In this document: positions 1 through 64,000 of the stretch, in pieces | Layout: each line of letters opens with the position of its first letter | Numbering within the stretch: position 1 is the first letter of the stretch | Program-made: the position numbers and the translations under genes | The notes under the pieces: model-generated | Databases searched by the model: none | The model's input: only the letters and a program-made list of their open reading frames with translations | Told to the model about the DNA's origin: nothing | Assembly (NCBI GenBank): GCA_044892525.1 | Contig: CM097885.1 | Span: forward strand, 189,100,001 to 189,164,000 | Direction of reading: 5' to 3' | DNA from: Schmidtea polychroa | Taxonomy: Eukaryota | Length of the DNA: 64,000 nt

Positions 1-3000
1 GTTAAATCTTTGCTTGTGATCTGAGGTTCTTTATAAATTTTTATATTTCTCGGTAACTTCTGAGCTTCCTCTGATTTGATTTTTGTTAATTTTCCCAATT
101 TGGTTTTGGGCTTTATTTCAACGGATCTTGCACTATAATTCGCTATTCTAACTGGTACTGACTTATTTTGGACTTTCACTACTTCATCACACATAGGCAC
201 ATCGTATTTTTCAACCAGCTTTTGATTTGGCTCAAATATGTACTCCTCATCTGAGATCCTCATAACATCTGCATAGTATATTACTTCGCTTTTTGGTGGT
301 ACTTGCAATGTTTGGTTTAGAAATACCTCTCCTACTTCAGGCACTACTTCACCCATTTGTCCTTTTATTAGTTTTCCAGTTCTCAGATCAAGAGAGATTC
401 CATGTAGTTGCTCCATGACATCCATGCCAATAAGACATTTTACAGGACTTTTTCTCATCACTGATACCCAATGAATTATTTCTTGATCTCCAATTATCAG
501 TTTAACTTCTAATTTTCCAACAATATTTAGTGCATTATGTGACATTGATTTAATAATGTGATTCGTTGGTTTTATTTTGGCTTTCTCCTGATACGTCAAG
601 AAACTTTCCGCTACTATAGTATGACTTGAGCCTGAGTCTAATAAAGCTTCCACTTTTCTCTTGTTAAACTGTATGTTTATTCGAGGTTGTTTTCCTCCTA
701 CTACTGTTGTCATTAGTGCATAGCTGCATGGTAGACCAAGCATATTCTTTCTTTCAATTTCAGCACTCGTTGGTTCAATCTTCTCTAATTCTATTGTGAT
801 ATTATCGACCGATTTCATCTCCTTTAGTTTTTCACTTGGATATACTGGTGCTGTTGGTCTAAATGTCGGGGTATACCATCTACTAAGAGTATCAATCCCG
901 CTTAATTTTGGCATTGGTTCAAGCAAGAACCTGGACTCTGGCTCTACTTTACTCTTTATTACACTTTTTCGAAAGCATTTATGCTCCGATTCCCCGTTGT
1001 TGTTATCATCATTATGATCGTCGTTTTTATCTTCCGACTGACACGTAGATTCCTCACTTTTCCGGCCATTTCTTAATTGTGCCCTTACTCTTGCCATTTC
1101 TTTAAATTGATGATCTGTAATAAAGAATCTAGCCAACAATGGAATACAACCAATAACTAATTTCCATGACCATCCCGATATTGCGTATATTCGATGTACT
1201 GACAACATTTGCGACACTACCACCTTTGCCGTTATCATAATCACGTAAATTCCAATTAAACCTGCACATGCTTGTCCCAAAAACATGAACTTGCCCCAAA
1301 TCTTTTCCATCGTTTTATATGTAGCTCGTTTGAAATGATCAGGTGTTAGCAAATTTTCGTAATTTACTGTTCCTTCTCCATTCGGTAATACTGTGTCAAT
1401 CATTTCTGAAATTATCCGTTCCTTTTTGGATGGAAACAACAAATTCCTTTGAGCTTCTTCGATATCTTCGCTTGCATACAAGCCCATTTGTGCCATTTTG
1501 TTTAGTGATGTGAAATTTATCAGGTATTCTAAATTTGTTAATTCTAGTTTGTCTGGAGTCTTGACCCCACGATAATCTGGTAAGGCTATCCATGAATCTG
1601 TAGCTAATCGGTATAAAGGGGCTAATAATCGATTGCATTGCAAAAGTTTTGGTTTAGTTTGTTCATCAAGCAAGATTCTAGTTATCGGTTCCATAAATCG
1701 TACCTTTCCCCCAAAGCTTACTGGTAATTCATTCGTACATTTTTCGTATTTGGCAATTTTCACTGTGACTTCTTTGCATTTGTAACTGTATAATGCTTCT
1801 CCAAATATTCTCGCAAACACTCCATTTTCTGATATTAGCATAGGTGCTACTAAATTTGGATTCGTAATTGCCATCGCCATCCGATTTCGGAGAATCTCTT
1901 TATTCAACTTACAATCGTTTAGAATCATTTCTCTATATACATTTTCCATGATGTTTTGACTAAAATGAAACAAATAATCAATTTTATTATTAAAATAATG
2001 AGTAAGTTTAATGTCATCTCTGTGAATTTTAATTTTTGCTTCTTCCACAACATTTCTAGACACGTAAACACCTTCATAATTTGTTACATATACCATTCGA
2101 CCACATTTATTTGTGATTTCCTTTTTTATAAATCGCATTCCATCTGCTGGTAACGTAGACATTAAAACTGTTCCCATTTGCTTTGTCCATACTGGGGTTG
2201 ATTTAATGGTATTATTTGGTCTATAATTCATATTGAAATTATCTGGTTTATCTCTAAACTGTTCTCCTACTAGCTCTTTAAAGTTCATAGTTTTTAAGTG
2301 CGCTAAATTACACTTATTTGTTTCTACATTATAAACAAGAATCGATTCCCCTGTTTGACAATGTGTTTGTTTCATATTACAGAATGGATGAGTTTGTAAT
2401 TTTCCCGTATCATCATCGAAAGCTCCTTCGAACTCTCTCAACTCCGTGAGATACTCTTCTAGCACCACTGTTTGCTGAATAATTTTACCGTTCATTTTAT
2501 ATGGTTCACCTTCACAGTCGCCATTTGCTTTCATAACTCCCTTTACAATTATTGTTTCTCGTATTCTATGGTTCAATTTTGCCTTTAAACGAATTTCTGG
2601 ACTTATTTTTAATTCCCCTGTTTGAAATGCTGCTAGACAGTTTTCTGGAAGCACCTCGACTGGCCTAGGTATCGCATGCATTTTTATGAGTGACGTATGG
2701 CTCCATTTACCACAATAGAATACAAATGTTGTATGTTTGACAATACACTCTCTCACTTGAGTTCTTCGCAGATCAGACTCTTGATACACATAATATTTTA
2801 CGTCATTTTCTATTTTTAAACTGCTCGGATACGCACCTGGGCATTCCGACATATCTACTACCGAATAAACTTTTCCCATTTCAGTTTGGGAACAATCGTA
2901 CGCAACTAAAGATGATGTCTGTGTAATTATTGCACAAAACGTAATCACCATAAACATCGCCCATGGAAATATCATAGTTTTTCTTAGTTCTGGCTTAACT

Positions 3001-4760
3001 CTTTCATTTACTCGTCTTTGGGGTGGACTCATTTCTTGCTTCTCATTTTTCTTTTCTGTTAGAGATGAACACAGTGTTTTCCAACCACCTTTTTCGTTTA
3101 CCCAGCTCATTAAATATTCGTTTACTAGCCGGGCAGCGATGTCTATCAAATTTTCTAACTTGTCTGACCTTGCGAACGTATGCGTTCCAATTTCTAAAAC
3201 AACATAAGTTAAAGCTATTATTATAACTTCCTTATTAATTTCATTTTTTGCCAAATTTTCAATTACTGATCTCTCGCAAAATGTATTCTCTTCGCCAAAT
3301 TTCTGCATCACTTCAGGAAGCCTATTCTTCATCTCTTTAACTATTTCTTTCAGTTCATCATCTACCTCTACTTCTATGTCGAACATTGGATATACTGCTT
3401 TAACGAGATGTTTCAACATTTTCTTAGTTTCGTCGACGTCCTGTTCTAGCCTCACTAAATATTTCTTTATTTCATATAAAGTTCTAACTTCCTTATTTTT
3501 GATTTCACCATTTATTTCGCCTTCAGGTACAAGTGGCTCTCCTTGTACGTCTGGTTCTGTGGACTGATCTTTGTTATCAGGATCTTTTTGCTCATTATCA
3601 CTAACGATTTCATCAATTTCTTTATTTCCCTTAACTGTTTCCTCTTGTTCCTCTGTGTCAGGCTTGTTAGACTCAATATTTACTTCTAAACTCACTCCTT
3701 TTACTACGACTATATGGTTCACTAAATATCCCACTCGTCTGTCTCGGATCAAATATCCGTTTTCATCCAGCTCTTGTGGTACACACCCACAATCATATAG
3801 GTATTCATCATCGTCAAGTTCTTCACCTTTGTACATTACTATAATAATTCCATCTTTTCCCAGCGTTTCAGCCGCTCTCTTCCGCAATTTTCGGACCTTT
3901 GCACACCAATGCTCGTCTACATATTCCGTTTTGCCATATCCCTCATAATCTAATGCTATCAAAAATGGCTTTAACTCTACTCTTGCCTTTCTGAGCTCCT
4001 TGCCCAATCTTTGCAATAAACTTCTTAATAACTTGGCATATCTGGTTTTCACATGTAAATATGGTCGTATTGCATTCACTATTTTTAGTTTATCGTTTTC
4101 CTCCATTTCTAATTTCTCAATAATCTGTAACTTCTCATTGATTTCATCTTCATCTCCAATATATAACGCATCATTTAATTCCTCTAATATCTCCCTTGAA
4201 TTCCTTTTGTCTATTATTTTACTACTCATTATTTCATCACTAGTAATTACATTTTCCATTTTTAATTCATTTGTACTCCCTGGTATAAATCCACAATCTA
4301 CCAAAAATTCGTCATTTTCTAACAATCTCTCATTAAATCTCAACTCTATCATGCATCCTTCCTTTTTTTCTTTTAATTTATTCTTTAAATCATTTACACA
4401 ATCATTTGCCTCACAACGACAACATAATACACTTTTATCAATCTCATTTACTACTTCCACAAAGATGGAATCTAACCCTGTTTTCTCTCTCAAAGCTTTT
4501 CCAAATATTTTCATTAATTCTTTAATTTCTTCTTTATACTTTGGATTCATATTATAGTAGTTAACGCACAAGCTAATTACACTTTTTATCTTTCTCGTAT
4601 TCAAAGATATTTGACTTAATTCTCTCAACGATTTGATCACTTTAGCCGACTCTATTTCATTATTTCCAATTAGTTTTTCGATTCTGGTCATTATCATTGT
4701 TGCTTTTTCACTTTCTAAATCATCTTTTATAACTCTCCTTTTCGACTCTTTTTCATTCAT
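1..4760 (-). CDS. Partial polyprotein (>=1586 aa, no stop before the window edge): Ubl x2, Bcl-2-like domain, signal/anchor, chuvirus-like glycoprotein with TM, aspartic protease, post-protease dUTPase-fold-like spacer
   Basis: Hand translation of every 60-nt line from ATG 4760 to base 3 shows no in-frame stop. Begins MNEKESKRRVIKDDLE. EYLMSWVNEKGGW (W553/W560); MIFPWAMFMVITFCAIITQTSSLVAYDC (aa596-623); FYCGKWSH; CTNELPV...FMEPITRIL; WGKFMFLGQACAGLIGIYVIMI (aa~1155); KVEALLDSGSSHTIV (D1375, nt 636-638); CLIGMD; VPPKSEV...VPVRIANYS...KTKLG. Absent from the ORF track because it lacks a stop codon. Confidence 0.92.
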   Translation of the reverse strand, partial: MNEKESKRRVIKDDLESEKATMIMTRIEKLIGNNEIESAKVIKSLRELSQISLNTRKIKSVISLCVNYYNMNPKYKEEIKELMKIFGKALREKTGLDSIFVEVVNEIDKSVLCCRCEANDCVNDLKNKLKEKKEGCMIELRFNERLLENDEFLVDCGFIPGSTNELKMENVITSDEIMSSKIIDKRNSREILEELNDALYIGDEDEINEKLQIIEKLEMEENDKLKIVNAIRPYLHVKTRYAKLLRSLLQRLGKELRKARVELKPFLIALDYEGYGKTEYVDEHWCAKVRKLRKRAAETLGKDGIIIVMYKGEELDDDEYLYDCGCVPQELDENGYLIRDRRVGYLVNHIVVVKGVSLEVNIESNKPDTEEQEETVKGNKEIDEIVSDNEQKDPDNKDQSTEPDVQGEPLVPEGEINGEIKNKEVRTLYEIKKYLVRLEQDVDETKKMLKHLVKAVYPMFDIEVEVDDELKEIVKEMKNRLPEVMQKFGEENTFCERSVIENLAKNEINKEVIIIALTYVVLEIGTHTFARSDKLENLIDIAARLVNEYLMSWVNEKGGWKTLCSSLTEKKNEKQEMSPPQRRVNERVKPELRKTMIFPWAMFMVITFCAIITQTSSLVAYDCSQTEMGKVYSVVDMSECPGAYPSSLKIENDVKYYVYQESDLRRTQVRECIVKHTTFVFYCGKWSHTSLIKMHAIPRPVEVLPENCLAAFQTGELKISPEIRLKAKLNHRIRETIIVKGVMKANGDCEGEPYKMNGKIIQQTVVLEEYLTELREFEGAFDDDTGKLQTHPFCNMKQTHCQTGESILVYNVETNKCNLAHLKTMNFKELVGEQFRDKPDNFNMNYRPNNTIKSTPVWTKQMGTVLMSTLPADGMRFIKKEITNKCGRMVYVTNYEGVYVSRNVVEEAKIKIHRDDIKLTHYFNNKIDYLFHFSQNIMENVYREMILNDCKLNKEILRNRMAMAITNPNLVAPMLISENGVFARIFGEALYSYKCKEVTVKIAKYEKCTNELPVSFGGKVRFMEPITRILLDEQTKPKLLQCNRLLAPLYRLATDSWIALPDYRGVKTPDKLELTNLEYLINFTSLNKMAQMGLYASEDIEEAQRNLLFPSKKERIISEMIDTVLPNGEGTVNYENLLTPDHFKRATYKTMEKIWGKFMFLGQACAGLIGIYVIMITAKVVVSQMLSVHRIYAISGWSWKLVIGCIPLLARFFITDHQFKEMARVRAQLRNGRKSEESTCQSEDKNDDHNDDNNNGESEHKCFRKSVIKSKVEPESRFLLEPMPKLSGIDTLSRWYTPTFRPTAPVYPSEKLKEMKSVDNITIELEKIEPTSAEIERKNMLGLPCSYALMTTVVGGKQPRINIQFNKRKVEALLDSGSSHTIVAESFLTYQEKAKIKPTNHIIKSMSHNALNIVGKLEVKLIIGDQEIIHWVSVMRKSPVKCLIGMDVMEQLHGISLDLRTGKLIKGQMGEVVPEVGEVFLNQTLQVPPKSEVIYYADVMRISDEEYIFEPNQKLVEKYDVPMCDEVVKVQNKSVPVRIANYSARSVEIKPKTKLGKLTKIKSEEAQKLPRNIKIYKEPQITSKDL
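1110..2975 (-). other. env: Chuvirus/Jingchuvirales-type (class III fusion) envelope glycoprotein domain within the polyprotein
   Basis: Hydrophobic leader then AYDC; VRECIVKHTTFVFYCGKWSH; GDCEGEPY; DCKLNKEILRNRMAMAITNP; GVFARIFGEALYSYKC; KCTNELPV; MEPITRIL; QCNRLLAPLY; GLYASEDI...LLFP; TM plus SGWSWKL tail. By recall this Cys/motif series matches chuviral G and retroelement-captured copies. Confidence 0.85.
3050..3430 (-). other. Bcl-2-like helical domain within the polyprotein
   Basis: SVIENLAKNEINKEVIIIALTY...LENLIDIAARLVNEYLMSWVNEKGGWKTLC aligns by eye to Bcl-2 BH1-BH2 ([22 protein letters not shown]...[21 protein letters not shown]). WxxxxGGW is present; the NWGR motif is absent. Confidence 0.65.
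3690..4466 (-). other. Two ubiquitin-like (beta-grasp) domains within the polyprotein (~4250-4466 and ~3690-3965)
   Basis: IFVEVVNEIDKSVLCCRCEANDCVNDLKNKLKEKKEGCMIELRFNERLLENDEFLVDCGFIPGSTNELKM and ...KVRKLRKRAAETLGKDGIIIVMYKGEELDDDEYLYDCGC follow the ubiquitin pattern IFV...TIENVKAKIQDKEG...[28 protein letters not shown]. Confidence 0.6.
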
Positions 4761-6181
4761 TCCTCTTGCGACTCATACATCATGTGATTATTGTAGTCCT
4801 CTTCTGATTCAAACTTTGACATCAATCGATCCAAACGTCGACCCATTTCTCTCACTTCGCTTTCAATTCTTTCATTAAAATTATCTGGCTGAATAAAAGC
4901 TACATTATCCATCTGCGGTTTGTCACTCTGAAACCTAATCGATTTCTTTAATATGGGCCTTTGGAATTTATCCATATTTCTTGGACATGATCTAGCCATG
5001 TGTCCATAACTTCTGCATGAATGACATTGAATTTGTCCTTGTAGATTTACTTTATCTCTCTGCGGTGATGGTGATGTTGATCTTGATCTTGACCTGGCAA
5101 AACAATTTCGTGACACATGCCATTTTCTTCCGCAATTAAAGCATTGTAAGTTATCATTAGTTCTCTGCTCATTAATGTTCGCTTTAGTGAAACTTTTCGC
5201 ACCATTTCCTTTTAACCAATCAGGCCACATTTGCCTTGGACTCCGTTGTACATTATTTTTGGACCAGCATTGATTGCTGTCATGTCCCATTCTTTGGCAA
5301 TTATCACACTGAATCGGAATTGGGCTTCTCTGTATTCTATTTTTAAACCAGCATTGGTTAACATGGTGTCCAATCCTTTGGCAATGACTACATTGGATGG
5401 GACCTTCCTTTCCATCTATTTGAATATCTGTTGACTTGTTCGACTCAAATTTGGATCTAAATTTTGGTGATGGACTACTTGTTTGTTGAAAACGATTGTT
5501 TCTAATTGGGGTTACTGATCTTTCGCTTGCGCCTGAGATGACTGCAAACGACTCTGATTTTGACTGTGTGCTTTTTAAATTTAGCTCAATTTTCATTGCC
5601 TTTTTGATCAATTCATCAAAGTCATTAAAATCAACATAGCATAAAGCCTTTTTAATTTCTTTCTTTACTCCTGACAAGAATTGATCCTGCAATAATTCTT
5701 TTAACTGCTTTGCCATCTCGGCCTGTTCTGGTTTCACTTCGAACGCTTTCTTTGCAAGAGTTGATAAATGATAAGCAAACTCACTTACCGATTCCTCTGG
5801 CTTTTGTACGCGGTTATAGAATTTCTGTCGCATTATCCGTTTGATATCCCCTCCGATTAATTTCGTGGCTAAAGCGTCTTTCAATTTGGTCCAGTCATTT
5901 GCTACTATTCTTTTATCAATTTGTTGCCACGCTTCTCTGGCTGCTCCTTTTAGGTATAGCGGTAATCCTTGCACCATTATCGATTGGCTCCATCCATAGG
6001 CCGTCGCATACATATAGTAATCTGCCATAAAATCGACAAATTCCAGCGGATCTCCACCGTACTGATCCACAGGTAGTTTTTGACAACTCGCATAATCATT
6101 GCCTTCCTTGCCGTTGCCCACCGTGGACACAGGTGTTTCATCATTGTTATTTGTATTATTGGTTAGTCTTTGGGTACTCAT
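4757..6181 (-). CDS. gag: Gag (capsid plus four CCHC zinc knuckles), ~474 aa from ATG 6181 (track ORF starts at 6259 on a non-ATG codon)
   Basis: LPLYLKGAAREAW, RVQKPEESVSEFAYHL, QDQFLSG; knuckles CSHCQRIGHHVNQC, CDNCQRMGHDSNQC, CFNCGRKWHVSRNC, CHSCRSYGHMARSC; stop TGA at 4759-4757. Confidence 0.93.
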   Translation of the reverse strand: MSTQRLTNNTNNNDETPVSTVGNGKEGNDYASCQKLPVDQYGGDPLEFVDFMADYYMYATAYGWSQSIMVQGLPLYLKGAAREAWQQIDKRIVANDWTKLKDALATKLIGGDIKRIMRQKFYNRVQKPEESVSEFAYHLSTLAKKAFEVKPEQAEMAKQLKELLQDQFLSGVKKEIKKALCYVDFNDFDELIKKAMKIELNLKSTQSKSESFAVISGASERSVTPIRNNRFQQTSSPSPKFRSKFESNKSTDIQIDGKEGPIQCSHCQRIGHHVNQCWFKNRIQRSPIPIQCDNCQRMGHDSNQCWSKNNVQRSPRQMWPDWLKGNGAKSFTKANINEQRTNDNLQCFNCGRKWHVSRNCFARSRSRSTSPSPQRDKVNLQGQIQCHSCRSYGHMARSCPRNMDKFQRPILKKSIRFQSDKPQMDNVAFIQPDNFNERIESEVREMGRRLDRLMSKFESEEDYNNHMMYESQEE

Positions 6182-6553
6182 TAAATTCTCTATTAGTGTT
6201 TGGCTTCTCAATTTATAAAATGATCGGGTCAACACAGGCTTTACTCGTCTAAAATTCAAAGTGTTACAATTACAAAATTTACCTTTCGTTTTAATTTTGA
6301 CTTTTCAACAATCAATCGTTACAAATTTTTCCACTTTGCTTCAATTATAAAGTCACCACTTTAATAATTCTCGAATAATGTTCACCACTTTCAAATAAAC
6401 GTTTCACTTCAATATTTATTTATTTAATTATTATTATCTTTTTCCAAATTTTTTTCGATACTTTACAAATCTCAACAAATTTTCACCGACCTTTTTATTC
6501 CTCGGTATCACTCAAATATTATCACAATTTCAACAAGTCTTCACCGACTTTTG

Positions 6554-6571
6554 ATCACGTCGGGCTCACCA
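6554..6571 (-). promoter_or_regulatory. Primer-binding site, tRNA-Trp type
   Basis: Minus strand TGGTGAGCCCGACGTGAT, 4 nt after the LTR end (...CCCAACA-TATT); 17/18 identical to the classical tRNA-Trp PBS TGGTGACCCCGACGTGAT. Confidence 0.85.
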
Positions 6572-6575
6572 AATA

Positions 6576-7485
6576 TGTTGGGTTTTTAATGCAAGTCGGT
6601 ACTACGGTCTGACTCCTTTGTGTTCTTTTCCAAATAAATAAATAAATAAATAACCCAACACAAAATCTTTATTGACACTGATGCAGTTACACTTTTACAC
6701 TTGTATTAGTTCACTCACACTTGATACAATCAGGTTTTGTCTGCACTTTTCAATTTGCCAACAAATCTCACGCAGGGGTAGATCTTCCAACGGGAGATAT
6801 CCCTTTCTGGTACGTTCGATCTTTTTAAATGGTTTAATTTCTACTAACTTTAATATTTCCTTTTTCGCTCTCGTCAAACTTCTATTTTCTTTTCTTCGAC
6901 CAACTGGCATTTTGTTTTCTTGCCAGTTGCTTTTATACTCGCTTGGTAATTGACTTTATTTTTGCCAATTATTTTTGGTTTTATTTCCCCCCGGGCTTCC
7001 TCTTGGAGGTCTAATTTAATTGAAGGGAATTTGTTCATTTTCTTTGACGGCGCTTATTACTTTTTATCAGGCTAAATTAATTGCCTTCCCAAAATTGGAT
7101 TTCTCCGGCTAAATTAATTGCCTTCCCGAAATTGGATTTCTCAATTCGCTCGGGTTTTCCATTGTATCGGGTTTCCCATTAGCTCGGGTTCTCCATTAGC
7201 TCGGGTTTCCCATTAGCTCGGGTTTTCCATTAGTTAATTAATTTTTAATTAATTTTTGTTTTTTGTAATTTATTCCTTTTAGGGACCCCCCATTGATTTT
7301 ATTTTATTATAGCTGAACTCGTCTCATTATTTAGCATCCGCCCATACCAGTTTCCCCCAGAAAATATTCATTTTTTAAAATTTTTGATTTTTAATTAATA
7401 TTTTGTACTTTAAGTTTTTATTTTGAATTTGGTGTTTTTGTCAATTTTCACCTCATTTTTGTGCCTCTCTTGTTGAACCCCAACA
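6576..7485 (-). repeat. 5' LTR (~910 bp) of the env-bearing Gypsy element
   Basis: 7-bp inverted termini TGTTGGG/CCCAACA; adjacent PBS; internal short tandem repeats (two ~37-bp units, about five 17-bp CTCGGGTTTCCCATTAG units); colinear homology with the solo LTR at 19769-20607. Confidence 0.88.
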
Positions 7486-7559
7486 ATTTTTTTGGAGAGG
7501 CAGTGTGGTTTTGGCGCCCTTTCTCTACAATTATTTTTGATGTTGAGTAAATAGAAACA

Positions 7560-9047
7560 AAGTAGTTTATGATTTTGAATATTTATTAATTAACAAAGTT
7601 TAACTTTTCGAGCTTTCACTCCTTTCGCATATTGTCCAGATCTAAACTTTCAGCCTTTTCATTTTCGATAGAAAGGATTGCAAGATCATTTAAACGATCC
7701 TGGCTCATTGGCGATCTCAAAAAGGTTTTTATAAATTTCAATTTTGAGAAGTATCGTTCTCCTGATGCCACAGTGAAAGGAATTGTAAGCAGTATTCGAA
7801 GCTCCACATCAACATCAACGAGGTGGTAAAGTGAGTGTATCTCCATTAAAATTTCAGACGAAGAAATATTTTGCTCATCTTCATCGCTTAAAGCCTTCTC
7901 AAAATCATTTTAATTCTATTTGATCTATCATTCTTGCGCCGTGGATATTGTAAAGAAACTTGAATGGTCGAATTGTGACATAGAATGTTTCAAAACACTC
8001 TTCTAGTGCAATTAAGCTTGCCTTCACTTCAACATCTTAAAACTTCTGCTTGAAGAGTAATATTGGAATTAATTTCTCCTTACTCGAGCTATTGTCTTCG
8101 TTGAAAAAGCGTTTTGTTTGCGGCATCGATTCGATGAAGTGTTTTTACCAACTTCTCAAAATTAGCGGCAGTTCCATAGTCTTCGAAGAATTTTATTGTC
8201 TGAATAAATTCTTTGGCCGTCATGAATATGACTCTCCCAACGCGTATTACTCATAGGCTTCAGCGTTAGAGTGGGACACTTATTCTTTAGAGTTTCTCAT
8301 CGCTTTATATATGAAAGGAATAAGTTTAATACATTTAATAGAGTGTCGAAAAAGTGAGCAAACTCGATTGAAGATTTTACAATATCGACTACAAACATGT
8401 TCAGCATATGCGAAGCGCATGCTTATAAAACGCTGTTTATTTTTTTCGAGTAGTCTTCACTGCGCGCCTTGATTTTCCCCTTCATATTACTGTCATCATT
8501 GTATACTTGACCGCGCATATTAGAGTTACTGAGGCCCAGCTCGTCGAAAGATAATTCTATTTCTTTTGTTAATCCTTTTCGAGTAGAATCCTGAGTATTG
8601 ACGAATTTCATGAACCTTGCACTAATTTTAATTTTATTTTGATATATTTCAGTTTTCTCAACCGCAACAACATAACATGACAAACGACATCTGCTCCTTG
8701 TAGCTCTCGTCAGGGGTACAATTAACTATTATCGAAAAATACTTTGTTGCTCTTATCTTAGTAAGTAATTGATTTCTTCAGCAGATTCTCAAAGCAACCC
8801 AATCAATTCATTTTAAGTGTTTTTAACCAAATAATGATTATGAGTTTCTGTACTTTTTTTAAAGGGTTGGAAGATTTTCAAAATGTTTCCATTATTCCTT
8901 GTGAAAATCTTGTCATTCCTTCCTCGAAATACCATATTTACCGATGTTATCATCAGCACAATCGATATCAATCATTTTAGAGCTTCATTACAAAATAAAA
9001 CCTACAACTTCAGCTTCTTAACTTCGCGCGGCTTTGGGCCGGCCTTG
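7560..9047 (-). mobile_element. Decayed hAT transposon fragment (ZMYM1-like transposase)
   Basis: LRILLTIPFTVASGERYFSKLKFIKTFLRSPMSQDRLNDLAILSIE (hAT dimerization domain); MRGQVYNDDSNMKGK; hAT-like terminus CAAGGCCGGCCC near 9047; many stops. Confidence 0.8.
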
Positions 9048-9792
9048 TATCTAATAAATTGACAGGTGTAACTACTAATGAATTTTCAACCGACAGGTGA
9101 GTTTGCATGTTTCCTATAATATAGTTTATAGACCAGTGGTGGGCAAGTGCGGCTCTTTGATAGCTGTGTGGCTCTCATTGAGATCTGAGCTAACCTATAT
9201 TTTGGCTCTTTGTAATACATGGAAAACCTGTATTTGGCTCTCGAAGACCTCATGCATGTCCACCCAGGTTAAAGACTATTGTATGCAGTTTTATGAATTA
9301 CATTTCGTATTTGATCTAGAAGTTCTAATTTAATATCAATTTTGTCAATGACACACACACACATTTTTTTATTGGTCAGTTTTATTTATATTAGTTAAAC
9401 TCTCAATTAAGGTCATCTAGACTTGTATCAAATGCATTTTCGTGTAATAAATTAAAACACTTGCCAAATACTCATTACCAAATTATATTGCAAAAACATT
9501 ATCAATGAGTCATTAAAAAGATCAATAATATTTAAATCAAAATTTTGCTTAAAGGCTTTATAAAATGATCCTACCTTAAAATGGAATCTTCTATGATTAT
9601 ATTGTTGAAATATTTATGATTTACGAAATGCACTTCGGGTTTAATTGTGAAATCATCACTTCATTATTTTTAGGCACAAAAGTACTTTGGACTATTTCAT
9701 TTCAGAATTTGAACTACTATTTTGAACTTTAGAATATTTTCATCTTATACCTGTAAATCTTATTTGTGAGCAAAGTAATATTGTCTCCCTAA

Positions 9793-10647
9793 ATGAACAA
9801 ACCTGCTGAGACAGCTAATAAACAAATCAAATGGTATTATGGTGGCATATCGAGCACATTGGCCATTGGTGCAACACATCCTTTAGATTTAGCCAAAGTA
9901 CATTTACAAACTTCAAAAGCTCAATCGAAAGGATTAATCTCGGTATTTATAAAAGTAATCAAGAGTGATGGTGTTTTGGGTTTGTATAACGGTCTTAGTG
10001 CCAGTATTCTCCGCCAGATAACTTACTCTTTCCCTAGGTTCGGACTTCATGATTGGTATAAAAATACAGTATCAAAAAAACGAAAAGTAACAGTCTTGGA
10101 AAATGTTATCGCTGCAGGTTTCGGTGGTGCAATTGGAGGTATAACTGGAAACCCTGCCGACATGATTAATGTTCGTATGCAAAATGACATGAAACTTCCA
10201 GAAGCATCTAGGCGAAATTATAAAAGTGCTTTTCATGGATTGTTTCAAGTTGTTAAAAATGAGGGTTTTAAAGGATTATTTAGTGGAGTGACAATGACTG
10301 CAAATAGAGCTATCCTTATGACAATTGGTCAAGGTGCTGGTTATGATCAAATGAAGTTAATTCTCCTTTCGACAAATTTATTTGACGATAATCCAGCAAC
10401 ACATATATTGAGTGCGTTTGGTGCAGCCGGAATAGCAACGTTTCTGACACAGCCTTTCGACGTTATGAAAACCCGATTAATGAATGCTCAAGTTGGTCAA
10501 TACACGGGACTGGGACATTGTGCTAAAGATATTTTATTGAATGGTCCGTTGGGTTTCTTTAAAGGAATAGTACCAGCATTTGTCAGAATAGGACCTCACA
10601 CAATTTTGTTATTCATCATTAAAGAACAATTGATAAAATACTTTTAA
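9793..10647 (+). CDS. slc25a10: Mitochondrial dicarboxylate carrier (SLC25A10/DIC-like), intronless, 284 aa
   Basis: WYYGG...THPLDLAKVHLQT, LRQITYS, NPADMINVRMQND, RAILMTIGQ, QPFDVMKTRLMN, FVRIGPHT; three carrier repeats; ATG-to-TAA intact; AATAAA downstream (~10696). Confidence 0.88.
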   Translation: MNKPAETANKQIKWYYGGISSTLAIGATHPLDLAKVHLQTSKAQSKGLISVFIKVIKSDGVLGLYNGLSASILRQITYSFPRFGLHDWYKNTVSKKRKVTVLENVIAAGFGGAIGGITGNPADMINVRMQNDMKLPEASRRNYKSAFHGLFQVVKNEGFKGLFSGVTMTANRAILMTIGQGAGYDQMKLILLSTNLFDDNPATHILSAFGAAGIATFLTQPFDVMKTRLMNAQVGQYTGLGHCAKDILLNGPLGFFKGIVPAFVRIGPHTILLFIIKEQLIKYF

Positions 10648-12274
10648 TAACTTTTATTTTTTAATTTATTTATGTTTTAAATTTGATTTCTTTTAAATAA
10701 AAGCTTGGTAGTGAAATATTGCTAATAATAATTAATGTTACATATTCTGTGATCCTATTGGTTAAAACCCCGAAACATGTAAGCGAATCATATTTCAAAG
10801 AAAGAACATTATTGCATATTGAAATACTCGGTGTTATTTCGTAAGTAAAATAATTTTTGAAGGGAATTTTTTTTCAAGATGTGTCGATAGTAATATAAAT
10901 ATTATAAAGCAATTGAATCATTAATTTATGAACTATATACAAATATACTGCATTATTATTAAATTAGTAAAATTATCACATCAACATTCTGATTTAATGG
11001 TGTATATTCTGCCAATATTGGCCGTAATATAAATTTTATTCATAACCAAATTTATTTCACTAGTAATGAATTTTATTTATATTTAATAATCTTTGGAAAA
11101 ACCGTTTTATTTTTGAGAACTTTAACTCTCTTCTTATCATCTGTTTTTACAAAAACTAATGTTTTCCTATGGTTACCGGCAGTGCCGTAATTAGGTAGGT
11201 GCACCAGCACAGGGACCAGAGATCGAGGGGACCTAAAACGGAATTTATACAAAGATTTTTTACACAAAAATTGTATTCGAGATTTTAAAAGGCAATTTGT
11301 ATTCTCAGTAAGACACAGAATAATTGTATTGAATTTGCATGAATCTGAAACAAAGGTTATCTTTTTCTATCAAACCAAAGTATTTTTAAAAATACAGGTA
11401 AGCTTTGTAGAGACATACAACTTGATCTGGCGATTGTACGGAGATTGTTGATGATCTTGAATTTTAGCATGTAGACTCCAGTATCATACGATGTGAAAGT
11501 ATTTGGATCTTTGTCTGGAATAATTTTGTTAATTAACTCCTTTTGGTAAAAGACAGATGGGTCAGTCCGGTTCTCGTAACGATCTTTATCAGGAGAATCA
11601 CTAGAATCACCAATTAGTGTTCCAAGATAAAATTCTTGGGTCGAGTAGATGGTGTTCATGATCAAAACCATCATCAGAGAGATCATAGCTAATAAAACGA
11701 AGGCTTCAGTTTCTTGAATGTCTGGCACATTTTCTTTATTGGTTATGACGAGATTTAATGATTTGGAATTTGAACGATTCATTAATTGTTTTTTTTGTAT
11801 TGAATTTGATTTATTTGGTGAAAAATTATAGATTATTTAAACAATGATTTTAATTTTTAATTTAATTAATTTAATAATATATTTTAAGTTCATTAAAGCA
11901 CTATTATTTTATTATTTGTATTAGTTGTGGTGAATTATGAGGTTAATTTTCGTCTGTGTGCTCGTTGTATTCGGAGAAGATGCTTGTGTTTGTATGCGCA
12001 CAAAGACGCGATCAGTGTCATTTTTTTGTGAATTAATTATCGGCTGAGTGTTCTCGCGTCTGTGTGCGCTTTTTACTTTTTTTGGATTGATTTGTGTGCG
12101 CACACATACGAGGACAATTGTCGAATTATTATGTCAGTTTTTCTATTTTCTGGAATGTGGTAGAGTTTTTGATTTGTTTAAAGTGATCAGAGTTGTTTTT
12201 AAAAAGATTTAGTTTGTTCGAGAAGGTTTTGTTTTGGGAAAAAATAAATTTCCTTAATGGCTACGATTTCTTTA

Positions 12275-12850
12275 ATGGCTTCGATTAATACAGATATTTA
12301 CTATGATCATAAATGCAACAGGGACGTTCACACATCTCAGGTTGGTAAATGTGTGACGTGCAATGATGGATTTATTGAAAGAATTGAATCTGATAACTCA
12401 ATGGAAATGATGACGATGCCTTGAATGTTTTTCATCTCATTTGTCATATTCTTGGTGGAAGTACTACAAACGAAACTGATGGTTCCTTTTTTATTACTCC
12501 AAGAGATCCTGATAACAGAAATAGTGTTTTTGGCCAACTCATATCAAATTTATTTGGTGGATTGCTGCCGCTGTATTTTAGATCCGATTCGTCAGATTAC
12601 ATATTTTCAGATCAAAGTTTCGACAATTTTGTAACGAGTATTATGAATCAATTTGAACAGAGTGGTCCTCCGCCAGCAAATGAGGCAGATATTGAGAAAT
12701 TACAAGTCAAGAAAATCACCGCAGCTAATGATACAGGTTCCATTTGTCTGTCAGATTATGAGGTGGCCGATGAAGTGTATGAGTTGCCCTGTCAGCACAG
12801 ATACCCTGTTCAGTGTCTAAAAACGTGGATGATTAAACATGGTAGCAGAG
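12275..12850 (+). pseudogene. RNF126/RNF115-like E3 ligase fragment (Zn-ribbon plus truncated RING-H2), intronless, frameshifted
   Basis: MASINTDIYYDHKCNRDVHTSQVGKCVTCNDGFIERIE; [37 protein letters not shown]; [35 protein letters not shown]; RING breaks before the last CxxC. Confidence 0.8.
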
Positions 12851-12857
12851 CGTGGTT
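12840..12857 (+). promoter_or_regulatory. Primer-binding site, initiator tRNA-Met type
   Basis: TGGTAGCAGAGCGTGGTT preceded by AACA; matches the metazoan tRNAiMet 3' complement pattern TGGTAGCAGAGnnTGGTT. Confidence 0.8.
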
Positions 12858-13182
12858 CCCTTCAGGGGGCTACGCACCAATGTTGCAGTGGAGACAGCCC
12901 TGGCTGATCAATGGTGAATTAAATATTTTATTTACATTTCATTTTCATTTTATTTGCATTGCATGTATATTTCATTTTGAAGTTAAATATGTAAAATCAA
13001 CCATCCTTCCTTCCTTATCGAGCGTGAAAAAGTGCTGCTATGGGCCCCAGCACTCTTTTAAAGTGGGTAGCCAGGGGAACAGTTTAAAGAAAAAGAAAAT
13101 CAAAACCTCAGCGTTTTTGCGAGCTAAGTCAAGGGTGAGGGCGAGCAGGGTAATGGGTTTTGAGTTTCGATTGAAAAGTAGG

Positions 13183-13409
13183 AAGCAAATATTTATCAAA
13201 ACTCTTACTGGTAAGACAATTACTCTTGACGTTGAATTGAATGACACGATTGAAAATGTAAAAGAAAAAATTCAAAGCAAAGAAGGAATTTAGGAAAATT
13301 ACAAACGTTAGTCTATGTGGGAAAGCAATTAGAAAATAAAAGAATATTGAACGATTATAGCATACAAGTAGGTTCGACATTTCATTTGTCACTCAGGCTG
13401 TGCGGTGGC
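13183..13409 (+). pseudogene. Ubiquitin domain fused to the N-terminus of BEL/Pao Gag (one stop, one frameshift)
   Basis: [36 protein letters not shown]...[34 protein letters not shown] continues in frame into [25 protein letters not shown] (gag). Confidence 0.85.
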
Positions 13410-13451
13410 AATGACGAAGAGATTTTAGAAGAAGGACTGTGAAAAAAGAGA

Positions 13452-16400
13452 ATGAAAAAAGGAAAATTAACGAGATTGAGAAACAAGATTCTCAATGATA
13501 TAAATGGGAAGGAAGTCAGTGAATGGTTGGAGGAATATGAAAATGAAAAGGAGAGTCTAGATGAAGAATCAGGGGATCTAAGAACTATTAGTAAAAAATT
13601 GCAAAAATTGGGCACTGCAATCGTAGATAAAGACCTGTAAGAGATCGAGGAAAAACATCAAATGATTGGGGCACTGATGGAAAGAAAAGCGAATCAATCT
13701 TTTAAGGAAGAGAAGGAAAATGAGAATGATGATACAATCAAGAAACATAATTCAGTGCGTAAAGGAAAACTAGAAAGTCTACAAAAAATTACAATACCTG
13801 TCTTTGAAGGCAAGATGAAAGAGTACGAACCATGGAAATCAGCCTTTACAGCGTGTGTTGATGAAGCAAAAGGTGACGAGGCTGAAAAGATGTTTCACCT
13901 GCACAAGTACCTTCACGGAGAGCCATTAAAGTTAATTGAAAATCTAGGATATTCGGCAAAGGCCTATCAAATGGCTAAAGAGAAGTTGGATAGGAGATAT
14001 GGTTGGGATGAAAGGATATATTTATCAATGTTAGAGGAGATGGACAAGTTCAGGCCAATTCGAGAAGGAGATTTGAAGGATTTAGACTTATTTGTTGGAT
14101 TATTAGAAACAGTCACCGTTCGACTTAAATCCACTGGGAAAGAATCCAAGTGTTTGGGCAAGTTAACTACGAATCTTGTTTATAAATGGAAGAAAGACAA
14201 AATAGAAAAGGAATTGCGGGAGAGGATAGAGGATTTGAGAAGATGGATACAACAAGAAGCGGAGATGCTAAGATCTACTAACGAAGTCGTGTAGGGGATT
14301 CAACCAAACACCAGGACTTATGATGGGCCAAGAGTAGAAGATGTGTCCAGAGGAAGAGAAAGCTTCAATCCAGGAGGTCGGACGCATTTTACGAGACAAC
14401 CAGATGGCAGAATTAAAAGTGGAACGGTCATACAGGCGAATAACTCTAACTTCTATAGTTTAGAGTGTGTACAATGTGGTGGTCAACATTACCTAGACCA
14501 ATGTGACAAGTTCAAGCAACTCACAATTTCAAAAAGGAAGAAAGTCATCGAAGAAAAGAAACTGTGCAGGAATTGCTTCAAAAGAAATCACATGGCCAAG
14601 GAATGTCGTAAAGAATCTTTCTGCAAGGTTACCGGATGTAAGCAAAGACACAACGAATTATTACATGAAAGACAACTCAGCGAGGAGAGTGAAAAAGGTA
14701 ACAACACGATGTTGACCCAGAAAGGGATGAATGAGAAAAACCTGGAAAATGGGAACAAGAAAATAAAAGTCAAAGCACTGTTAGATGATGCAAGCTCAGT
14801 AAGCTACATCAATCTAAGAATTTTAAAGGAGCTTGGTTTAAAAGAGGTTGAAAAGAGGACACCGATAGGGGTTATCGGCGGTAATGTCCAACAAATGATG
14901 GCTACTCCAGTGACCATGAAGTTAATTAGTAACGACGGCCGATTGACTAAGAACTTCAACGCACTGGCCTTCAAAAATATCACGGGAGAAATGAGGGTAA
15001 TAAAATTGGGCGAGAGAAAAACATAAGTGGACTCATCTTAAGGGCATCCATTTTCCGATGCTAGACAGGCAGTTGAAGTGTTAATTGGGGCAGATTATTT
15101 AACGCTTCAACGAGCACTCAAAGAAATCGATGGTAAGTTAAATGAATCGATTGCCCGTTTAACTCCACTTGGCTGGACATGTGTTGGAAGAACCTCAGTG
15201 GGAAGAACTTGGAATCATCAAAGCAAATTTATAAGAACGTTCTTTGGTAATTGAGATGATTTGGAAAGACAAATGGAACGATTTTGGGAGATTGACGAAA
15301 GTGGCTTAAAAGAAAAATACATTTGCAGCAAAAGACCAGATGATTTATGAGAAAACAAAATCTGAGATGAAAAAAATATTCTGACATTTCGAGGTAAAAG
15401 TGTCATGGAAAGACTCACCAACATTTTTGCCCAATAGTGATAAAATGGCAGAAAGTCGGCTGCGAAGTTTAACTAAAAGGCTTGAAAAGGAAGATTTACG
15501 AACTGAGTATCAGGATATTTTGAATGGTTACCTGAAAAAAGATTATATAAGTATTGTGAAAGAGAAAATGATGCCTGGAGATTCGGAATGGATATTACCA
15601 CACTTTCCCGTGGTTAGAAAAGATAAGGATACCACGAAAGTGCGTATTGTGTTTGATGCAGCAGCCAGGTGTAATGGAGTGGGACTTAATGATATGGTGG
15701 AAGTTGGTCCAAAATTACAAAATGAAGTTTTTGATATTTTAATACGTTTTCGTAGATTTTTAGTAGCTGTTGTCTGACATAGCAGAAATGTATCTGCAAA
15801 TAAGAATGGCTCTTGAAGACAGGAAATATCATCGTTTCTTATGGTCAACTGAGGGGAAGATTATTAAGTATGAGTTTAATCGGTTAGTGTTTGGTCTTAA
15901 TGCATCTCCATTTCTTTCCCAGCTAATCGCGCAAGAGAATGCATAGAAATTTGAAAAAGACTATCCACAGGTGACAGAATCTATTTGCAAGTCTGCATAT
16001 ATGGGCGACACCATGGACTCTGTTGATTCTGAAGAAGGAATGAGACTGAAAGAGGGGCTAGAAAAACTTTGGGGCAATGCCGGAATGTGGCCTAGAAAAT
16101 GGCTGTCCAACTCGGAAAGAATTATGGCTTCAATCCCAGTTGAAGAACGGGCTAAAACACTGAATATTGAAAAGGAAACGACAATGGCCGTCAAGACCCT
16201 AGGTTTGAAATGGTACTCTAAAGACGATGAATTTAGTTTTCAAGTAAATCTGCCGAATGAAGGATGTTTATCGAAAGAAAGGTATTGAGCATAGTGGCAA
16301 GAATCTTTGATCCATTGGGACTGTTAGGTCCATTCATAATTATAGGTAAAAAGATTATTCAGAAGTTGTGGTTGTTAGGGCTTGATTGGGACGAAAAGCT

Positions 16401-18545
16401 ACCCCAAAAGTTTAATAAAGAAATACACAAATGGGTAGAGGATACAAATAATCTCGGAGATCTGCGAATTTCGAGATGTTTAAGGACTCAAATGAAAAAT
16501 GAATAGCAATTACATGTATTTTCCGATGCTTCAAGCACAGCATATGGGTTAGCTATATATCTACGGGAAGATACTAATGTGGGACCTAAAAGTGTGTTGA
16601 TTGCGTCAAAGGCAAAGGTAGCTCCAGTGCAAATTATAAGTATACCAAGGTTAGAATTAATGGCGGCATGTACTGTGGTTAAATTAGCAAGACGGGTTTT
16701 AGAAGTGCTGGGGAAACCGATGAGTGATGTTCCGATAGCAGACGTAATATATTGGGTTCGAAATTATTCGAGACTATTCAAGCCATTTGTAGCTAATCGA
16801 ATTATGTTTATTCAAGAAATGACAATACCCCGGCAATGGCGTTATGTTCCAACGATTGAAAATCCATCGGACTTGATCACAAGAGGATTATCGGCGTCAG
16901 ATTTGATAAAAATCACCATGTGGTGGAAGAGACCTAAATTTCTACTAGAACCAATGGGAAATTGGCCAGCGACGGAGTTAAACTAATCAAGTGCAATGAA
17001 GGAGTTGCGAAAGAGAATAACAATGATGGCATGTGTAGAGGGGCAAATACAAATAGGAAATACGGACTGTTTCAAAGTAGAAACCTTTTCCTCATGGCAG
17101 AGATTGATCAGAGTTCGGGCCTGGGTGGAGCGATTTATTTTGAACACGAGAACGACACAGTCTCGAAGAAGCACAGGGCAACTAACAACTGAGGAACTTA
17201 AAAGAACGGAACTCAATGTGATTAAAGGAGAGCAGGGGAAGTTTTTCTCTGAAGACCAGGCACGACTTATCAAGAATGAAAGGATAGATATCAGAAGCAG
17301 TTTGTTAAAGTTGACACCAGTTTCAGATGAGATGAAGGTGTTACGAAGTAATAGCCGCATAATTCATGCAAAGAATTTACCATGGGAGACAAAATATCCA
17401 ATAATTTTATCTGAAAAGAGTTAGGTCACAAGACTAATCATAAAAGATTGCCATGAAAGTTTGAGCCATTATACAGGAACGCAACACGTCTTAAGTGTGT
17501 TGAACGAAGAATATTGGATTTTGAAGGCCAAAGTAATGATCAAACAATGTGAGACAGAATGTGGAATGTGTAGGAAAAGAAGAGCTAAAGGAATCAGTCA
17601 AATAATGGCACCGTTACCGGCGTTCAGCGTTTCAGAACCATTTAGAGCCTTTGTTCACTCGGCAGTAGATTTTGCAGGACCGTTTGAAACTAAAGTAGGC
17701 AGGAGAAAGGTGAGAAATAAAAGGTACATTTCCCTATCGTATGTTTAAAGTCACATGCGGTGCATATTGAAATGGTATATGGGTTGGACACGAATTCATT
17801 CATTCGAGCTTTTATGAGGTTTGCAGCGAGGCGAGGAATGCCAAAATTGATGATTTCAGACAATGGCACAAATTTTATAGGCGCCACTTCTACAGTAAAG
17901 AATTTTGTAATCGACAACTATAAAACTCAAAGAGAGTTGTCGAAGCAATCCTCCATCAGCACCGCATTTTGGGGGAGTTTTGAGTCCATGATCAAATCGC
18001 CAAAGAGAGCAATGAATGCAATACTAATAAGTGCAGATGTGACGGACGAAGAATTAGGAAATGTTTTGACAAGAGCTAAAATGTTGATAAATTCTCGGCC
18101 ATTAGTGGTTCAGGCAATAGACAGTAAGGAAGACGCTGTGCTAACACAAAATCATTTATTAATTGCCGGTTGGAAAGGAGTAGCTGTAGAAAAGATATAA
18201 ATGAAGAAAATGTCAAGGACGATGTTTCGATGGAAACGAATTCAGGAGTTAACTGAACACTTTTGGCGACGATGGATGAAAGAATTGTTTCCGTGCTGGA
18301 GGCAAAGGGCAAAATGGAATAAGATAAAAGATGATGTTCAGGCAGGGTCAATAGTGTGGGTGTTAGACAAAAAGAATGAGTATGGAAAGTGGCCAATGGG
18401 GAGGGTAATTGAAGTGATACCTGGAGAAGATCGAAAACTACGCGTGATGAGAATTAAATGTGAAGGAAAGGAGATATTAAGATGCATCTCTAAATTATGT
18501 TTAATTATAAAAGAAGAAGGAGAAGCCAATGGGAATTTGAGATTG
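13452..18545 (+). pseudogene. BEL/Pao gag-pol, fragmented
   Basis: Colinear ORF pieces 13452-18545 with gag, PR, RT, RH, IN and C-terminal motifs in BEL order. Confidence 0.9.
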
Positions 18546-18558
18546 ACACCAAGGTGTC

Positions 18559-18800
18559 AAGGGGGAGGATGGTCAATCCTGACTTTAATTCGCGTCTGTG
18601 TGCGCGTTGGATTCGGAGATGGTGTTTGTTTTTTGTATGCGCACACAGACGCGATCAGTGTAATTTTGGACAATTGTAGTTGATTTCGAATTTTTTGTGA
18701 TCGATTTTGATATCTTTAGCTGAAATTTTATGTGAATTTGTCAAGTTTGTTTTAAAATGTTGTGAGTTTCTGGAAGTTTTGAAAATAAATTTTTTTTGAA
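18559..18800 (+). repeat. Polypurine tract plus 3' LTR-like segment of the BEL element
   Basis: AAGGGGGAGGA then TG...; a ~75-bp core is closely similar to 11950-12025; 3' boundary unclear. Confidence 0.7.
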
Positions 18801-18820
18801 TTCGTTTAATTAATTTCGAA

Positions 18821-18991
18821 ATGGAAAATAATATTATAATTGTATGGAGTTTAGAGGATGGCAAACAGAGTGATATATTATATGGACATTCAGAATCAAT
18901 AACGAAATTAATCAACGAAACTAACTCATTCCTTGTAAGTGTGGATTTATGTGATTATGCAATCGTATGGAAATTACCATTGATTACTTAA
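18821..18991 (+). pseudogene. WD40-repeat gene fragment (56 aa)
   Basis: MENNIIIVWSLEDGKQSDILYGHSESITKLINETNSFLVSVDLCDYAIVWKLPLIT*: GH...VW spacing of one WD40 blade plus the end of the previous one; below the ORF-track cutoff. Confidence 0.6.
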
Positions 18992-19259
18992 TTTTAAAAA
19001 TTAGCCATTAATTTATCTATTTATCTTAATTAATTTAGCAACAATTTATTTTAATTCAATTTTTAAACCCTTGATTTTTTAATTCATTTTTTGATTTACT
19101 TTAATTGAAAAATTTAGACCATAATTTACTTTAATTCAATTTTTAGACCCATAATTTACTTTACTTATTTGAGCATATTGATTACTTTAATTTTAAAATT
19201 CGGACCTTAATCTACCTATTCATTCTTAATTTACCATGCTTTTTTTATTGATGACCTCC

Positions 19260-19521
19260 AAAGAGCAAGGAGACCCACTCACTGTAGTCAGAAATCCTTG
19301 GCTTTTTATCGAGAATTTAATTTTGTATTGAAAATACCAGGATAATCAGAAAAATCCTGGCTTTTTTTCTATAGAACCTTTTTTTGTATTGAAAATCCCA
19401 GAAAAAATAAGTATAGCACTCTGCATCAGTTACGTAACCGTTAAGCAAAAAACATTTTTGCAGAAAGTGGGGGGTACCCTCCGAGATAGTCGTGCTGCGG
19501 GGAGCTACTAACTACCTACTT
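19260..19521 (-). repeat. Dispersed ~260-bp repeat, inverted copy of 46700-46960
   Basis: Shared AAGTAGGTAGTTAGT(A/G)GCTCCCCGC start, GTTA(T/C)GTAACTG and CTATAGAAAAAAAGCCAGGATTTT blocks. Confidence 0.65.
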
Positions 19522-19768
19522 ATGTTGTATGTTCAGTGGATTTCATGTAATACTTCTTGATTTTGTTTCATTTTAATTTATTTTTGAATAAATAATATTT
19601 GTGTTGAGTGTTTAAATGTCTTTGATTTTAGCTCAATTTAATGTTATGTTTGAGTACTATGTCCCGACGTTTTTCATCCACAATTCAACTACTTGAGCTC
19701 AATATCAGTTCTAGACCAACACAACAAAGTTCAGTATAAATACAGACTAAAAATTCATTTTTTCAACT

Positions 19769-20607
19769 TGTTGGGTATTTTATGCAAGTCGGTATCACTG
19801 TCTGACTCCTTTGTGTTCATTTTGAAATTAAGTTAAACAACCCAACACCAAAATCTTTATTCTAGACTGATACAATTACTTTTATCAATTACACACTTTA
19901 ATGAAACAACCACAATTTTCAACAACTCTTTTGCTCTGAACTTTTCAATATAAATCTGAACCTTGCACAGGGATTAATTTTCCAACGGGAGATGTCGCTT
20001 TCTGGTACACTCGATTCGAAAATGTTCAGTTATCACTAAGTTCAAAGTTTTCTTTGTTTACTATTGCTAAATTATTCGCTTACGTTTCTTCGACATACTG
20101 GCAATTCTGTTTACTTTCCGTCGTTTTTATACCCGTTTCGTAAATTGATTTTTCCTTGTCAAGTTATTTAGAATCCAATTTCATCAGGTTTTCTCTTATC
20201 ACTCTAATTAATTTGAAGAATTTTCTCGTCTCTTTTTCTCAATTTAATTTCTAGTTGGCCGAATTAATTGCATCTAATAATTTGATTGACCATTCTATCA
20301 TCACTCGGGTTTTCCATATTTTCGGGTTTCCCATTACCTCGGGTTCTCCATTAGCTAATTATTTTTTAATTAATTTTAGTTTTTTGTAAATAATTCCTTC
20401 TAGGTACCCTCCATTGATTTATTTTATTATATATGAACTCGTCTCATTGTTCGGCATCCGCTCATACCATTCTCCCCCAGAAAATATTCATTTTTTAAAT
20501 TTTTGATTTTTTAATTAATATTTTTGTATTTTAAATTATTATTGTGAATTTGGGGTTTTTATTGATTTTTCATCTTACATTTGTACCTCTCTTGTTGAAC
20601 CCCAACA
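19769..20607 (-). mobile_element. Solo LTR of the env-bearing Gypsy family, 4-bp TSD AACT
   Basis: TGTTGGG...CCCAACA termini; AACT at 19765-19768 and 20608-20611; colinear, diverged homology with 6576-7485. Confidence 0.9.
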
Positions 20608-22999
20608 AACTAGTTACAAAAAACTTAACTTGTTTGTTAATTTATTTCTCAATTTGTAAATTACGAAACTTGGTCTCAGTTTTCAGTAATAGTGAATTTT
20701 ATGCATTGGTGATAAGTTTGTTTTCTGTATAAAGTAATTATTAAGTAAAGTAAACAGATTTTAACTTTGGATTTAAATTATTTTGTTGTTCTTTTTGTTG
20801 AGGTTATAAAAAATTAAAAATAAAATAAAATTATATTCGCATTGAGAGAGGTACAAGACTAGTCAAGAAGAGAAGTGACAATGCGAAGAAATAAAATATC
20901 CAAAGACAGCCCATAAAGTATGATGTAGCCAACTGATGAAAACACCTTGGGGAATACCACTAGCAGCTCCTCGTTTGAGTTCAGAAGTTAGTCGAGTGGA
21001 GCGAGGAATTTGGTCCTTCAGTAGATTGGCCTGGCGGAATTTAAGGGTGTAATGCAGTCGGCTCTTATGCTAAATTATACCATAATTCCAATGGGTTGAG
21101 TTTTCATTTGGAAGCCACAGCATAGTTAGAAACTTGTAATTGTTTGGAATCCAGGGGGACAAATATGGACAGATCTGTTCACCAGAGTCCCGAACAGTGG
21201 ATGGGGAAAATCCATGAAGGTGGAAAACCTGGATGACCGTCAGGTCGGCCAGGCAGAGAAAACTCAGTGATTAACCCTTCTAGAACTTTTGCGTCACGTG
21301 TGTTATCTGAGTTCTAGAGAGTGGTAGGAATAAACTAAAACATCTACGGTAAATAGAATTTAGAAAATGACTGTCTCAGACAAATAGTAATAAGATTCCA
21401 CTTAGGTCAGAATTCGAAATATAGCAGATCCCAACTCAAATTTTTCAAAGAGAACACTCTAATAACATCAATAATTGTAGGAAATCTAGGACAGAATTTA
21501 TAAAATTTGAAATAAGGGAACATTCCTGTGAAAATTTTCGTAAGTAACGTTGAATAACATCAAATAATGAGTACCATAATTAATTAAAGGAAGAACAATA
21601 ATTTAAGAAAGGGATAGACAATGAAAAGTGATGTAAGACCTTCCATCAGTAGTTCAGGATTCGAAAAGAAAAGACAATGAGGATTAGTTCTAGCATTAGA
21701 GCAGACCTGCTCATTGATTTTCAGCCACTGTGTACATTATTAACATGGTTGTTGCCATGGGCACACAGATGGGTAAAAGTAAATATCATGAAGGCGTTTA
21801 GAGAAGAGTCAATGACAAATCAATAAAAACCCTAGAAAATTTAAATGACCACCCTCCCCAAGCGCCAAAAGTATACTAGTTTTTTAAAATGTCTCATTAA
21901 TGTCTTCAATTCACATTCAAGTTTTCAAAAGCACATGTAGCATTAAAGAAGGAGTAGTTTAAACGTTGCCCACTGCACTACTTGATATTTACAATTCTAT
22001 GTGCAATTGAATTTCATTTTCACTTAATAACTATTAACAATAACGTGTTTTTGTTTGGCTTTTCCGGTTTATTAAAAAGCAATCTTCATTATTATAATTT
22101 GTGTTTTAATTAAAGTTTAAATTGTTATTTACATTTCACACATTATATTAGTTTTTTAATTTTTTAGTTTTCGGCACCGCGAAACATTTGAGGTTTTCAA
22201 TACACTACTAAAAATATTTACATTGAGTCAAGTATTACACTTCATGAAATTAAAAAATTTACATAGTTAAATTGTACATAGAATTTAATTTAATTTTAAA
22301 ATAAAAAGTTGATTTTTTAATCTATTTTTATATATTGTTTTATGACGAATAAAATAATTTATAAATAAAAATTTTATAATATATTTACGTTTGAATGAAA
22401 AATAAAGTCAAATATTAGATTTGACGTTTACTAACTCAATAACGAAACAATTATATATTTTATTTTGTTTAAAACGTCTATCGAGAATATAAATTTCAAA
22501 TGTAATTAACGAATTTAAATTGTACAAATCTATTTGAAACAGTAAGAATTATAGTTTTAATTTACTAATTTTACATGTTTTATGAATATTTAATCAAATA
22601 AATGGAAAATCAGTATTTTAAAATTTATATTTCCCATAAAATATTTATCAAGTCGTCATTATTTTTATTTTTAGTTAACTAAAAGTGTGATTATAAAGTC
22701 ATCTGAAATGTATAAATATTTATATTTTCTACTGAAATTCACAATATAAATGTTAATCTTAAAGGTAAAAATATTTCTAGGTATATTAGTAAAATTTTAT
22801 ATACAATATTTGCTATATCTATGGTTAAACGAATATAAATTATGTACAATAGTTAAGGTTCTATACTCAATATTTGATTTTAATATTTAGGATATTCTAT
22901 TAATGAAAGATTTTTTAAATAAGTGTAAACAAAATTGTACAACTCCATCATAAGATTCCATACATTTTTAAAATTAAATTTTTTCATTTCAACATAATT

Positions 23000-23430
23000 A
23001 CACTTAGGCGTTTTTAATTCTGACGGCATTCGTTTTTAAAGATACCGTCGAATTGTGATGTGATGGATTAACGAAAAAGGTCATTTGCTTTTAAAAGTAG
23101 GGATCTAGTTTGATTTTCTTTAAATATAAAATGTCTTTTCAGTGATAGTTTTTTCATGACAATCTTCAATCCATATAATTAGACAATTTTATGTTCTAAC
23201 TAATAAATTGTATTTTGACTCGAGTAGTTGGATTTATACTGTTTAATGATCCAATGCAAATCATTTTTCGTATTTTATCTTCCATCATTTGAATACTACA
23301 AATTGTAGACATACTCATATTCCATTTTTTAGATATTTTATAAATTTTTAGTTGCATTTTATCCAAAATTTATGCTTTTTGTTTCAGCGAAATGCATTTC
23401 CGTGTCAGTTTATCATTGGACATATTATAC
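23000..23430 (-). pseudogene. pogo/Tigger (CENP-B-like HTH) transposase N-terminal relic
   Basis: MSNDKLTRKCISLKQKA*ILDKM...MSMSTICSI...KIRK and LIIWIEDCHEK; multiple lesions. Confidence 0.55.
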
Positions 23431-24334
23431 AAGGCTAAAAAATAAAAATAATTTGATCATTTTCTTTTACAGTTTGCACAGATAAAAATATTATAATAAC
23501 ATTTATAAACATGAAGTATTGAAATCTAAATCAAAGAAATCGATTTTCCCAATGATTATTATATATACACAAGTCTTGCATTTACATTTTGAAATAAACA
23601 ATTAGCTAAGTTTAGAAAGATTACATATTATTTTAAATATACTGAAATTTGAATTAAGGCTCTCAATACCGGACCATTTTCCTAGCTCCGGGATTAACGG
23701 ATAAAAAAATAGACTCACATTTTTTTATTCAATTATTTTTTCACTAAAATTTTGATTATTAAAAAATTAACAATATCTAAGAGTCTGAGAATGATTAAAA
23801 ATCTTAGTTATTCTCTGACCTAAAGTAAGATCTTAAAAAACTCAATGTATCCAAGCTCAGGTCGTTCAATGATGATCAAATTTTGGTCTCAATTTTGCCA
23901 CATCCCGAGAAGTAGTAGCTAAAATGGGAATCCTAACACACCCACCCTAGGATTCACTCGGAAAAAAAACTCGTTTCACTCGTTTTTTTATTCTCGTTCA
24001 CCACTGGCCGGATGGGCTCGTTAGGATTCCCATTTTAGCTACTACTTGAAAATATTAATATTTTATCATTTTCATATTTTAATATTTTTATTATTGTTGG
24101 GTACCCAAGCTTTAACTATCTGAGAATAATAAAAATATATTTATATACATCATAATAATTTCATACATAATATTTCTAGAAATTATCTAGGTAGCCATGT
24201 ACTCGAGAATAATAAAATTGTTAAATTAATACTACATTAGATTAATGCATAATTAAATTAATCTTGATTCGAAGTTGAACCTTGTCAAATTCTATATTAT
24301 AAAAATAAAACCAAAATTTCTAAAAAAATAAAAA

Positions 24335-27300
24335 ATGGCATCTTCAAGAAACTTGGGTAGCCAAGACTTTTTTTGTGAAAGTTGTAATAAACAATTCAAA
24401 TCAGCGACAGCATTAATATCTCATAAAAATTCAAAATTTCATTTAAAGAAATTAAATTTATTAGATGATTGTAATTCCAAAATTTGTCCAAAATGTAAAC
24501 AAAGATATTTAAATCGAGGATATGAAAATCATTTTAAAAATTGTATTGGGATTGAAAGAATTCGAGAAACATTTCAATGTTTTAAATATCATGAAAGCTT
24601 TGAAACTTAAATAGAATTAAAAGAACATGCTGAAGAATGTCAAGATGAAGATGATGATCATGAATGGGATGAATTTAATCATACAGATGAATTTGGGAGA
24701 TGAGGAAATTGGAGCACAAGCAATTTCTTCTTACATTAGAAAAAATGAAAATGAAATAAAAGAATCCATGGAAAATGCTATAAAAAGATTTAAAGGTGTA
24801 AGATATAATATTATAAAATATAGAATTTGTATAAAAGCAAAATTTTGGCGAGGTGGAGATATAGATCAACAAAATCAAATAGATCCAAACTTTCTACATT
24901 TTAGAATTCAAATTAATTTCAAATATTTGTATTCCATGAGAGCATTTAAAAAAACACTTATAATAGAATTATAATAGAATTTCAAGAAAGTTAAGAACAA
25001 TCTGAACAAGAATTAGGAGAATCAAATTTAGTTTTCTTCTCTTCTAAAAATATAGAAATAGATTATTGGAAAGGAAATCCACCAATTCCAAATCTTGGAT
25101 TCCCACACCACAATCTTTGAAAAACTCAAAATATATTATAAATGTTAAAAATAAAGATAACAAGTTTTTTTATGGGCAATATTATCTGCTTTATATCCCC
25201 AAGAACAAATTCCTTGTAGAATTAATAAATATATACCACATGAACATGCAATTTTATTTTGGGATGGTTTTGAACATCCCATGAAAATGGAACACATTCC
25301 AAAATTTGAAAAATTAAATCAACTTAGAATTAATATTTATGAATTGGATGGAATCAAGGTTAAGCCAATTTATATTTCAGATCAAGATGAGAAATCTGAT
25401 AATGTAAGTTTTATAACAATAAATTTATTAATTCTAGAAGAGATTATGGAAGATGAATTAAACACTCACTTTGTTTGGATAAAAAAATTTCAGAAAGTTT
25501 TATCAGAAGAAAATCATCATCTCATCGTGTTCAAGGACATACTTGTGAAAAATGTACATATTATTCAACTTCTGATGCTGTAAGAATAAAACATGATAGA
25601 ATATGTAAAGATGGTGAACCAGCATTATTAAAAATGCCAAAAAATCTTGAAATGAAATTTAGAAATTATTCAAGTTTATTACGTCCCCATGCTTCAATAT
25701 ATGGAGATTTTGAAGCAATTAATATACCAAAAAATTTATACAGAGAATATGAAAAGATTATAATTAAAAAATATTTAATGAATGATTGGTGTAGATATCG
25801 TCGAGAGAATCAAAATCAAGGTTCAACTTTGAATCAAATTTCAATTGAAGAGAAAATAAAAAAATTTCTTGAAGGAAATGGTATACGATCAACAATAAGA
25901 TTAACTAGACAAGTTCCATCTGCATATCATTTATTTGTCAAAAGTAATTATCCAGAAATTATACAGGATCAACATTTATCACATCGAGGAACTTCTGCAG
26001 AGGATACTTTGAATCATTTTGTTCAAGATTTAAATTCTATAAAAGATGTTCTCAAGAAAAAAGTAGAAATTGATTTTAAAATGAATATATCGCGACAACA
26101 ATACCAAGAATATGAAGATTCTACAATTTCTTGGATATGTAAAAAAGGATTTATAGGTTATAAAAATATTGATAATCCAAAAGTTATAGATCATGATCAT
26201 TTTAAAAAATTTAATAATTTTCGAGGGGCAGCTCATAAAGATTGTAATTTGAAATGTAAAAAACCAAAATTTATACCAACTATATTTCATAATTTATTTG
26301 GATATGATATTCATCTATTTATAAAACATTTGGCAATTTATGCAACATGAATTTAAAGTTACTGCCTTAACAAAAGAGAAATATAAATGTGTAGAATATG
26401 GTTGTCTAAGATTTATAGATTCTCTAAATTTCTTTCCAATGAGTTTAGATGCAATATCAAAAACAATGTCAAGTCAAGATTTTAAATATACAATAAAACA
26501 TGTTTTGCAAAGACACAACATTCCAATTGAAGAATACAAAACATGTTTAGCAAAAGGAATATATTCATATGATTATATTGATTCATTTGAAAGATATAAT
26601 GAAACAGAATTACCACCACATGATGATTTTTATTCAATTTTATCTCAATCAAATACAACAGATGAAGAAGATGCTCGAGCTAGAAAAATGTGGCAATTAT
26701 TTAATTGTCAAAACATTGGAGAATATACTGATGTTTATCTAAGTCTTGATGTTTACATTCTTGCAGATTGTTTTGAAAAGTTTGTACAAGTATTCCCCCT
26801 AAAAGCATATAGTTATATAACTTCACCATCTCTATATTAGGATTCATTATTATATGAATTGTTTTCTGAAGATCAAATAATAATAAAATTATTATCAGAT
26901 GTCAACATGTTCAAAATGATTAGTAATAATATTCGAGGTGGAATTAGTTCTGGAATGGGAGAAAGATATCTACTTGCTTATACTGAAAATCTTGCTTATG
27001 AAATTTTAGATTTAAATAAAAATCCAGGAAAAATTGTTGAGATTAAAATTTAGAGGATTATCGAATAATAAATGAATGCATGATTAATCCATGTTATATT
27101 TTTTATATTGATGCAACTGCTTTATATTCGGGAATAATGACACAACATTTACCAATTTCTTCATTTGAATGGATTGAGGATATTAACCAAGGTTTGACTT
27201 TGAATCAAGATTCTCATTCAAATCAAGGTTTGACTTCAAACCAAGCTCTAATTAATTAAATATTAAATACTCCAAAAGATTCAGACGTAGGATATTTTCT

Positions 27301-28527
27301 AGAAGTTGATTTAGAATATCCAGATAGTATAAAATACAAAACACGACATTTTCCATTTGCTCCACTAAAAAGAAAAATACTCTTTCATGAATTATCTCCA
27401 TGGCAAAAACCCAAAACAAAACAATCCATTGGTGAAAAATTAATATGTGATCTAACACATTGAAAATATTATCTTTGTCATTAAAGATTATTGCAATTTT
27501 ATGTTAGACATGGAATAATAATTAACAAGGTTCATAGTATTATTAAATTCAAACAATTACCATTCATGAAAAAATATATAATAGGGAATATTAAGAAAAG
27601 AAATGAATGTAAAGCAGCAAAAGATGGATTTTGGGATACTTTATACAAATTAATGAACAATTCTGTATTTGGAAAAACAATGGAAAATGTTGACAAGTAT
27701 AGAAAGATTGAATTATTAACAAGTAGTAAAAAATATTTTGCAAGATATAATAGAATGTTAACAAAACCAACATTTAAAGGTGCACAAGTATTTTCAAAAA
27801 ATTTAGCAGCAATAGAAATAGGCAACTATGAAAAAACATAATAAACCAATATATATATATATATATATATAGGATTTAGTATTTTAGAATTGTCTAAATT
27901 ACAAATGTATGAAACATATTATGATGTATTATTACCATTTTTTGGTCCAAGAATAACATTACATGCAATGGATACAGATAGTATGTTTTTAAGAATTTAT
28001 TCAAGAAATGTATACAAAGAAATAAGTTCAAGTAAAATATTGAGAAATTTAATAAATTCATCTGGAGAATTATTTACTTTTAAAGATGAGAAAGTTGGTC
28101 TTGAAATACGAGGATTAGCATTTATTTGACCAAAACAATATGCTCTTTTAATGGTTAGACTTTATAGAGAGAGTGTTGAAATGATTGAAGAAAAAAGAAA
28201 TAAAGGAATTCAAAAATGTATTACTATTACATTTCAAGATTATGTAATTGTTTTGGGATTAGATTTCTGATAAAACAATTCATCAAATCACAACAATAAA
28301 ACATGATCTATATCTACAAGAATCACAAAAAGTTTCTCTAGATAATAATGATACAAAAAGATGGATTGCATCTAATGGAATTTATACTCTTCCATTTGGA
28401 AATGATAGAATTCCAATTATAAACAAGTTGAAAAAAATTAACAAAACATTCTCAACAAGTTGGACAGATGTTCAAATTATTAAAATGACACCAGAAGAAT
28501 ATCAAGAATTTCTTGAATTTATTTAAC
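24335..28527 (+). pseudogene. Protein-primed DNA polymerase B with N-terminal C2H2 finger, fragmented
   Basis: CESCNKQFKSATALISH; IYGDFEA; DHDH...FRGAAHKDCNL; FHNLFGYDIHLF; RFIDSL; KGIYSYDY; IRGGIS; KLMNNSVFGKTMEN; MDTDS; DTKRW...TLPFG; more than 10 frame breaks. Confidence 0.9.
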
Positions 28528-30044
28528 CTAAAGAAATGAATCCTAATATTGAACCTATTGAAAATAATTCAAGTGATGTTGAAAATGATTTTAATTATCT
28601 CAATAATAATCCTGAAACTAATCGAGGAAATAATTATGATTCTGATGATTATATTGTTTATAATAATTCTTATCTCGAGAATATTAATTCTGTTGACAAT
28701 AATGATGATAATAATTCTAATGATTCTTATTCTTATGATTCTGAAGATAATAATAATAATTCAAGATATTATGATGTTTCAGATCCAAGTGATTCTGATT
28801 AAACCATATTAAATCATAACAAGTTAGATTAAATTATATTCCATCATATTCCAACATATTCCAACATATTTTAATATATTCCATCAAATTTAATATACTC
28901 AAGAGAATTCCATTATATTTCTCCACGATGAAATCTAATGTTTATAAAATTAGATCCAACTAAATATAATAATGTATCTGATAATTTGATTAAATAATTA
29001 AAAAATTGATTAGATGACAAGAAATGATTACAAGAATGATTAAATATGAAGTTTCTTGATCAAATATCTTTATACTGAAACATCTTTGAATTCTTTCTTA
29101 TTTTACTTCTTTATATTTTCATATTCCATCTTTAAATTTTCAACATCTTCAGACAAACAATCAAATTGATCATGTAATATTCCAACTAGATTATTCATCA
29201 TCTTAATTGTGGGAACAATTTCTTCTTGCATTTTTTTTATTATTATATGTTTATTCAAAATTAAATTTTGTTTACTAATCTCCACTCAAATCAAGAGATG
29301 AATCTTCAATCAAAATATCAACTTGTTTCTCCATTACATTTTGATTTGCAAGGTAAAGTTTTTTCTCAATTAAATCACGTTGTTGAATTAAATATTTTCG
29401 AGTTTCCTTTTGAGTTTCCATTCCAATTTCCATTTTTATATATTTTATTTTTTTAATATTAAAAATGTCAACTATTAATTTACGACATTCATTAGTTAAT
29501 GGAACTGTTAATAGACTTGTAGATTTATATAAACTTGTTGATGATTTAATATTAAAAAATAATGAAAATATTGATTATTTTGAAGAAAGAAATAAAGAAA
29601 ATCTTTCATCCTTTTTTTCATCCTTTTCTCTTCCCATAGTTGAAGGTGAAGTACCAATCATTTTACAAATTTGAGGTTGTCTAAGGTTAGGATTTTCACT
29701 TTTTATTTTTGTGAATTCTACAATTTTTCTACAATACTTATTTGATCCATTTTATTTAAAAATTCATCCATTTTTATGTGATATTTATAAAAAAAAATAA
29801 AGGGCATGAAATTTCCCCCATTTTTATACTTTTTTACTTTCATACTTTTAATTATTCTTTAACCATTTCTTTCGTGCATCTTTTTTTGAAAATCCTTGGG
29901 TTATTACATTTGCATTTTTTAACTTGTTAACTTGATCTTTTATCTCTTGAATTATTTGATTGGATTTTAAAATTTCATCATTCGTCAAGACTCCATCGTC
30001 CATGGCTTTTAATTGAAATAAAAACAATTTTGATATTCCTACAT

Positions 30045-30482
30045 CTATTGTTGAACAAACTTCACGATATAAACTTTTCTTTTTGCAGTGTATGATATAG
30101 ACACAACTTCAGTCAAGAATAAATCTCCTGCTGAAATACTCACAAGAATTATTGGTACAAGTGTTAGTACTGGTAAAGTTGCAGGTAATATAATTGTTAA
30201 TATTGTTGTTGCAAAACCCAAAGAACAACCAACAATCTTTAAACAAGTATCATCTCTATTCCATCTACTTTTAATTTTTTTATGTTTTAATAAATCTAAT
30301 AAATGAGGTTTTTCATATTTGAATTCTTTTAATCTCATAACTTCTAATTCACTAGGTGCTGTATCTCCTTTTGAATCACAAGTCCCTTGTAATTCAAAAG
30401 GTGATTGTATATTATATCTCAATTCTGGGTAAATTTTATCTTCTTTGACCTCCTTTTCTTTTTTATATATTTTAATTTCCAA
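30045..30482 (-). CDS. Polinton accessory membrane protein (two hydrophobic segments), possibly truncated
   Basis: KKIKSRWNRDDTCLKIVGCSLGFATTILTIILPATLPVLTLVPIILVSISAG; lies inside the Polinton TIRs. Confidence 0.45.
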   Translation of the reverse strand: MEIKIYKKEKEVKEDKIYPELRYNIQSPFELQGTCDSKGDTAPSELEVMRLKEFKYEKPHLLDLLKHKKIKSRWNRDDTCLKIVGCSLGFATTILTIILPATLPVLTLVPIILVSISAGDLFLTEVVSISYTAKRKVYIVKFVQQ

Positions 30483-30509
30483 TTCAAAGAATTAAGATTT
30501 ATTAAAAAC

Positions 30510-31530
30510 AAGATTTAAATCAAGACTTTACTGTGCGGTATCAACACTCGTATATTGTCAGGTTGAACCTGTAGAGTATTCCAAGTGTATTATTGTCTTG
30601 GCATGTTTGAATATAATTTATATATGGGAATATATTTTCATTGTTTTCTATATTAAACTCCATTCTATTTACTGGATTCAATGAAAAGATGGATCTATTT
30701 CTTTGAATCCAATTAAAATATATCTTGGTCGATATGCTAAATTTGCTACCTTTACTGAGTATGTTGAACCTTCTCTCATGTCAAATACACTACAGATTCT
30801 ATTTAAATAATTAACATTTATAGATTTGTTGGAATTTAATCTTTCAAGTAATTTAATTTCAGCGTGTGGATTTAATGTCCATTCGGGTATATGTAATTCA
30901 ATTGTTGTTAATTTTAATTTACCTTTTGTATCCTTGTCTCCATAAAATAACACTTTATCATCTATTACTCTATTACAAAGTAATTCTATGAAAACATTAT
31001 GGAGTATACGATTATAGTTTTGAAGGAATCCGAATAAATATTTCAATTCGAAATAACCTTCACATTTTTTAGATTTATAAAGTTGAACTCGTTTATGATA
31101 ACCATAATTTATATCTAAGCCATCTTTATCTAAATCATCTTTGTTAACATCAGGGATCCAACCTGTTAATTAACCATATTCATTTTTGCAATCACAACCA
31201 GTCAAAATAAAATTTAACATTGTAGAATATACACCTGGATCCAAAATATTTTCAACTTCTGAGGGTCCTAATTTTAATCTCATGTTGGAGAATAAATTTG
31301 GGAAGAAATTATTTTCTAGGGTTATATCTTTGTTTGCTTCAATCTCTAATTCAATTTTGTAATATAATTTTGCATTACAAATATCTATAGGGTTTGATGT
31401 TTGAAGAGATTGAAAAACTATATTACCTCCACGATTTAAATTTGAAATGCAACCAGAGGTTGGACAAATTTTAAGTACATCATTTTTCTTAATTTCATGA
31501 ATAAACTGTTTATTATAATCAAGATTTAAT
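30510..31530 (-). pseudogene. Polinton major capsid protein (double jelly-roll) remnant
   Basis: CPTSGCISNLNRGGNIVF...LENNFFPNLFSNMRLKLGPSEVENILDPG; LKLTTIELHIPEW...RPRYILIGF. Confidence 0.65.
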
Positions 31531-34021
31531 TAATTTTTTTCTGAAATCTCGAGATTTATATAGTTCATTTTTATAATAGAATTTTTAGATTTTAATAATA
31601 TAGAATTTAGCAAGCTTATAATCTTGGGTATTAGTAAATTTACTAATGACCAAATTATTGAAATATTATTTCTTGGGTACCCACCAATATATTAAATTAT
31701 TAAAATTATTGTTTGTTGAATTTGAAATATATATCTATGTGGGAATTTACAATAATATTTTTTATTTTATTTTCTTGGGTACCTAAATCTTGGGTACCCA
31801 ACAATAATAAAAAAATATTAAAATATTATTTTATAAAATTATTATACATGTAGAATTTGTGGTATTTATAAACATCAACTTTTTTTTTATTTTTATTTCT
31901 TGGGTACCTAAATCTTGGATACCCAAAAATAATAAAAAATAAAATATTAAAATGATAAAATATTAAATTATTAAAATGATAATATTTTCAAGTAGTAGCT
32001 AAAATGGGAATCCTAACGAGCCCATCCGGCCAGTGGTGAACGAGAATAAAAAAACGAGTGAAACGAGTTTTTTTTCCGAGTGAATCCTAGGGTGGGTGTG
32101 TTAGGATTCCCATTTTAGCTACTACTCCGAGAAAACCCACTCAGATTCCACGCTAGCTAGTGGAATATAATTAAAATCGTCATAGCAACTTGCGAGGTTC
32201 GGACCTCGCTTTCCGTCAATTTCGAAATTTAGTAGCTCCTTTTTAATAATACTTGTAATATCTTTCAATGTTCGTGTTTTTGGAGTGATTTTAGCATTGA
32301 TTTCGTCGTTGATAGCGCGATCAAGTTTTTCTTGTAGAGAAAGTGGCAATTCTACTTCCACAATGGCTTCATCTTCTGCATCTGATTCAGATGACGAAAT
32401 ATTCTCAGGGGCCTTGACCAAGCTAGTGATCATGATGCTGATCGACGTTTTGTTCATACGTCTAAAGTTAAAGAGCAGCTCAAAATTAGATTCTTGCTCA
32501 ATGCAGCCTTGGTTGCCCTTGTGGAGATACTGCAACAAACGAGATACCTCAGTCCGCCGCTCGTTTATACGACGGCAAAGAGATTCTTTCATTCGCTTAA
32601 CCAAATCACTGCTGCCTAAGTTGTTGATCATAAAATAAATTGTTGTGTCAGCGGATAGAAGCGTTGCGTCGCGACGACAAAACGACTCACATGCAAATTT
32701 TACGGGTTCAAGTGTTTCGACAAAATTACAAATCACGTTTAATTCATCCCCTTCAAATGACACAATTGAGCCGATATTGATCAGTATTTCAAAACAGTAT
32801 TTCAAAATCGTTGCAACATGAAAAATAGGCTGTTCCACCGTGTCTTAACATCGATCATTAGCATCATTTCTCTGCCAAATTGCTCTTTCATGTGTTTCTG
32901 CAGAATATCGTTTTTTGTCGGTGATTTGCGAAACAATTTTACAACAGTTCTTACTTTTTGGATCAATGGATGTAGGTTGTCAGCAAGCTCCAGCTCGACT
33001 TCTTGACCCACAATTTGAAATCCTTCATCTTTATCTTCATCATCTGATTCACTGTCAGTGTCAGGCTTGTGAGCAGACTCAGCACTATCTCCAGCTGCTT
33101 CTTTCGAATCAGATTTGGGTTTCTTGTAAAGGACATCCAAGACTGCTAGATGCACGGCATGGGCTAAGCAAAGTTGCTGCAAACAACCAAGCAGTTTTCG
33201 CACTTTTTGCTTAACAGCAACACCGTCCGTCGTAATACACACGATATCTTTGTGTAAATTTAATCCAAACAACTGTAATCTTTCCTCAAGGAGTTTGACG
33301 CAGCTCACTGCTGGCAATGATCTATGCACTCTGTCCAACCCCAAGTTCCAGAACTTATTCTTAATCTGCGCATTGACGTTCAGGTAACGACGGTTTGTAA
33401 TAGAAGTCCATTCGTCGAAAGTAAGACTGAAACGTTTGCCTATAGCATTCAATTTTTGCAATTCAGTTTTATATTTTTGTCGATTTCATGACCATGTCTC
33501 GTATTGTCGCTACAGATTTTGGCATATCAAACCCACGAGCCAAGAGTGATTTGCGTAACTCGATTGACGTGATGAAAATGCTGAACGGTAGTCTGTCACC
33601 TGCTGTCATACGGGCCAATACAGGTTAGAGAGTTGTCACTATATGCGAGATATTTTGTGATGAAACCGGCATTTGTTGGATTTCCCAAATTGATTCGCTT
33701 TGCTGGATATTCTGTATTTTCTGATGAGGTCCTTTTCACCTGCATATTGGGGAATAGGATGGAGCGCATTTATGACAAATGCTTATGGAGACCACTTGTT
33801 GATTTTCCAGCCGTCTTCAGTATCTTGCTACATATTTTGCATTTGCCAAAGTCTCCTGATGTTTCACGTAAAAAGTGCTCCCAAATTGGTGTTTTTTCAA
33901 TCGTAGTTTGGTTGCACTCGTGGAAAATGAATATTTTATTTTCAGACATGGCTGTGAAACAAAAAAATTTAATTAATAAAAAGCACTTTTATCAAATTTA
34001 CATTACACTATTATTATAAGA

Positions 34022-34392
34022 TTGCCAGTTATTTCTTCCAAATTATGCTGCCTACAATAATGCATATAATATAATATATTTTATTGATTTGATATGATAT
34101 GATGTTTTATTATAACATTTGCCAGTTATTTCTTCCAAATAATGCAGCCTACAATAATGCATATAATATAATATATTTTATTGATTTGATATGATATGAT
34201 GTTTTATTATAACATTTGCCAGTTATTTCTTCCAAATAATGCAGCCTACAATAATGCATATAATATAATATATTTTATTGATTTGATATGATATGATGTT
34301 TTATTATAACATTTGCCAGTTATTTCTTCCAAATAATGCAGCATACAATAATGCATATAATATAATATATATTTTATTGATTTGATATGATG
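34022..34392. repeat. Tandem repeat, 97-bp unit x ~3.8
   Basis: TTGCCAGTTATTTCTTCCAAA... recurs at 34022, 34119, 34216 and 34313. Confidence 0.95.
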
Positions 34393-36450
34393 TTTGCTAT
34401 ATAAAAAAGGATGTAACTTGTAAAGAATCGTAAAGAAATAAAACGAATATTTGTTCAGTTACATGCGTTATAAACATAGGCCTACGTTTTTGCAGGTTTA
34501 GATTTTCAAATTTCAGATACCCTTATTATTAAGTAATTGATTGTCAAATAATTTGAACTCCTACGGTGTTTGTTAATTGTTATACCCTTTAGCTCTAAAA
34601 ATAAGATGCATACATGCATTTAGCTCTAAAAATAAGATGCATACATGCATTTTGATTTATGACTCCCTTGGTACCTTTGCTGCGCATTGTCTAATATGTT
34701 GGACACTCGATAGGATAGAGCTTTTTAGCCAAAATATATGCTCCTTACTCCTAACTGCCACACATATAGTCTAAATATGTTTTTGATTAATTAAATTATT
34801 ACAATATATCACTTCTGTCACAAATATTCGCTATTCTCTATTTTAAAAAAATAACAGACTTACCTCGTTGTCGGGTCGTCGGCACTTTATATGTCTTTGC
34901 AAGCTTATGAACTACTGTAAATGTTATGCGCTTTCGAGCGCCATCTATCCGGGCAAAAATGAAGCTTAGTCATCGCTTGGAAGTTGGCGGAGGCACATTA
35001 AAGGTTTAAGAGGCAACGTTAGAGTGGTTTTGACTTTAGAAAGTGTTATTCTGAGCAATTGGGTGCGAATAATGAAAATTTGATGTCAGTACCGGGAACC
35101 GGGGTTGTGGAAATCTCTGCGCCGGGATTACGGTGCCAGAAAAAGCCCGGGATCCCGGTATTGATGGTTTTAATTTGAATGGTATAAATATATTTTATTA
35201 TATATTTTATGATTCATTAACCCTTTGTAATAGATATGTATTACATAATTAGATAGTTTTATTATAAAAAATTAGAGTGGTTGAAATCCCCTGAAAAGTT
35301 TATACATAATGCATTAAAGTGTACAATTTTTTTTCCATAACTACACTAAAATAAATATTTTCTCACTGTATTTTGATTAGTGGAATATTAAAGCGCGGCG
35401 TCGTTTTGTCTCACTGAATATACCTAGTAAAGTCAAGGTACAAACAGTAACAAAAACGACACTACGGAGGAACGCTATAGGAGGGAAACTTCATTATAGG
35501 GCGGTTTACTGAACTTTAATTATTTATTTTTATTTAAATTCATTTTATGTATATTAATTATTTATTTTCCTTTTTTATTATTATTAATGTTATTACTTAT
35601 TATTTTTATTATTATTTTGTTTTATATATTTTTAATATTTAAAACATACATATCAGTTTATATTCCATAATTATTATTTAAAATTATACCAATAACAAAA
35701 ACAAAAAGCATATATTAATTAAACCAACATGACAATAACAATGATAGTCACAAGTTTGTCAATGATTTTATGAGTAGTTTGATGAACAGTCTGTCGACCA
35801 GTTTGATGATTATTCTGAAAATTTCATACTATTCGTTATAAAATAATAACCATATGCCAAACTTTCATTATTTCCAATTCAAATCCCTTTATGGTGATTA
35901 TTTGTAAGCGTGACTTTAGTAGTTTGAAAACTACAAATAGTTATCAATAATGTCTTTTCTAAATTGAGACACACTAGGTACTTCCGATCCACTGTAACAA
36001 TTCGGATAAGATTGATGTTTAATGTCTATATATTTAATATTACACTTTTCTCTTTTTTATTGTATTCGTACTACATAATAAACTAACATTTTGGCCGTTG
36101 CAATATCCACTCTTTAAAACCGATACCCTTATTCTTGTCTTTAAATTTTAATAGTCTAATTTTTTTGCTGTATAAAGACTGAGTTTAAAGACTGAGTTGA
36201 ATCATATTTTCCCGTAAAATGATTATGATCTGTAACCTTATCTACTATCATTTTTTTGCATAAATATCACATTTTCAAAGTATCAAACGAGTATTCATTA
36301 AATGTAAGTGACGACATTGGTTTTCGGTAGACTGGCCTAACGGAATTTAGGAGTGTAAGGCAGTCCTTATGCCATGCTATAACATAATTCCGACGGGTTG
36401 GGTTTTCATTTGGAGGCCACAACATGGTACGAAACCTGTCAATACGCGTA

Positions 36451-36710
36451 TGACGAAATATATTTAAAATCTTGAAATAATATATTTAAAATCTTGAAAC
36501 AATATATGTAAAAACTTGAAACAATATATTTAAAATCTTGAAATAATATATTTAAAATCTTGAAACAATATATGTAAAAACTTGAAACAATATATTTAAA
36601 ATCTTGAAATAATATATTTAAAATCTTGAAATAATATATTTAAAATCTTGAAACCATATATCTAAAAACTTATATTGAAATTTAAAAACTTACATCGATA
36701 TTTTAAAAAC
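36451..36710. repeat. Left TIR: array of ~10 x 22-bp ATATATTTAAAATCTTGAAA(T/C)A
   Basis: Direct reading; inverted counterpart at 37912-38207. Confidence 0.9.
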
Positions 36711-36822
36711 TTCCAAACAATAAATATTAGATTCAATCCAAGAAGCTTTAATGCGCAGTCCATTCTTTTTAAGCTAATTCATATATAACAAAGAAATCAC
36801 AAATAACGAAATATCGATTTAT

Positions 36823-37893
36823 TCAAATAAACTCTTGTCTAGCAAGAGCTTTTTCAATATATTTCCTCATGTTAGCAAACCAACCACCAAAATCGATTCC
36901 TTCATTATCCAGTGTAGTCCGTATTCTGGTTTTCAATTCATCTCGATTTGCAGCCGAAGGATGAATGGCAAATAGCACCGATTTAAAATGGCTAAAGTAC
37001 TCTTCAATCGGATTTAACTGGGGGGAGTAAGGGGGTAAAAATCGAAAATTAATATTATTAGACTCCAACAGACTAATAACAGTTCTGGAATGGTGAAACC
37101 TACAGTTATCCATTATCAATACGTCATTCGGATTAGATCTAAAATGGCTCAACAACTTTTCCTCAATAAAACCACAAAAACTTTCTCCGTTAAAAGCACC
37201 ATCTTTGATTTCATAAGAAACTATTCCAGATTTCTTAATTGCCACCATACAACTGATATTAGTACCACGATTGCCTTTAACGATTTTGTAGGCTTTTGAA
37301 TTTTTGGGCGAGTAACCGTAGTTCCTGGTTTGATGCAAATTCAGTCCGGTTTCATCCAAAAAAACCAAATGATCATTCGAGATAAAATTTGTTTCACGGG
37401 CGTATCTTTGCCTTAGATCGATATTTTTAGGGGTGTTTCGTTCCTGTGGAATTCTGACCAGTCGTTTCCTGGTATATTCCATCTTTTTAAGTATTTTAGA
37501 AACAGCACTCGAGCACCTAGTTATTCCGGAGTGTTGCAACTCTTCGGATAGTTCGGGCTGGGTAAATGAGGCATCTCTTTGTAAAATTTGGCTTATGTTG
37601 GATTTCACGACGGACAAATCTGCCATTTTCCTTCCTTTCTTCGGACCGCAGATTTCTTCGTCCGTTGCGCCGTCGCATAGTTTTCCGACCAGGTTATATG
37701 CGGTCTGCAGACTAATCTCTTGCTCGGAGGCGATTGTTTTTGTATCGGTATTTTTTTCAACCGATTTTCGGACTCGTTTTATGATTTCGAGCGTAACAGT
37801 TTGCCGCCTTTTTCGAACCCTGACATCTTGGCGCTCTTCGGAGGTTTGTTCAGTGCTGTTGGACATGGTTGAGGGATTTAGTTTTGAATGCAT
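36823..37893 (-). CDS. DD34E transposase, 356 aa (or starting at the second Met)
   Basis: N-terminal HTH; LVFLDETG, LIMDNCRFH, FLPPYSPQLNPIEE; 34 residues between the second D and E. Confidence 0.93.
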   Translation of the reverse strand: MHSKLNPSTMSNSTEQTSEERQDVRVRKRRQTVTLEIIKRVRKSVEKNTDTKTIASEQEISLQTAYNLVGKLCDGATDEEICGPKKGRKMADLSVVKSNISQILQRDASFTQPELSEELQHSGITRCSSAVSKILKKMEYTRKRLVRIPQERNTPKNIDLRQRYARETNFISNDHLVFLDETGLNLHQTRNYGYSPKNSKAYKIVKGNRGTNISCMVAIKKSGIVSYEIKDGAFNGESFCGFIEEKLLSHFRSNPNDVLIMDNCRFHHSRTVISLLESNNINFRFLPPYSPQLNPIEEYFSHFKSVLFAIHPSAANRDELKTRIRTTLDNEGIDFGGWFANMRKYIEKALARQEFI

Positions 37894-37911
37894 AAATTCC
37901 AGTCTTAAAAT

Positions 37912-38207
37912 ATATCGATGTAGGTTTTTAAAATTTCAATATAAGTTTTTAGATATATTGTTTCAAGATTTTAAATATATTATTTCAAGATTTTAAATAT
38001 ATTGTTTCAAGTTTTTACATATATTGTTTCAAGATTTTAAATATATTATTTCAAGATTTTAAATATATTATTTCAAGATTTTAAATATATTATTTCAAGA
38101 TTTTAAATATATTATTTCAAGATTTTAAATATATTATTTCAAGATTTTAAATATATTATTTCAAGATTTTAAATATATTATTTCAAGATTTTAAATATAT
38201 TTCGTCA
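37912..38207. repeat. Right TIR: longer inverted array of the same 22-bp unit
   Basis: TATTTCAAGATTTTAAATATAT repeated; different copy number and variant order from the left end. Confidence 0.9.
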
Positions 38208-38774
38208 TAACCCTATTCATAACATATTCGAATTTTGGTATATGTAAATATGAAAGCATAACATATTCATAACATATTCGAATTTTGGTATATGTAAATA
38301 TGAAAGCAATATAATAAATAAAAAATAAACTATGTAATATAAAAAGCTTTATTTGATTACAAATAATTTTTTATATTTTTTTGAAGCGATACAATTTATA
38401 ATTCTATGCCAAAATATTCATTGTGCTTATGATTTTTTTTGTTGGTGTAGCAGTTTCATAAATAAAACTTGAAACTTAACCTGCGGTCTCATCTAATGTT
38501 GTAACTCTAATTTCCCATTCTTTCAAGATAGACACGGAAAAAATTTCCAAATTGGTCTGGAAATTGGTTTTTTCAGCAGAACCCAGCAATTCCTTACAGT
38601 AAAAATTCTAAAACTTCTTGAGTAAATGTAGGCAACCCATTTTCGAAATTTTCCAATGGTTCATTACTTGCCTTTCAAATGATATTAAAAAACAGTGCTA
38701 CTACCAATCCGAATTATTATCCAAGAAAAATCATTATTTTGTTTAAATAATTGTTCATACTTTGATTCCCACTG

Positions 38775-38906
38775 NNNNNNNNNNNNNNNNNNNNNNNNNN
38801 NNNNNNNNNNNNNNNNNNNNNNNNNNNNNNNNNNNNNNNNNNNNNNNNNNNNNNNNNNNNNNNNNNNNNNNNNNNNNNNNNNNNNNNNNNNNNNNNNNNN
38901 NNNNNN
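38775..38906. other. Assembly gap (132 N)
   Basis: N run. Confidence 1.
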
Positions 38907-39279
38907 AGAAATTTTCCTTAGTCAGACATACGATCCCATGCATTTGACTCAGACTTGCCCCAACTCACATCAAATGACTACATTAATATTCCCTTATGTG
39001 AGCCCGTGGCGATGTTTCCACGTTGGTTCTGCTCACACGGGTTGGAGTTGGTTAACAGGTGAGCCCCTGCCTTAGGACTACTATTCACCCTCTCACGGTT
39101 CAGGTTCCAAGGTACCTTAGAAGGACTTACCCCTAAGCACATACATTCGCGGGTCGACCCTGGTCCAAGGGGACGACCTTCATGCTATGCCATGCTTTTA
39201 GTGCATTGGGTATTTCACTCATCACTCTCTCAAAATAACTCGTTAATTATCAAACAATTATATTAATTACACTACACGT

Positions 39280-40190
39280 TAATTTACAAAAAACAACAAA
39301 TCAGGTTTCACCGAAATCCAATGCACAAGCATTAAAGATGAAGCGAGAATTTGTCGTGTTCTGGAGAGCCGGCCATCAAATACATCCAACAAGGTACACC
39401 GGCACTGTCGTTGCCTCGAGGTATCAAAAAACCTCTCCGTCGGAGAACACTTCGTCAATATCCACTGGCAAGCGGCGATCCGCGAGGTACTTAATACCAT
39501 CGGCAGGTACTACTCGGAATATTTCTTTGGCCGGAATCACATGCGAACTCGAAATTTCCTTGAGTGTGGACTGGGCCACTGACAACGAAGCCTCCAGTGC
39601 TGCCATCGCATCTCGGCGTTTCTGATTTTTGGCGGCCCTGGTTGGCCGTTTCCGTTTGCGAGAAAACGCCTGATTATTCGCGGTAGATGGGACGGAGGGT
39701 GCCACTAACACCGGGGCCAAAATAGGTCGGAAGAGCCACCTGCCAACGGCTGATAACCAGATAATACCGGGACCGGAATGGGCGGCAGATAAGAGCCATG
39801 CCCTTGACAGTTCGGTGCAGCTGCTTGAGACGTCTGGTGGTGCAGTGGGAAAACATTGGTGCTATCCAAGACGGGGAATTCCCGAACCCGTTTGGTCAGT
39901 TCTGCCTCCGTGTAGACCTTGTGGAGGGCTTCGGATTGTGCTTTAATTGTCAACCTTTGACATCAGCTCTCCTCCAGCAGGCTGTCCCTGCAATGCTCCA
40001 AACGGAGGATTTTCTTTCGCTCCTCCTTCATCTGTGGCGGGGAGAACCACGTGCCCTCATAGAGGTCAATACGCTTCTTTAGAGCCCCGATATAGAGGTG
40101 GAGCTGCGCGATGTCTGTATTTTTATCGGCGCAGGAGAAACACGGGCGAAGATTTGTCCCAGAATTGGTTGAAGTAGTCATCTAAAAATT
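39280..40190 (-). mobile_element. Unclassified GC-richer repeat with decayed ORF, copy A
   Basis: Translations homologous to 44700-45240 (RLT(I/V)K..SE.LH..Y...EL.KRV; PSTAN...RKRKR..RA...K..D..AA..A.L). Confidence 0.5.
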
Positions 40191-42743
40191 AAGAAGTGTA
40201 TATTTATATTTTACCCCTTGCTTACTCGTCGATTATATGTTCCCGACGCTAATTTCATCGTCCCTCTTATACGTAAAATCAGAAACATCTCGCACATTCA
40301 TCCCGTCGGAGATCTTCAAATCCATTCAAACCTCAAACACTCCAGTTCGTTCGTCCAATCACTCACAGTTCAATGAAAAGAAAAGGAAACTGGGAGATTC
40401 TCAAAATAATTGGTCCACCCGTAGCGAACCTATCCCTATTCTCGGGGTCTGTTAGCTACTATTCAATACATCGCTATTGATTCTCTTTATCGTTGTCATC
40501 TTCATTAATGTTATTTAATAATTTATCCAACTTTAGCTTTATACTAGGTCTTTTCTTCATAGAGATTATGTGGGTATTAAGTTAAACAGGAAAATAATTC
40601 GATACGGCTAAATGTCCCCTAGTATTATCATAAATCAGGTTAGTTTGGTACGGAGGCTACAACTCATTCATTGATAAAAATTTCTATTTATTAGAATTTA
40701 AATTTGGATTATTTAAATTATCACCGTAATTGTTGCCATAACGACAGTTGGCTATGTGCATGCACGCATTAATTTTTCCAAGATACAAACAGAGGGTTTT
40801 ATCCGCCTTACTCTTACGCCGTTGAGTAATTAAACGAAAAATCTCTTTACTTGGTGATGTCAAGACATCAGAATTCATGTGTGCCTGCGGACTCGATATA
40901 TCATACTCTGCTATGACGTCAGGCAACAATGACTTGTGTATCGTGTTTACTGGCAGACGTGTCTGTGTGTATCTTTGAATTTGCCTGCTTCATTCGACAG
41001 CACTCACTTGACAGATAGATAAGAGTAATTGGTTAAACTTATTCCAAAAGAGCTATCATGATGTTCTCGACATTTGCTAAAACCGTTATCAGATGAAAAA
41101 TGGATTTTAGACGCTTAATTGTTTCAGCTATGTTGACTCTTACCGAAAGCTAATCGTCTCGTCGATTTGGTACACGTCATTCCACGATCTATTCACGGAA
41201 TATCTTTATCTGGATGTTACCCGTTGCGCTAGTGTTGCTGATGCTTAGTTAGATGAAATCGACAGATTATCTCCAGTAGTGTTAAGGATAATTTTCCTTC
41301 AGGGCTACAGTAAGTAGTTCGATCAATTATCGGGCGATATTTACCTTTCTGTCAGGTTGCATCCTTATCACTGATAACGGCAAATCAATATCGGCGATCA
41401 AGTCTACGAGTACCCCGAAGGTGGATGTAATCGCTATCGTCCTAGTGATATACACCCCAAAAAGACTCTAACTTCAAAAAAAATCTCGGATGAGTTCTCT
41501 GAATTTCTATGGGCGAATCCCGCTCACTATCATTTGGACATTCAATTGTTCCTTTCGTCGATCATGACAAAGTGTAATGAGGAATTAACGAAGAGAGATT
41601 TAGCCATTGCGTTGAAAATTCGTAATTCGAAGATTTTCCGGGATTCTCAGTCGACGGGTTCTCTGCATACCATCTGGGTTCTTAACATTTCATGGAAAAC
41701 ATTTGGTGAAAACAACCGATCATCACTCGGTGGACAATCCTCTCCATACAAAATGGCTGTCATACATCAGATGTCCTCACCCCTCCTGACCCACCTAAGA
41801 GCGGCAATCATCGCTGCCACCGCCCTTAGACTGCCAGGAAGGACGATTCTATCTCCTCAACCGTTAATCATTAATTTACATAAAAATTGTTATAAAAGTT
41901 AAATGGTATAATTAAATAAATGGCTTCATTCTTCGAAAAATTATCTATTATATGAAAAGTTACTAACCTGGCGACCACGCCGTCTGAGTTTCGAATATGA
42001 CGCCGTTCCACGATAGCCATAACCATTTAACACCTTTTATTTGCTGTGATGCTAGCTTTATCCATCTCCTCAAATCCCACTCCCAATCGCTATTCTCGTA
42101 GCGTCTTCTAAAGACTTAATGGAATTCTCCGCATCATATTGGATTCCCAGACGACATCGTCGCCAGCACCATAGCGAGAGAATACCTTTAGTAATTCGAT
42201 AATGTTTATTGAAATAGAATATTTTACTTATTTACATTCATATATAACAATCATAAAATGCATCCATCTTACTGTAATTTCGTTCTCGCGAGTGTTGAAA
42301 ATCGGGTTTAAGTTTTCCTGTTAGAGTATATCTTTTCCTGATGAAACTCTGAAATTAGTTGGCCAATGGATATAGGTTCGGTGAAAATTGATTCCTGTAG
42401 TATTCGGTGCTCTGTAGAGTTCGAGTTAAGTGACTTGCTGTAGAGTAGTAGTTAAACTGTAGAGTAGCGATTAAAAGTGGTAATGACAATAAAATTTTTA
42501 CCTGTAGAGTAGCGATTAAAAGTGGTACTCTACAGATTTTTCTCGTTCTTTATATATTATTCTTCGTCCAATCAGGACACGACTTGTGTGTAATATTATT
42601 ATTTATTATTATTTTTATGTTTTTTAATGTAATATACTAGATTTTTATGACTTCTTTTATTTTTATTATCGTTTTATTTATTTTCCTATTTTTTCTTATT
42701 TTTCTCCTGTTTTTCCCTGCGAGTTTATGGCTATTTGGTAATA

Positions 42744-44020
42744 CAGGTAACCCTCGATTAACACGGTACTTGAATAACACGATTTCGTTTTAACACGGTT
42801 AAAATATCGCGGCACACCCTTGTCTAACACGATATTTTTTAGCACGGTTTTGATTTTACACGGCTTCAAAATTGATGAAAACCCTTAATTAACACGGTTT
42901 CAAAATTCAAATTTTTACAATCTTAGTTGACTTGTTGGTGTTATATCAACATTTAATGCATACTACATCAGGCGAACGTTTAAAAAATATTTAGATGAAA
43001 TGGACTCAGATTCTAGCTTAACCGTCAGTCAAGTATGAAAGAACTTTACAATTTTGGACTGTGTAAAATTAGTTGCTTTGGCTGTAGAGGAATTACAACC
43101 TTCCACATTAAACGGTAGCTTGAAACCTATATGGCCTGAAGTGGTTCTACTTAATAATAGAATTCAACCAGTGGTGGATAAATATCGTGCTATTGTCGAT
43201 TTCGCTCATTCCTTAGGCGGAGAAGGATTTGAAGATTTGGCCATTCGGGATGTGGAAGAATTGCTAGCCGAACCAAATTTGGGAGAAGAGGAGTTAGTGG
43301 CGATGGTCAACGAAACTTATACGGATTTACCAAGCTCAGACACTGATACTGAGAGTGATGCCGCAGATCAAAACTTTACACTCAAATTATTAAGAGAAGG
43401 ATTTGAGATGGCTAAAAATTTAGAAAACCATTTCCTTGACAATGATCCGCCAATGGAACGTAGTCTGAAAATTCAACGCGACATAGAAAAATGCTTAGCT
43501 CCTTACCGAGAAGTCGAGAAAGAACTTAAAAAACAAATCAAAAACAGGCTCTTCTCACTGATTTTATAACCATAACCCAGAAATCACAAGCGACTAATGA
43601 AGTGTCAGAAAATTATTCAAGTGATGAAGAAGCACCAGTAAAAATGAATCAGCCACACATTACATATTTTTTCAGAGATTTTGAGAGTGATGATGAAGTT
43701 GAAAGTGATTATGATGGAATTTGTTAACCTTATCTATGGTCAATTTAAATTATGCCATATTTTTATTTTGATATTTATGCAAAATGAATTTATTTTACTA
43801 TTCTTTGTTAAATTTTGATTTCAAGTCTACTTGTATTTCAATCTTTTTTTTGTACTGGATGCATGAAAATAATAAAAACTATCAAAAACATAAATCATTT
43901 TTTAAATTTTTTGGAACCAAACCCCATGAATTGTATTAATTGTTAGTCTCGATTAACACGATTTTGATTAGCACGGAGTATTCTTGGAACCAAACTACCG
44001 TGTTAATCGAGGGTTACCTG
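42744..44020 (+). mobile_element. pogo/Tigger-like non-autonomous deletion derivative (1277 bp)
   Basis: Perfect 24-bp TIR CAGGTAACCCTCGATTAACACGGT, TA on both sides; 43054-43569 encodes only the Tigger-type C-terminus (GGEGFEDL...DVEELL). Confidence 0.9.
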
Positions 44021-44699
44021 TAGTATAATTTTTTGTTTTAATTATTCTAAGCGTTTATTTGAAAAATTTTTATGAAAAATTTTTGCGATTTTTGTGAAAT
44101 TTATTTTATCCTTTTTATTTATCAGTAGAATCCATTCGCAACCTTTAAAACACAGCAAACTAAATTCAATTTTGTAAAGCCACAACTTATATTTTCAAGG
44201 GACGAATTATCGAATTTTTAGAAACTACGGATTGCAGGGATTAACAGTAATTTGATACTTTTCCTTCGTATTTTGTAGTATGATAAAAATGTTTATAGTC
44301 ATTATAATTGTAAATTTATTATACAAAAATTACATGTTTTTGAAAGATACATCGTTTCTTTTTCTTCGCTGTAAATCTGATTATTGTATAAAGTATATTG
44401 ACAAATCATTTTCAGGAGAAGCATGTGTATTTTGAAGTTGATTTCTTGGAAGTAGTGTCATGAGATTTGACGGTGTTCGCGGTATACAGATACCCTGCAT
44501 ATTTTGATCACGTCGGATACAAATCACCCTTTTTTTCACCCCCGTATAAATGGAGGAATCGACCAGGAAAATATTACGCTTATGTTGGCACCTTGGGGTG
44601 TGTCGTTTTAAAGATGATATAGGTGTAGCTGTGGTTTTCTCAACCCGGCTCCTTCCTAGATGCCAAGGTGATTGTTACTTTTAGACCATCTGTATACCC

Positions 44700-45240
44700 A
44701 TGGCGATGACCATGTTGATACTGTACACAATAGCTGGGAATCCATGGATAGGTTTGGCTTGATCATGATCCAATCTTGGCCCACGGTGGGTCAGAAAATA
44801 GTGCAGCGTCCATGGCGGCTAATTCGTCCTTCTTGCGCTTTGATCGTTCGGCGCGCAAAAGCCGTTTCCTTTTTGGACGAGTAGTCGTGTTGGCAGTAGA
44901 TGGCATATCGCTGACAGCTTGCGCAACGACAGTTGGTGCTGGCGCTTTAGACGGAACCATACTTGTCCCGATGAACAGAATATCCGGAGTGAGTCGAAGG
45001 AAGGTTCCACCCCGTGATTGAGGCAAGACGTTTTCGCCATTAATTTAGGATCATCACGGAGATGATGATGTGGAAAATATTGTCTCGATCGGAGATGGGA
45101 CACCCTACGACACGCTTCCGTAATTCGACTTGAAATAGATGCGATGTAAGGTCTCGGATTAAGATTTGACGGTGAGCCTCAGGTTGTGATTCTCCTTGAG
45201 GAGGTTGTCGCTACAGTTGTCGCATCTGATCTAATTGACT
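44700..45240 (-). mobile_element. Unclassified repeat with decayed ORF, copy B
   Basis: Homologous in translation to 39424-40000. Confidence 0.5.
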
Positions 45241-46699
45241 CTCGTATCTCAATTATAAAATTAAAAGTAAAATTATAAAAGTATAATTTGCAATCTTTCA
45301 TAAGTACCCCCTCAAACTATACATTAGTCGAAAACAATATATATAGTAATAAATTAACTTATATATGTAAAGATATCAAATTTATAAAACTATAATTTAT
45401 AAATTTCCTTAAATGACCCCCCTCAAATCATATAGTAATTAATTATTACCCAAAAGTACTAATTTAGCTTGTTTTCAGATATATTTAACTTATTACCTTT
45501 AAAAATATAACTTGTATTTTTCATAACCGACCCCCTTAAATCATGTAGCCATTAACTATTACTTAAGTATACTGAATTAGATCATATTCATATGGAGTTA
45601 ACTTATATTTCATTTAAAAATATAATTTCATAAATTTTCGTAAATGACCGCCCCAAGTTGTATAATAACAAGAATGTTATTGTTAATAGTCCAAAGTTTA
45701 TATATGAAGTAATCTTATAAAAATATAATTTACAATTTTTACCTAGACACCTATTCAAAATTAGGGTAAAAGTACTGATTTACCTTATCCATATTTATCC
45801 GTATTAAACATAAAAATTTAGACTTCACAATTCTCATTTCTCGATCTTTTATTCCAACATATTTATTTTTTGAAAAAATCTTTTTTATCTTCATCCATTT
45901 AGCAGGTAAAAAATATTTGTTTCTTTCCTCTACAGGAATTTCTTCGTCATCCTCTGACAGAGTTTCTCCGTCATCCATTGTCAGAGTTTTTTCGTCATCC
46001 TTTGTAAGAGTTTCTTCGTCATCATCACTCGAAGAATCATTCAGGTATTTAAATTTATTAGCCATTCGATTTTTGATTTGAAGTGATTGAAGTTTTCTTT
46101 TATATCAAAATCTTAAAATTACAACCAATAAAAATCGTCTATTTTAAAGTTGTTAAAATGAACACAGTTCATTTTAACAACAAATTAACAACAATTTAAA
46201 AAGTCCGATTTTTGGATGCTTATGGATCTGATTCAACAATTTGTACGGATTATGGGTGTTGTTTAAATAGAATTGGTACCTATTATGTGCCAGGACTTCA
46301 AGCATTGTCGATTTTTATCATAATAGCAATAACCCAAATCATGGTAATATGTATAACAGGAAAAGTTATGGTCTTTCTAGTTTAAATGGACAAAAAAATT
46401 ATGATATTTATGAAAGACAGGAAAATAATCGTTTGTTAAATAGTTCTGAAAAGGACACAAATAATGAAATTTAAGATAAATTAGGATAAATTTAAGATAA
46501 GCATAGAAAATGGACACAATCGAAAGTGCATTAATAAAACTTGGTGTTGGAAAATTTCACTTTTTCTCATTGTAATCTTGATATGCTGTTGAAATGCTGA
46601 AAATGCTACTGACATGCCACTGACAATTCACAGTGATTGAAGCGTCACTTTTTTTTTGTTGGGATAATGATTGGGAGTGACAAATATGGTAGGAAAACC

Positions 46700-46960
46700 A
46701 AGTAGGTAGTTAGTGGCTCCCCGCCGCAACCCCCTATAAGGAGAGGGCATTCAATTTTTTTTGCTTTTTGGTTATGTAACTGCGTTAAGGGGCCACACTT
46801 ATTTTTTCTGGAATTTTCAATAGAAAATTGGTCCTATAGAAAAAAAGCCAGGATTTTTTTGACTATGAGGGATTCTCGATTTATCCGAGGATTTTCTATA
46901 CAAAATCCAAATATCACTAAAAAGCACGGAATTCTAATTATAATTTGGGTGGGTCAATAA
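46700..46960 (+). repeat. Dispersed repeat, inverted copy of 19260-19521
   Basis: See 19260-19521. Confidence 0.65.
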
Positions 46961-47089
46961 TGAACTATCAAGGGCATGCGTGTTGTTTAATCATGTTAAG
47001 TTTATGTCGACGCCTATGGACAAATTAGAGAGCTAAAGGAGCGTATACTGCACAAGTACAGTGAGTGGAAAATGCAAAATGAAAGGGCA

Positions 47090-48630
47090 AAATTCTAGAA
47101 GATTTACAAGACACTATATGTCGGGAATAAAGATGAAATTAATACAAGTATCAACTTCATCATGAGCACTGAGATGGATCGAGGTATGAAAGAAAGATTG
47201 TTTGAATGCATTTTACCTTATACCAATAAACCGACAAGTTATCTTGCGAAGTTAAAAGAGGTAATCCGAAAGTTAGGACACGATTATGGGGTGGCGGACA
47301 ATAATGCAAAGTCTTTGATGATAGCGTTGAATACTTGAGATCAAAGAATTGAATATTATCAGGAACATTGGAGCGTAAAGGTAAAAAAAATACGATAAAA
47401 AGTAGTGGAGATATTGGGTAACGAAGGAATTATCGTGTTGACGTTCAAAGGACGAGTTGGGTGATGATGAATACTTACTGAATTACGGATGCAATCCAAA
47501 TTTTATTAATATATATGCAACAAAGCAAAGTGATGAAATGAAAAGGGATGCCGTTTTGGCCTCCGTATGAGGAAACGGATAACGATAGTGCAGACAGGAG
47601 CTAACACGAATTGCGTTGAATAGAGATGTAATATTGAGAGTATTAGCGTATATAGTTGTTGACAATTCAAAATCGTTAATAACGAAAGCCACTAAAATGA
47701 CGAATGAATATTTGATGAATTGGATAACAAATAATGGCGGATGGAAGAATTTAATACAAAAAGAAAAGCCCAAAATTAGAGACAGTAAGAAAAAAGGGGA
47801 AATTGGCATTTCCGTGGTTGATGATGTCTGTTATCATGTTATTGGGAATAATAAACACTAGAAACTACTGCTTCCAAACTGAAATTGGAAGAGTATATTC
47901 TTTAGTGGATGTAGCAGTGTTCAGATGCATAACCAGTAAAGTTCATAGTGAAAAATCCCGTAAAATATCACATGTATCAAGAATTTGGTTTCGGCGAGCA
48001 AATGTGAGGGAGTGTACAGTCAAAGGAACCACCTTTGTATTTTATTGCGGTAAATGGGCCCACTCATCAATGGTGAAAATGCAATCGATAACTAGCTTTC
48101 CAAACGGGACAACTGAAAATTAATGCAGATATCAAATTGCAAACGAAATTGAACCATATAATCCGTGAGACGGTGACAGTGAGAGGGATGATAATGTCGA
48201 ATGGCGATTACCAAGGAGAACCATACAAAATAGACTTTGCGATAATCGGCAAAGCCTTTGTCAGAGTATTTGTCAGAACTAAGAGAATTCGATGGGTCAT
48301 TTGATGACGATACGGGTAAACTACAGGCGGGCCCGTTCTGGAACATGAAACAATCTAGCTATCAGACAGGGGAATCAATCTTAGAGTATGATGTCGATAC
48401 GAAAAGGTGCAATTTAGTGCAATTGAAGTCAATGAGTTTTAAAGAAATAACGGGAGAACAGATCAGGGAAAAGCCTGAGAAAGTAAGGATGGATCCAGCA
48501 ACAAGTGCAACAACCAGAATCATCCCTTTACGGATGAAGGACAATCCAATCGTGTTAATGTCAATCTCGGCAGAAGATGAGATGCGATTTCTAAGAAAAG
48601 ATACGAAAACAAAGTGTGGACGAATTATAA
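47090..48630 (+). pseudogene. Decayed, divergent copy of the Ubl-Bcl2-like-Env polyprotein (5' part)
   Basis: ILEDLQDT/LYVGNKDEIN; EHWSVKVKK...GNEGIIVLTFKG..LGDDEYLLNYGC; EYLMNWITNNGGWKNL; MAFPWLMMSVIMLLG; VRECTVKGTTFVFYCGKWAHS; EYLSELREFDGSFDDDTGKLQ: same order as in 4760-1900. Confidence 0.88.
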
Positions 48631-49391
48631 AGGGATATATGTTAGGTTCTGATCTGGTAGAAAGATTCTTCCTAACACAGATTATATCTGACTCCAAAGA
48701 TATAAAATTTAAAATATGTGCGCTTAGATATATAAATAATTTAATATGGATTAAACAAGACGTTTATTTTCTAAAGATTTATTGTGCATAAAAAAAACTA
48801 TATAATAAGTAATAATTGTGTTTCTCCAATAATCCCGCTAAATACTATAAGAAAAGAATATCGGTTGTCCAAACCGTCCTCAGGTATGAGGCAAATGCTG
48901 GATCTAATTGCTCACAGCACTGTATTTGAAGTTAAGGACAAGATGAGGGAGGGATTATCAGAATTTTTCGCTATCGTCTAGATCAAGATTGATCTAGCGT
49001 TTCCTAATATTTGACCCTCTCGATAACGAGTAAGGCAGGCAGAAATGCTGCTTCTCGTGGTCGGGTTGAGCAATTTAAAGTTAAATATAAGAAAATCAAG
49101 TAACCTTATGGTTAAGAAATTCTTTTCTTTCGACAAAGTGGAAATGCTTGTACAAAATTTGTTATAATTTAGTGGTTATGACTATATTATTATGAATATA
49201 TTCATTTTCTATGGCAACAGCTGGTATTAATCTAGTGAGTTAATTCTCGTTGAGTTATATTGCTTTTTAAGCACAGCTGGTTATTCTCTGAACATTGCTG
49301 TTTAATCAATATTGATTTTCAGCTTAGAACAAATTTTATTTCCTTTTCTTAACTAAAAGTCCATACGTATTTATATTAATTTACTAATTAT

Positions 49392-49546
49392 NNNNNNNNN
49401 NNNNNNNNNNNNNNNNNNNNNNNNNNNNNNNNNNNNNNNNNNNNNNNNNNNNNNNNNNNNNNNNNNNNNNNNNNNNNNNNNNNNNNNNNNNNNNNNNNNN
49501 NNNNNNNNNNNNNNNNNNNNNNNNNNNNNNNNNNNNNNNNNNNNNN
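49392..49546. other. Assembly gap (155 N)
   Basis: N run. Confidence 1.
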
Positions 49547-52025
49547 ATCTATAGTAATTTGATTAAACTAATTTTAGTTATTATTTATTTTAAGTAACAA
49601 ACTATTACTATTATTATATTAATCTATTTTTAACAATTATTATTTATCTAGTTATTATTTTATTGTCCCTATCGTCCTAGCCTCTACGGCTAATAAAATT
49701 GCTCTTTGATCGAGCCCAACCCCAACATATCTTCCCCCTAACAGGATTTTCGTCCCGAAAATTAAAGGAAAAACATAAGAATGCGGCAAAACATAAAAAT
49801 AAACACGCTAAAAATGTAATCAAATATAAATGAATAACATGAATAAGCAATAAAAATACCAAGAGTAATAAACAAGTAATAAAACACAATGTCAAATATA
49901 ATTAGATCAGAGACCAATGTAAGTATAAAGTATAAGTAAGTATAATGTATAAAGTATAAGTATAAGTAAAATGTCATAGTTTTCACACCGGATAGAATGT
50001 TCAGCAGTTCGGAGAGAGGTAAATAACATAGCCGAAATGCTAGTACTTCCTTCTTTGACGAATTGTTTTGCATTCCTTCTCAATTTTTTGATCGATATAT
50101 TTCGGTGATAGCTGACGACGAAATTTTCTCGAGTAAATACGTTTTTATATACAATTGATGAAACGACGTATGTACTCTCGTTGGCTTCTAAGACGTCATT
50201 GATAGGGAATTGAGAAACCGCCATTTCGTGAATGGGTTGACCATCATATTCTAAGAAGCGATGTTTCCAATCGCTTCGAGGACATTGGCACCATCTAGGT
50301 ACTTCCCAATCAATATCGGTTTAATTTTCTTTGAAAGGCCAAAACCCACAATATCGCCTTCTACGAAAGGCTCTTTTATACTGAGAACCTTCGTTAACGC
50401 CAAGTCTGGCTCTTTAAAACTAATTTCGACGAGATCTTCTTTTGTTTCCGTTGGCTTCTCGTTGCGCATGTCATTAGGAATCGAGATTGTGATTGTAAAG
50501 TCATCATCTTCATCACTGTTACACGTGGCGTAATCTTCCTCATCCGCCATCGTCATATCTGGTTGAGACGATAGTGGTTCAAAATCCATTTTCTTATTAC
50601 TAATTGATGGTAAGCTCTCCATAGCTTTCCGCTTCGTTGCTTCTGAGGATGGAAAGGAGTTTGCAGGTTTTAGGTTTTTATCTTGGAGACCGGGAGGAAT
50701 ATCGTCAATCCACTGATCACTTAGTTTCCGATATATTTGCCTGATGGTAAGTACATAATCTTGTGCGTTGAGGTCTGAGCGACACTTATTGTCCTGTTCT
50801 AATACTACCTTGCCAAAAATGCCAACCCGATTCTCATAGGCACTTAGCTGTACCCAAATCTCTAACACCCAAAGCTCGCTGAATTGGGAAGTTAGTAGGT
50901 CATAATCTGCAAGACCAACAATGATTTTGCTGTCACAGATCTTAAGGAATCTTTCTGCACAATCTTCGCCATCAAAGTGGCGGGTAATTTCTTTTTCGGT
51001 CATACCATGTTAATGTGACTGGTATTTTTTATGGGCTCATGGGGGTAACCACTGTATTCAATAATGGTTCTCCGTTGGAGTTCAGAATGGACACTGCAAC
51101 TAATACCGATTGCATGTGGTCTCTAGCCGTAGCATAATGTGCTGCTACGAAAATAGTAGAGTCGTCTTTGATTTGAAAGCCTTGTAGTCACTTTCGTTAA
51201 CAATGTAAATCCATTTGGGTTCATTGACCCATTTTAATTGAGGGATTTGTCTTGGTTCAAGTATTTCTAAGACGATAAGGGTTTGCGATTTTGAACTCTG
51301 AACCGTTATACACTTTTCTCTTTGATCACTATTGAATATCTCTAGGGTACTTTCAGGGAGTAGATTGATTGGAACCGTGGCCGCAGTGATAAAAATTGTG
51401 AATTCCTTGTTGATCGAATGTATAAGAAGATGGGCTGTCTTCATCGAATTATTAAATTCCGGAAAGATGTCAATGAGCCAAACTTTATCATGAATCGGCA
51501 GGAATATAATGCTCATCTTCCTTTTGGGGGAACAAGTGAAAGATGTTCGCATTTTTCAGCCGCAACGGTATAGTTTCTACAAAAACCTCATGCCGTTCGT
51601 TTGATTCCCATAATCTTGGGCTATAATATACAACTAGCGCTGAAAATGCTACTGTATTATTTAGTTTTATTCTCTGAATCAGTTTACTTCTATTTATCCA
51701 TAGTTCCCCGACTGAAACGAACTCTATTTACAAGTTGATTTTCACCTTTTCGTCTCCAATTATCTGTCTTCGAAAACTTACCTCGTCTTCTTGATACGAA
51801 ATAGATATTTTCTTAGTGAATGGTAGTGTCTGCAATAACCATCGAGATGCAAAGTATATACCCCAACTCCGAAGTACATATCGATTTACCACTACCCATA
51901 ACGAGTAATCCTAAGAAAACTAAGATATATTTGTTTCCGCTATTTGACTCTTTGAAGGGTCCTAACACATCCATCGCCGTCATTTCCATAGGTAAGGATG
52001 GGCCCGGAATAGGTTTCATTGGGAC
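49547..52025 (-). mobile_element. 3' end of a Gypsy element: integrase fragment, accessory ORFs, PPT, start of 3' LTR
   Basis: HVPMKPIPGPSLPMEMTAMDVLGPFKESNSGNKYILVF (IN core start, 52025-51900); ORFs 51145-51552 and 50251-51003; PPT AGGGGGAAGATA (49739-49728) followed by TGTTGGGGTT, the same start as the LTR at 7485. Confidence 0.7.
50251..51170 (-). pseudogene. Accessory ORF with a degenerate DEDDh-type 3'-5' exonuclease-like domain and an acidic tail
   Basis: VAVSILNSNGEPLLNTVVTP...T L/ HGMTEKEI...FLKICDSKIIVGLADYDL...LNAQDYVLTIRQIYRKL (one stop, one frameshift at ~51009); ExoI acidic residues not seen. Confidence 0.45.
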
Positions 52026-52440
52026 ATGTTACATTCGGGAGATCTAAAATTGACAAATTACTTCAATAACAAGATAGATTATCGGTTTCATTTTGGTCAA
52101 AATAACGTTGAAAATGTATACCGAGAAGTTATTATAAACGACTCCAATCTCAATAAAGAAATACTCCAAAATCGGATGGCAATGGCTATAACCAATCCCA
52201 ATTTGGTGGCCCCAATGTTGATTACAGAGAATGGGGTGTTTGCCAGAATTTTTTGTGAAGTACTTTTGGCTACAAATGTAAAGCTGTGCCAGTCAAACTG
52301 ACAAAGTATGACCAATGCTCCAATGAATTACCAGTAAATTTAAATGGAAAGCTGCGATTTAAGGAGCCTGTGACACGAATCTTACTGGAATATGATGTGA
52401 AACCTAAAGTCTTACAATGCAATAGAATTGTTTGACCATA
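52026..52440 (+). pseudogene. 3' continuation of the decayed chuvirus-like env
   Basis: DLKLTNYFNNKIDYRFHF...NKEILQNRMAMAITNPNLVAPMLITENGVFARIF; then NELPV and EPVTRIL: near-identical to 2000-1650 in translation. Confidence 0.9.
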
Positions 52441-52779
52441 TTGACAATTTTATCAAAAACTGATTTGATTGAAAAAAATATTTTGTATTAATCATTTTTT
52501 AGAAGAAAGTTTTTTTCAATAACGATTTCACAATAGTTAGTCAGACTTGTACATTTTGTTTCTGGTAATTCTAAAGAACCTTTGGATATGAAAATTTTAT
52601 ATAAAAAAGAAAAATGTAATTCAATTCTTTCTAAAATCTTTCACCACAGTCAAAGGTATTCTGTCTGACATTCGTTGATGGTGTTAAAGCCTTCTTTCAA
52701 TCTCCAAGTTTCATGCCTTAGATTTTTACCTACCAACAAGAAAAAAACTAAAATTTTATATTAAAATTAAAAAATATAA

Positions 52780-52933
52780 NNNNNNNNNNNNNNNNNNNNN
52801 NNNNNNNNNNNNNNNNNNNNNNNNNNNNNNNNNNNNNNNNNNNNNNNNNNNNNNNNNNNNNNNNNNNNNNNNNNNNNNNNNNNNNNNNNNNNNNNNNNNN
52901 NNNNNNNNNNNNNNNNNNNNNNNNNNNNNNNNN
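52780..52933. other. Assembly gap (154 N)
   Basis: N run. Confidence 1.
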
Positions 52934-53765
52934 TTATTGACAAGATGAAAACACACGTTTTTTAAATTCTATTTTTATCACAGATTGAGCATATTAAAAC
53001 AAATTTAATTATGCAATTACATCTCCGTGTGATTTTCGTCTTCGTTCTCGATAAAAATTGTTTCAAAATCATCAAGATATCGAGATCTTTTTGTTCTGCC
53101 TCTACGTACATCTCGGCACAGTGAGTTGAGTATATGATTGTCTACGTCTGTTAATCCTTCATCGTCGTTGTTCTCCACTGATGCTTCGTTGATAGCCGGT
53201 CGTATGTCGGAATAGTGTCGCGGAATCCCGTTGATGTCGAAGTTGGTCGAATATTGGCATTGGATCGTAATTGTTGTGACGACACTGCTGGCAAACCCAT
53301 GATGAATGCACTTTTAAGTATGATCTCTTTATCAATCTTGGTCAGAGATGTTAAGTTTTTGAGATCATTCAAATAGATATCTACTGGCTCATAGCACCAC
53401 TTTCGTTCACAGAATCGGTCATATGCTGGGAACATATCTATCAAATAGACATCGATTAAGGCATGTTCGATCGTCAATGCGTTCCCTTTGTCTTCCGCAC
53501 TCAAATGCTGATATACTGCAAAATCTGGTCCATCTAGATATAAAGGAATTATTGATTCCAGCTCCAAGAATTTTTGAATTTTTGCCACTGGCTTCACTTT
53601 CTGAATCCACTGTTGAATGTCACCTTCTCCCTTAAAAATAGGGATCATGTTGTCCGTGATATCGCCTCGATAGCTTGTAGTTTTATTGACAAGATGAAAA
53701 CACGTTTTTTAAAATCTATTTTTATCACAAATTGAGCATATGAAAACAAATTTAATTAATTAATT
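52934..53765 (-). mobile_element. Short gag-only LTR element or internal-deletion derivative
   Basis: ORF 53151-53648 is Gypsy capsid-like (FKGEGDIQQWIQKV...IIPLYLDG...EPVDIYLNDL); ~77-bp direct repeats at 52934-53010 and 53683-53760 with TGTAAT start (53021) and AATAAA...CTACA end (53676). Confidence 0.6.
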
Positions 53766-53789
53766 ATATAAAGTCTTAAAAATCTTTTT

Positions 53790-54390
53790 AATCATTCCAT
53801 AAAATTATTATTTAGCTTGTTCAGCAAAATATCTTGAAGTCTTTCTTCACTCAGGCGACAACGAAAACACATTTTAACAAAGAAATATTTCTCTTTACAC
53901 TTACGTGTATAGCCAAAACAACTTGTGCCAACTCATAGAGAATATTTTGTTCTAGTTATTTGGTCTCCCAATACTCCAAAATATTTGAGTCAGATTTGAT
54001 TGTTGGCACATTTAAAAAATTCTTTATAATATTTTCAATTTCACTTGATGAGTAAATTGGAATTTTTCTCAGTTTTTCTTCTTCACTTGCCAAAAATATT
54101 TCAAGATCATTTACATTTTCCATTTCGGTTGTTTTTGAGGATTCATATTCAGATTCACATTGATCGCCAATTTCAATTTCGACTTGATTAATTTCTTTAA
54201 TAATTTTCAGCGTTTTCCAAGTATACATTAGATGATTTTGTGCAGCCTTTATGTTTGTAGATGATAGTAGAAACTGAAACCGTGGATCTAAATATAATGC
54301 AGCATTAACAAAATCAGTTCTCTCTTATTCATTGCTTCTGATAGTTTTTAGCAAGTATCTGCTTTTAATTTTGTCATGGTCCATAATGAA
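53790..54390 (-). pseudogene. hAT transposase C-terminal fragment
   Basis: AALYLDPRF; SNILEYWETK; ELAQVVLA..VSV; EERLQDIL. Confidence 0.7.
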
Positions 54391-54489
54391 TAAAAATCCC
54401 CTAAAAGTGTTTTTAATTAATAAAAATTTGGAGCAGAGCGGAACCGCACAGCACTGCTCCGCTCTTTACTCCAAGCAAATTTTCCGCTC

Positions 54490-55060
54490 CTAATCCTTGG
54501 CTCCGGGTTCTAAAGTTGAGAAGCTGATGCTTACGCATTATCCCAAGAAGATTTATATTATTCATTGGAGAGTAGAAATAACTAAGTTTAATCGAACTGT
54601 TCACTACAGAAACTGATTTTTAAAAATTGTATAGATACTAACTCTCAATTAAGGACAGATTCTTCTACGGCTTTAGATAAAAAGTTTTATTAAAAACTAT
54701 TACAAACTTTTAAATAATAGTCTTTATAGTAAAACTGTAGAGAATCTCAAAAAATTACTCAATTTAAGGTTGTGTAATTCAGAATCAAAACTGATTACAT
54801 ATATATCGAAACCTAATTTTGATAAAACTTATAAAATCTTATCTCTGTCTTGCTTAATAAGGATAATGTATGCTTAGATAGACCCAGTTACATAGGACAA
54901 ACTGTACTTGATTTATCTAAACTAAGAATGTATCAACTTCAATGTAAAGAGTTGCAAAAATGTCGTAGTGACTTTAATTGTGAGATTAAAATCGTTGCGT
55001 TTGATACGGATTCTTTCTTGAAGTAAAAAATTGTAAATTAGAGATTCTTATACCCTTAAT
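54490..55060 (+). pseudogene. Polinton pPolB C-terminal fragment (second family)
   Basis: GSKVEKLMLTH; DTDS; nucleotide homology to 63250-63600. Confidence 0.7.
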
Positions 55061-55399
55061 CTGCTACTGTTCTACCCTCATAAATCGTATATTATTCTCT
55101 CATACTTAAGATCAGTTATCAGTCATCACGTGTGAAAAGGAAAATCAGCAACACATAATGACAACAATAACATAATGAATAAACAAACTATTAAAAATGG
55201 TAATTTATACAATTACGTAGGAGAACAATTTTTTAAAATATTTTTTTAAATATATTTCGACACCTCGACTGTCATTATCAGGCAAACAATTTCAATAATA
55301 ACGATTATATTTATAGGTTTACTAAGTTATTACATAATTATGTGTTCGGAATCCCAATAATATTTATTAATCATATTAGATCTAATTAAATACTTAAAC

Positions 55400-55680
55400 T
55401 ACACTTAGTTAATGCATTTTGAATGTTAATTTTTGGGTTGAATGATTTTATCATCAAGGCTTCACTAGTAATACGTTCCCAATAGTTCTTGAACCTTCGA
55501 TAATACTTTAAAATTGAAAATGTTTATTTTTACTTGTAAGTCTTATTATGCTCAATAATATTACTATTTCCACTCAATCGGGTATGGTCTCAAGCAGAGA
55601 TGACGGGCAGTCTCTCCGATTACAAGTTAAAACGATATACTAGCAAAATGTCACAGGTGGATTACTGAACTTTATAAAAC
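55400..55680 (-). pseudogene. Penelope-like element GIY-YIG endonuclease 3' fragment
   Basis: IGETARHLCLR and ERITSEALMIKSFNPKINIQ, typical of the PLE endonuclease end. Confidence 0.65.
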
Positions 55681-57911
55681 TTTCTGTTCAAATCGTTCAG
55701 TCCCACTTACTACAAATAATTAATGTTAGAATATTATAAAAGTAGTATAACTTACTTAGAAGTTATCTCAAAAATGGCAGAAATCGACATGGTTTTAGAA
55801 AATTGATGAATCATAAAGTTGGTTTTCCTACAATTTGTATTATAGAGAATATCGCATTGAGTTTTTGTGTACTTACTTATTTAAATATTAATAAATTTGA
55901 TTGTACATAATATTGTACATAAGAAATAGTACACTGTTAAGCTGCTCTGTTCACTGAAAACTTTGTTTTGACACTAAAATGAAGTTGTGTGCTATCTTTG
56001 TGCCACCAATGTAAATTAATCAACGAAAAATAAAACGCTTTTGAACAATATCGTTATTTAAATATATGACTGATGTGCACGTTTATCGACATTATGCATT
56101 ATACACTTTGCATTTTCTTCTTGAATAGGCAAAGAATGATAACAAAAAAATAATTTATTATTCTATTTATTATATTATAAATATGTTCAATTATCCCATG
56201 TATATCTGATTATTTATTTGTTAAAAAAATAAAAGTAAAACGATGAAGAATAGTTATTCATTACATAGGCAGATTATAATTGTAAGGGGAACACATTAAA
56301 AACAATCTTGATTTTGCAATACGTTTTTCTAAATTCTTTAGTTTCATAACCCATTGGTGGAAAACAAACACTCCCTGTGTCCCCATTATAGTTTAAAAAT
56401 GTTTCAATCAAAGCTCTGTGCCTATTTATTGCTATCGCCTTCAATTTGGATATTAGTAAACCCAAGAATCACATCTTTAAATATAGTATAAAGCATAATT
56501 GGTACTATATGCACGGTCTTTCTTGTCTATAACTTGGAGTTAAATAGATAAACGTCTGTTTGTCGTTAATAAAAACTACAACATCATTTCTCGAATCAAT
56601 TATGGAATTCATATGAAATGCATCTTCAAATATTCCATTTTCAATTACTTGTGGAGATGGCTGATCAAAAATATACAACTCAGTTTATGAATTCGGAATT
56701 TTTCCCTAACAGTCTGTGAACCCGTGATTATAGTCATAAATTACATTTTTTACTTAAAAATTGTACTTAAAAATAAATATTTGCATTTTCAAATCAATAT
56801 TAACGCATAAAAAAATATAACTCCCGATAACTCTTATCCAAAAACGTGGAAACTCCTAGTGTCCCGGGGACTTCTTATAAGTGAACAGAATTCATAAGTA
56901 TTTGATTTTAAAATGAAAATATTAGAGTAATACACAGAATTATTTTTAATTCACCTTCAGCATCACTATTACAAAATGTTAATTTCAATGTTGTTTGTCT
57001 TGTGCGTCCTCCTTAATTTTAGTTGCTCTCTCGTACCATAATGTCGTAATATTATTATCTTCATGATTATTATTGATTATTATTATAATCTCTATATAAA
57101 TTTAATTGAAACTTAATAATAAAAAATAAAGAAAATGACGAGACTTGTATTCATTTTATTTTTTAAATCCTATTAACCATATTACTTTTACTGGCCTTTG
57201 GTGATTGAATCCAAAAGATTTTACTAAACCTAATAATTAATTCCTTAAATTACGGATCAAAATTTTGATTACTATGCATTTAACTACATAGAATCCATGC
57301 ACTTTCTGTACGGGTTCTGGACTGCCGATACAAGTGCTTACGTCTACTAGACAAGGTGGAATACTAAAGATACTAATAAATAGAGTTTTTGGTCCTCATA
57401 ATCGGAGTAAAATGTTAATTCATTTATGGACAATTGTTAAAGCTTTTCTACCAAGTTAAAACTAATGATTATCGCAAATAATATACAAAATGAAAATAGA
57501 AGAAATATAAAATCGAATATTTTAATTAACTAAATAACAATTACAAATTTTGAGGTTTCAATTTGGCTTGAAACTTCAACTTTATCATTGATGATTACTA
57601 AATATTATTGTTTAATAATAATAATAATAATGATTATATCACGTTTTTTAAATATGACCTATTTCTCAGGTTCCTTTATATCCGAGATATTGTATGTCCT
57701 CAAGCAGTCATAATAATGCCATAAATTAATTAAAAAATATTATTGTACAAAAACTACTGGCATCAATTTTTTAACATGTCCTATGTGCAAAACTTCCCAA
57801 CAATTAAAATATTTAGATTTCTATTGTGAACATTAAAACTTTTAAACCAATTCTCGTCTACTAAAATTTCTATTTTTAAAAAAATTAATAAAAATAATAT
57901 GATATAAATAA

Positions 57912-58600
57912 TTGAAAAAAATAACATTAAAAATAACACGAAAAATCATTAAAAGAGAAGTGATATTTATCAGTAATGATGAATGTGTAGCTTTAAATAT
58001 AAATTTAATTATTCAGGTTGGTGGATCTGTTCCATTTAATTTAATTAATGAAACTGATGAGTCGGTTCTCTATAATTTTATAAACCATGTTAGTGGATCT
58101 TTGCTTGAGAAGGAAACCCATTAGAGAAGTTGATTTGAACGGGTCTAAACAAACATTAAAATTTAGTATCTCAGATGCAAATTTAATTAAAATATCCCTG
58201 ACAGAAAGAATTAGTGAAAAGTTAATATTTGAAATAAAAAAAAGATTGGGAGAGTAAAAATACAATTTGCGATTATCATTCGGTTTGAAAACGACGGTTA
58301 GATCCGAGATAATTATTTTTCGAATAGTGCGCAGGTGTTTTACGATAATTTTCTGGTTGAGATAATTGAAAAATTTTGAGATTTAGGAAGTGGATGGCGA
58401 GTGATTAATATAGATAATTTTATTATGACATATTTGCACCAATTAGTAGATTATCTGTTCATAGTTATTTACGTACCCCATCTGCATTTAATGCCAAAAA
58501 AGCAATTAATAAGATAAAAAATGATGATGACATGTGTTTTATGTATAGTATACTTGCTATACTAAAACAAAATGAAATAGTTATAAACCCCACACAGAAT
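57912..58600 (+). pseudogene. Polinton pPolB N-terminal relic
   Basis: GSGW(R)V; AKKAI(N)..KNDDDMCFMYSILA. Confidence 0.5.
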
Positions 58601-59879
58601 TTTTAAATGAATTAAATTATGATTATATCACAGATTGCCCAATAAGATTGTATAATATTGTATAATATAACGACCGTCTGCTGGTGACTTGATGACATTC
58701 CACATCACCTAGACAAGAAACATTCCAGTGTCTCCTCCACCAGACAATGCAAAATGTCTTCATTGTCACTTATTTATAAAATATAAAAATTACCAATTTA
58801 AAGGACCTGCAGTAAACCAACAATAAAAGTTAAAACTAAAACAAATGTATATAAATAACGTATTTTGGGAGGAAGGAGAACGAATAAATTGATTTCTAAA
58901 TTTTAACCATACTAAAAATTAGTGACAGAAATGTGAACTCAGCAAAATATATGGTTTTACAATCGGTTTGAAAGTTTTTGATTATTCTAAACTTTTCAAA
59001 CTTCAAAGATAAAAAGACAAGGGTGCCGTTTTCCGCAAAGTTTTCTCCGGAAGTTTACCGACAAATGTTAGGGCTTTAATTTTGCTCAATCATATGACGA
59101 AGGTGAAACCTAATGGTTTAAGTAAACACTATTTTAGTAATTACATCAATTTTGGTTTTACCACATATTCAATAATGTGATTTATTATTCAGTTTTTAGC
59201 AATTTTATATTATTTTAAACAATAAAAGATACACATAACTCTTACAAATGTTATCCAGAATTGGGGAACTTAATATTGCTTCCCCACCTGAAGAGTTTAG
59301 TCAAGAAACTGTTTAATGTATACTTAATATTTCAAAAATATTAAGTATGCAAGATTTTGATCACAATTAAAAATGTAATAATTAGTTCATATTAACACAA
59401 ATTGTACATTACCTTTCCATATGTCGTTTTGTATGTGAACTCTATTACATGGTAGTGGTCGTTTCCAACTTAACACTCGCTCCAAAAATAGCAAGTTTGT
59501 AAATCACCTCATCTTTTTGGAGCTTGGGTTTGAGTTGTATTTATAAGTTGGCAGTTTTCATTGATGCTTTGATTTAAGTTTTCTTTGGTTTAGGGCTGGT
59601 TTCTTCTACTGACAGGGCTTTTCTATAACATTTTAGTTTCAAAATGAGAATAGTAAACTTCAATGTGATAATATTTTATTTTGATATAAAAAAATTATTT
59701 TAACAGAAAATATGCAATATTAAAGATTTGAAAATATTTTAAGTTAAGAGCCGCAGTGAAATTTTTTTGAATACTTACGATGGAATGGTACACATTGTTG
59801 GTGTATTTGTTTTAGACCTACTTCAATAAGGCTTTCTAAGTCTCTTAATATCTGTTCTCTGATTGTTAATTTACTTCTG

Positions 59880-60330
59880 CAATTAAAGAATACTTGACAA
59901 ATCTTTTGACAATTTTATTTTAACATAACTCTTAGCCACAAACCAGACATTTTCAATGTGGTTAAACATTGGACTATCGGGTCCAAGTCTGAGTATCCTG
60001 TTTTCACGAAATTCCTACAGTAACAAGGTACATTGTCAATTATCATAACAACTCGTTCACCATGTCTAACGATTGCTTGACAAAGACAGCTTTTCATTCA
60101 CACTTTTGCATTTTCTTTGTTGAACGAACCTATTCTTATTTCATAATAAATACACCTGGTGGTGCTAGTATCGTGTATCTATCGTATTATATTTTGTGTT
60201 GGTTTGGTTATTTCAAGATTCGAGGCCGTACTCTCCCTTATTGATTGTTCAAAGGAGATTGATTCCTCTGTTAAATCCATAATGTCTAATGATGTTGTGT
60301 TCTAGTGTCAATTCATCCGTACTTGGTGTT
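59880..60330 (-). pseudogene. Decayed Tc1/IS630-like transposase fragment
   Basis: YYEIRIGSFN; VVMIIDNVPC; remnants of PYSPMLNPIENVW. Confidence 0.5.
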
Positions 60331-60654
60331 GGTTGATCTCTTAGTATGATTTCGTTGTTCTCGTCTAAGTCAGCATCCTCAACTTTTGTTATAGTCGTAG
60401 GTTTAATGATTTGCAGTTATTTATCAAACTTGGATTGTAAACCTTTTGCAAAAGTATTTGTTTCGGCCGATTTGTTGTGTGCGCATCGGGTTGTCCTTAC
60501 ATTGTGTTGTGGTACCTGTTATGATTTTTTTGTGTGTGCTGGTGGTATTCAATAGTTCTGATTGGATAATGCAGTTTTTAAATCGAATCTTTCTGGTTTT
60601 TGGATTTGGTGTGTGCAAAAAGTCAAAATTCTCAAATAATTTATGTGTCCCATT

Positions 60655-61220
60655 TGTAAGAGCTCTCCAAATATAAATTTTTCTAACTTTTATAGTCAAC
60701 AATGTGGACATTTAAATCAATTTTCTTGTACAAAAAGAATCTTTTTGCATCTATTAATCTAAATAAAAGACGAATTGTTACTGTTTGTCCACAATCAACG
60801 AAACTATTCGTAATTTCCAATGATGAAGATGTTTATTCATCAAATGACGAAAATATTGTTCAATATGCTGGTTTTGATGAATTTTTAAATTAAGTGACTC
60901 TTCATTACATAACAGTTACTATTCTTGATAGGCTTTACATAAATTATTGTCAATGCAAAGTCCATGATGACCGCAAATGCCATAAAATAATGAAAAAATA
61001 CTATCGACATGTGAATAAACGAGTTACCTTCTTTACTTACCTTTAAGAGCTCCCAAAATATAACTTTTTCTGACTTTTATAGTCAACACTGTACACATTT
61101 AAATCAATTTTCTTGTCCAAAGAAGAATCTTTTTGCATCTACAACCAGCGAAACTAATCGTAATTTCCGATGATGAGGATGTTCATTCATCAAATGACGA
61201 AAATATTGTTCAATATGGTG
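60655..61220. repeat. Local ~200-bp direct duplication (60655-60870 / 61040-61220)
   Basis: AAGAGCTC(T)CCAAATATAA...GAATCTTTTTGCATCTA...GATGAAGATGTT...GACGAAAATATTGTTCAATATG in both copies. Confidence 0.85.
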
Positions 61221-63700
61221 GTTCTAATGAACCTTTAATTAAATGTAATTTGAATAAGGCACATGCTGTTGTTAAAATGATTTCTTTAAATTTAAATAAA
61301 TTAATTATTCCTGCACCATTATTAACTAAATTAAATTCTGTTATATACGAAATGGGATATGTTAAAATTCAATTCTGCTTTGATGTAGAATTTGAAAAAG
61401 ATGAACAATTTCAGTCTTTTATAATATCTAATTCGACGAAACCCATTAGTGATACCTTTTTAGATGACAGTATTGCTCTTTTGAATGAAAAAATAACTCA
61501 AGTCTGTGAAAATGGTAGCAACTGGTCAATTAATAAAATTAAGGAAATTACTTTTAAATTGACAAAATATTCACAAATAAGTAGGTTAAGTGGTCACGGA
61601 GGTATTGATACTCCTCCAAAACTATCCTTAAAATATTGTAAAATATTATAAAATATGATGAGGTTAGTAGTTATGCCAGAAATAGAGCATCTAGTTATAA
61701 TCCATCAGATCTCGTCTTCGACTCTTGATTTGCCAATGAAATTGTGTGAGGCTAAAAATCCTGGATATATGATTAATGTTCTTTCGTATGATGAATTTGA
61801 CTTAATAAATGTTAATGATAAGGAAGTTTTGAAACATCCTTTTGTAGATGTCATACATTGGTCTAAAGTTGTAGGTGGAATTCCTATTAATTTAATTTCG
61901 TTGGAGGAAAGTGATTCTTTTCATTACACGGCAGTTACTAATCTTGACAGGCTTTTGAATTGTAAGACTGTTTCAAATGTTAGAATTCGGAGTATTTAGT
62001 GTAAACGATGCTTGAAGCTTTTAAGAAACATCAAGCATTATGTAAGAAAAACCAGCTTTGTATAGTTTACCTTGGTCTAAGATTGTGACTCCTCCTTTTG
62101 TTGTATATGCTGATTTTGAGGCTGTTTTAACTAAGGATGATAAATATTTTCGGCTCCACTTGCCGATTTCAGCCGGTCTATTATTAATTAATAATTTTAC
62201 TGGTGAAAAGATATATGAGTTTTTATGGATTAAACTGTATTGAACAGTTTTTGACTTAAATAAATAACATTGGTGAAAAAATAGTTTTACCTTACTTTTT
62301 AAATAATTCCAAAAAGAAAATGGAATTTCCTTCTTCTGACCAAAAAGATCCTTTCGTTCTTCAATAATTTGTTACTTGTGCAATAAACTATTAAAAAACC
62401 CAGTTAAAGATCATGATCATTACACATGTAAATATTTGGGAGCTGCTTGTTCCAAATGTAATATTTCAAGACAAATTAGGTTTATCATGCCTGTAATTTT
62501 TCATAATTTACGGGGATATGATTTACATCATATTCTCAAATATGATTTAAATGAAATGAAAAATTGGGATATTATTTGATAGTTTAAGCATTAGATTTAT
62601 GGATTATTGTCAATTTGTTAGTTCCAGTTTAAATGATGCAGTATAAACCCTGACATCTATGTCTTTAACATCAGCTGAATTTAGGGGACTATTGTTAATT
62701 CAAATGGGATATTCCCATATAATTTTTGCAACTTCTTTAGAAGTTTTAAAAGATACGTATGCCTTGCCGCCAATCTGGAAAGGTATCACGATCGATGAAT
62801 ATGAAATGGCACAACATAACTCGGAAGAATTTCATTGTGAATCATTGTTTAATTACATGATGTTATATCTTAAATTGGATGTTTTCTTACTAGCTGTCTA
62901 TTTTTAACACTCGCTCGCTCAAAATCTATTGAACATAACCGACTTGAATCTCTTAATTTCTTGGGAATTCCAGGCATTTGTTAACAAAAACTATGTAGTA
63001 TCCTCCAACAATACAGAACTTTTTTATATTGATATAAATAATTTGTATGGGTGGGGTTTAAGTCAAAAGCTTTCATATAAGGATTTTAAATGGCTAACCA
63101 ATAGAGGAGTTAAATAAAATAATTTATTTTTGTGAATCTGCAGATTTGGAAGTACTTTTATTTGGATTTACCGTGGAAATTGATTTGGAAATTCCTGATT
63201 CGATTCACGACAAATTAGATGATTTTCCAGTTGCCGCTGAAAGGATGTGTCCAGTTGGCTCTAAAGTTGAGAAGTTGATTCTTACACATCATCTCAAGAA
63301 GAACTATGTTCTTCATTGGAGATTTCTCAAGCTCTTTCTTTCTCTTTTGTTGTAATTCATGTAAATAGAGCAATTAAATTCAAAAACGATAATATATGAT
63401 ACTTAGTATTAGTCTTGCTAAATTAGGAAACTGTACTGGATTTATCTAAACTTAGAATGTATCAGCTGCAGTTACAAAGTTACAAAAATATCTTATAAAT
63501 TCAACTGTAAAATTAATATCGTTGCAGGTGATACGGATTCATTTTCCTTGAAGTTAAAAACTGTAAACTTGATGTTCTTTTACCAGACATGATCAGAGAT
63601 AATTTTCTTGACACTTCTAATTATGACCGTTATATTCAAGGTACCTTGATTCTGTCATTGGAAAGTTCAAAGACAGGAATACAGGGCTTTAATACAAGGA
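61133..63700 (+). pseudogene. Polinton pPolB, fragmented (second family)
   Basis: GSNWSI; VVYADFEA; DHDHYTCKYLGAACSKCN; IFHNLRGYDLH; YLKLDVFLLA; YIDINNLYG; EIDLEIP; DTDS; GKFKD. Confidence 0.85.
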
Positions 63701-63749
63701 GTGGGTGTTTCTTTGGCCTAAGTGTTATAGTCTGTTAGGAGCTGATGAG

Positions 63750-64000
63750 AATAAAATAGCTAAAACAGTGAATAAAATAATAGAGCCAGACAGCTACCCA
63801 TTACCTATAATAAGAGACATAATAAACAGAATAAACGGCGCAAAATACTTCTCAAAAATAGATTTGCAAAAATCATACCATCAGATCCCAATCAGAAAAG
63901 AGGACTTAAAAAGACAGCAATAACAATACCGATCGGAATGTTCGAATAAAACCGAACGCCTTTCGGTTTACGAAACGCCGCAGCAACCTTTCAACGATTC
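63750..64000 (+). pseudogene. Ty3/Gypsy reverse transcriptase fragment, runs off the window
   Basis: NKIIEPDSYPLPII...GAKYFSKIDLQKSYHQIP; PFGLRNAAATFQRF. Confidence 0.9.

Follow-up and report, generated by a model that had tools for sequence, protein, structure and literature searches.

A BCL2-like motif has been reported in the Burro elements of planarians, with the suggestion that they meddle with apoptosis (PMC6431247, citing Grohme 2018). According to the same source, a Ubi/SUMO-like domain precedes BCL2 in Burro, and env is located between BCL2 and the protease (PR). BURRO1 is reported to be de-repressed when smedwi-2 is knocked down by RNAi (PMC8532177). PMC6431247 mentions neither a signal peptide (0 matches) nor BH motifs nor topology.

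Retroelements of the GAG-ENV-POL type with a gB-type envelope have been catalogued, with ectodomains noted that have either a signal peptide or two TM segments at their flanks (PMC13524379); the main text of this catalogue has 0 matches for Bcl-2 and Burro. Viral mimics of Bcl-2 are treated in a review as a feature of dsDNA viruses, with 0 matches for retrotransposon or retrovirus (PMC11209288). A protein that ends in the signal peptide of an envelope protein is described for HCV, where core ends in the E1 signal peptide and is anchored in the ER after signal-peptidase cleavage (PMC5402940).

The window, as the whole stretch of 64,000 nucleotides analysed here is called, comes from the genome of Schmidtea polychroa. 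It contains one copy of a young, high-copy Burro-type Ty3/gypsy retroelement, and a decayed copy of a related one, with the following features:

6576-7489, minus strand: 5' LTR of the window copy (approximate), 92% identical to the LTR of another copy
4757-6304, minus strand: gag (retrotrans_gag and CCHC knuckles), separated from the downstream frame in the window copy by a frameshift at the gag junction, in frame in intact copies
4233-4472, minus strand: Ubl1, predicted ubiquitin-like beta-grasp, ORF aa 101-180 (PF00240, E 0.0016; model)
3690-3965, minus strand: Ubl2, predicted with lower confidence, ORF aa 270-361 (model strands, the last with pLDDT <50)
3456-3689, minus strand: acidic, low-complexity spacer (sequence)
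3057-3455, minus strand: Bcl-2-fold domain, alpha1-alpha8, ORF aa 440-572 (Pfam, profile, AlphaFold model and structure searches)
3225-3236, minus strand: degenerate BH1, N-K-E-V in place of N-W-G-R, aa 513-516 (profile alignment to Bcl-xL; alignment A2)
3081-3119, minus strand: BH2 motif EYLMSWVNEKGGW, ORF aa 552-564 (sequence; alignment A2)
2979-3056, minus strand: variable, polar/basic linker; 42-70 aa from GGW to the cut across families
2910-2978, minus strand: predicted internal signal peptide of G (h-region and polar c-region) and putative ER anchor, with the predicted cut at 2910/2909
1215-2909, minus strand: G (Env), a Monjiviricetes (chuvirus-like, HSV gB-type) fusion glycoprotein (PF24664, E 2.7e-88)
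402-692, minus strand: aspartic protease (PF00077); pol runs past the start of the window and is truncated in this copy
47075-48746, plus strand: decayed copy related to family C, keeping alpha5-BH2 (47595-47756), the signal segment and the start of G

The window copy has a 1590-aa open frame (3-4772, minus strand) downstream of the gag frame, along which Pfam matches follow in the order ubiquitin-like (weak), Bcl-2, Monjiviricetes fusion glycoprotein and retroviral protease. In an intact copy, Gag through RT, RNase H and integrase are in one frame, and the polyprotein is composed of Gag, two helical-Ubl units, a spacer, Bcl-2, signal, G, TM, PR, RT, RH and IN; hydropathy places the C-terminal TM of G at aa 1168-1186 (KD19 2.19). 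A second signal-like segment and a TM follow the integrase, which suggests that internal signals are routine in these elements. The search of 781 Mb in 1012 contigs found the region in at least 150 copies with 98-100% amino-acid identity; the match is free of stops in 147 of 150, and a count by eye puts 17 of 150 within a 3437-aa frame. The family is young, because the 865-bp LTRs of its intact copy are 99.65% identical. The decayed copy, with its stops, its frameshifts and a deletion of ~490 bp that includes alpha1-alpha4, is by itself weak evidence for this reason.

Four further families were found in the genome by searches with PF00452, PF24664, BIR and MATH and with relic DNA: A', C, B (frames near 3050 aa) and D (4791 aa with MATH), the window family being A. 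Between families, identity of the G protein ranges from 35 to 81%. Family D also carries a separate BIR+RING (IAP) ORF and TRAF-like ORFs. The IAP cargo that the initial annotation had mentioned for giant planarian Gypsy elements is found here and is reported in PMC6431247.

The window family resembles Burro/GYPSM1 (Jurka 2007 and Grohme 2018, as cited in PMC6431247) in its Gag, Ubi/SUMO-like and BCL2 parts, in an env placed in frame between gag and pol, and in its PR and RT, and has, as a Burro-type element does, a single ORF of Gag-Ubl-BCL2-env-PR-RT-RH-IN between LTRs. Burro1/GYPSM1 proper is >30 kb long with MATH, a BIR ORF and an ORF near 4,800 aa. Family D, with its 4791-aa ORF containing MATH and its separate BIR ORF, matches Burro1 in ORF size, MATH and BIR, whereas the window family differs from it, with an intact span of ~17.4 kb, the 3437-aa ORF and no match to MATH or BIR in the parts scanned of the one copy examined. 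The Ty3/gypsy pol and the gB/chuvirus-type env between gag and pol are also those of the GAG-ENV-POL gB-type errantiviruses. Smed_errantivirus_1 has the same gene order and env type, and its catalogued ectodomain is by eye close to G of the window (PMC13524379).

The part upstream of the Bcl-2 domain had been described as two Ubl domains, and this is borne out by the structure model. The model of aa 5-371 (pLDDT 70, pTM 0.44) consists of a helical bundle, Ubl, a helical bundle and Ubl, and Foldseek places di-ubiquitin chains on top (E 2e-6). Modelled Ubl1 superimposes on ubiquitin-like domains with Z 12.7 and rmsd 1.8 over 77 aa, while Ubl2 is supported by an internal repeat score of 63 against a shuffle maximum of 47. 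The C-terminal GG is absent from both. The last 60 aa of the spacer are 33% identical between A and A', with dN/dS 0.43. A protease site separating Bcl-2 from Ubl2 was rejected, as the candidate is more likely the last strand of Ubl2.

The initial annotation had aligned, by eye, helices ahead of a BH2-like motif with alpha4-alpha6 of Bcl-2. Its proposal of the fold stands and its extent has to be enlarged: the predicted structure confirms the domain at 3455-3057 (-) as a complete Bcl-2 fold, a whole alpha1-alpha8 bundle from near 3455. In the proposed HMM check, the cut-out domain matches PF00452 over aa 474-564 (model positions 1-100, E 1.3e-4, 22.9 bits). At 17-23 bits the window domain is under the Pfam gathering score of 31.4 bits for this profile, and some family-B copies in the genome search are above it at 32-33 bits. 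Alignment A2 contains nine retroelement sequences, cellular Bcl-2 proteins having been excluded to avoid bias; eight of its nine members match PF00452 at E<=1 (best 9.3e-7), and as a profile it reaches Bcl-xL at E 2e-4. A single-sequence search of the PDB (best E 0.19) is not significant alone. The AlphaFold model built from A2 contains six helices (pLDDT 81.2, pTM 0.79), alpha2/alpha3 forming one helix and alpha4 being short; the five models of the domain range from 81 to 50.

Comparison of the model with 48,161 PDB chains gave Bcl-2-fold proteins in all of rows 1-35, and the first unrelated chain is at Z 5.0. The best match is Trichoplax Bcl-2L2 (trBcl-2L2; Z 13.3, rmsd 3.0, 131 aa), and BAK is at Z 13.1, values near the Z of 13 that, by the tool's own warning, helical bundles can reach by chance; the fold is assigned because of the gap to the unrelated rows and the independent sequence support. 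Scores are lower for Bfk (7.6), Bid (4.9) and A46/A52/B14 (5-7) than for multi-BH proteins (Z ~13). Herpesviral vBcl-2s top the list in a viral structure library, and all rows listed by Foldseek against the PDB belong to the Bcl-2 family, the best at E 5.9e-3 and none <=0.001. The domain is thus like Bcl-xL, BAK, KsBcl-2 and A179L in fold (Z up to 13.3) and in BH2, and unlike viral and cellular Bcl-2 proteins in having no NWGR, in being part of a retroelement polyprotein and in an anchor that would be borrowed from Env.

Homologue searches with alignments A1 and A2 of the domain found none, and the one with G as query found 3 fragments. Of 1.84 billion representatives searched with HMMER, 2 matched, both of them repetitive proteins with surface-protein-like repeats and judged spurious, and the single locus from a scan of viral contigs was a phage-like false match.

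The BH2-like motif is present as initially annotated, as EYLMSWVNEKGGW at 3119-3081 (-) and as EYLMNWITNNGGW in the second copy at 47706-47744 (+). In A2 its G-G-W is found in 9/9 rows and its first Trp in 8/9, with Tyr in family D, so the anticipated conservation of WxxxxGGW holds in four families and becomes YxxxxGGW in the fifth. The BH1 NWGR is missing, as had been noted, from all nine rows: the position of the Trp is taken by K/R in four families and by Q in D, and that of the Gly by D/E/N in every family, while family B keeps a BH1-like G-V-N-R-D-K-V. A BH3 motif LxxxGD was seen by eye in alpha2 of 0/9 rows of A2.

A basic residue at the position of the BH1 Trp is also a property of Bfk (BCL2L15) and Bid, which have Arg or Lys there (PMC8814693); Bfk and Bid also have a BH3 motif, which the window domain lacks. 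Bfk showed no binding to a BH3 peptide at concentrations of up to 40 uM (PMC8814693), and G138 variants of Bcl-xL are defective in BAX/BAK binding (bioRxiv 2024.10.02.616265). With the BH1 NWGR and the BH3 motif absent and BH1 Bfk/Bid-like, canonical BH3 capture by the domain appears doubtful. In the ESM Atlas, Bfk and BID are nearest to family A at 0.91-0.92, below the recognition mark, and family B has no usable match. Prediction of a complex between the domain and a host Bak-like BH3 stretch, run without an alignment, scored 0.01 (mark 0.34). Activation through a caspase site as in Bid was considered and rejected, since family B lacks the Asp-rich loops of A, A' and C and the domain has no BH3 that cleavage could uncover.

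Judged by substitutions and trees, comparison of the families shows the Bcl-2 domain to be old and constrained in five families. Its dN/dS in three pairs is 0.19, 0.10 and 0.24, that of the linker 0.66, 0.48 and 0.21 and that of G 0.02-0.04; the first two pairs have dS close to saturation, and in the third the linker (0.21) and the domain (0.24) show no contrast. The domain evolves faster than G or the protease (55% identity vs 82% and 77%) and is 18-54% identical between families. Six retroelement Bcl-2 domains group together in the tree (94/96, not starred). The trees of G and of Bcl-2 both resolve into D / B / (A, A', C), which is consistent with one old capture. In the search for a donor, the pooled profile preferred the host gene L042 (34.4 bits; shuffles with BH2 kept reached <=23.8), and single-family profiles preferred L038, L031, a Polinton gene or L042. 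As these profiles disagree and the tree node is weak (69/85), no donor paralogue is assigned; the tree test neither supports nor rejects placing the domains in one clade with Polinton Bcl-2s (p-AU 0.18).

The initial annotation had further proposed that the membrane anchor of the Bcl-2 domain doubles as the signal peptide of Env. The hydrophobic segment (aa 599-617, KD19 1.99, near the value of the TM of G) begins 34 aa past GGW, in agreement with the ~35 aa given; its end had been placed at AYDC, and the predicted cut lies before LVAYDC (2910/2909). Across the families the G protein would accordingly start with LVAYDC, IIAYDC or FAVYDC. The five families share one layout downstream of BH2: first a polar linker, then basic residues, then a hydrophobic core, and last a polar stretch up to three residues before YDC. 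By sequence rules, the basic n-region, the h-region, the polar c-region and small residues at -1 and -3 are those of a cleavable signal. The strict signal-peptidase (-3,-1) rule is satisfied three residues before YDC in 7/8 sequences, with residues that differ among them, and at each of the other 11 registers in 0-2 of 8 (background 4.1%); these eight, six from the genome and two database fragments, are related and do not represent independent trials. The exception is one B sequence, which fails at -3.

The PF24664 profile begins at the hydrophobic core, with its positions 1, 4 and 5 aligned there in D, B and A, and family C also aligns. As the segment coincides with the start of a viral glycoprotein profile, the simplest reading is that it would be the captured G gene's own signal peptide and not the tail of a captured Bcl-2. 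The proposed double role is therefore retained in part: a cleavable signal is predicted before G in five families, and the segment is probably not a Bcl-2 tail and would serve as an ER anchor of the domain only in second place.

The best explanation as a whole, one polyprotein with a shared signal and anchor and a non-canonical Bcl-2 protein at the ER, is judged about evenly balanced between right and wrong; its steps differ in strength. By sequence, segment 2978-2910 is very probably an internal signal peptide derived from a captured viral G gene, which would direct G into the ER lumen and be cut before LVAYDC. After the TM of G, Pol is strongly expected to return to the cytosol. Since the frame is continuous, the signal would become the C-terminus of the upstream piece upon cleavage, and by analogy to HCV core/E1 it probably stays in the membrane as an anchor. 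The likeness is that of an upstream cytosolic protein ending in the signal peptide of an envelope protein; the virus and the proteins are unrelated, and the HCV anchor is later clipped by signal-peptide peptidase (SPP). Release of Ubl-Ubl-Bcl2 by signal peptidase, as first proposed, agrees with the predicted cut, but because intact copies have a single frame from Gag to integrase, this enzyme alone would give Gag-Ubl-Ubl-Bcl2, and the element's protease would be needed to remove Gag at a putative site. Ubl-Ubl-Bcl2 would then face the cytosol on the ER and be produced in a 1:1 ratio to capsid and fusogen.

The putative role of this product, for which the case is no stronger than the case against, would be that of a non-canonical, BH2-only fold that supports survival of the producer cell or damps death or innate signalling at the ER. 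The IAP and TRAF-like cargo found in family D speaks for such a role. Poxviral modulators with a Bcl-2 fold that lacks the groove exist, and by analogy the domain may act through surfaces other than the NWGR groove, like these and unlike Bcl-xL.

The anchor could instead be transient, with SPP clipping the segment as it does for HCV core and Ubl-Ubl-Bcl2 becoming soluble or nuclear, a reading that is unlikely but worth keeping in view. SPP prefers residues such as Pro, Ser, Thr, Asn and Cys within the h-region, and these occur in the h-regions here. In B and D, the h-regions are short and bounded by D/K, the uncharged stretch being 12-16 aa with KD19 down to 1.35 in D, which would better suit a transient signal than a stable anchor; AT-hook-like RGRP motifs also stand ahead of the domain in these two families. 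HCV provides the precedent (PMC5402940). Against this reading, the uncharged stretch of A, A' and C runs to 25-26 residues, 26 in the window family (KD19 2.0-2.4), and no conserved cut motif was seen by eye in the linker.

A canonical pro-survival vBcl-2, in which a divergent groove sequesters the BH3 of host Bak/Bok and blocks apoptosis, is rather doubtful. It would agree with the best structural matches, which are multi-BH cellular proteins and vBcl-2s of herpes, asfar and pox viruses, with the IAP cargo of the sister family D, and with family B, where BH1 is retained in part and some copies exceed the Pfam cut-off. Vaccinia F1L binds Bak although its BH motifs are unrecognisable (PMC2836074), so loss of the motifs is compatible with BH3 binding. 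The replacement of the BH1 Trp and Gly in every family and the single alpha2/alpha3 helix and short alpha4 of the model argue against it, as does the anchor: a mitochondrial tail-anchor is expected to end in a basic C-terminal tail, and an ER-inserted signal without one is poorly suited to mitochondrial targeting.

It is improbable that the fold has been repurposed altogether, either into a layer of the particle that is anchored by the Env signal and acts like a matrix or remodels membranes, or into a signalling blocker carried pre-loaded in the particle, instead of a BH3 sink. The structural role on its own, with a submembrane Bcl-2 fold that links capsid and envelope by lining the membrane like a matrix or by bending it, is more improbable still. 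A single ORF would supply the domain one-to-one with Gag and Env, Gag starts without Gly2, the place beside the membrane segment is kept in 5/5 families, and BH1 and BH3 are lost, all of which would suit a lining; the domain, however, is attached at the C-terminal (NC) end of Gag, which would be wrong for a retroviral-type lattice, evolves much faster than G or the protease, and goes unmentioned in the text on GAG-ENV-POL elements of other phyla (PMC13524379, 0 matches).

Very little weight is given to a separate Env made from a spliced RNA that starts at the Met opening the signal, in which case the link to Bcl-2 would matter only for the full-length product. This Met opens the hydrophobic core in 4/6 genomic sequences (A, A', B1 and D), where in D it is also position 1 of PF24664, but it is missing in C and B2 and may alternatively be a relic of the captured gene's start. 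None of the joints listed for contigs of 4 sequencing runs, which have no firm bearing on splicing or expression, is near it, and no RNA run was among the sequencing runs listed as carriers. The view of the domain as a neutral passenger, in which a fragment captured from the host would persist solely to preserve the reading frame, is already disfavoured and barely credible, since for all its divergence and lost motifs it keeps fold and BH2 across families with G only 35-42% identical and has dN/dS of 0.10-0.24.

A Bcl-2 motif next to env in Burro-type elements is already published (PMC6431247). The additions made here are the confirmation of the fold, a signal-peptide junction conserved in five families, and the loss of BH1 and BH3. 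In the literature searched, no published statement on the shared signal and anchor was found; Grohme 2018 and its Extended Data, which possibly describe the family, lie outside this coverage. A new kind of system is not established by the analysis. Burro-type elements are a reported case of a Bcl-2 domain in retroelements, flagged in 2019 as worth experimental testing. The concrete topology proposed here, an ER-anchored domain held through the Env signal with a predicted cut, would allow the suggestion of 2019 to be tested on small fragments, in an animal that is tractable.

The pooled profile of the retroelement Bcl-2 domains gave its top score to a Bcl-2 gene of host type with a divergent BH1 (locus L042; L145:6051-6512, positions after a colon being those within an extract), and in the tree this gene is sister to a Polinton Bcl-2 (support 82/82). 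A canonical NWGR Bcl-2 gene is present in seven near-identical copies (L031-L037, G000:C4), which lie in a cluster spanning at most 0.9 Mb and show no obvious in-frame hydrophobic tail.

Small Bcl-2 genes are multi-copy and dispersed (L053-L058, L046-L051 and L059-L060, with context in L071, L128, L130, L134 and L136), and the members with flanks read are situated near Polinton/Maverick ORFs (PolB, integrase and capsid-like). Some of this set (L046-L051, L053-L060) apparently carry a short intron. The BH1 Trp is retained in these dispersed genes, whereas it is lost in the retroelement domain.

The window holds the following other genes and elements:

9793-10647, plus strand: uninterrupted mitochondrial carrier ORF (PF00153)
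12397-13293, plus strand: frame with a RING-H2 and a partial ubiquitin
25457-26840, 30678-31169, 36823-37935 and 52029-52438: jointly, Polinton-like fragments (PolB and double-jelly-roll), together with a DDE_3 transposase and the third fragment of G (Env glycoprotein)

The carrier ORF is either a host gene or a retrocopy. The RING-H2 frame is directly followed by a decayed BEL/Pao element (~13.6-18.7 kb). The DDE_3 transposase is of the Tc1/IS630 type, and the third G fragment is 58-74% identical to the main copy.

The retroelement families also encode accessory regions:

L121:8169-9629, L122:1-948 and L122:3606-4628: extra ORF regions, family D (Burro1-like)
L125:8302-9720, minus strand: accessory ORF of 473 aa in family A that weakly matches an RNase T/DEDD exonuclease (E 0.015)
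L126:127-1500, minus strand, and L123:5703-7454, plus strand: in-frame extension after the integrase, families A and D

Family D encodes TRAF-like (zf-TRAF and MATH) and IAP (BIR and RING) proteins on separate ORFs, and a further ORF opens with a signal-like stretch. In families B and D (L062, L067, L137) an AT-hook-like RGRP motif sits immediately upstream of the Bcl-2 domain; it is absent from A and C.

In families A and D the reading frame runs on past the integrase through another signal-like segment and then ~330-370 aa, a stretch with no Pfam match in family A, to a C-terminal TM segment. This extension would form a second membrane protein within the same polyprotein.

What the first reader, a model, noticed from the sequence alone, without database searches (positions are those of the whole stretch)
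1..4760. Envelope gene embedded inside the Pol polyprotein, between Gag and protease (ORF missed by the track)
Seen: one stop-free frame from ATG 4760 to the window edge contains, in order, a cytosolic N-terminal region, an internal hydrophobic leader (aa596-619), a ~600-aa Cys-rich glycoprotein with TM (aa~620-1210), a ~160-aa hydrophilic linker, and a retropepsin (LLDSGS, D1375; CLIGMD). Known: env in retroviruses and errantiviruses is normally a separate ORF 3' of pol, usually expressed from spliced RNA; chuvirus-type class III G has been captured by BEL/Pao elements in mosquitoes. Inference: here a Gypsy-like element makes Env and PR-RT-IN as one ER-threaded polyprotein. The topology is coherent (signal in, TM out, protease back in the cytosol). 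Pol would be membrane-tethered through the Env tail and could be packaged with Env until protease release. I do not recall this architecture as a described class; novelty needs a literature check.
Basis: partly seen in the sequence, partly recalled or inferred. Interest (0 to 1): 0.96.

Follow-up and report, generated by a model that had tools for sequence, protein, structure and literature searches.

The report
Burro-like retroelement with in-frame envelope
The window's left end holds the 5' part of a well-preserved Gypsy-type endogenous retrovirus whose envelope gene sits in frame between gag and protease, a real but already published layout (planarian 'Burro' elements, 2019), so it is a nice specimen, not a discovery.

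Summary
The minus-strand frame from ATG 4760 to the window edge has no stop in 1586 codons. It holds a Monjiviricetes/chuvirus-type fusion glycoprotein (Pfam E 2.7e-88) followed in frame by a retropepsin (DSG at residue 1375). A Gag ORF, a PBS-like site and a 910-bp TG..CA LTR lie upstream.

The 595-residue N-terminal region is not anonymous. It contains two ubiquitin-like modules and a Bcl-2-like domain.

The order Gag, UBL, Bcl-2-like, Env, PR recurs in four diverged metagenomic relatives (30-41% identity). UBL, Bcl-2-like and Env recur in that order in a decayed second copy in the window. Env is therefore an integral part, not a nested insertion.

The novelty claim fails. [quoted passage not shown] GAG-ENV-POL elements with class III Env are also reported in Nematoda, Bryozoa and Platyhelminthes (Sacco 2022; Chary & Hayashi 2026).

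RT-RH-IN lie beyond the window edge, so their frame is untested. Expression as one ER-threaded polyprotein is inference. Verdict: new member of a known kind, low interest.

The parts
6576..7485 (-). 5' LTR of the element (910 bp, TG...CA ends with a short terminal inverted repeat; contains tandem repeats at 7063-7233)
   Evidence: 70% identity to a second LTR-like copy at 19769-20607. The ends were read. The 3' LTR lies outside the window, so the pair is not shown.
6553..6571 (-). Primer-binding-site-like stretch starting TGG, 4 nt downstream of the LTR
   Evidence: Read directly from the sequence. The matching tRNA was not identified.
4757..6259 (-). Gag ORF (500 codons from the first start-type codon, 474 from the first ATG at 6181): capsid-like Retrotrans_gag plus four CCHC zinc knuckles
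   Evidence: Pfam PF03732 E 1.3e-7 and zf-CCHC E 1.7e-7. Four C-X2-C-X4-H-X4-C motifs. 28-36% identity to the N-terminal parts of the relatives' long ORFs.
3..4760 (-). Long ORF (1586 codons, open to the window edge): UBL x2, Bcl-2-like, Env, PR. It overlaps the Gag stop by 4 nt in another frame.
4230..4691 (-). Module 1 (residues 24-177): helical part plus ubiquitin-like domain
   Evidence: Internal repeat with module 2. Weak Pfam ubiquitin hit at residues 103-163. The profile of these modules hits polyubiquitin at E 1.7e-9 and ISG15 at E 3e-3 in the PDB.
3777..4202 (-). Module 2 (residues 187-328): helical part plus ubiquitin-like domain
   Evidence: Homologues follow the Gag zinc knuckles in P0005, P0010 and P0001.
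3036..3473 (-). Bcl-2-like domain (about residues 430-575; a BH1-to-BH2-like stretch with an invariant GGWK)
   Evidence: Pfam PF00452 is matched by all 4 diverged members of alignment A1, best E 4.4e-4, 21.2 bits, below the 31.4-bit cut-off. The A1 profile against the PDB: the best 60 hits are all Bcl-2/Bcl-xL, E 0.002-0.008. The AF2 model is all-helical but of low confidence.
2898..2981 (-). Hydrophobic segment (residues 594-621): candidate tail anchor of the Bcl-2-like domain and signal sequence of Env
   Evidence: Kyte-Doolittle peak 1.99. It is followed by the conserved AYDCS start of the glycoprotein. The dual role is inference.
1296..2903 (-). Env ectodomain (residues 620-1155), Monjiviricetes/chuvirus-type, class III-like fusion glycoprotein
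   Evidence: Pfam PF24664 E 2.7e-88. Foldseek against BFVD: chu-like and related glycoproteins at E 7e-12 to 1e-7. Foldseek against the PDB: the top 50 are all gB, GP64 or Dhori Gp. The model itself is of low confidence (pLDDT 35.8).
1194..1295 (-). Env transmembrane segment (residues 1156-1189)
   Evidence: Kyte-Doolittle peak 2.19. Conserved in P0001.
693..1193 (-). Env tail and hydrophilic linker (residues 1190-1356), including a shorter conserved hydrophobic patch just after the TM
   Evidence: No domain hit.
402..692 (-). Retropepsin (residues 1357-1453; DSG at 1375, GMD at 1445)
   Evidence: Pfam RVP E 3.8e-6, 27.5 bits against a 20.7-bit cut-off. Motifs. Aligns to both protease copies of P0001.
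3..401 (-). Post-protease stretch (residues 1454-1586) running off the window. It aligns to the start of the relative's Pol ORF, upstream of RT.
   Evidence: tblastn against L001 Pol residues 21-80. No Pfam domain.
47075..52438 (+). Second, decayed copy of a related element (UBL, Bcl-2-like, Env in the same order; 34-74% amino-acid identity). It is broken by at least five frame changes and one interruption of about 3 kb, lacks Gag, and ends in mid-ectodomain. Masked N runs lie inside and just after it.
   Evidence: tblastn. Only outer bounds and counts are given here.
19769..20607 (-). Solo LTR of a related family (70% identity to the 5' LTR), flanked on both sides by AGTT, a likely 4-bp target-site duplication

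Best explanation
This is the 5' part of a young, nearly intact Ty3/gypsy-type endogenous retrovirus of the Burro kind, probably in a flatworm genome. In order it contains an LTR, a PBS-like site, Gag, and one long ORF. That ORF encodes two ubiquitin-like modules, a Bcl-2-like domain, a chuvirus-type class III envelope glycoprotein and the retropepsin. By analogy with relatives it should continue into RT, RNase H and integrase beyond the window edge.

The likely mechanism is inferred, not shown. The polyprotein is made on the ER. The hydrophobic segment at residues 594-621 acts both as the tail anchor of the Bcl-2-like domain and as the signal sequence that sends the Env ectodomain into the lumen. 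The TM at residues 1156-1189 stops transfer, so protease and Pol stay in the cytosol. Host signal peptidase and the element's own protease then separate the pieces. The UBL and Bcl-2-like parts would act on host ubiquitin and cell-death pathways, as Arkhipova & Yushenova suggested for Burro.
For: - **Open frame and domains:**
- **Flanks:** LTR with TG..CA ends, a PBS-like site and Gag lie upstream.
- **Env homology and fold class:**
- **UBL modules:**
- **Bcl-2-like domain:**
- **Same order in relatives.**
  - L001: Gag, UBL, Env and two PR in one 2099-residue ORF, followed by RT-RH-IN-Ank-PR.
  - L002: Gag, UBL, Bcl-2-like and Env in one frame with one in-frame stop.
  - L003: a Gag-UBL ORF followed by a Bcl-2-like-Env-PR ORF.
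  - L004: an unannotated 706-residue ORF, then Env, PR, Ank-PR and RT-RH-IN.
  - A second window copy keeps UBL, Bcl-2-like and Env in this order.
- **Published description of this layout:** PMC6431247 section 7. GAG-ENV-POL elements with gB-type Env in Platyhelminthes, Bryozoa and Nematoda: PMC13524379.
- **Host:** the window is about 32% G+C with eukaryotic genes and transposons. This is compatible with planarian genomes, which are above 70% A/T.
Against: - RT, RNase H and integrase are outside the window, so neither the Gypsy assignment of this copy nor the single-frame claim can be checked here.
- Gag is in a different frame from the long ORF, and no slippery heptamer lies in the very short overlap. 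How the long ORF is translated is open.
- The Burro domains MATH, BIR, AIR1, Smc and dUTPase were not found in the part held.
- The Bcl-2 match is below Pfam's cut-off, and both AF2 models are of low confidence.
- No Burro sequence could be fetched for direct comparison.
- The host was not identified. The host mitochondrial-carrier protein is not on record, and no RNA family or tRNA was found.
Confidence: 0.8

Rival explanations
1. Env, with or without the Bcl-2-like domain, is expressed from its own spliced or subgenomic mRNA as in ordinary retroviruses. The shared reading frame with the protease would then be incidental to how the proteins are made.
For: - Gag and the long ORF are already uncoupled in this copy.
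- In the relatives the ORF boundaries fall at different module borders, so the modules can be read as separable units.
Against: - The frame runs from the Env tail into the protease without a stop in the window copy, L001 and L003.
- The Env tail is followed by more than 140 residues of conserved-length linker and not by a terminator.
- The ORF splits in the metagenomic contigs may be assembly errors.
Confidence: 0.25
2. An independent endogenous chuvirus-like glycoprotein gene became nested by chance in a Gypsy element, or the contig is an assembly chimera.
For: Chuvirus-type glycoprotein EVEs are common and are often associated with retrotransposons in arthropods (PMC7642597).
Against: - The same order and the same junctions are kept at 30-41% identity in four independent contigs from two sample sets and in a second window copy.
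- No repeats or target duplications flank Env.
- All parts share one frame over 4.7 kb.
Confidence: 0.02
3. The region is a host gene domesticated from such an element, for example a syncytin-like fusogen or a captured anti-apoptotic gene, and no longer part of a mobile unit.
For: The long ORF is intact, which can reflect host-level selection.
Against: - It is still flanked by Gag, a PBS-like site and an LTR in the right order.
- It keeps the protease.
- Related copies in the same window are decayed, and one is reduced to a solo LTR with a target duplication. This is the pattern of a transposon family.
Confidence: 0.05

Closest known systems
Burro / GYPSM1 giant Gypsy-like LTR retrotransposons of planarians (Jurka 2007; Grohme et al. 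2018; Arkhipova & Yushenova 2019, PMC6431247)
   Same: Gag with Retrotrans_gag and CCHC knuckles. A ubiquitin/SUMO-like domain, then a BCL2-like domain, then a mononegavirus-like env, then PR, all in the coding direction and in frame. Ankyrin repeats occur in the relatives' Pol region. The host genome is A/T-rich.
   Different: No MATH_TRAF_C, BIR, AIR1 or Smc domains between Gag and the UBL. There are two UBL modules. Gag is in a separate frame and not part of one giant ORF. No dUTPase signal in the 126 residues after PR. Total size and Pol are unknown because the window ends. Sequence-level relatedness to Burro was not testable.
GAG-ENV-POL 'errantiviruses' with HSV/gB-type Env in Platyhelminthes, Bryozoa and Nematoda (Chary & Hayashi 2026, PMC13524379)
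   Same: The ORF order Gag-Env-Pol and a class III Env. The paper notes Env ectodomains flanked by two transmembrane segments, as here.
   Different: That survey does not mention ubiquitin-like or Bcl-2-like domains and treats ENV as an ORF unit. Which of its elements, if any, is this one could not be checked, because no supplement is held.
Nematode endogenous retroviruses, NERVs (Sacco et al. 2022, J Gen Virol 103:001739; cited in PMC13524379; paper not held, details from my memory)
   Same: A metavirus that captured an RNA-virus glycoprotein placed between gag and pro-pol. As I recall, it is a continuous gag-env-pro-pol ORF with Nyami/Chuviridae-like Env.
   Different: The hosts are nematodes. 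I recall no UBL or Bcl-2-like modules in NERVs. No sequence comparison was possible.
Anakin and other mosquito BEL/Pao elements with chuvirus glycoprotein (Dezordi et al. 2020, PMC7642597)
   Same: The same source family for the glycoprotein (Jingchuvirales-like).
   Different: A BEL/Pao backbone, with the glycoprotein not described as embedded in frame upstream of the protease.
Cellular and viral Bcl-2 family proteins (PF00452)
   Same: A collinear BH1-to-BH2-like stretch, the GGW motif, all-helical prediction, and a C-terminal hydrophobic tail about 35 residues after the BH2-like motif.
   Different: The score is below the Pfam cut-off. No BH3 or BH4 was recognised. The tail is followed by a glycoprotein and not by a stop codon.

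Membership tests
Burro-type Gypsy-like retroelements | N-terminal Gag with Retrotrans_gag and two or three CCHC knuckles | tested here: met
   PF03732 and zf-CCHC. Four knuckles.
Burro-type Gypsy-like retroelements | Ubiquitin/SUMO-like domain upstream of the BCL2-like domain | tested here: met
   Two modules. The profile hits ubiquitin and ISG15 in the PDB. The homologue P0008 hits PF00240 and PF11976.
Burro-type Gypsy-like retroelements | BCL2-like domain immediately upstream of env | tested here: met
   All 4 members hit PF00452, and the best 60 PDB hits are all Bcl-2/Bcl-xL. Each single score is below the curated cut-off.
Burro-type Gypsy-like retroelements | env in frame between gag and PR, with similarity to mononegavirus glycoproteins | tested here: met
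Burro-type Gypsy-like retroelements | One giant ORF that includes Gag | tested here: not met
   In this copy Gag is a separate ORF in another frame. It is fused in the relative L001.
Burro-type Gypsy-like retroelements | MATH_TRAF_C, BIR, AIR1 and Smc motifs | tested here: not met
   No such Pfam hits in Gag or the long ORF at E up to 0.1. The literature says these motifs vary between species.
Burro-type Gypsy-like retroelements | dUTPase between PR and RT, Ty3/gypsy RT-RH-IN, ankyrin repeats, total length above 30 kb | not testable with these tools
   These parts lie beyond the window edge. Relatives L001 and L004 have RVT_1, RT_RNaseH_2, Integrase_H2C2, rve and Ank but no dUTPase hit.
Burro-type Gypsy-like retroelements | Sequence homology to Repbase Burro1-4 / GYPSM1 | not testable with these tools
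   No tool returns Repbase sequences, and no named hit came back.
Monjiviricetes_fusion (PF24664) / class III fusogens | Score above the family's curated cut-off | tested here: met
   297 bits against a cut-off of 27.
Monjiviricetes_fusion (PF24664) / class III fusogens | Class III fold (gB / rhabdovirus G / GP64-like) | tested here: inconclusive
   The top 50 PDB matches are all class III fusogens, best E 1.2e-4, and the BFVD matches are chu-like glycoproteins at E down to 7e-12. The model has pLDDT 35.8 and TM-scores of about 0.1. Chary & Hayashi report the gB-like fold for this glycoprotein type.
Monjiviricetes_fusion (PF24664) / class III fusogens | N-terminal signal and C-terminal membrane anchor | tested here: met
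   Hydropathy peaks at residues 594-621 and 1156-1189. No dedicated signal-peptide predictor was available.
Bcl-2 family (PF00452) | Score above the curated cut-off | tested here: not met
   21.2 bits against a cut-off of 31.4.
Bcl-2 family (PF00452) | Helical-bundle fold with a central hydrophobic helix | tested here: inconclusive
   AF2 gives seven helices plus a tail helix at pLDDT 38.8. Foldseek finds Bcl-2, Mcl-1, BAX and BAK among the top hits, but none is significant.
Bcl-2 family (PF00452) | C-terminal tail anchor | tested here: met
   A hydrophobic segment at residues 594-621, about 35 residues after the GGW motif.
Retropepsins (A2, PF00077) | D-S/T-G active-site motif and a score above the cut-off | tested here: met
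   DSG at residue 1375. 27.5 bits against a cut-off of 20.7.
Insect errantiviruses (gypsy, ZAM, Idefix) | Order gag-pol-env with env as a separate 3' ORF | tested here: not met
   Env lies 5' of the protease in the same ORF.

The most novel reading that the evidence does not exclude
The hydrophobic tail of the Bcl-2-like domain and the signal sequence of Env are one and the same segment. Translating a single chain at the ER would then deposit a tail-anchored, cytosol-facing Bcl-2 homologue and a lumenal fusogen from one insertion event. Protease and Pol would stay tethered to the membrane through the Env tail until cleaved. This would explain why Bcl-2-like and Env are always adjacent in this lineage. 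I did not find this stated in the papers I could read.
Probability: 0.3. Interest if true: 0.5.

Novelty: new member of a known kind. Interest (0 to 1): 0.2.

Why it matters
As an architecture it adds little. Env in frame between gag and pol, preceded by ubiquitin-like and BCL2-like domains, has been in print since 2019.

Three things are modestly useful:
- It is a compact, nearly unbroken specimen without the extra Burro domains. That helps define the conserved core of the lineage: Gag, UBL, Bcl-2-like, Env, PR.
- Diverged relatives turn up in environmental assemblies, so the lineage is wider than the few planarians named so far.
- The constant adjacency of the Bcl-2-like tail and the Env ectodomain suggests a shared membrane-insertion signal, which expression and protein data could test.

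Tried and rejected
**Host identification failed.**
- The host mitochondrial-carrier protein is not on record.
- No tRNA genes were found and no Rfam family matched.
- The eLife supplements are not held.

**Protein searches returned few relatives and no named ones.**
- The word-indexed protein searches gave only 1, 4 and 6 hits, none named. No deep alignments could be built.
- Both AF2 models therefore came out with low confidence: pLDDT 38.8 for the Bcl-2-like region and 35.8 for the Env ectodomain.
- The Foldseek search for the Bcl-2-like model was not significant.

**Other dead ends.**
- The Env profile A4 against the PDB returned only eIF3c, because one aligned gene model (P0015) is a chimera with a host gene.
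- The whole ORF against PDB sequences gave nothing useful for Env.
I dropped that row and did not send it elsewhere.
- Sacco et al. 2022 and Grohme et al. 2018 are not held.
- One literature search was wasted, because the term 'NERV' matched 'nerve'.
- I looked for a -1 slippery site at the Gag/long-ORF junction. The overlap is too short and holds none.

**Readings rejected.** Nested-insertion and chimera readings were rejected because the order is conserved in the relatives.

Full report
**1.

Translating the minus strand from ATG 4760 to the window edge gives 1586 codons without a stop. The other two frames of that strand carry 195 and 155 stops. From base composition, the chance of such an open run is about 1e-61.

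Hydropathy shows strong hydrophobic segments at residues 594-621 and 1156-1189, and a weaker one at 511-530. Between the two strong segments, Pfam PF24664 (Monjiviricetes_fusion, 'viral fusion glycoprotein') matches at E 2.7e-88. Downstream, RVP matches residues 1357-1453 above its cut-off. DSG is at residue 1375 and GMD at 1445.

**2. The surroundings are those of an LTR retroelement**

- The ORF just upstream (4757-6259, minus strand) is Gag, with Retrotrans_gag and four CCHC knuckles.
- Upstream of Gag lies a PBS-like stretch starting TGG (6553-6571).
- Four bases further on is a 910-bp repeat (6576-7485) with TG..CA ends.
- That repeat is 70% identical to a second copy at 19769-20607. The second copy is flanked on both sides by AGTT, so it is a solo LTR with a 4-bp target duplication.
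- Gag and the long ORF are in different frames and overlap by 4 nt. The long ORF's frame opens only a few codons before its ATG, and no slippery heptamer lies in the overlap.

I cannot tell whether this junction is programmed, a single mutation of this copy, or an assembly error.

**3. The 595-residue 'cytosolic N-terminal region' has recognisable content**

*Ubiquitin-like modules.* Residues 24-177 and 187-328 are two copies of one module. A full HMMER search of 1.84 billion representatives found ten relatives of this region. In several of them the module directly follows Gag zinc knuckles (P0005, P0010, P0003). A profile of the modules hits polyubiquitin (E 1.7e-9), ISG15 (E 3e-3), ubiquilin and NEDD8 in the PDB over its last 65 positions or so. 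Each module therefore ends in a ubiquitin-like domain.

*Bcl-2-like domain.* Residues about 430-575 gave a weak Pfam Bcl-2 hit.
- By phmmer against PDB sequences, 52 of 53 weak hits were Bcl-2 family proteins.
- I aligned the region with its counterparts in L002, L003 and the second window copy (24-41% identity, invariant GGWK).
- With that profile, the best 60 PDB hits are all Bcl-2/Bcl-xL at E 0.002-0.008, aligned from BH1 to BH2.
- All four members hit PF00452 on their own, while no other family is hit by more than one member.
- Each single score is below Pfam's cut-off.
- The AF2 model is of low confidence: pLDDT 38.8, seven helices plus a tail helix. Its Foldseek matches are not significant, although Bcl-2, Mcl-1, BAX and BAK are among them.

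I take the domain as real but diverged.

*The tail.* The hydrophobic segment at residues 594-621 lies about 35 residues after the BH2-like motif. That is where Bcl-2 proteins carry their tail anchor.

**4. Env**

Besides the Pfam match, I predicted the ectodomain with the six sequences available. The model is poor (pLDDT 35.8). Foldseek nevertheless gave two clear results:
- Against BFVD it returns glycoproteins of chu-like, mivirus, qin-related, xinmo and rhabdo-like viruses at E 7e-12 to 1e-7, followed by herpesvirus gB.
- Against the PDB the top 50 hits are all class III fusogens: EBV, HSV, KSHV, HCMV and VZV gB, baculovirus GP64 and Dhori virus Gp. The best E-values are 1.2e-4 and 3.5e-4.

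TM-scores are about 0.1, so this supports the fold class without proving it. Chary & Hayashi report a gB-like fold for this glycoprotein type from their own predictions.

**5. Env is an integral part, not a nested insertion**

| Locus | Source | Layout as read |
|---|---|---|
| L001 | ENA ERZ25039515 | One 2099-residue ORF: Gag, UBL, an unassigned stretch, Env, two proteases. Then, in another frame, RT, RNase H, integrase, ankyrin repeats and a further protease |
| L002 | JGI 3300027940 | Gag, UBL, Bcl-2-like and Env in one frame with one in-frame stop |
| L003 | ENA ERZ25039515 | A Gag-UBL ORF followed by a Bcl-2-like-Env-PR ORF |
| L004 | ENA ERZ25039515 | An unannotated ORF, then Env, PR, Ank-PR, RT-RH-IN |
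| Second window copy (47075-52438, + strand) | this window | UBL, Bcl-2-like and Env in the same order; at least five frame changes, one interruption of about 3 kb, truncated at both ends |

Identities to the window copy are 30-41% for the metagenomic relatives. The ORF borders fall at different module boundaries in each relative. This is what copy-specific damage or assembly indels in an ancestrally continuous polyprotein would give. The relatives' Pol has the Ty3/gypsy domain set: RVT_1, RT_RNaseH_2, Integrase_H2C2 and rve.

**6. Comparison with what is known**

Arkhipova & Yushenova 2019 (PMC6431247, section 7) describe the giant Gypsy-like Burro elements of the planarians Schmidtea mediterranea and Dugesia tigrina (GYPSM1 of Jurka 2007; Burro of Grohme et al. 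2018). Their polyprotein has the following features:
- It starts with a typical Gag with two or three CCHC knuckles.
- It has a Ubi2/SUMO-like motif before a BCL2-like motif.
- It has env homology between BCL2 and PR, with hits to mononegavirus fusion glycoproteins.

[quoted passage not shown] They also note ankyrin repeats, and they propose that the apoptosis and ubiquitin domains interfere with the corresponding host systems.

Chary & Hayashi 2026 (PMC13524379) find GAG-ENV-POL Ty3/gypsy elements with gB-type Env in Nematoda, Bryozoa and Platyhelminthes. They cite Sacco et al. 2022 for nematode elements with a captured RNA-virus glycoprotein. They also note Env ectodomains flanked by two transmembrane segments.

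The window is about 32% G+C and holds eukaryotic genes and other transposons. This is compatible with a planarian genome, which is above 70% A/T. The host was not identified.

**7. Differences from published Burro**

- No MATH, BIR, AIR1 or Smc domains in the part held.
- Two UBL modules.
- Gag in a separate frame.
- No dUTPase signal in the 126 residues after the protease.

Size and Pol cannot be judged from the window. Direct sequence comparison with Burro was not possible with these tools. I therefore file the element as a new (or at least unplaced) member of a known kind and not as a new architecture.

**8. Mechanism**

*Shown:* the order of the domains, the frames, and the conservation of both in relatives.

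*Inferred:*
- translation of the long ORF at the ER;
- residues 594-621 serving both as the tail anchor of the Bcl-2-like domain and as the Env signal;
- the TM at residues 1156-1189 returning the chain to the cytosol, so that protease and Pol stay cytosolic;
- cleavage by signal peptidase near the conserved AYDCS and by the element's protease elsewhere.

A shorter conserved hydrophobic patch after the TM is too short to span the membrane by itself, but it leaves some doubt about the topology. A separate spliced env message cannot be excluded without transcript data.

**9. Verdict**

The novelty claim is refuted by the literature. Interest is low.

**10. Declared slip**

The tblastn tables printed the bounds of the matching pieces of the decayed second copy, and I worked out their frames in my reasoning. 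This report gives only outer bounds and counts.

Noticed in passing
window 19769-20607 (-): Solo LTR of a family related to the element's 5' LTR (70% identity), with TG..CA ends and AGTT on both flanks. This indicates past insertion followed by LTR-LTR recombination.
   Followed up: partly
window 13662-18683 (+): A BEL/Pao-type retroelement. ORFs carry DUF1759 (Pao Gag-like) at 13662-14294 and DUF5641 (Pao integrase C-terminal) at 18201-18683, with several shorter ORFs between them.
   Followed up: no
window 36823-37893 (-): An intact-looking 356-residue Tc1/mariner-type transposase ORF (DDE_3, E 3.3e-32).
   Followed up: no
window 9793-10647 (+) and 12421-13293 (+): Probable host genes: an intron-less 284-residue mitochondrial carrier (three Mito_carr repeats, E 2.5e-54), and an ORF with a RING finger that ends in the start of a ubiquitin domain. 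The carrier protein is not on record in the contig index.
   Followed up: partly
window 63768-63997 (+) and about 51915-52025 (-): Two short reverse-transcriptase-like fragments similar to the Pol of relative L001. One lies at the right window edge. The other, on the opposite strand, lies inside the interruption of the decayed second copy (78% identity over 37 residues). They suggest further Gypsy-like insertions.
   Followed up: no
L001:9624-16787, L003:12777-14612, L004:13210-14964: The relatives carry ankyrin repeats followed by an extra retropepsin-like domain, and L001 has three protease-like domains in all. The role of the extra proteases is unexplained.
   Followed up: no
L001:124-1553: Tandemly arranged repeats of 150-300 nt with a period of about 595 nt lie upstream of the relative's long ORF. 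They are possibly LTR or leader repeats like the tandem repeats drawn for Burro.
   Followed up: no
P0003, P0013, P0015, P0017 (protein database): Several database proteins join pieces of this element family to host domains (phosphomevalonate kinase, MRP-L47, eIF3c/PCI, FAD-oxidase C). These are most likely gene-model chimeras in an annotated eukaryotic genome. One of them contaminated a profile search.
   Followed up: partly
window 38775-38906, 49392-49546, 52780-52933: Three N runs (132, 155 and 154 bases). Two of them lie in or next to the decayed second copy. They were left as they are.
   Followed up: no

Follow-up and report, generated by a model that had tools for sequence, protein, structure and literature searches.

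Giant Gypsy elements of planarians, known as Burro or GYPSM1, encode in one polyprotein Gag, a Ubi2/SUMO-like motif ahead of BCL-2, an in-frame Env and PR-RT-RH-IN; the report on Burro places its Ubi2/SUMO-like motif between MATH and BCL-2 and already proposes that Burro meddles with apoptosis and ubiquitination (PMC6431247). Burro1 is described as being under PIWI control (PMC8532177), and a further paper cites the Burro1 IAP work at second hand (PMC13465017). Platyhelminthes errantiviruses of the GAG-ENV-POL type with an HSV/gB-type Env have been listed as well, including Smed_errantivirus_1 and Smed_errantivirus_2, Gypsy elements in which the gB-type Env lies between Gag and Pol and which include close relatives of the families A and B treated below (PMC13524379). 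The main text and seven supplementary files of that study contain neither "Bcl" nor "ubiquitin", its supplements contain neither "Ubl" nor "SUMO", and in these parts of the source the accessory block is unannotated.

Here, we analyse a 64,000-nucleotide stretch of the Schmidtea polychroa genome (the window), which carries on its minus strand an element, family A, of this general design. As in Burro/GYPSM1, a Ubl, BCL2 and Env are encoded in frame with Gag and Pol and lie between the two. Unlike Burro/GYPSM1, which exceeds 30 kb, has an ORF of ~4,900 aa and includes MATH, BIR and ankyrin domains, the element is 16.6 kb long with 0.9-kb LTRs and a frame of 3,437 aa, and Pfam detects none of these three domains in it; identity in RT-RNase H is 50%. 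A Ubl ahead of Bcl-2 and an in-frame Env is already known from Burro (PMC6431247). What is new is that the Ubl belongs to a unit that is duplicated, that it has a helical partner throughout the clade, and that this helical half may bear a weak resemblance to TFIIS-N/LEDGF-IBD domains. We found no description of the tandem helical+Ubl unit in the literature; the Dev Cell 2026 Burro1 paper, Grohme 2018 or supplements may already have it.

Results

The element has LTRs, Gag and a gB-type Env ahead of PR-RT-RH-IN, as in GAG-ENV-POL gB-type errantiviruses (Ty3/gypsy). It is a Gypsy errantivirus with LTRs of ~0.9 kb that is close to the published Smed_errantivirus_1. The features in the window are as follows (aa numbers refer to the frame with the Ubls).

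6576-7485, minus strand: 5' LTR (TG...CA), 910 bp, followed by a primer-binding-site-like stretch
4757-6181, minus strand: Gag with Retrotrans_gag and CCHC zinc knuckles (Pfam E 1.5e-7 and 1.3e-7)
4479-4721, minus strand: helical bundle H1 (aa 18-98), putative first half of unit 1, by alignment with H2 and other families
4245-4478, minus strand: Ubl1 (aa 99-176), divergent ubiquitin-like domain without GG, by sequence evidence
3987-4208, minus strand: predicted four-helix bundle H2 (aa 189-262), first half of unit 2, with AlphaFold helices at 7-23, 26-38, 43-56 and 64-80
3696-3965, minus strand: Ubl2 (aa 270-359), predicted beta-grasp, by model and profile
3483-3686, minus strand: acidic linker, by composition (22 D/E per 68 aa)
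3063-3410, minus strand: Bcl-2-like domain (Pfam PF00452, E 1.5e-4, below the cut-off)
2916-2981, minus strand: hydrophobic segment (aa 598-619), by hydropathy; putative Bcl-2 tail anchor and Env signal
1128-2900, minus strand: gB-type Env (Pfam PF24664, E 2.7e-88) with a transmembrane segment at 1227-1292
402-692, minus strand: aspartyl protease, start of Pol (Pfam RVP, E 3.7e-6)
47075-48746, plus strand: decayed family B copy with H2, Ubl2, Bcl-2 and the start of Env

The minus-strand frame 3-4772 of the window carries both Ubls and lies downstream of the Gag ORF and the LTR. The proximity of the Ubls to a Bcl-2-like domain, pointed out in a preliminary description made from the sequence alone, is borne out; in the family C orthologues the Bcl-2-like domain reaches a Pfam E of ~2e-5, and none of the host Bcl-2 loci looks like a recent donor. 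The acidic linker is the least conserved part in the comparison with family B, and hydropathy places Env between hydrophobic segments at aa 598-619 and aa 1161-1182.

Family A is young and abundant: of 1,440 candidate matches, 150 were scored; every one of these shows 97-100% identity over Ubl2, and 17 sit within open frames that are exactly 3,437 aa long. One of the 17 copies spans 16.6 kb, has LTRs that are 99.8% identical, and carries a single frame that runs through Gag, zinc knuckles, the Ubl region, Bcl-2, Env, PR, RT, RNase H and IN. The Env segment of 251 aa listed for Smed_errantivirus_1 is ~79% identical to that in the window, as counted by eye, and its listed span is 14.8 kb; the Env segment listed for Smed_errantivirus_2 is close to family B (PMC13524379, the listed data). 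Family A also has a separate 496-aa ORF after the integrase (L054:5492-6979, plus strand), for which the sole Pfam match is DUF7881_N at E 0.009. In the window's copy Pol is broken, and the match to the element ends after RNase H (L021:8531-10000); further Env and LTR remnants related to the element lie at 52029-52438 (plus strand) and 19759-20608.

The preliminary description placed the two Ubls at the head of an Env-Pol polyprotein, a placement that reflects the state of this particular copy. We chose 40 distinct family A loci by likeness to the window's copy and dropped three that did not have all three motifs (Gag, Ubl1 and Ubl2). Gag and Ubl1 share an open frame at 34 of the 37 remaining, informative loci, the window's copy being one of the three exceptions, and its frame break between Gag and Ubl, near 4757-4772, is missing from the contigs of all three public runs. 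Because Gag and Ubl1 are in frame at nearly all informative loci and the break is without support in the three runs, the Ubls are internal to one polyprotein. Thus, the break is a defect of the window's copy and the normal product is one Gag-accessory-Env-Pol polyprotein of ~3,400 aa.

The repeat on which the preliminary description based the two domains is real. IFVEVV (aa 103), GSTNELKM (aa 165) and ENDEFLVDCGFIP (aa 152-164) are all present in the minus-strand frame 3-4772; the second repeat, DDDEYLYDCGCVP, is present too, at aa 320-332 rather than at aa 315-328. The peptide GDDEYLLNYGC exists as well; it lies at 47460 on the plus strand, inside a second, decayed element, the family B copy listed above, which is the copy 2 of the preliminary description. 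The internal repeat has a local score of 63, compared to 25.5 +/- 4.8 for shuffled sequences (reached in 0 of 5000 shuffles) and to 40 for the best non-overlapping window elsewhere in the ORF. It extends beyond what was described: the helical bundle ahead of each Ubl also belongs to it.

Both Ubls show the sequence homology and conserved core of the ubiquitin-like superfamily. Ubl1 alone matches Pfam ubiquitin at E 0.01, below the cut-off, and polyubiquitin in PDB at E 0.009; in the Atlas it reaches 0.93 to SUMO-like/ubiquitin clusters, and a profile of Ubl1 only, built from families A and B, finds ISG15 at E 0.003, with Ubls making up 14 of its 18 matches. The window's Ubl2 alone has no match in Pfam or PDB and reaches only 0.88 in the Atlas, while a profile of Ubl2 orthologues free of Ubl1 rows finds ISG15 at E 0.005; for the profile of all units, the ISG15 match is at E 1e-5. 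The best Pfam PF00240 scores of the element's own domains are 21.2-21.6 bits, under the curated cut-off of 25.4. An AlphaFold model of aa 183-362, based on an alignment of 16 rows with Ubl1 rows among them, predicts four helices followed by a beta-grasp (pLDDT 81, pTM 0.70), with a low-confidence insertion of ~19 aa ahead of strand 5 (window 3720-3776) that is absent in family B. Foldseek and VIA searches with this model return Ubls, and Foldseek finds ISG15, SUMO and ubiquitin at probability 1.0. A single-sequence model of both Ubls is poor (pLDDT 45 overall), with Ubl1 as a low-confidence strand-strand-helix, and Foldseek with that model finds nothing at E <= 0.001. The beta-grasp folds expected from the preliminary description are therefore backed by a predicted structure for Ubl2 and by sequence evidence for Ubl1, the model of which is of low confidence; in total, we conclude that the two Ubl domains are real.

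In predicted beta-grasp fold and hydrophobic core, the element's Ubls are like the integral (type II) Ubl domains, among them the ISG15 domains, the Rad60 SUMO-like domains and the Ubls of Rad23, ubiquilin and BAG6; as in type II Ubls, there is no C-terminal GG. The domains of ISG15 are in tandem, whereas the two Ubls of the element are ~90 aa apart, and because the ISG15 ranking is based on 12-18% identity we see no special kinship to it. A BAG1-like arrangement was ruled out: the helices precede the Ubl and are short.

The repeat unit pairs a four-helix bundle with a Ubl and is compact (~165 aa). Family B, the sister of family A, has both Ubls and both helical bundles, and its Ubls are 31-50% identical to those of family A. 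A third family, C (ORF of ~3,050 aa), and a Burro-like giant of the same genome (ORF of ~4,800 aa) each have a single helical+Ubl unit, that of the giant being homologous. The unit comes after the Gag zinc knuckles and ahead of the Bcl-2-like domain in each of the four families, all of which keep the Ubl-Bcl-2 adjacency; units and families share 14-24% identity with one another. Word-index searches for homologues gave nothing at E <= 0.001, which is weak evidence, and a full profile search did find relatives: among 1.84 billion representatives it gave 189 matches at E <= 0.001. At least 14 divergent proteins, picked by range among the 150 best of these 189 matches, cover the whole unit; most other matches among those listed cover the Ubl part only, and two that were checked are poly-Ubl proteins. 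All 14 whole-unit proteins resemble these elements by BLAST, eight of them have Gag, zinc-knuckle or Env matches in Pfam, and no host protein is shown among them. Two matched stretches occur in P0001, P0002, P0016 and P0119.

In a tree of 13 units, unit 1 of families A and B group together (100/97) and so do the second units (92/94). Since first and second units group separately, the duplication predates the A/B split; as to a gain in A/B versus a loss elsewhere, the same tree gives a p-AU of 0.26, with long branches. Among related sequences, the library polyprotein P0028 has the unit, Env and several aspartyl-protease domains. In a family B copy (L062:1527-2990, plus strand) Env and protease are missing, and the Bcl-2/signal segment continues in frame directly into the post-protease region. 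Two family C subfamilies (L102 and L097) are 21% identical in Env as opposed to 62-84% in neighbouring domains; L102 may have been framed or aligned wrongly here, or Env may have been exchanged.

H1 and H2 are only weakly similar to each other (136 of 5000 shuffles are as good; hhalign probability 6%); both align with library proteins, mostly ending in (L/Y/F)-G-x-x-(L/I/M)-R. A profile of the helical part gives scattered weak matches and no significant family among PDB sequences and Pfam. In length and helix layout the helical half is similar to the TFIIS N-terminal family (TFIIS LW, MED26, LEDGF IBD; PF08711), with a weak resemblance in profile and fold: hhalign against PF08711 gives probabilities of 1.5-3%, above controls, and the T/S-x-I-G signature of the TFIIS N-terminal domain is absent. 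We consider it unlikely that the helical half belongs to the TFIIS-N-terminal (TND/LW, LEDGF-IBD-like) domains and that the unit is a nuclear adaptor linking the element's integrase or transcription with elongation factors of the host, in which the Ubl would provide a second, SUMO-like handle. We give a somewhat smaller chance to the fuller scenario in which env-bearing retroelements of flatworms would share, across a whole clade, a core gene made of a captured TFIIS-N/LEDGF-IBD-like domain fused to a SUMO-like Ubl and duplicated in the lineage of the element, which would serve as a LEDGF-like adaptor coupling integrase or element transcription to host elongation factors in stem cells. If the helical half were such an adaptor, it would be an element-encoded counterpart of the host cofactor borrowed by lentiviruses. 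Separately, the host genome has an expanded set of near-identical loci with TFIIS-N domains (PF08711; L118, L119, L121-L128 and others), with 26 matches, many of them clustered on C2.

Unit rows were aligned to the host's own ubiquitin (L114). Over 63-76 aligned residues the Ubls have 9-16 identities to ubiquitin, and core positions remain hydrophobic. The C-terminal di-glycine that characterizes type I modifiers is absent in all ten rows examined, no glycine is conserved past strand 5, and the single GG in aa 1-640 is at 562, with none after either Ubl. Ile44 is replaced by M, R, K, T, Y or Q, and the positions of Leu8, His68 and Val70 are variable; of 13 rows, 12 have E, R or V in place of Lys48, and the Burro-like row alone has K. 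The Ubls thus do not have the Ile44-centred hydrophobic patch of proteasome-shuttle Ubls (Rad23, Dsk2). With the di-glycine, Lys48 and the Ile44 patch all gone, the Ubls are unlikely to be conjugated, to be cleaved by deubiquitinases or to act as proteasome decoys. The view that the domains are integral, divergent, not conjugatable and probably not cleaved by deubiquitinases agrees with these data, and the suggestion of a proteasome decoy does not. More generally, that the Ubls act through an Ile44 patch as degrons or as decoys for proteasome/ubiquitin receptors is improbable given these replacements, even though the fold matches the Ubls of Rad23, ubiquilin, BAG6 and midnolin. By analogy with the ubiquitin inserts in pestivirus polyproteins, the Ubls might alternatively be signals at which deubiquitinases or SUMO proteases of the host process the polyprotein, and the fold matches include BVDV polyproteins that carry ubiquitin-like inserts; with GG in none of the ten rows and no conserved glycine past strand 5, this is barely credible.

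The helical+Ubl unit is under purifying selection. Among variants shared between 39 family A loci, Ubl2 has nine synonymous and three non-synonymous and Ubl1 eight and seven, compared to a site ratio of ~1:4; singleton variants in the family A Ubls are nearer to neutral. Between family C subfamilies dN/dS is ~0.11 for both halves of the unit, with dS near saturation. Residues invariant in Ubl2 of families A, B and C include one His and two Lys where helix 1 begins, together with acidic residues of the 50s loop, and are, from sequence comparison, a candidate binding surface. A further idea is that the Ubls are folding aids or tolerated spacers without a partner. Fused ubiquitin can help a downstream partner to fold, and the large divergence from ubiquitin would suit such a role; but exposed His, Lys, Lys and Glu are invariant across the three families, and Ubl2 is better conserved between families A and B (50% identity) than Bcl-2 (36%), making this idea very improbable.

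Discussion

We suggest, at roughly even probability, that the two Ubls, each the second half of a duplicated helical+Ubl unit in a single polyprotein, act as non-conjugated, cytosol-facing adaptors that bind host proteins. In this model, the hydrophobic segment following Bcl-2 would thread Env into the ER lumen, doubling as Bcl-2 tail anchor and Env signal, and Gag, both units and Bcl-2 would remain cytosolic. The element's own protease may plausibly release the units; because motif matches for protease sites around the units coincide with strand 5, we make no claim on sites flanking them. The units would bind a host partner via a family-specific surface made up of the basic residues that open helix 1 and the acidic loop corresponding to ubiquitin 51-56, and could form part of a host-modulating accessory block that includes an anti-death domain. 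The idea that Ubl and Bcl-2 form a cell-survival module goes further than the data, as adjacency inside one polyprotein is no proof of a shared pathway.

Retention of the unit across the clade is equally compatible with a structural role in the assembly of particles. By analogy with the contact between the Env leader and Gag in foamy viruses, the unit could be a part of the particle, i.e. a cytosolic spacer joining the capsid to a membrane-anchored Env leader. Consistent with this, all four families keep the unit, invariably after the Gag zinc knuckles and before the Bcl-2/signal segment, whereas BIR, MATH and ankyrin, described for Burro (PMC6431247), are undetected by Pfam in families A or C; the single ORF also places the unit 1:1 with Gag and Env. 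However, variation between one and two copies and an identity of 14-24% are unusual in a lattice contact, and Ubl folds are typically host-interaction modules. Altogether, we regard a structural spacer as possible but doubtful, and favor the host-binding adaptor.

The Ubl-Bcl-2-Env block is not confined to the giant Burro elements; it belongs to the core of a broader planarian clade of errantiviruses that are compact and very abundant. The two-domain unit of ~165 aa can be expressed alone for a partner search. Because Burro1 reportedly aids stem-cell survival, the small, young family A, with at least 150 near-identical matches, is a simpler system in which to ask what the accessory domains do.

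Two other features of the window deserve mention. The ORF at 12643-13293 (plus strand) ends in a near-canonical N-terminal piece of ubiquitin, just upstream of Gag-Pol fragments that we take to be BEL/Pao-like, and this piece is unrelated to the divergent Ubls. At 9793-10647 (plus strand), an intronless ORF of 284 aa presumably encodes a mitochondrial-carrier-like protein.
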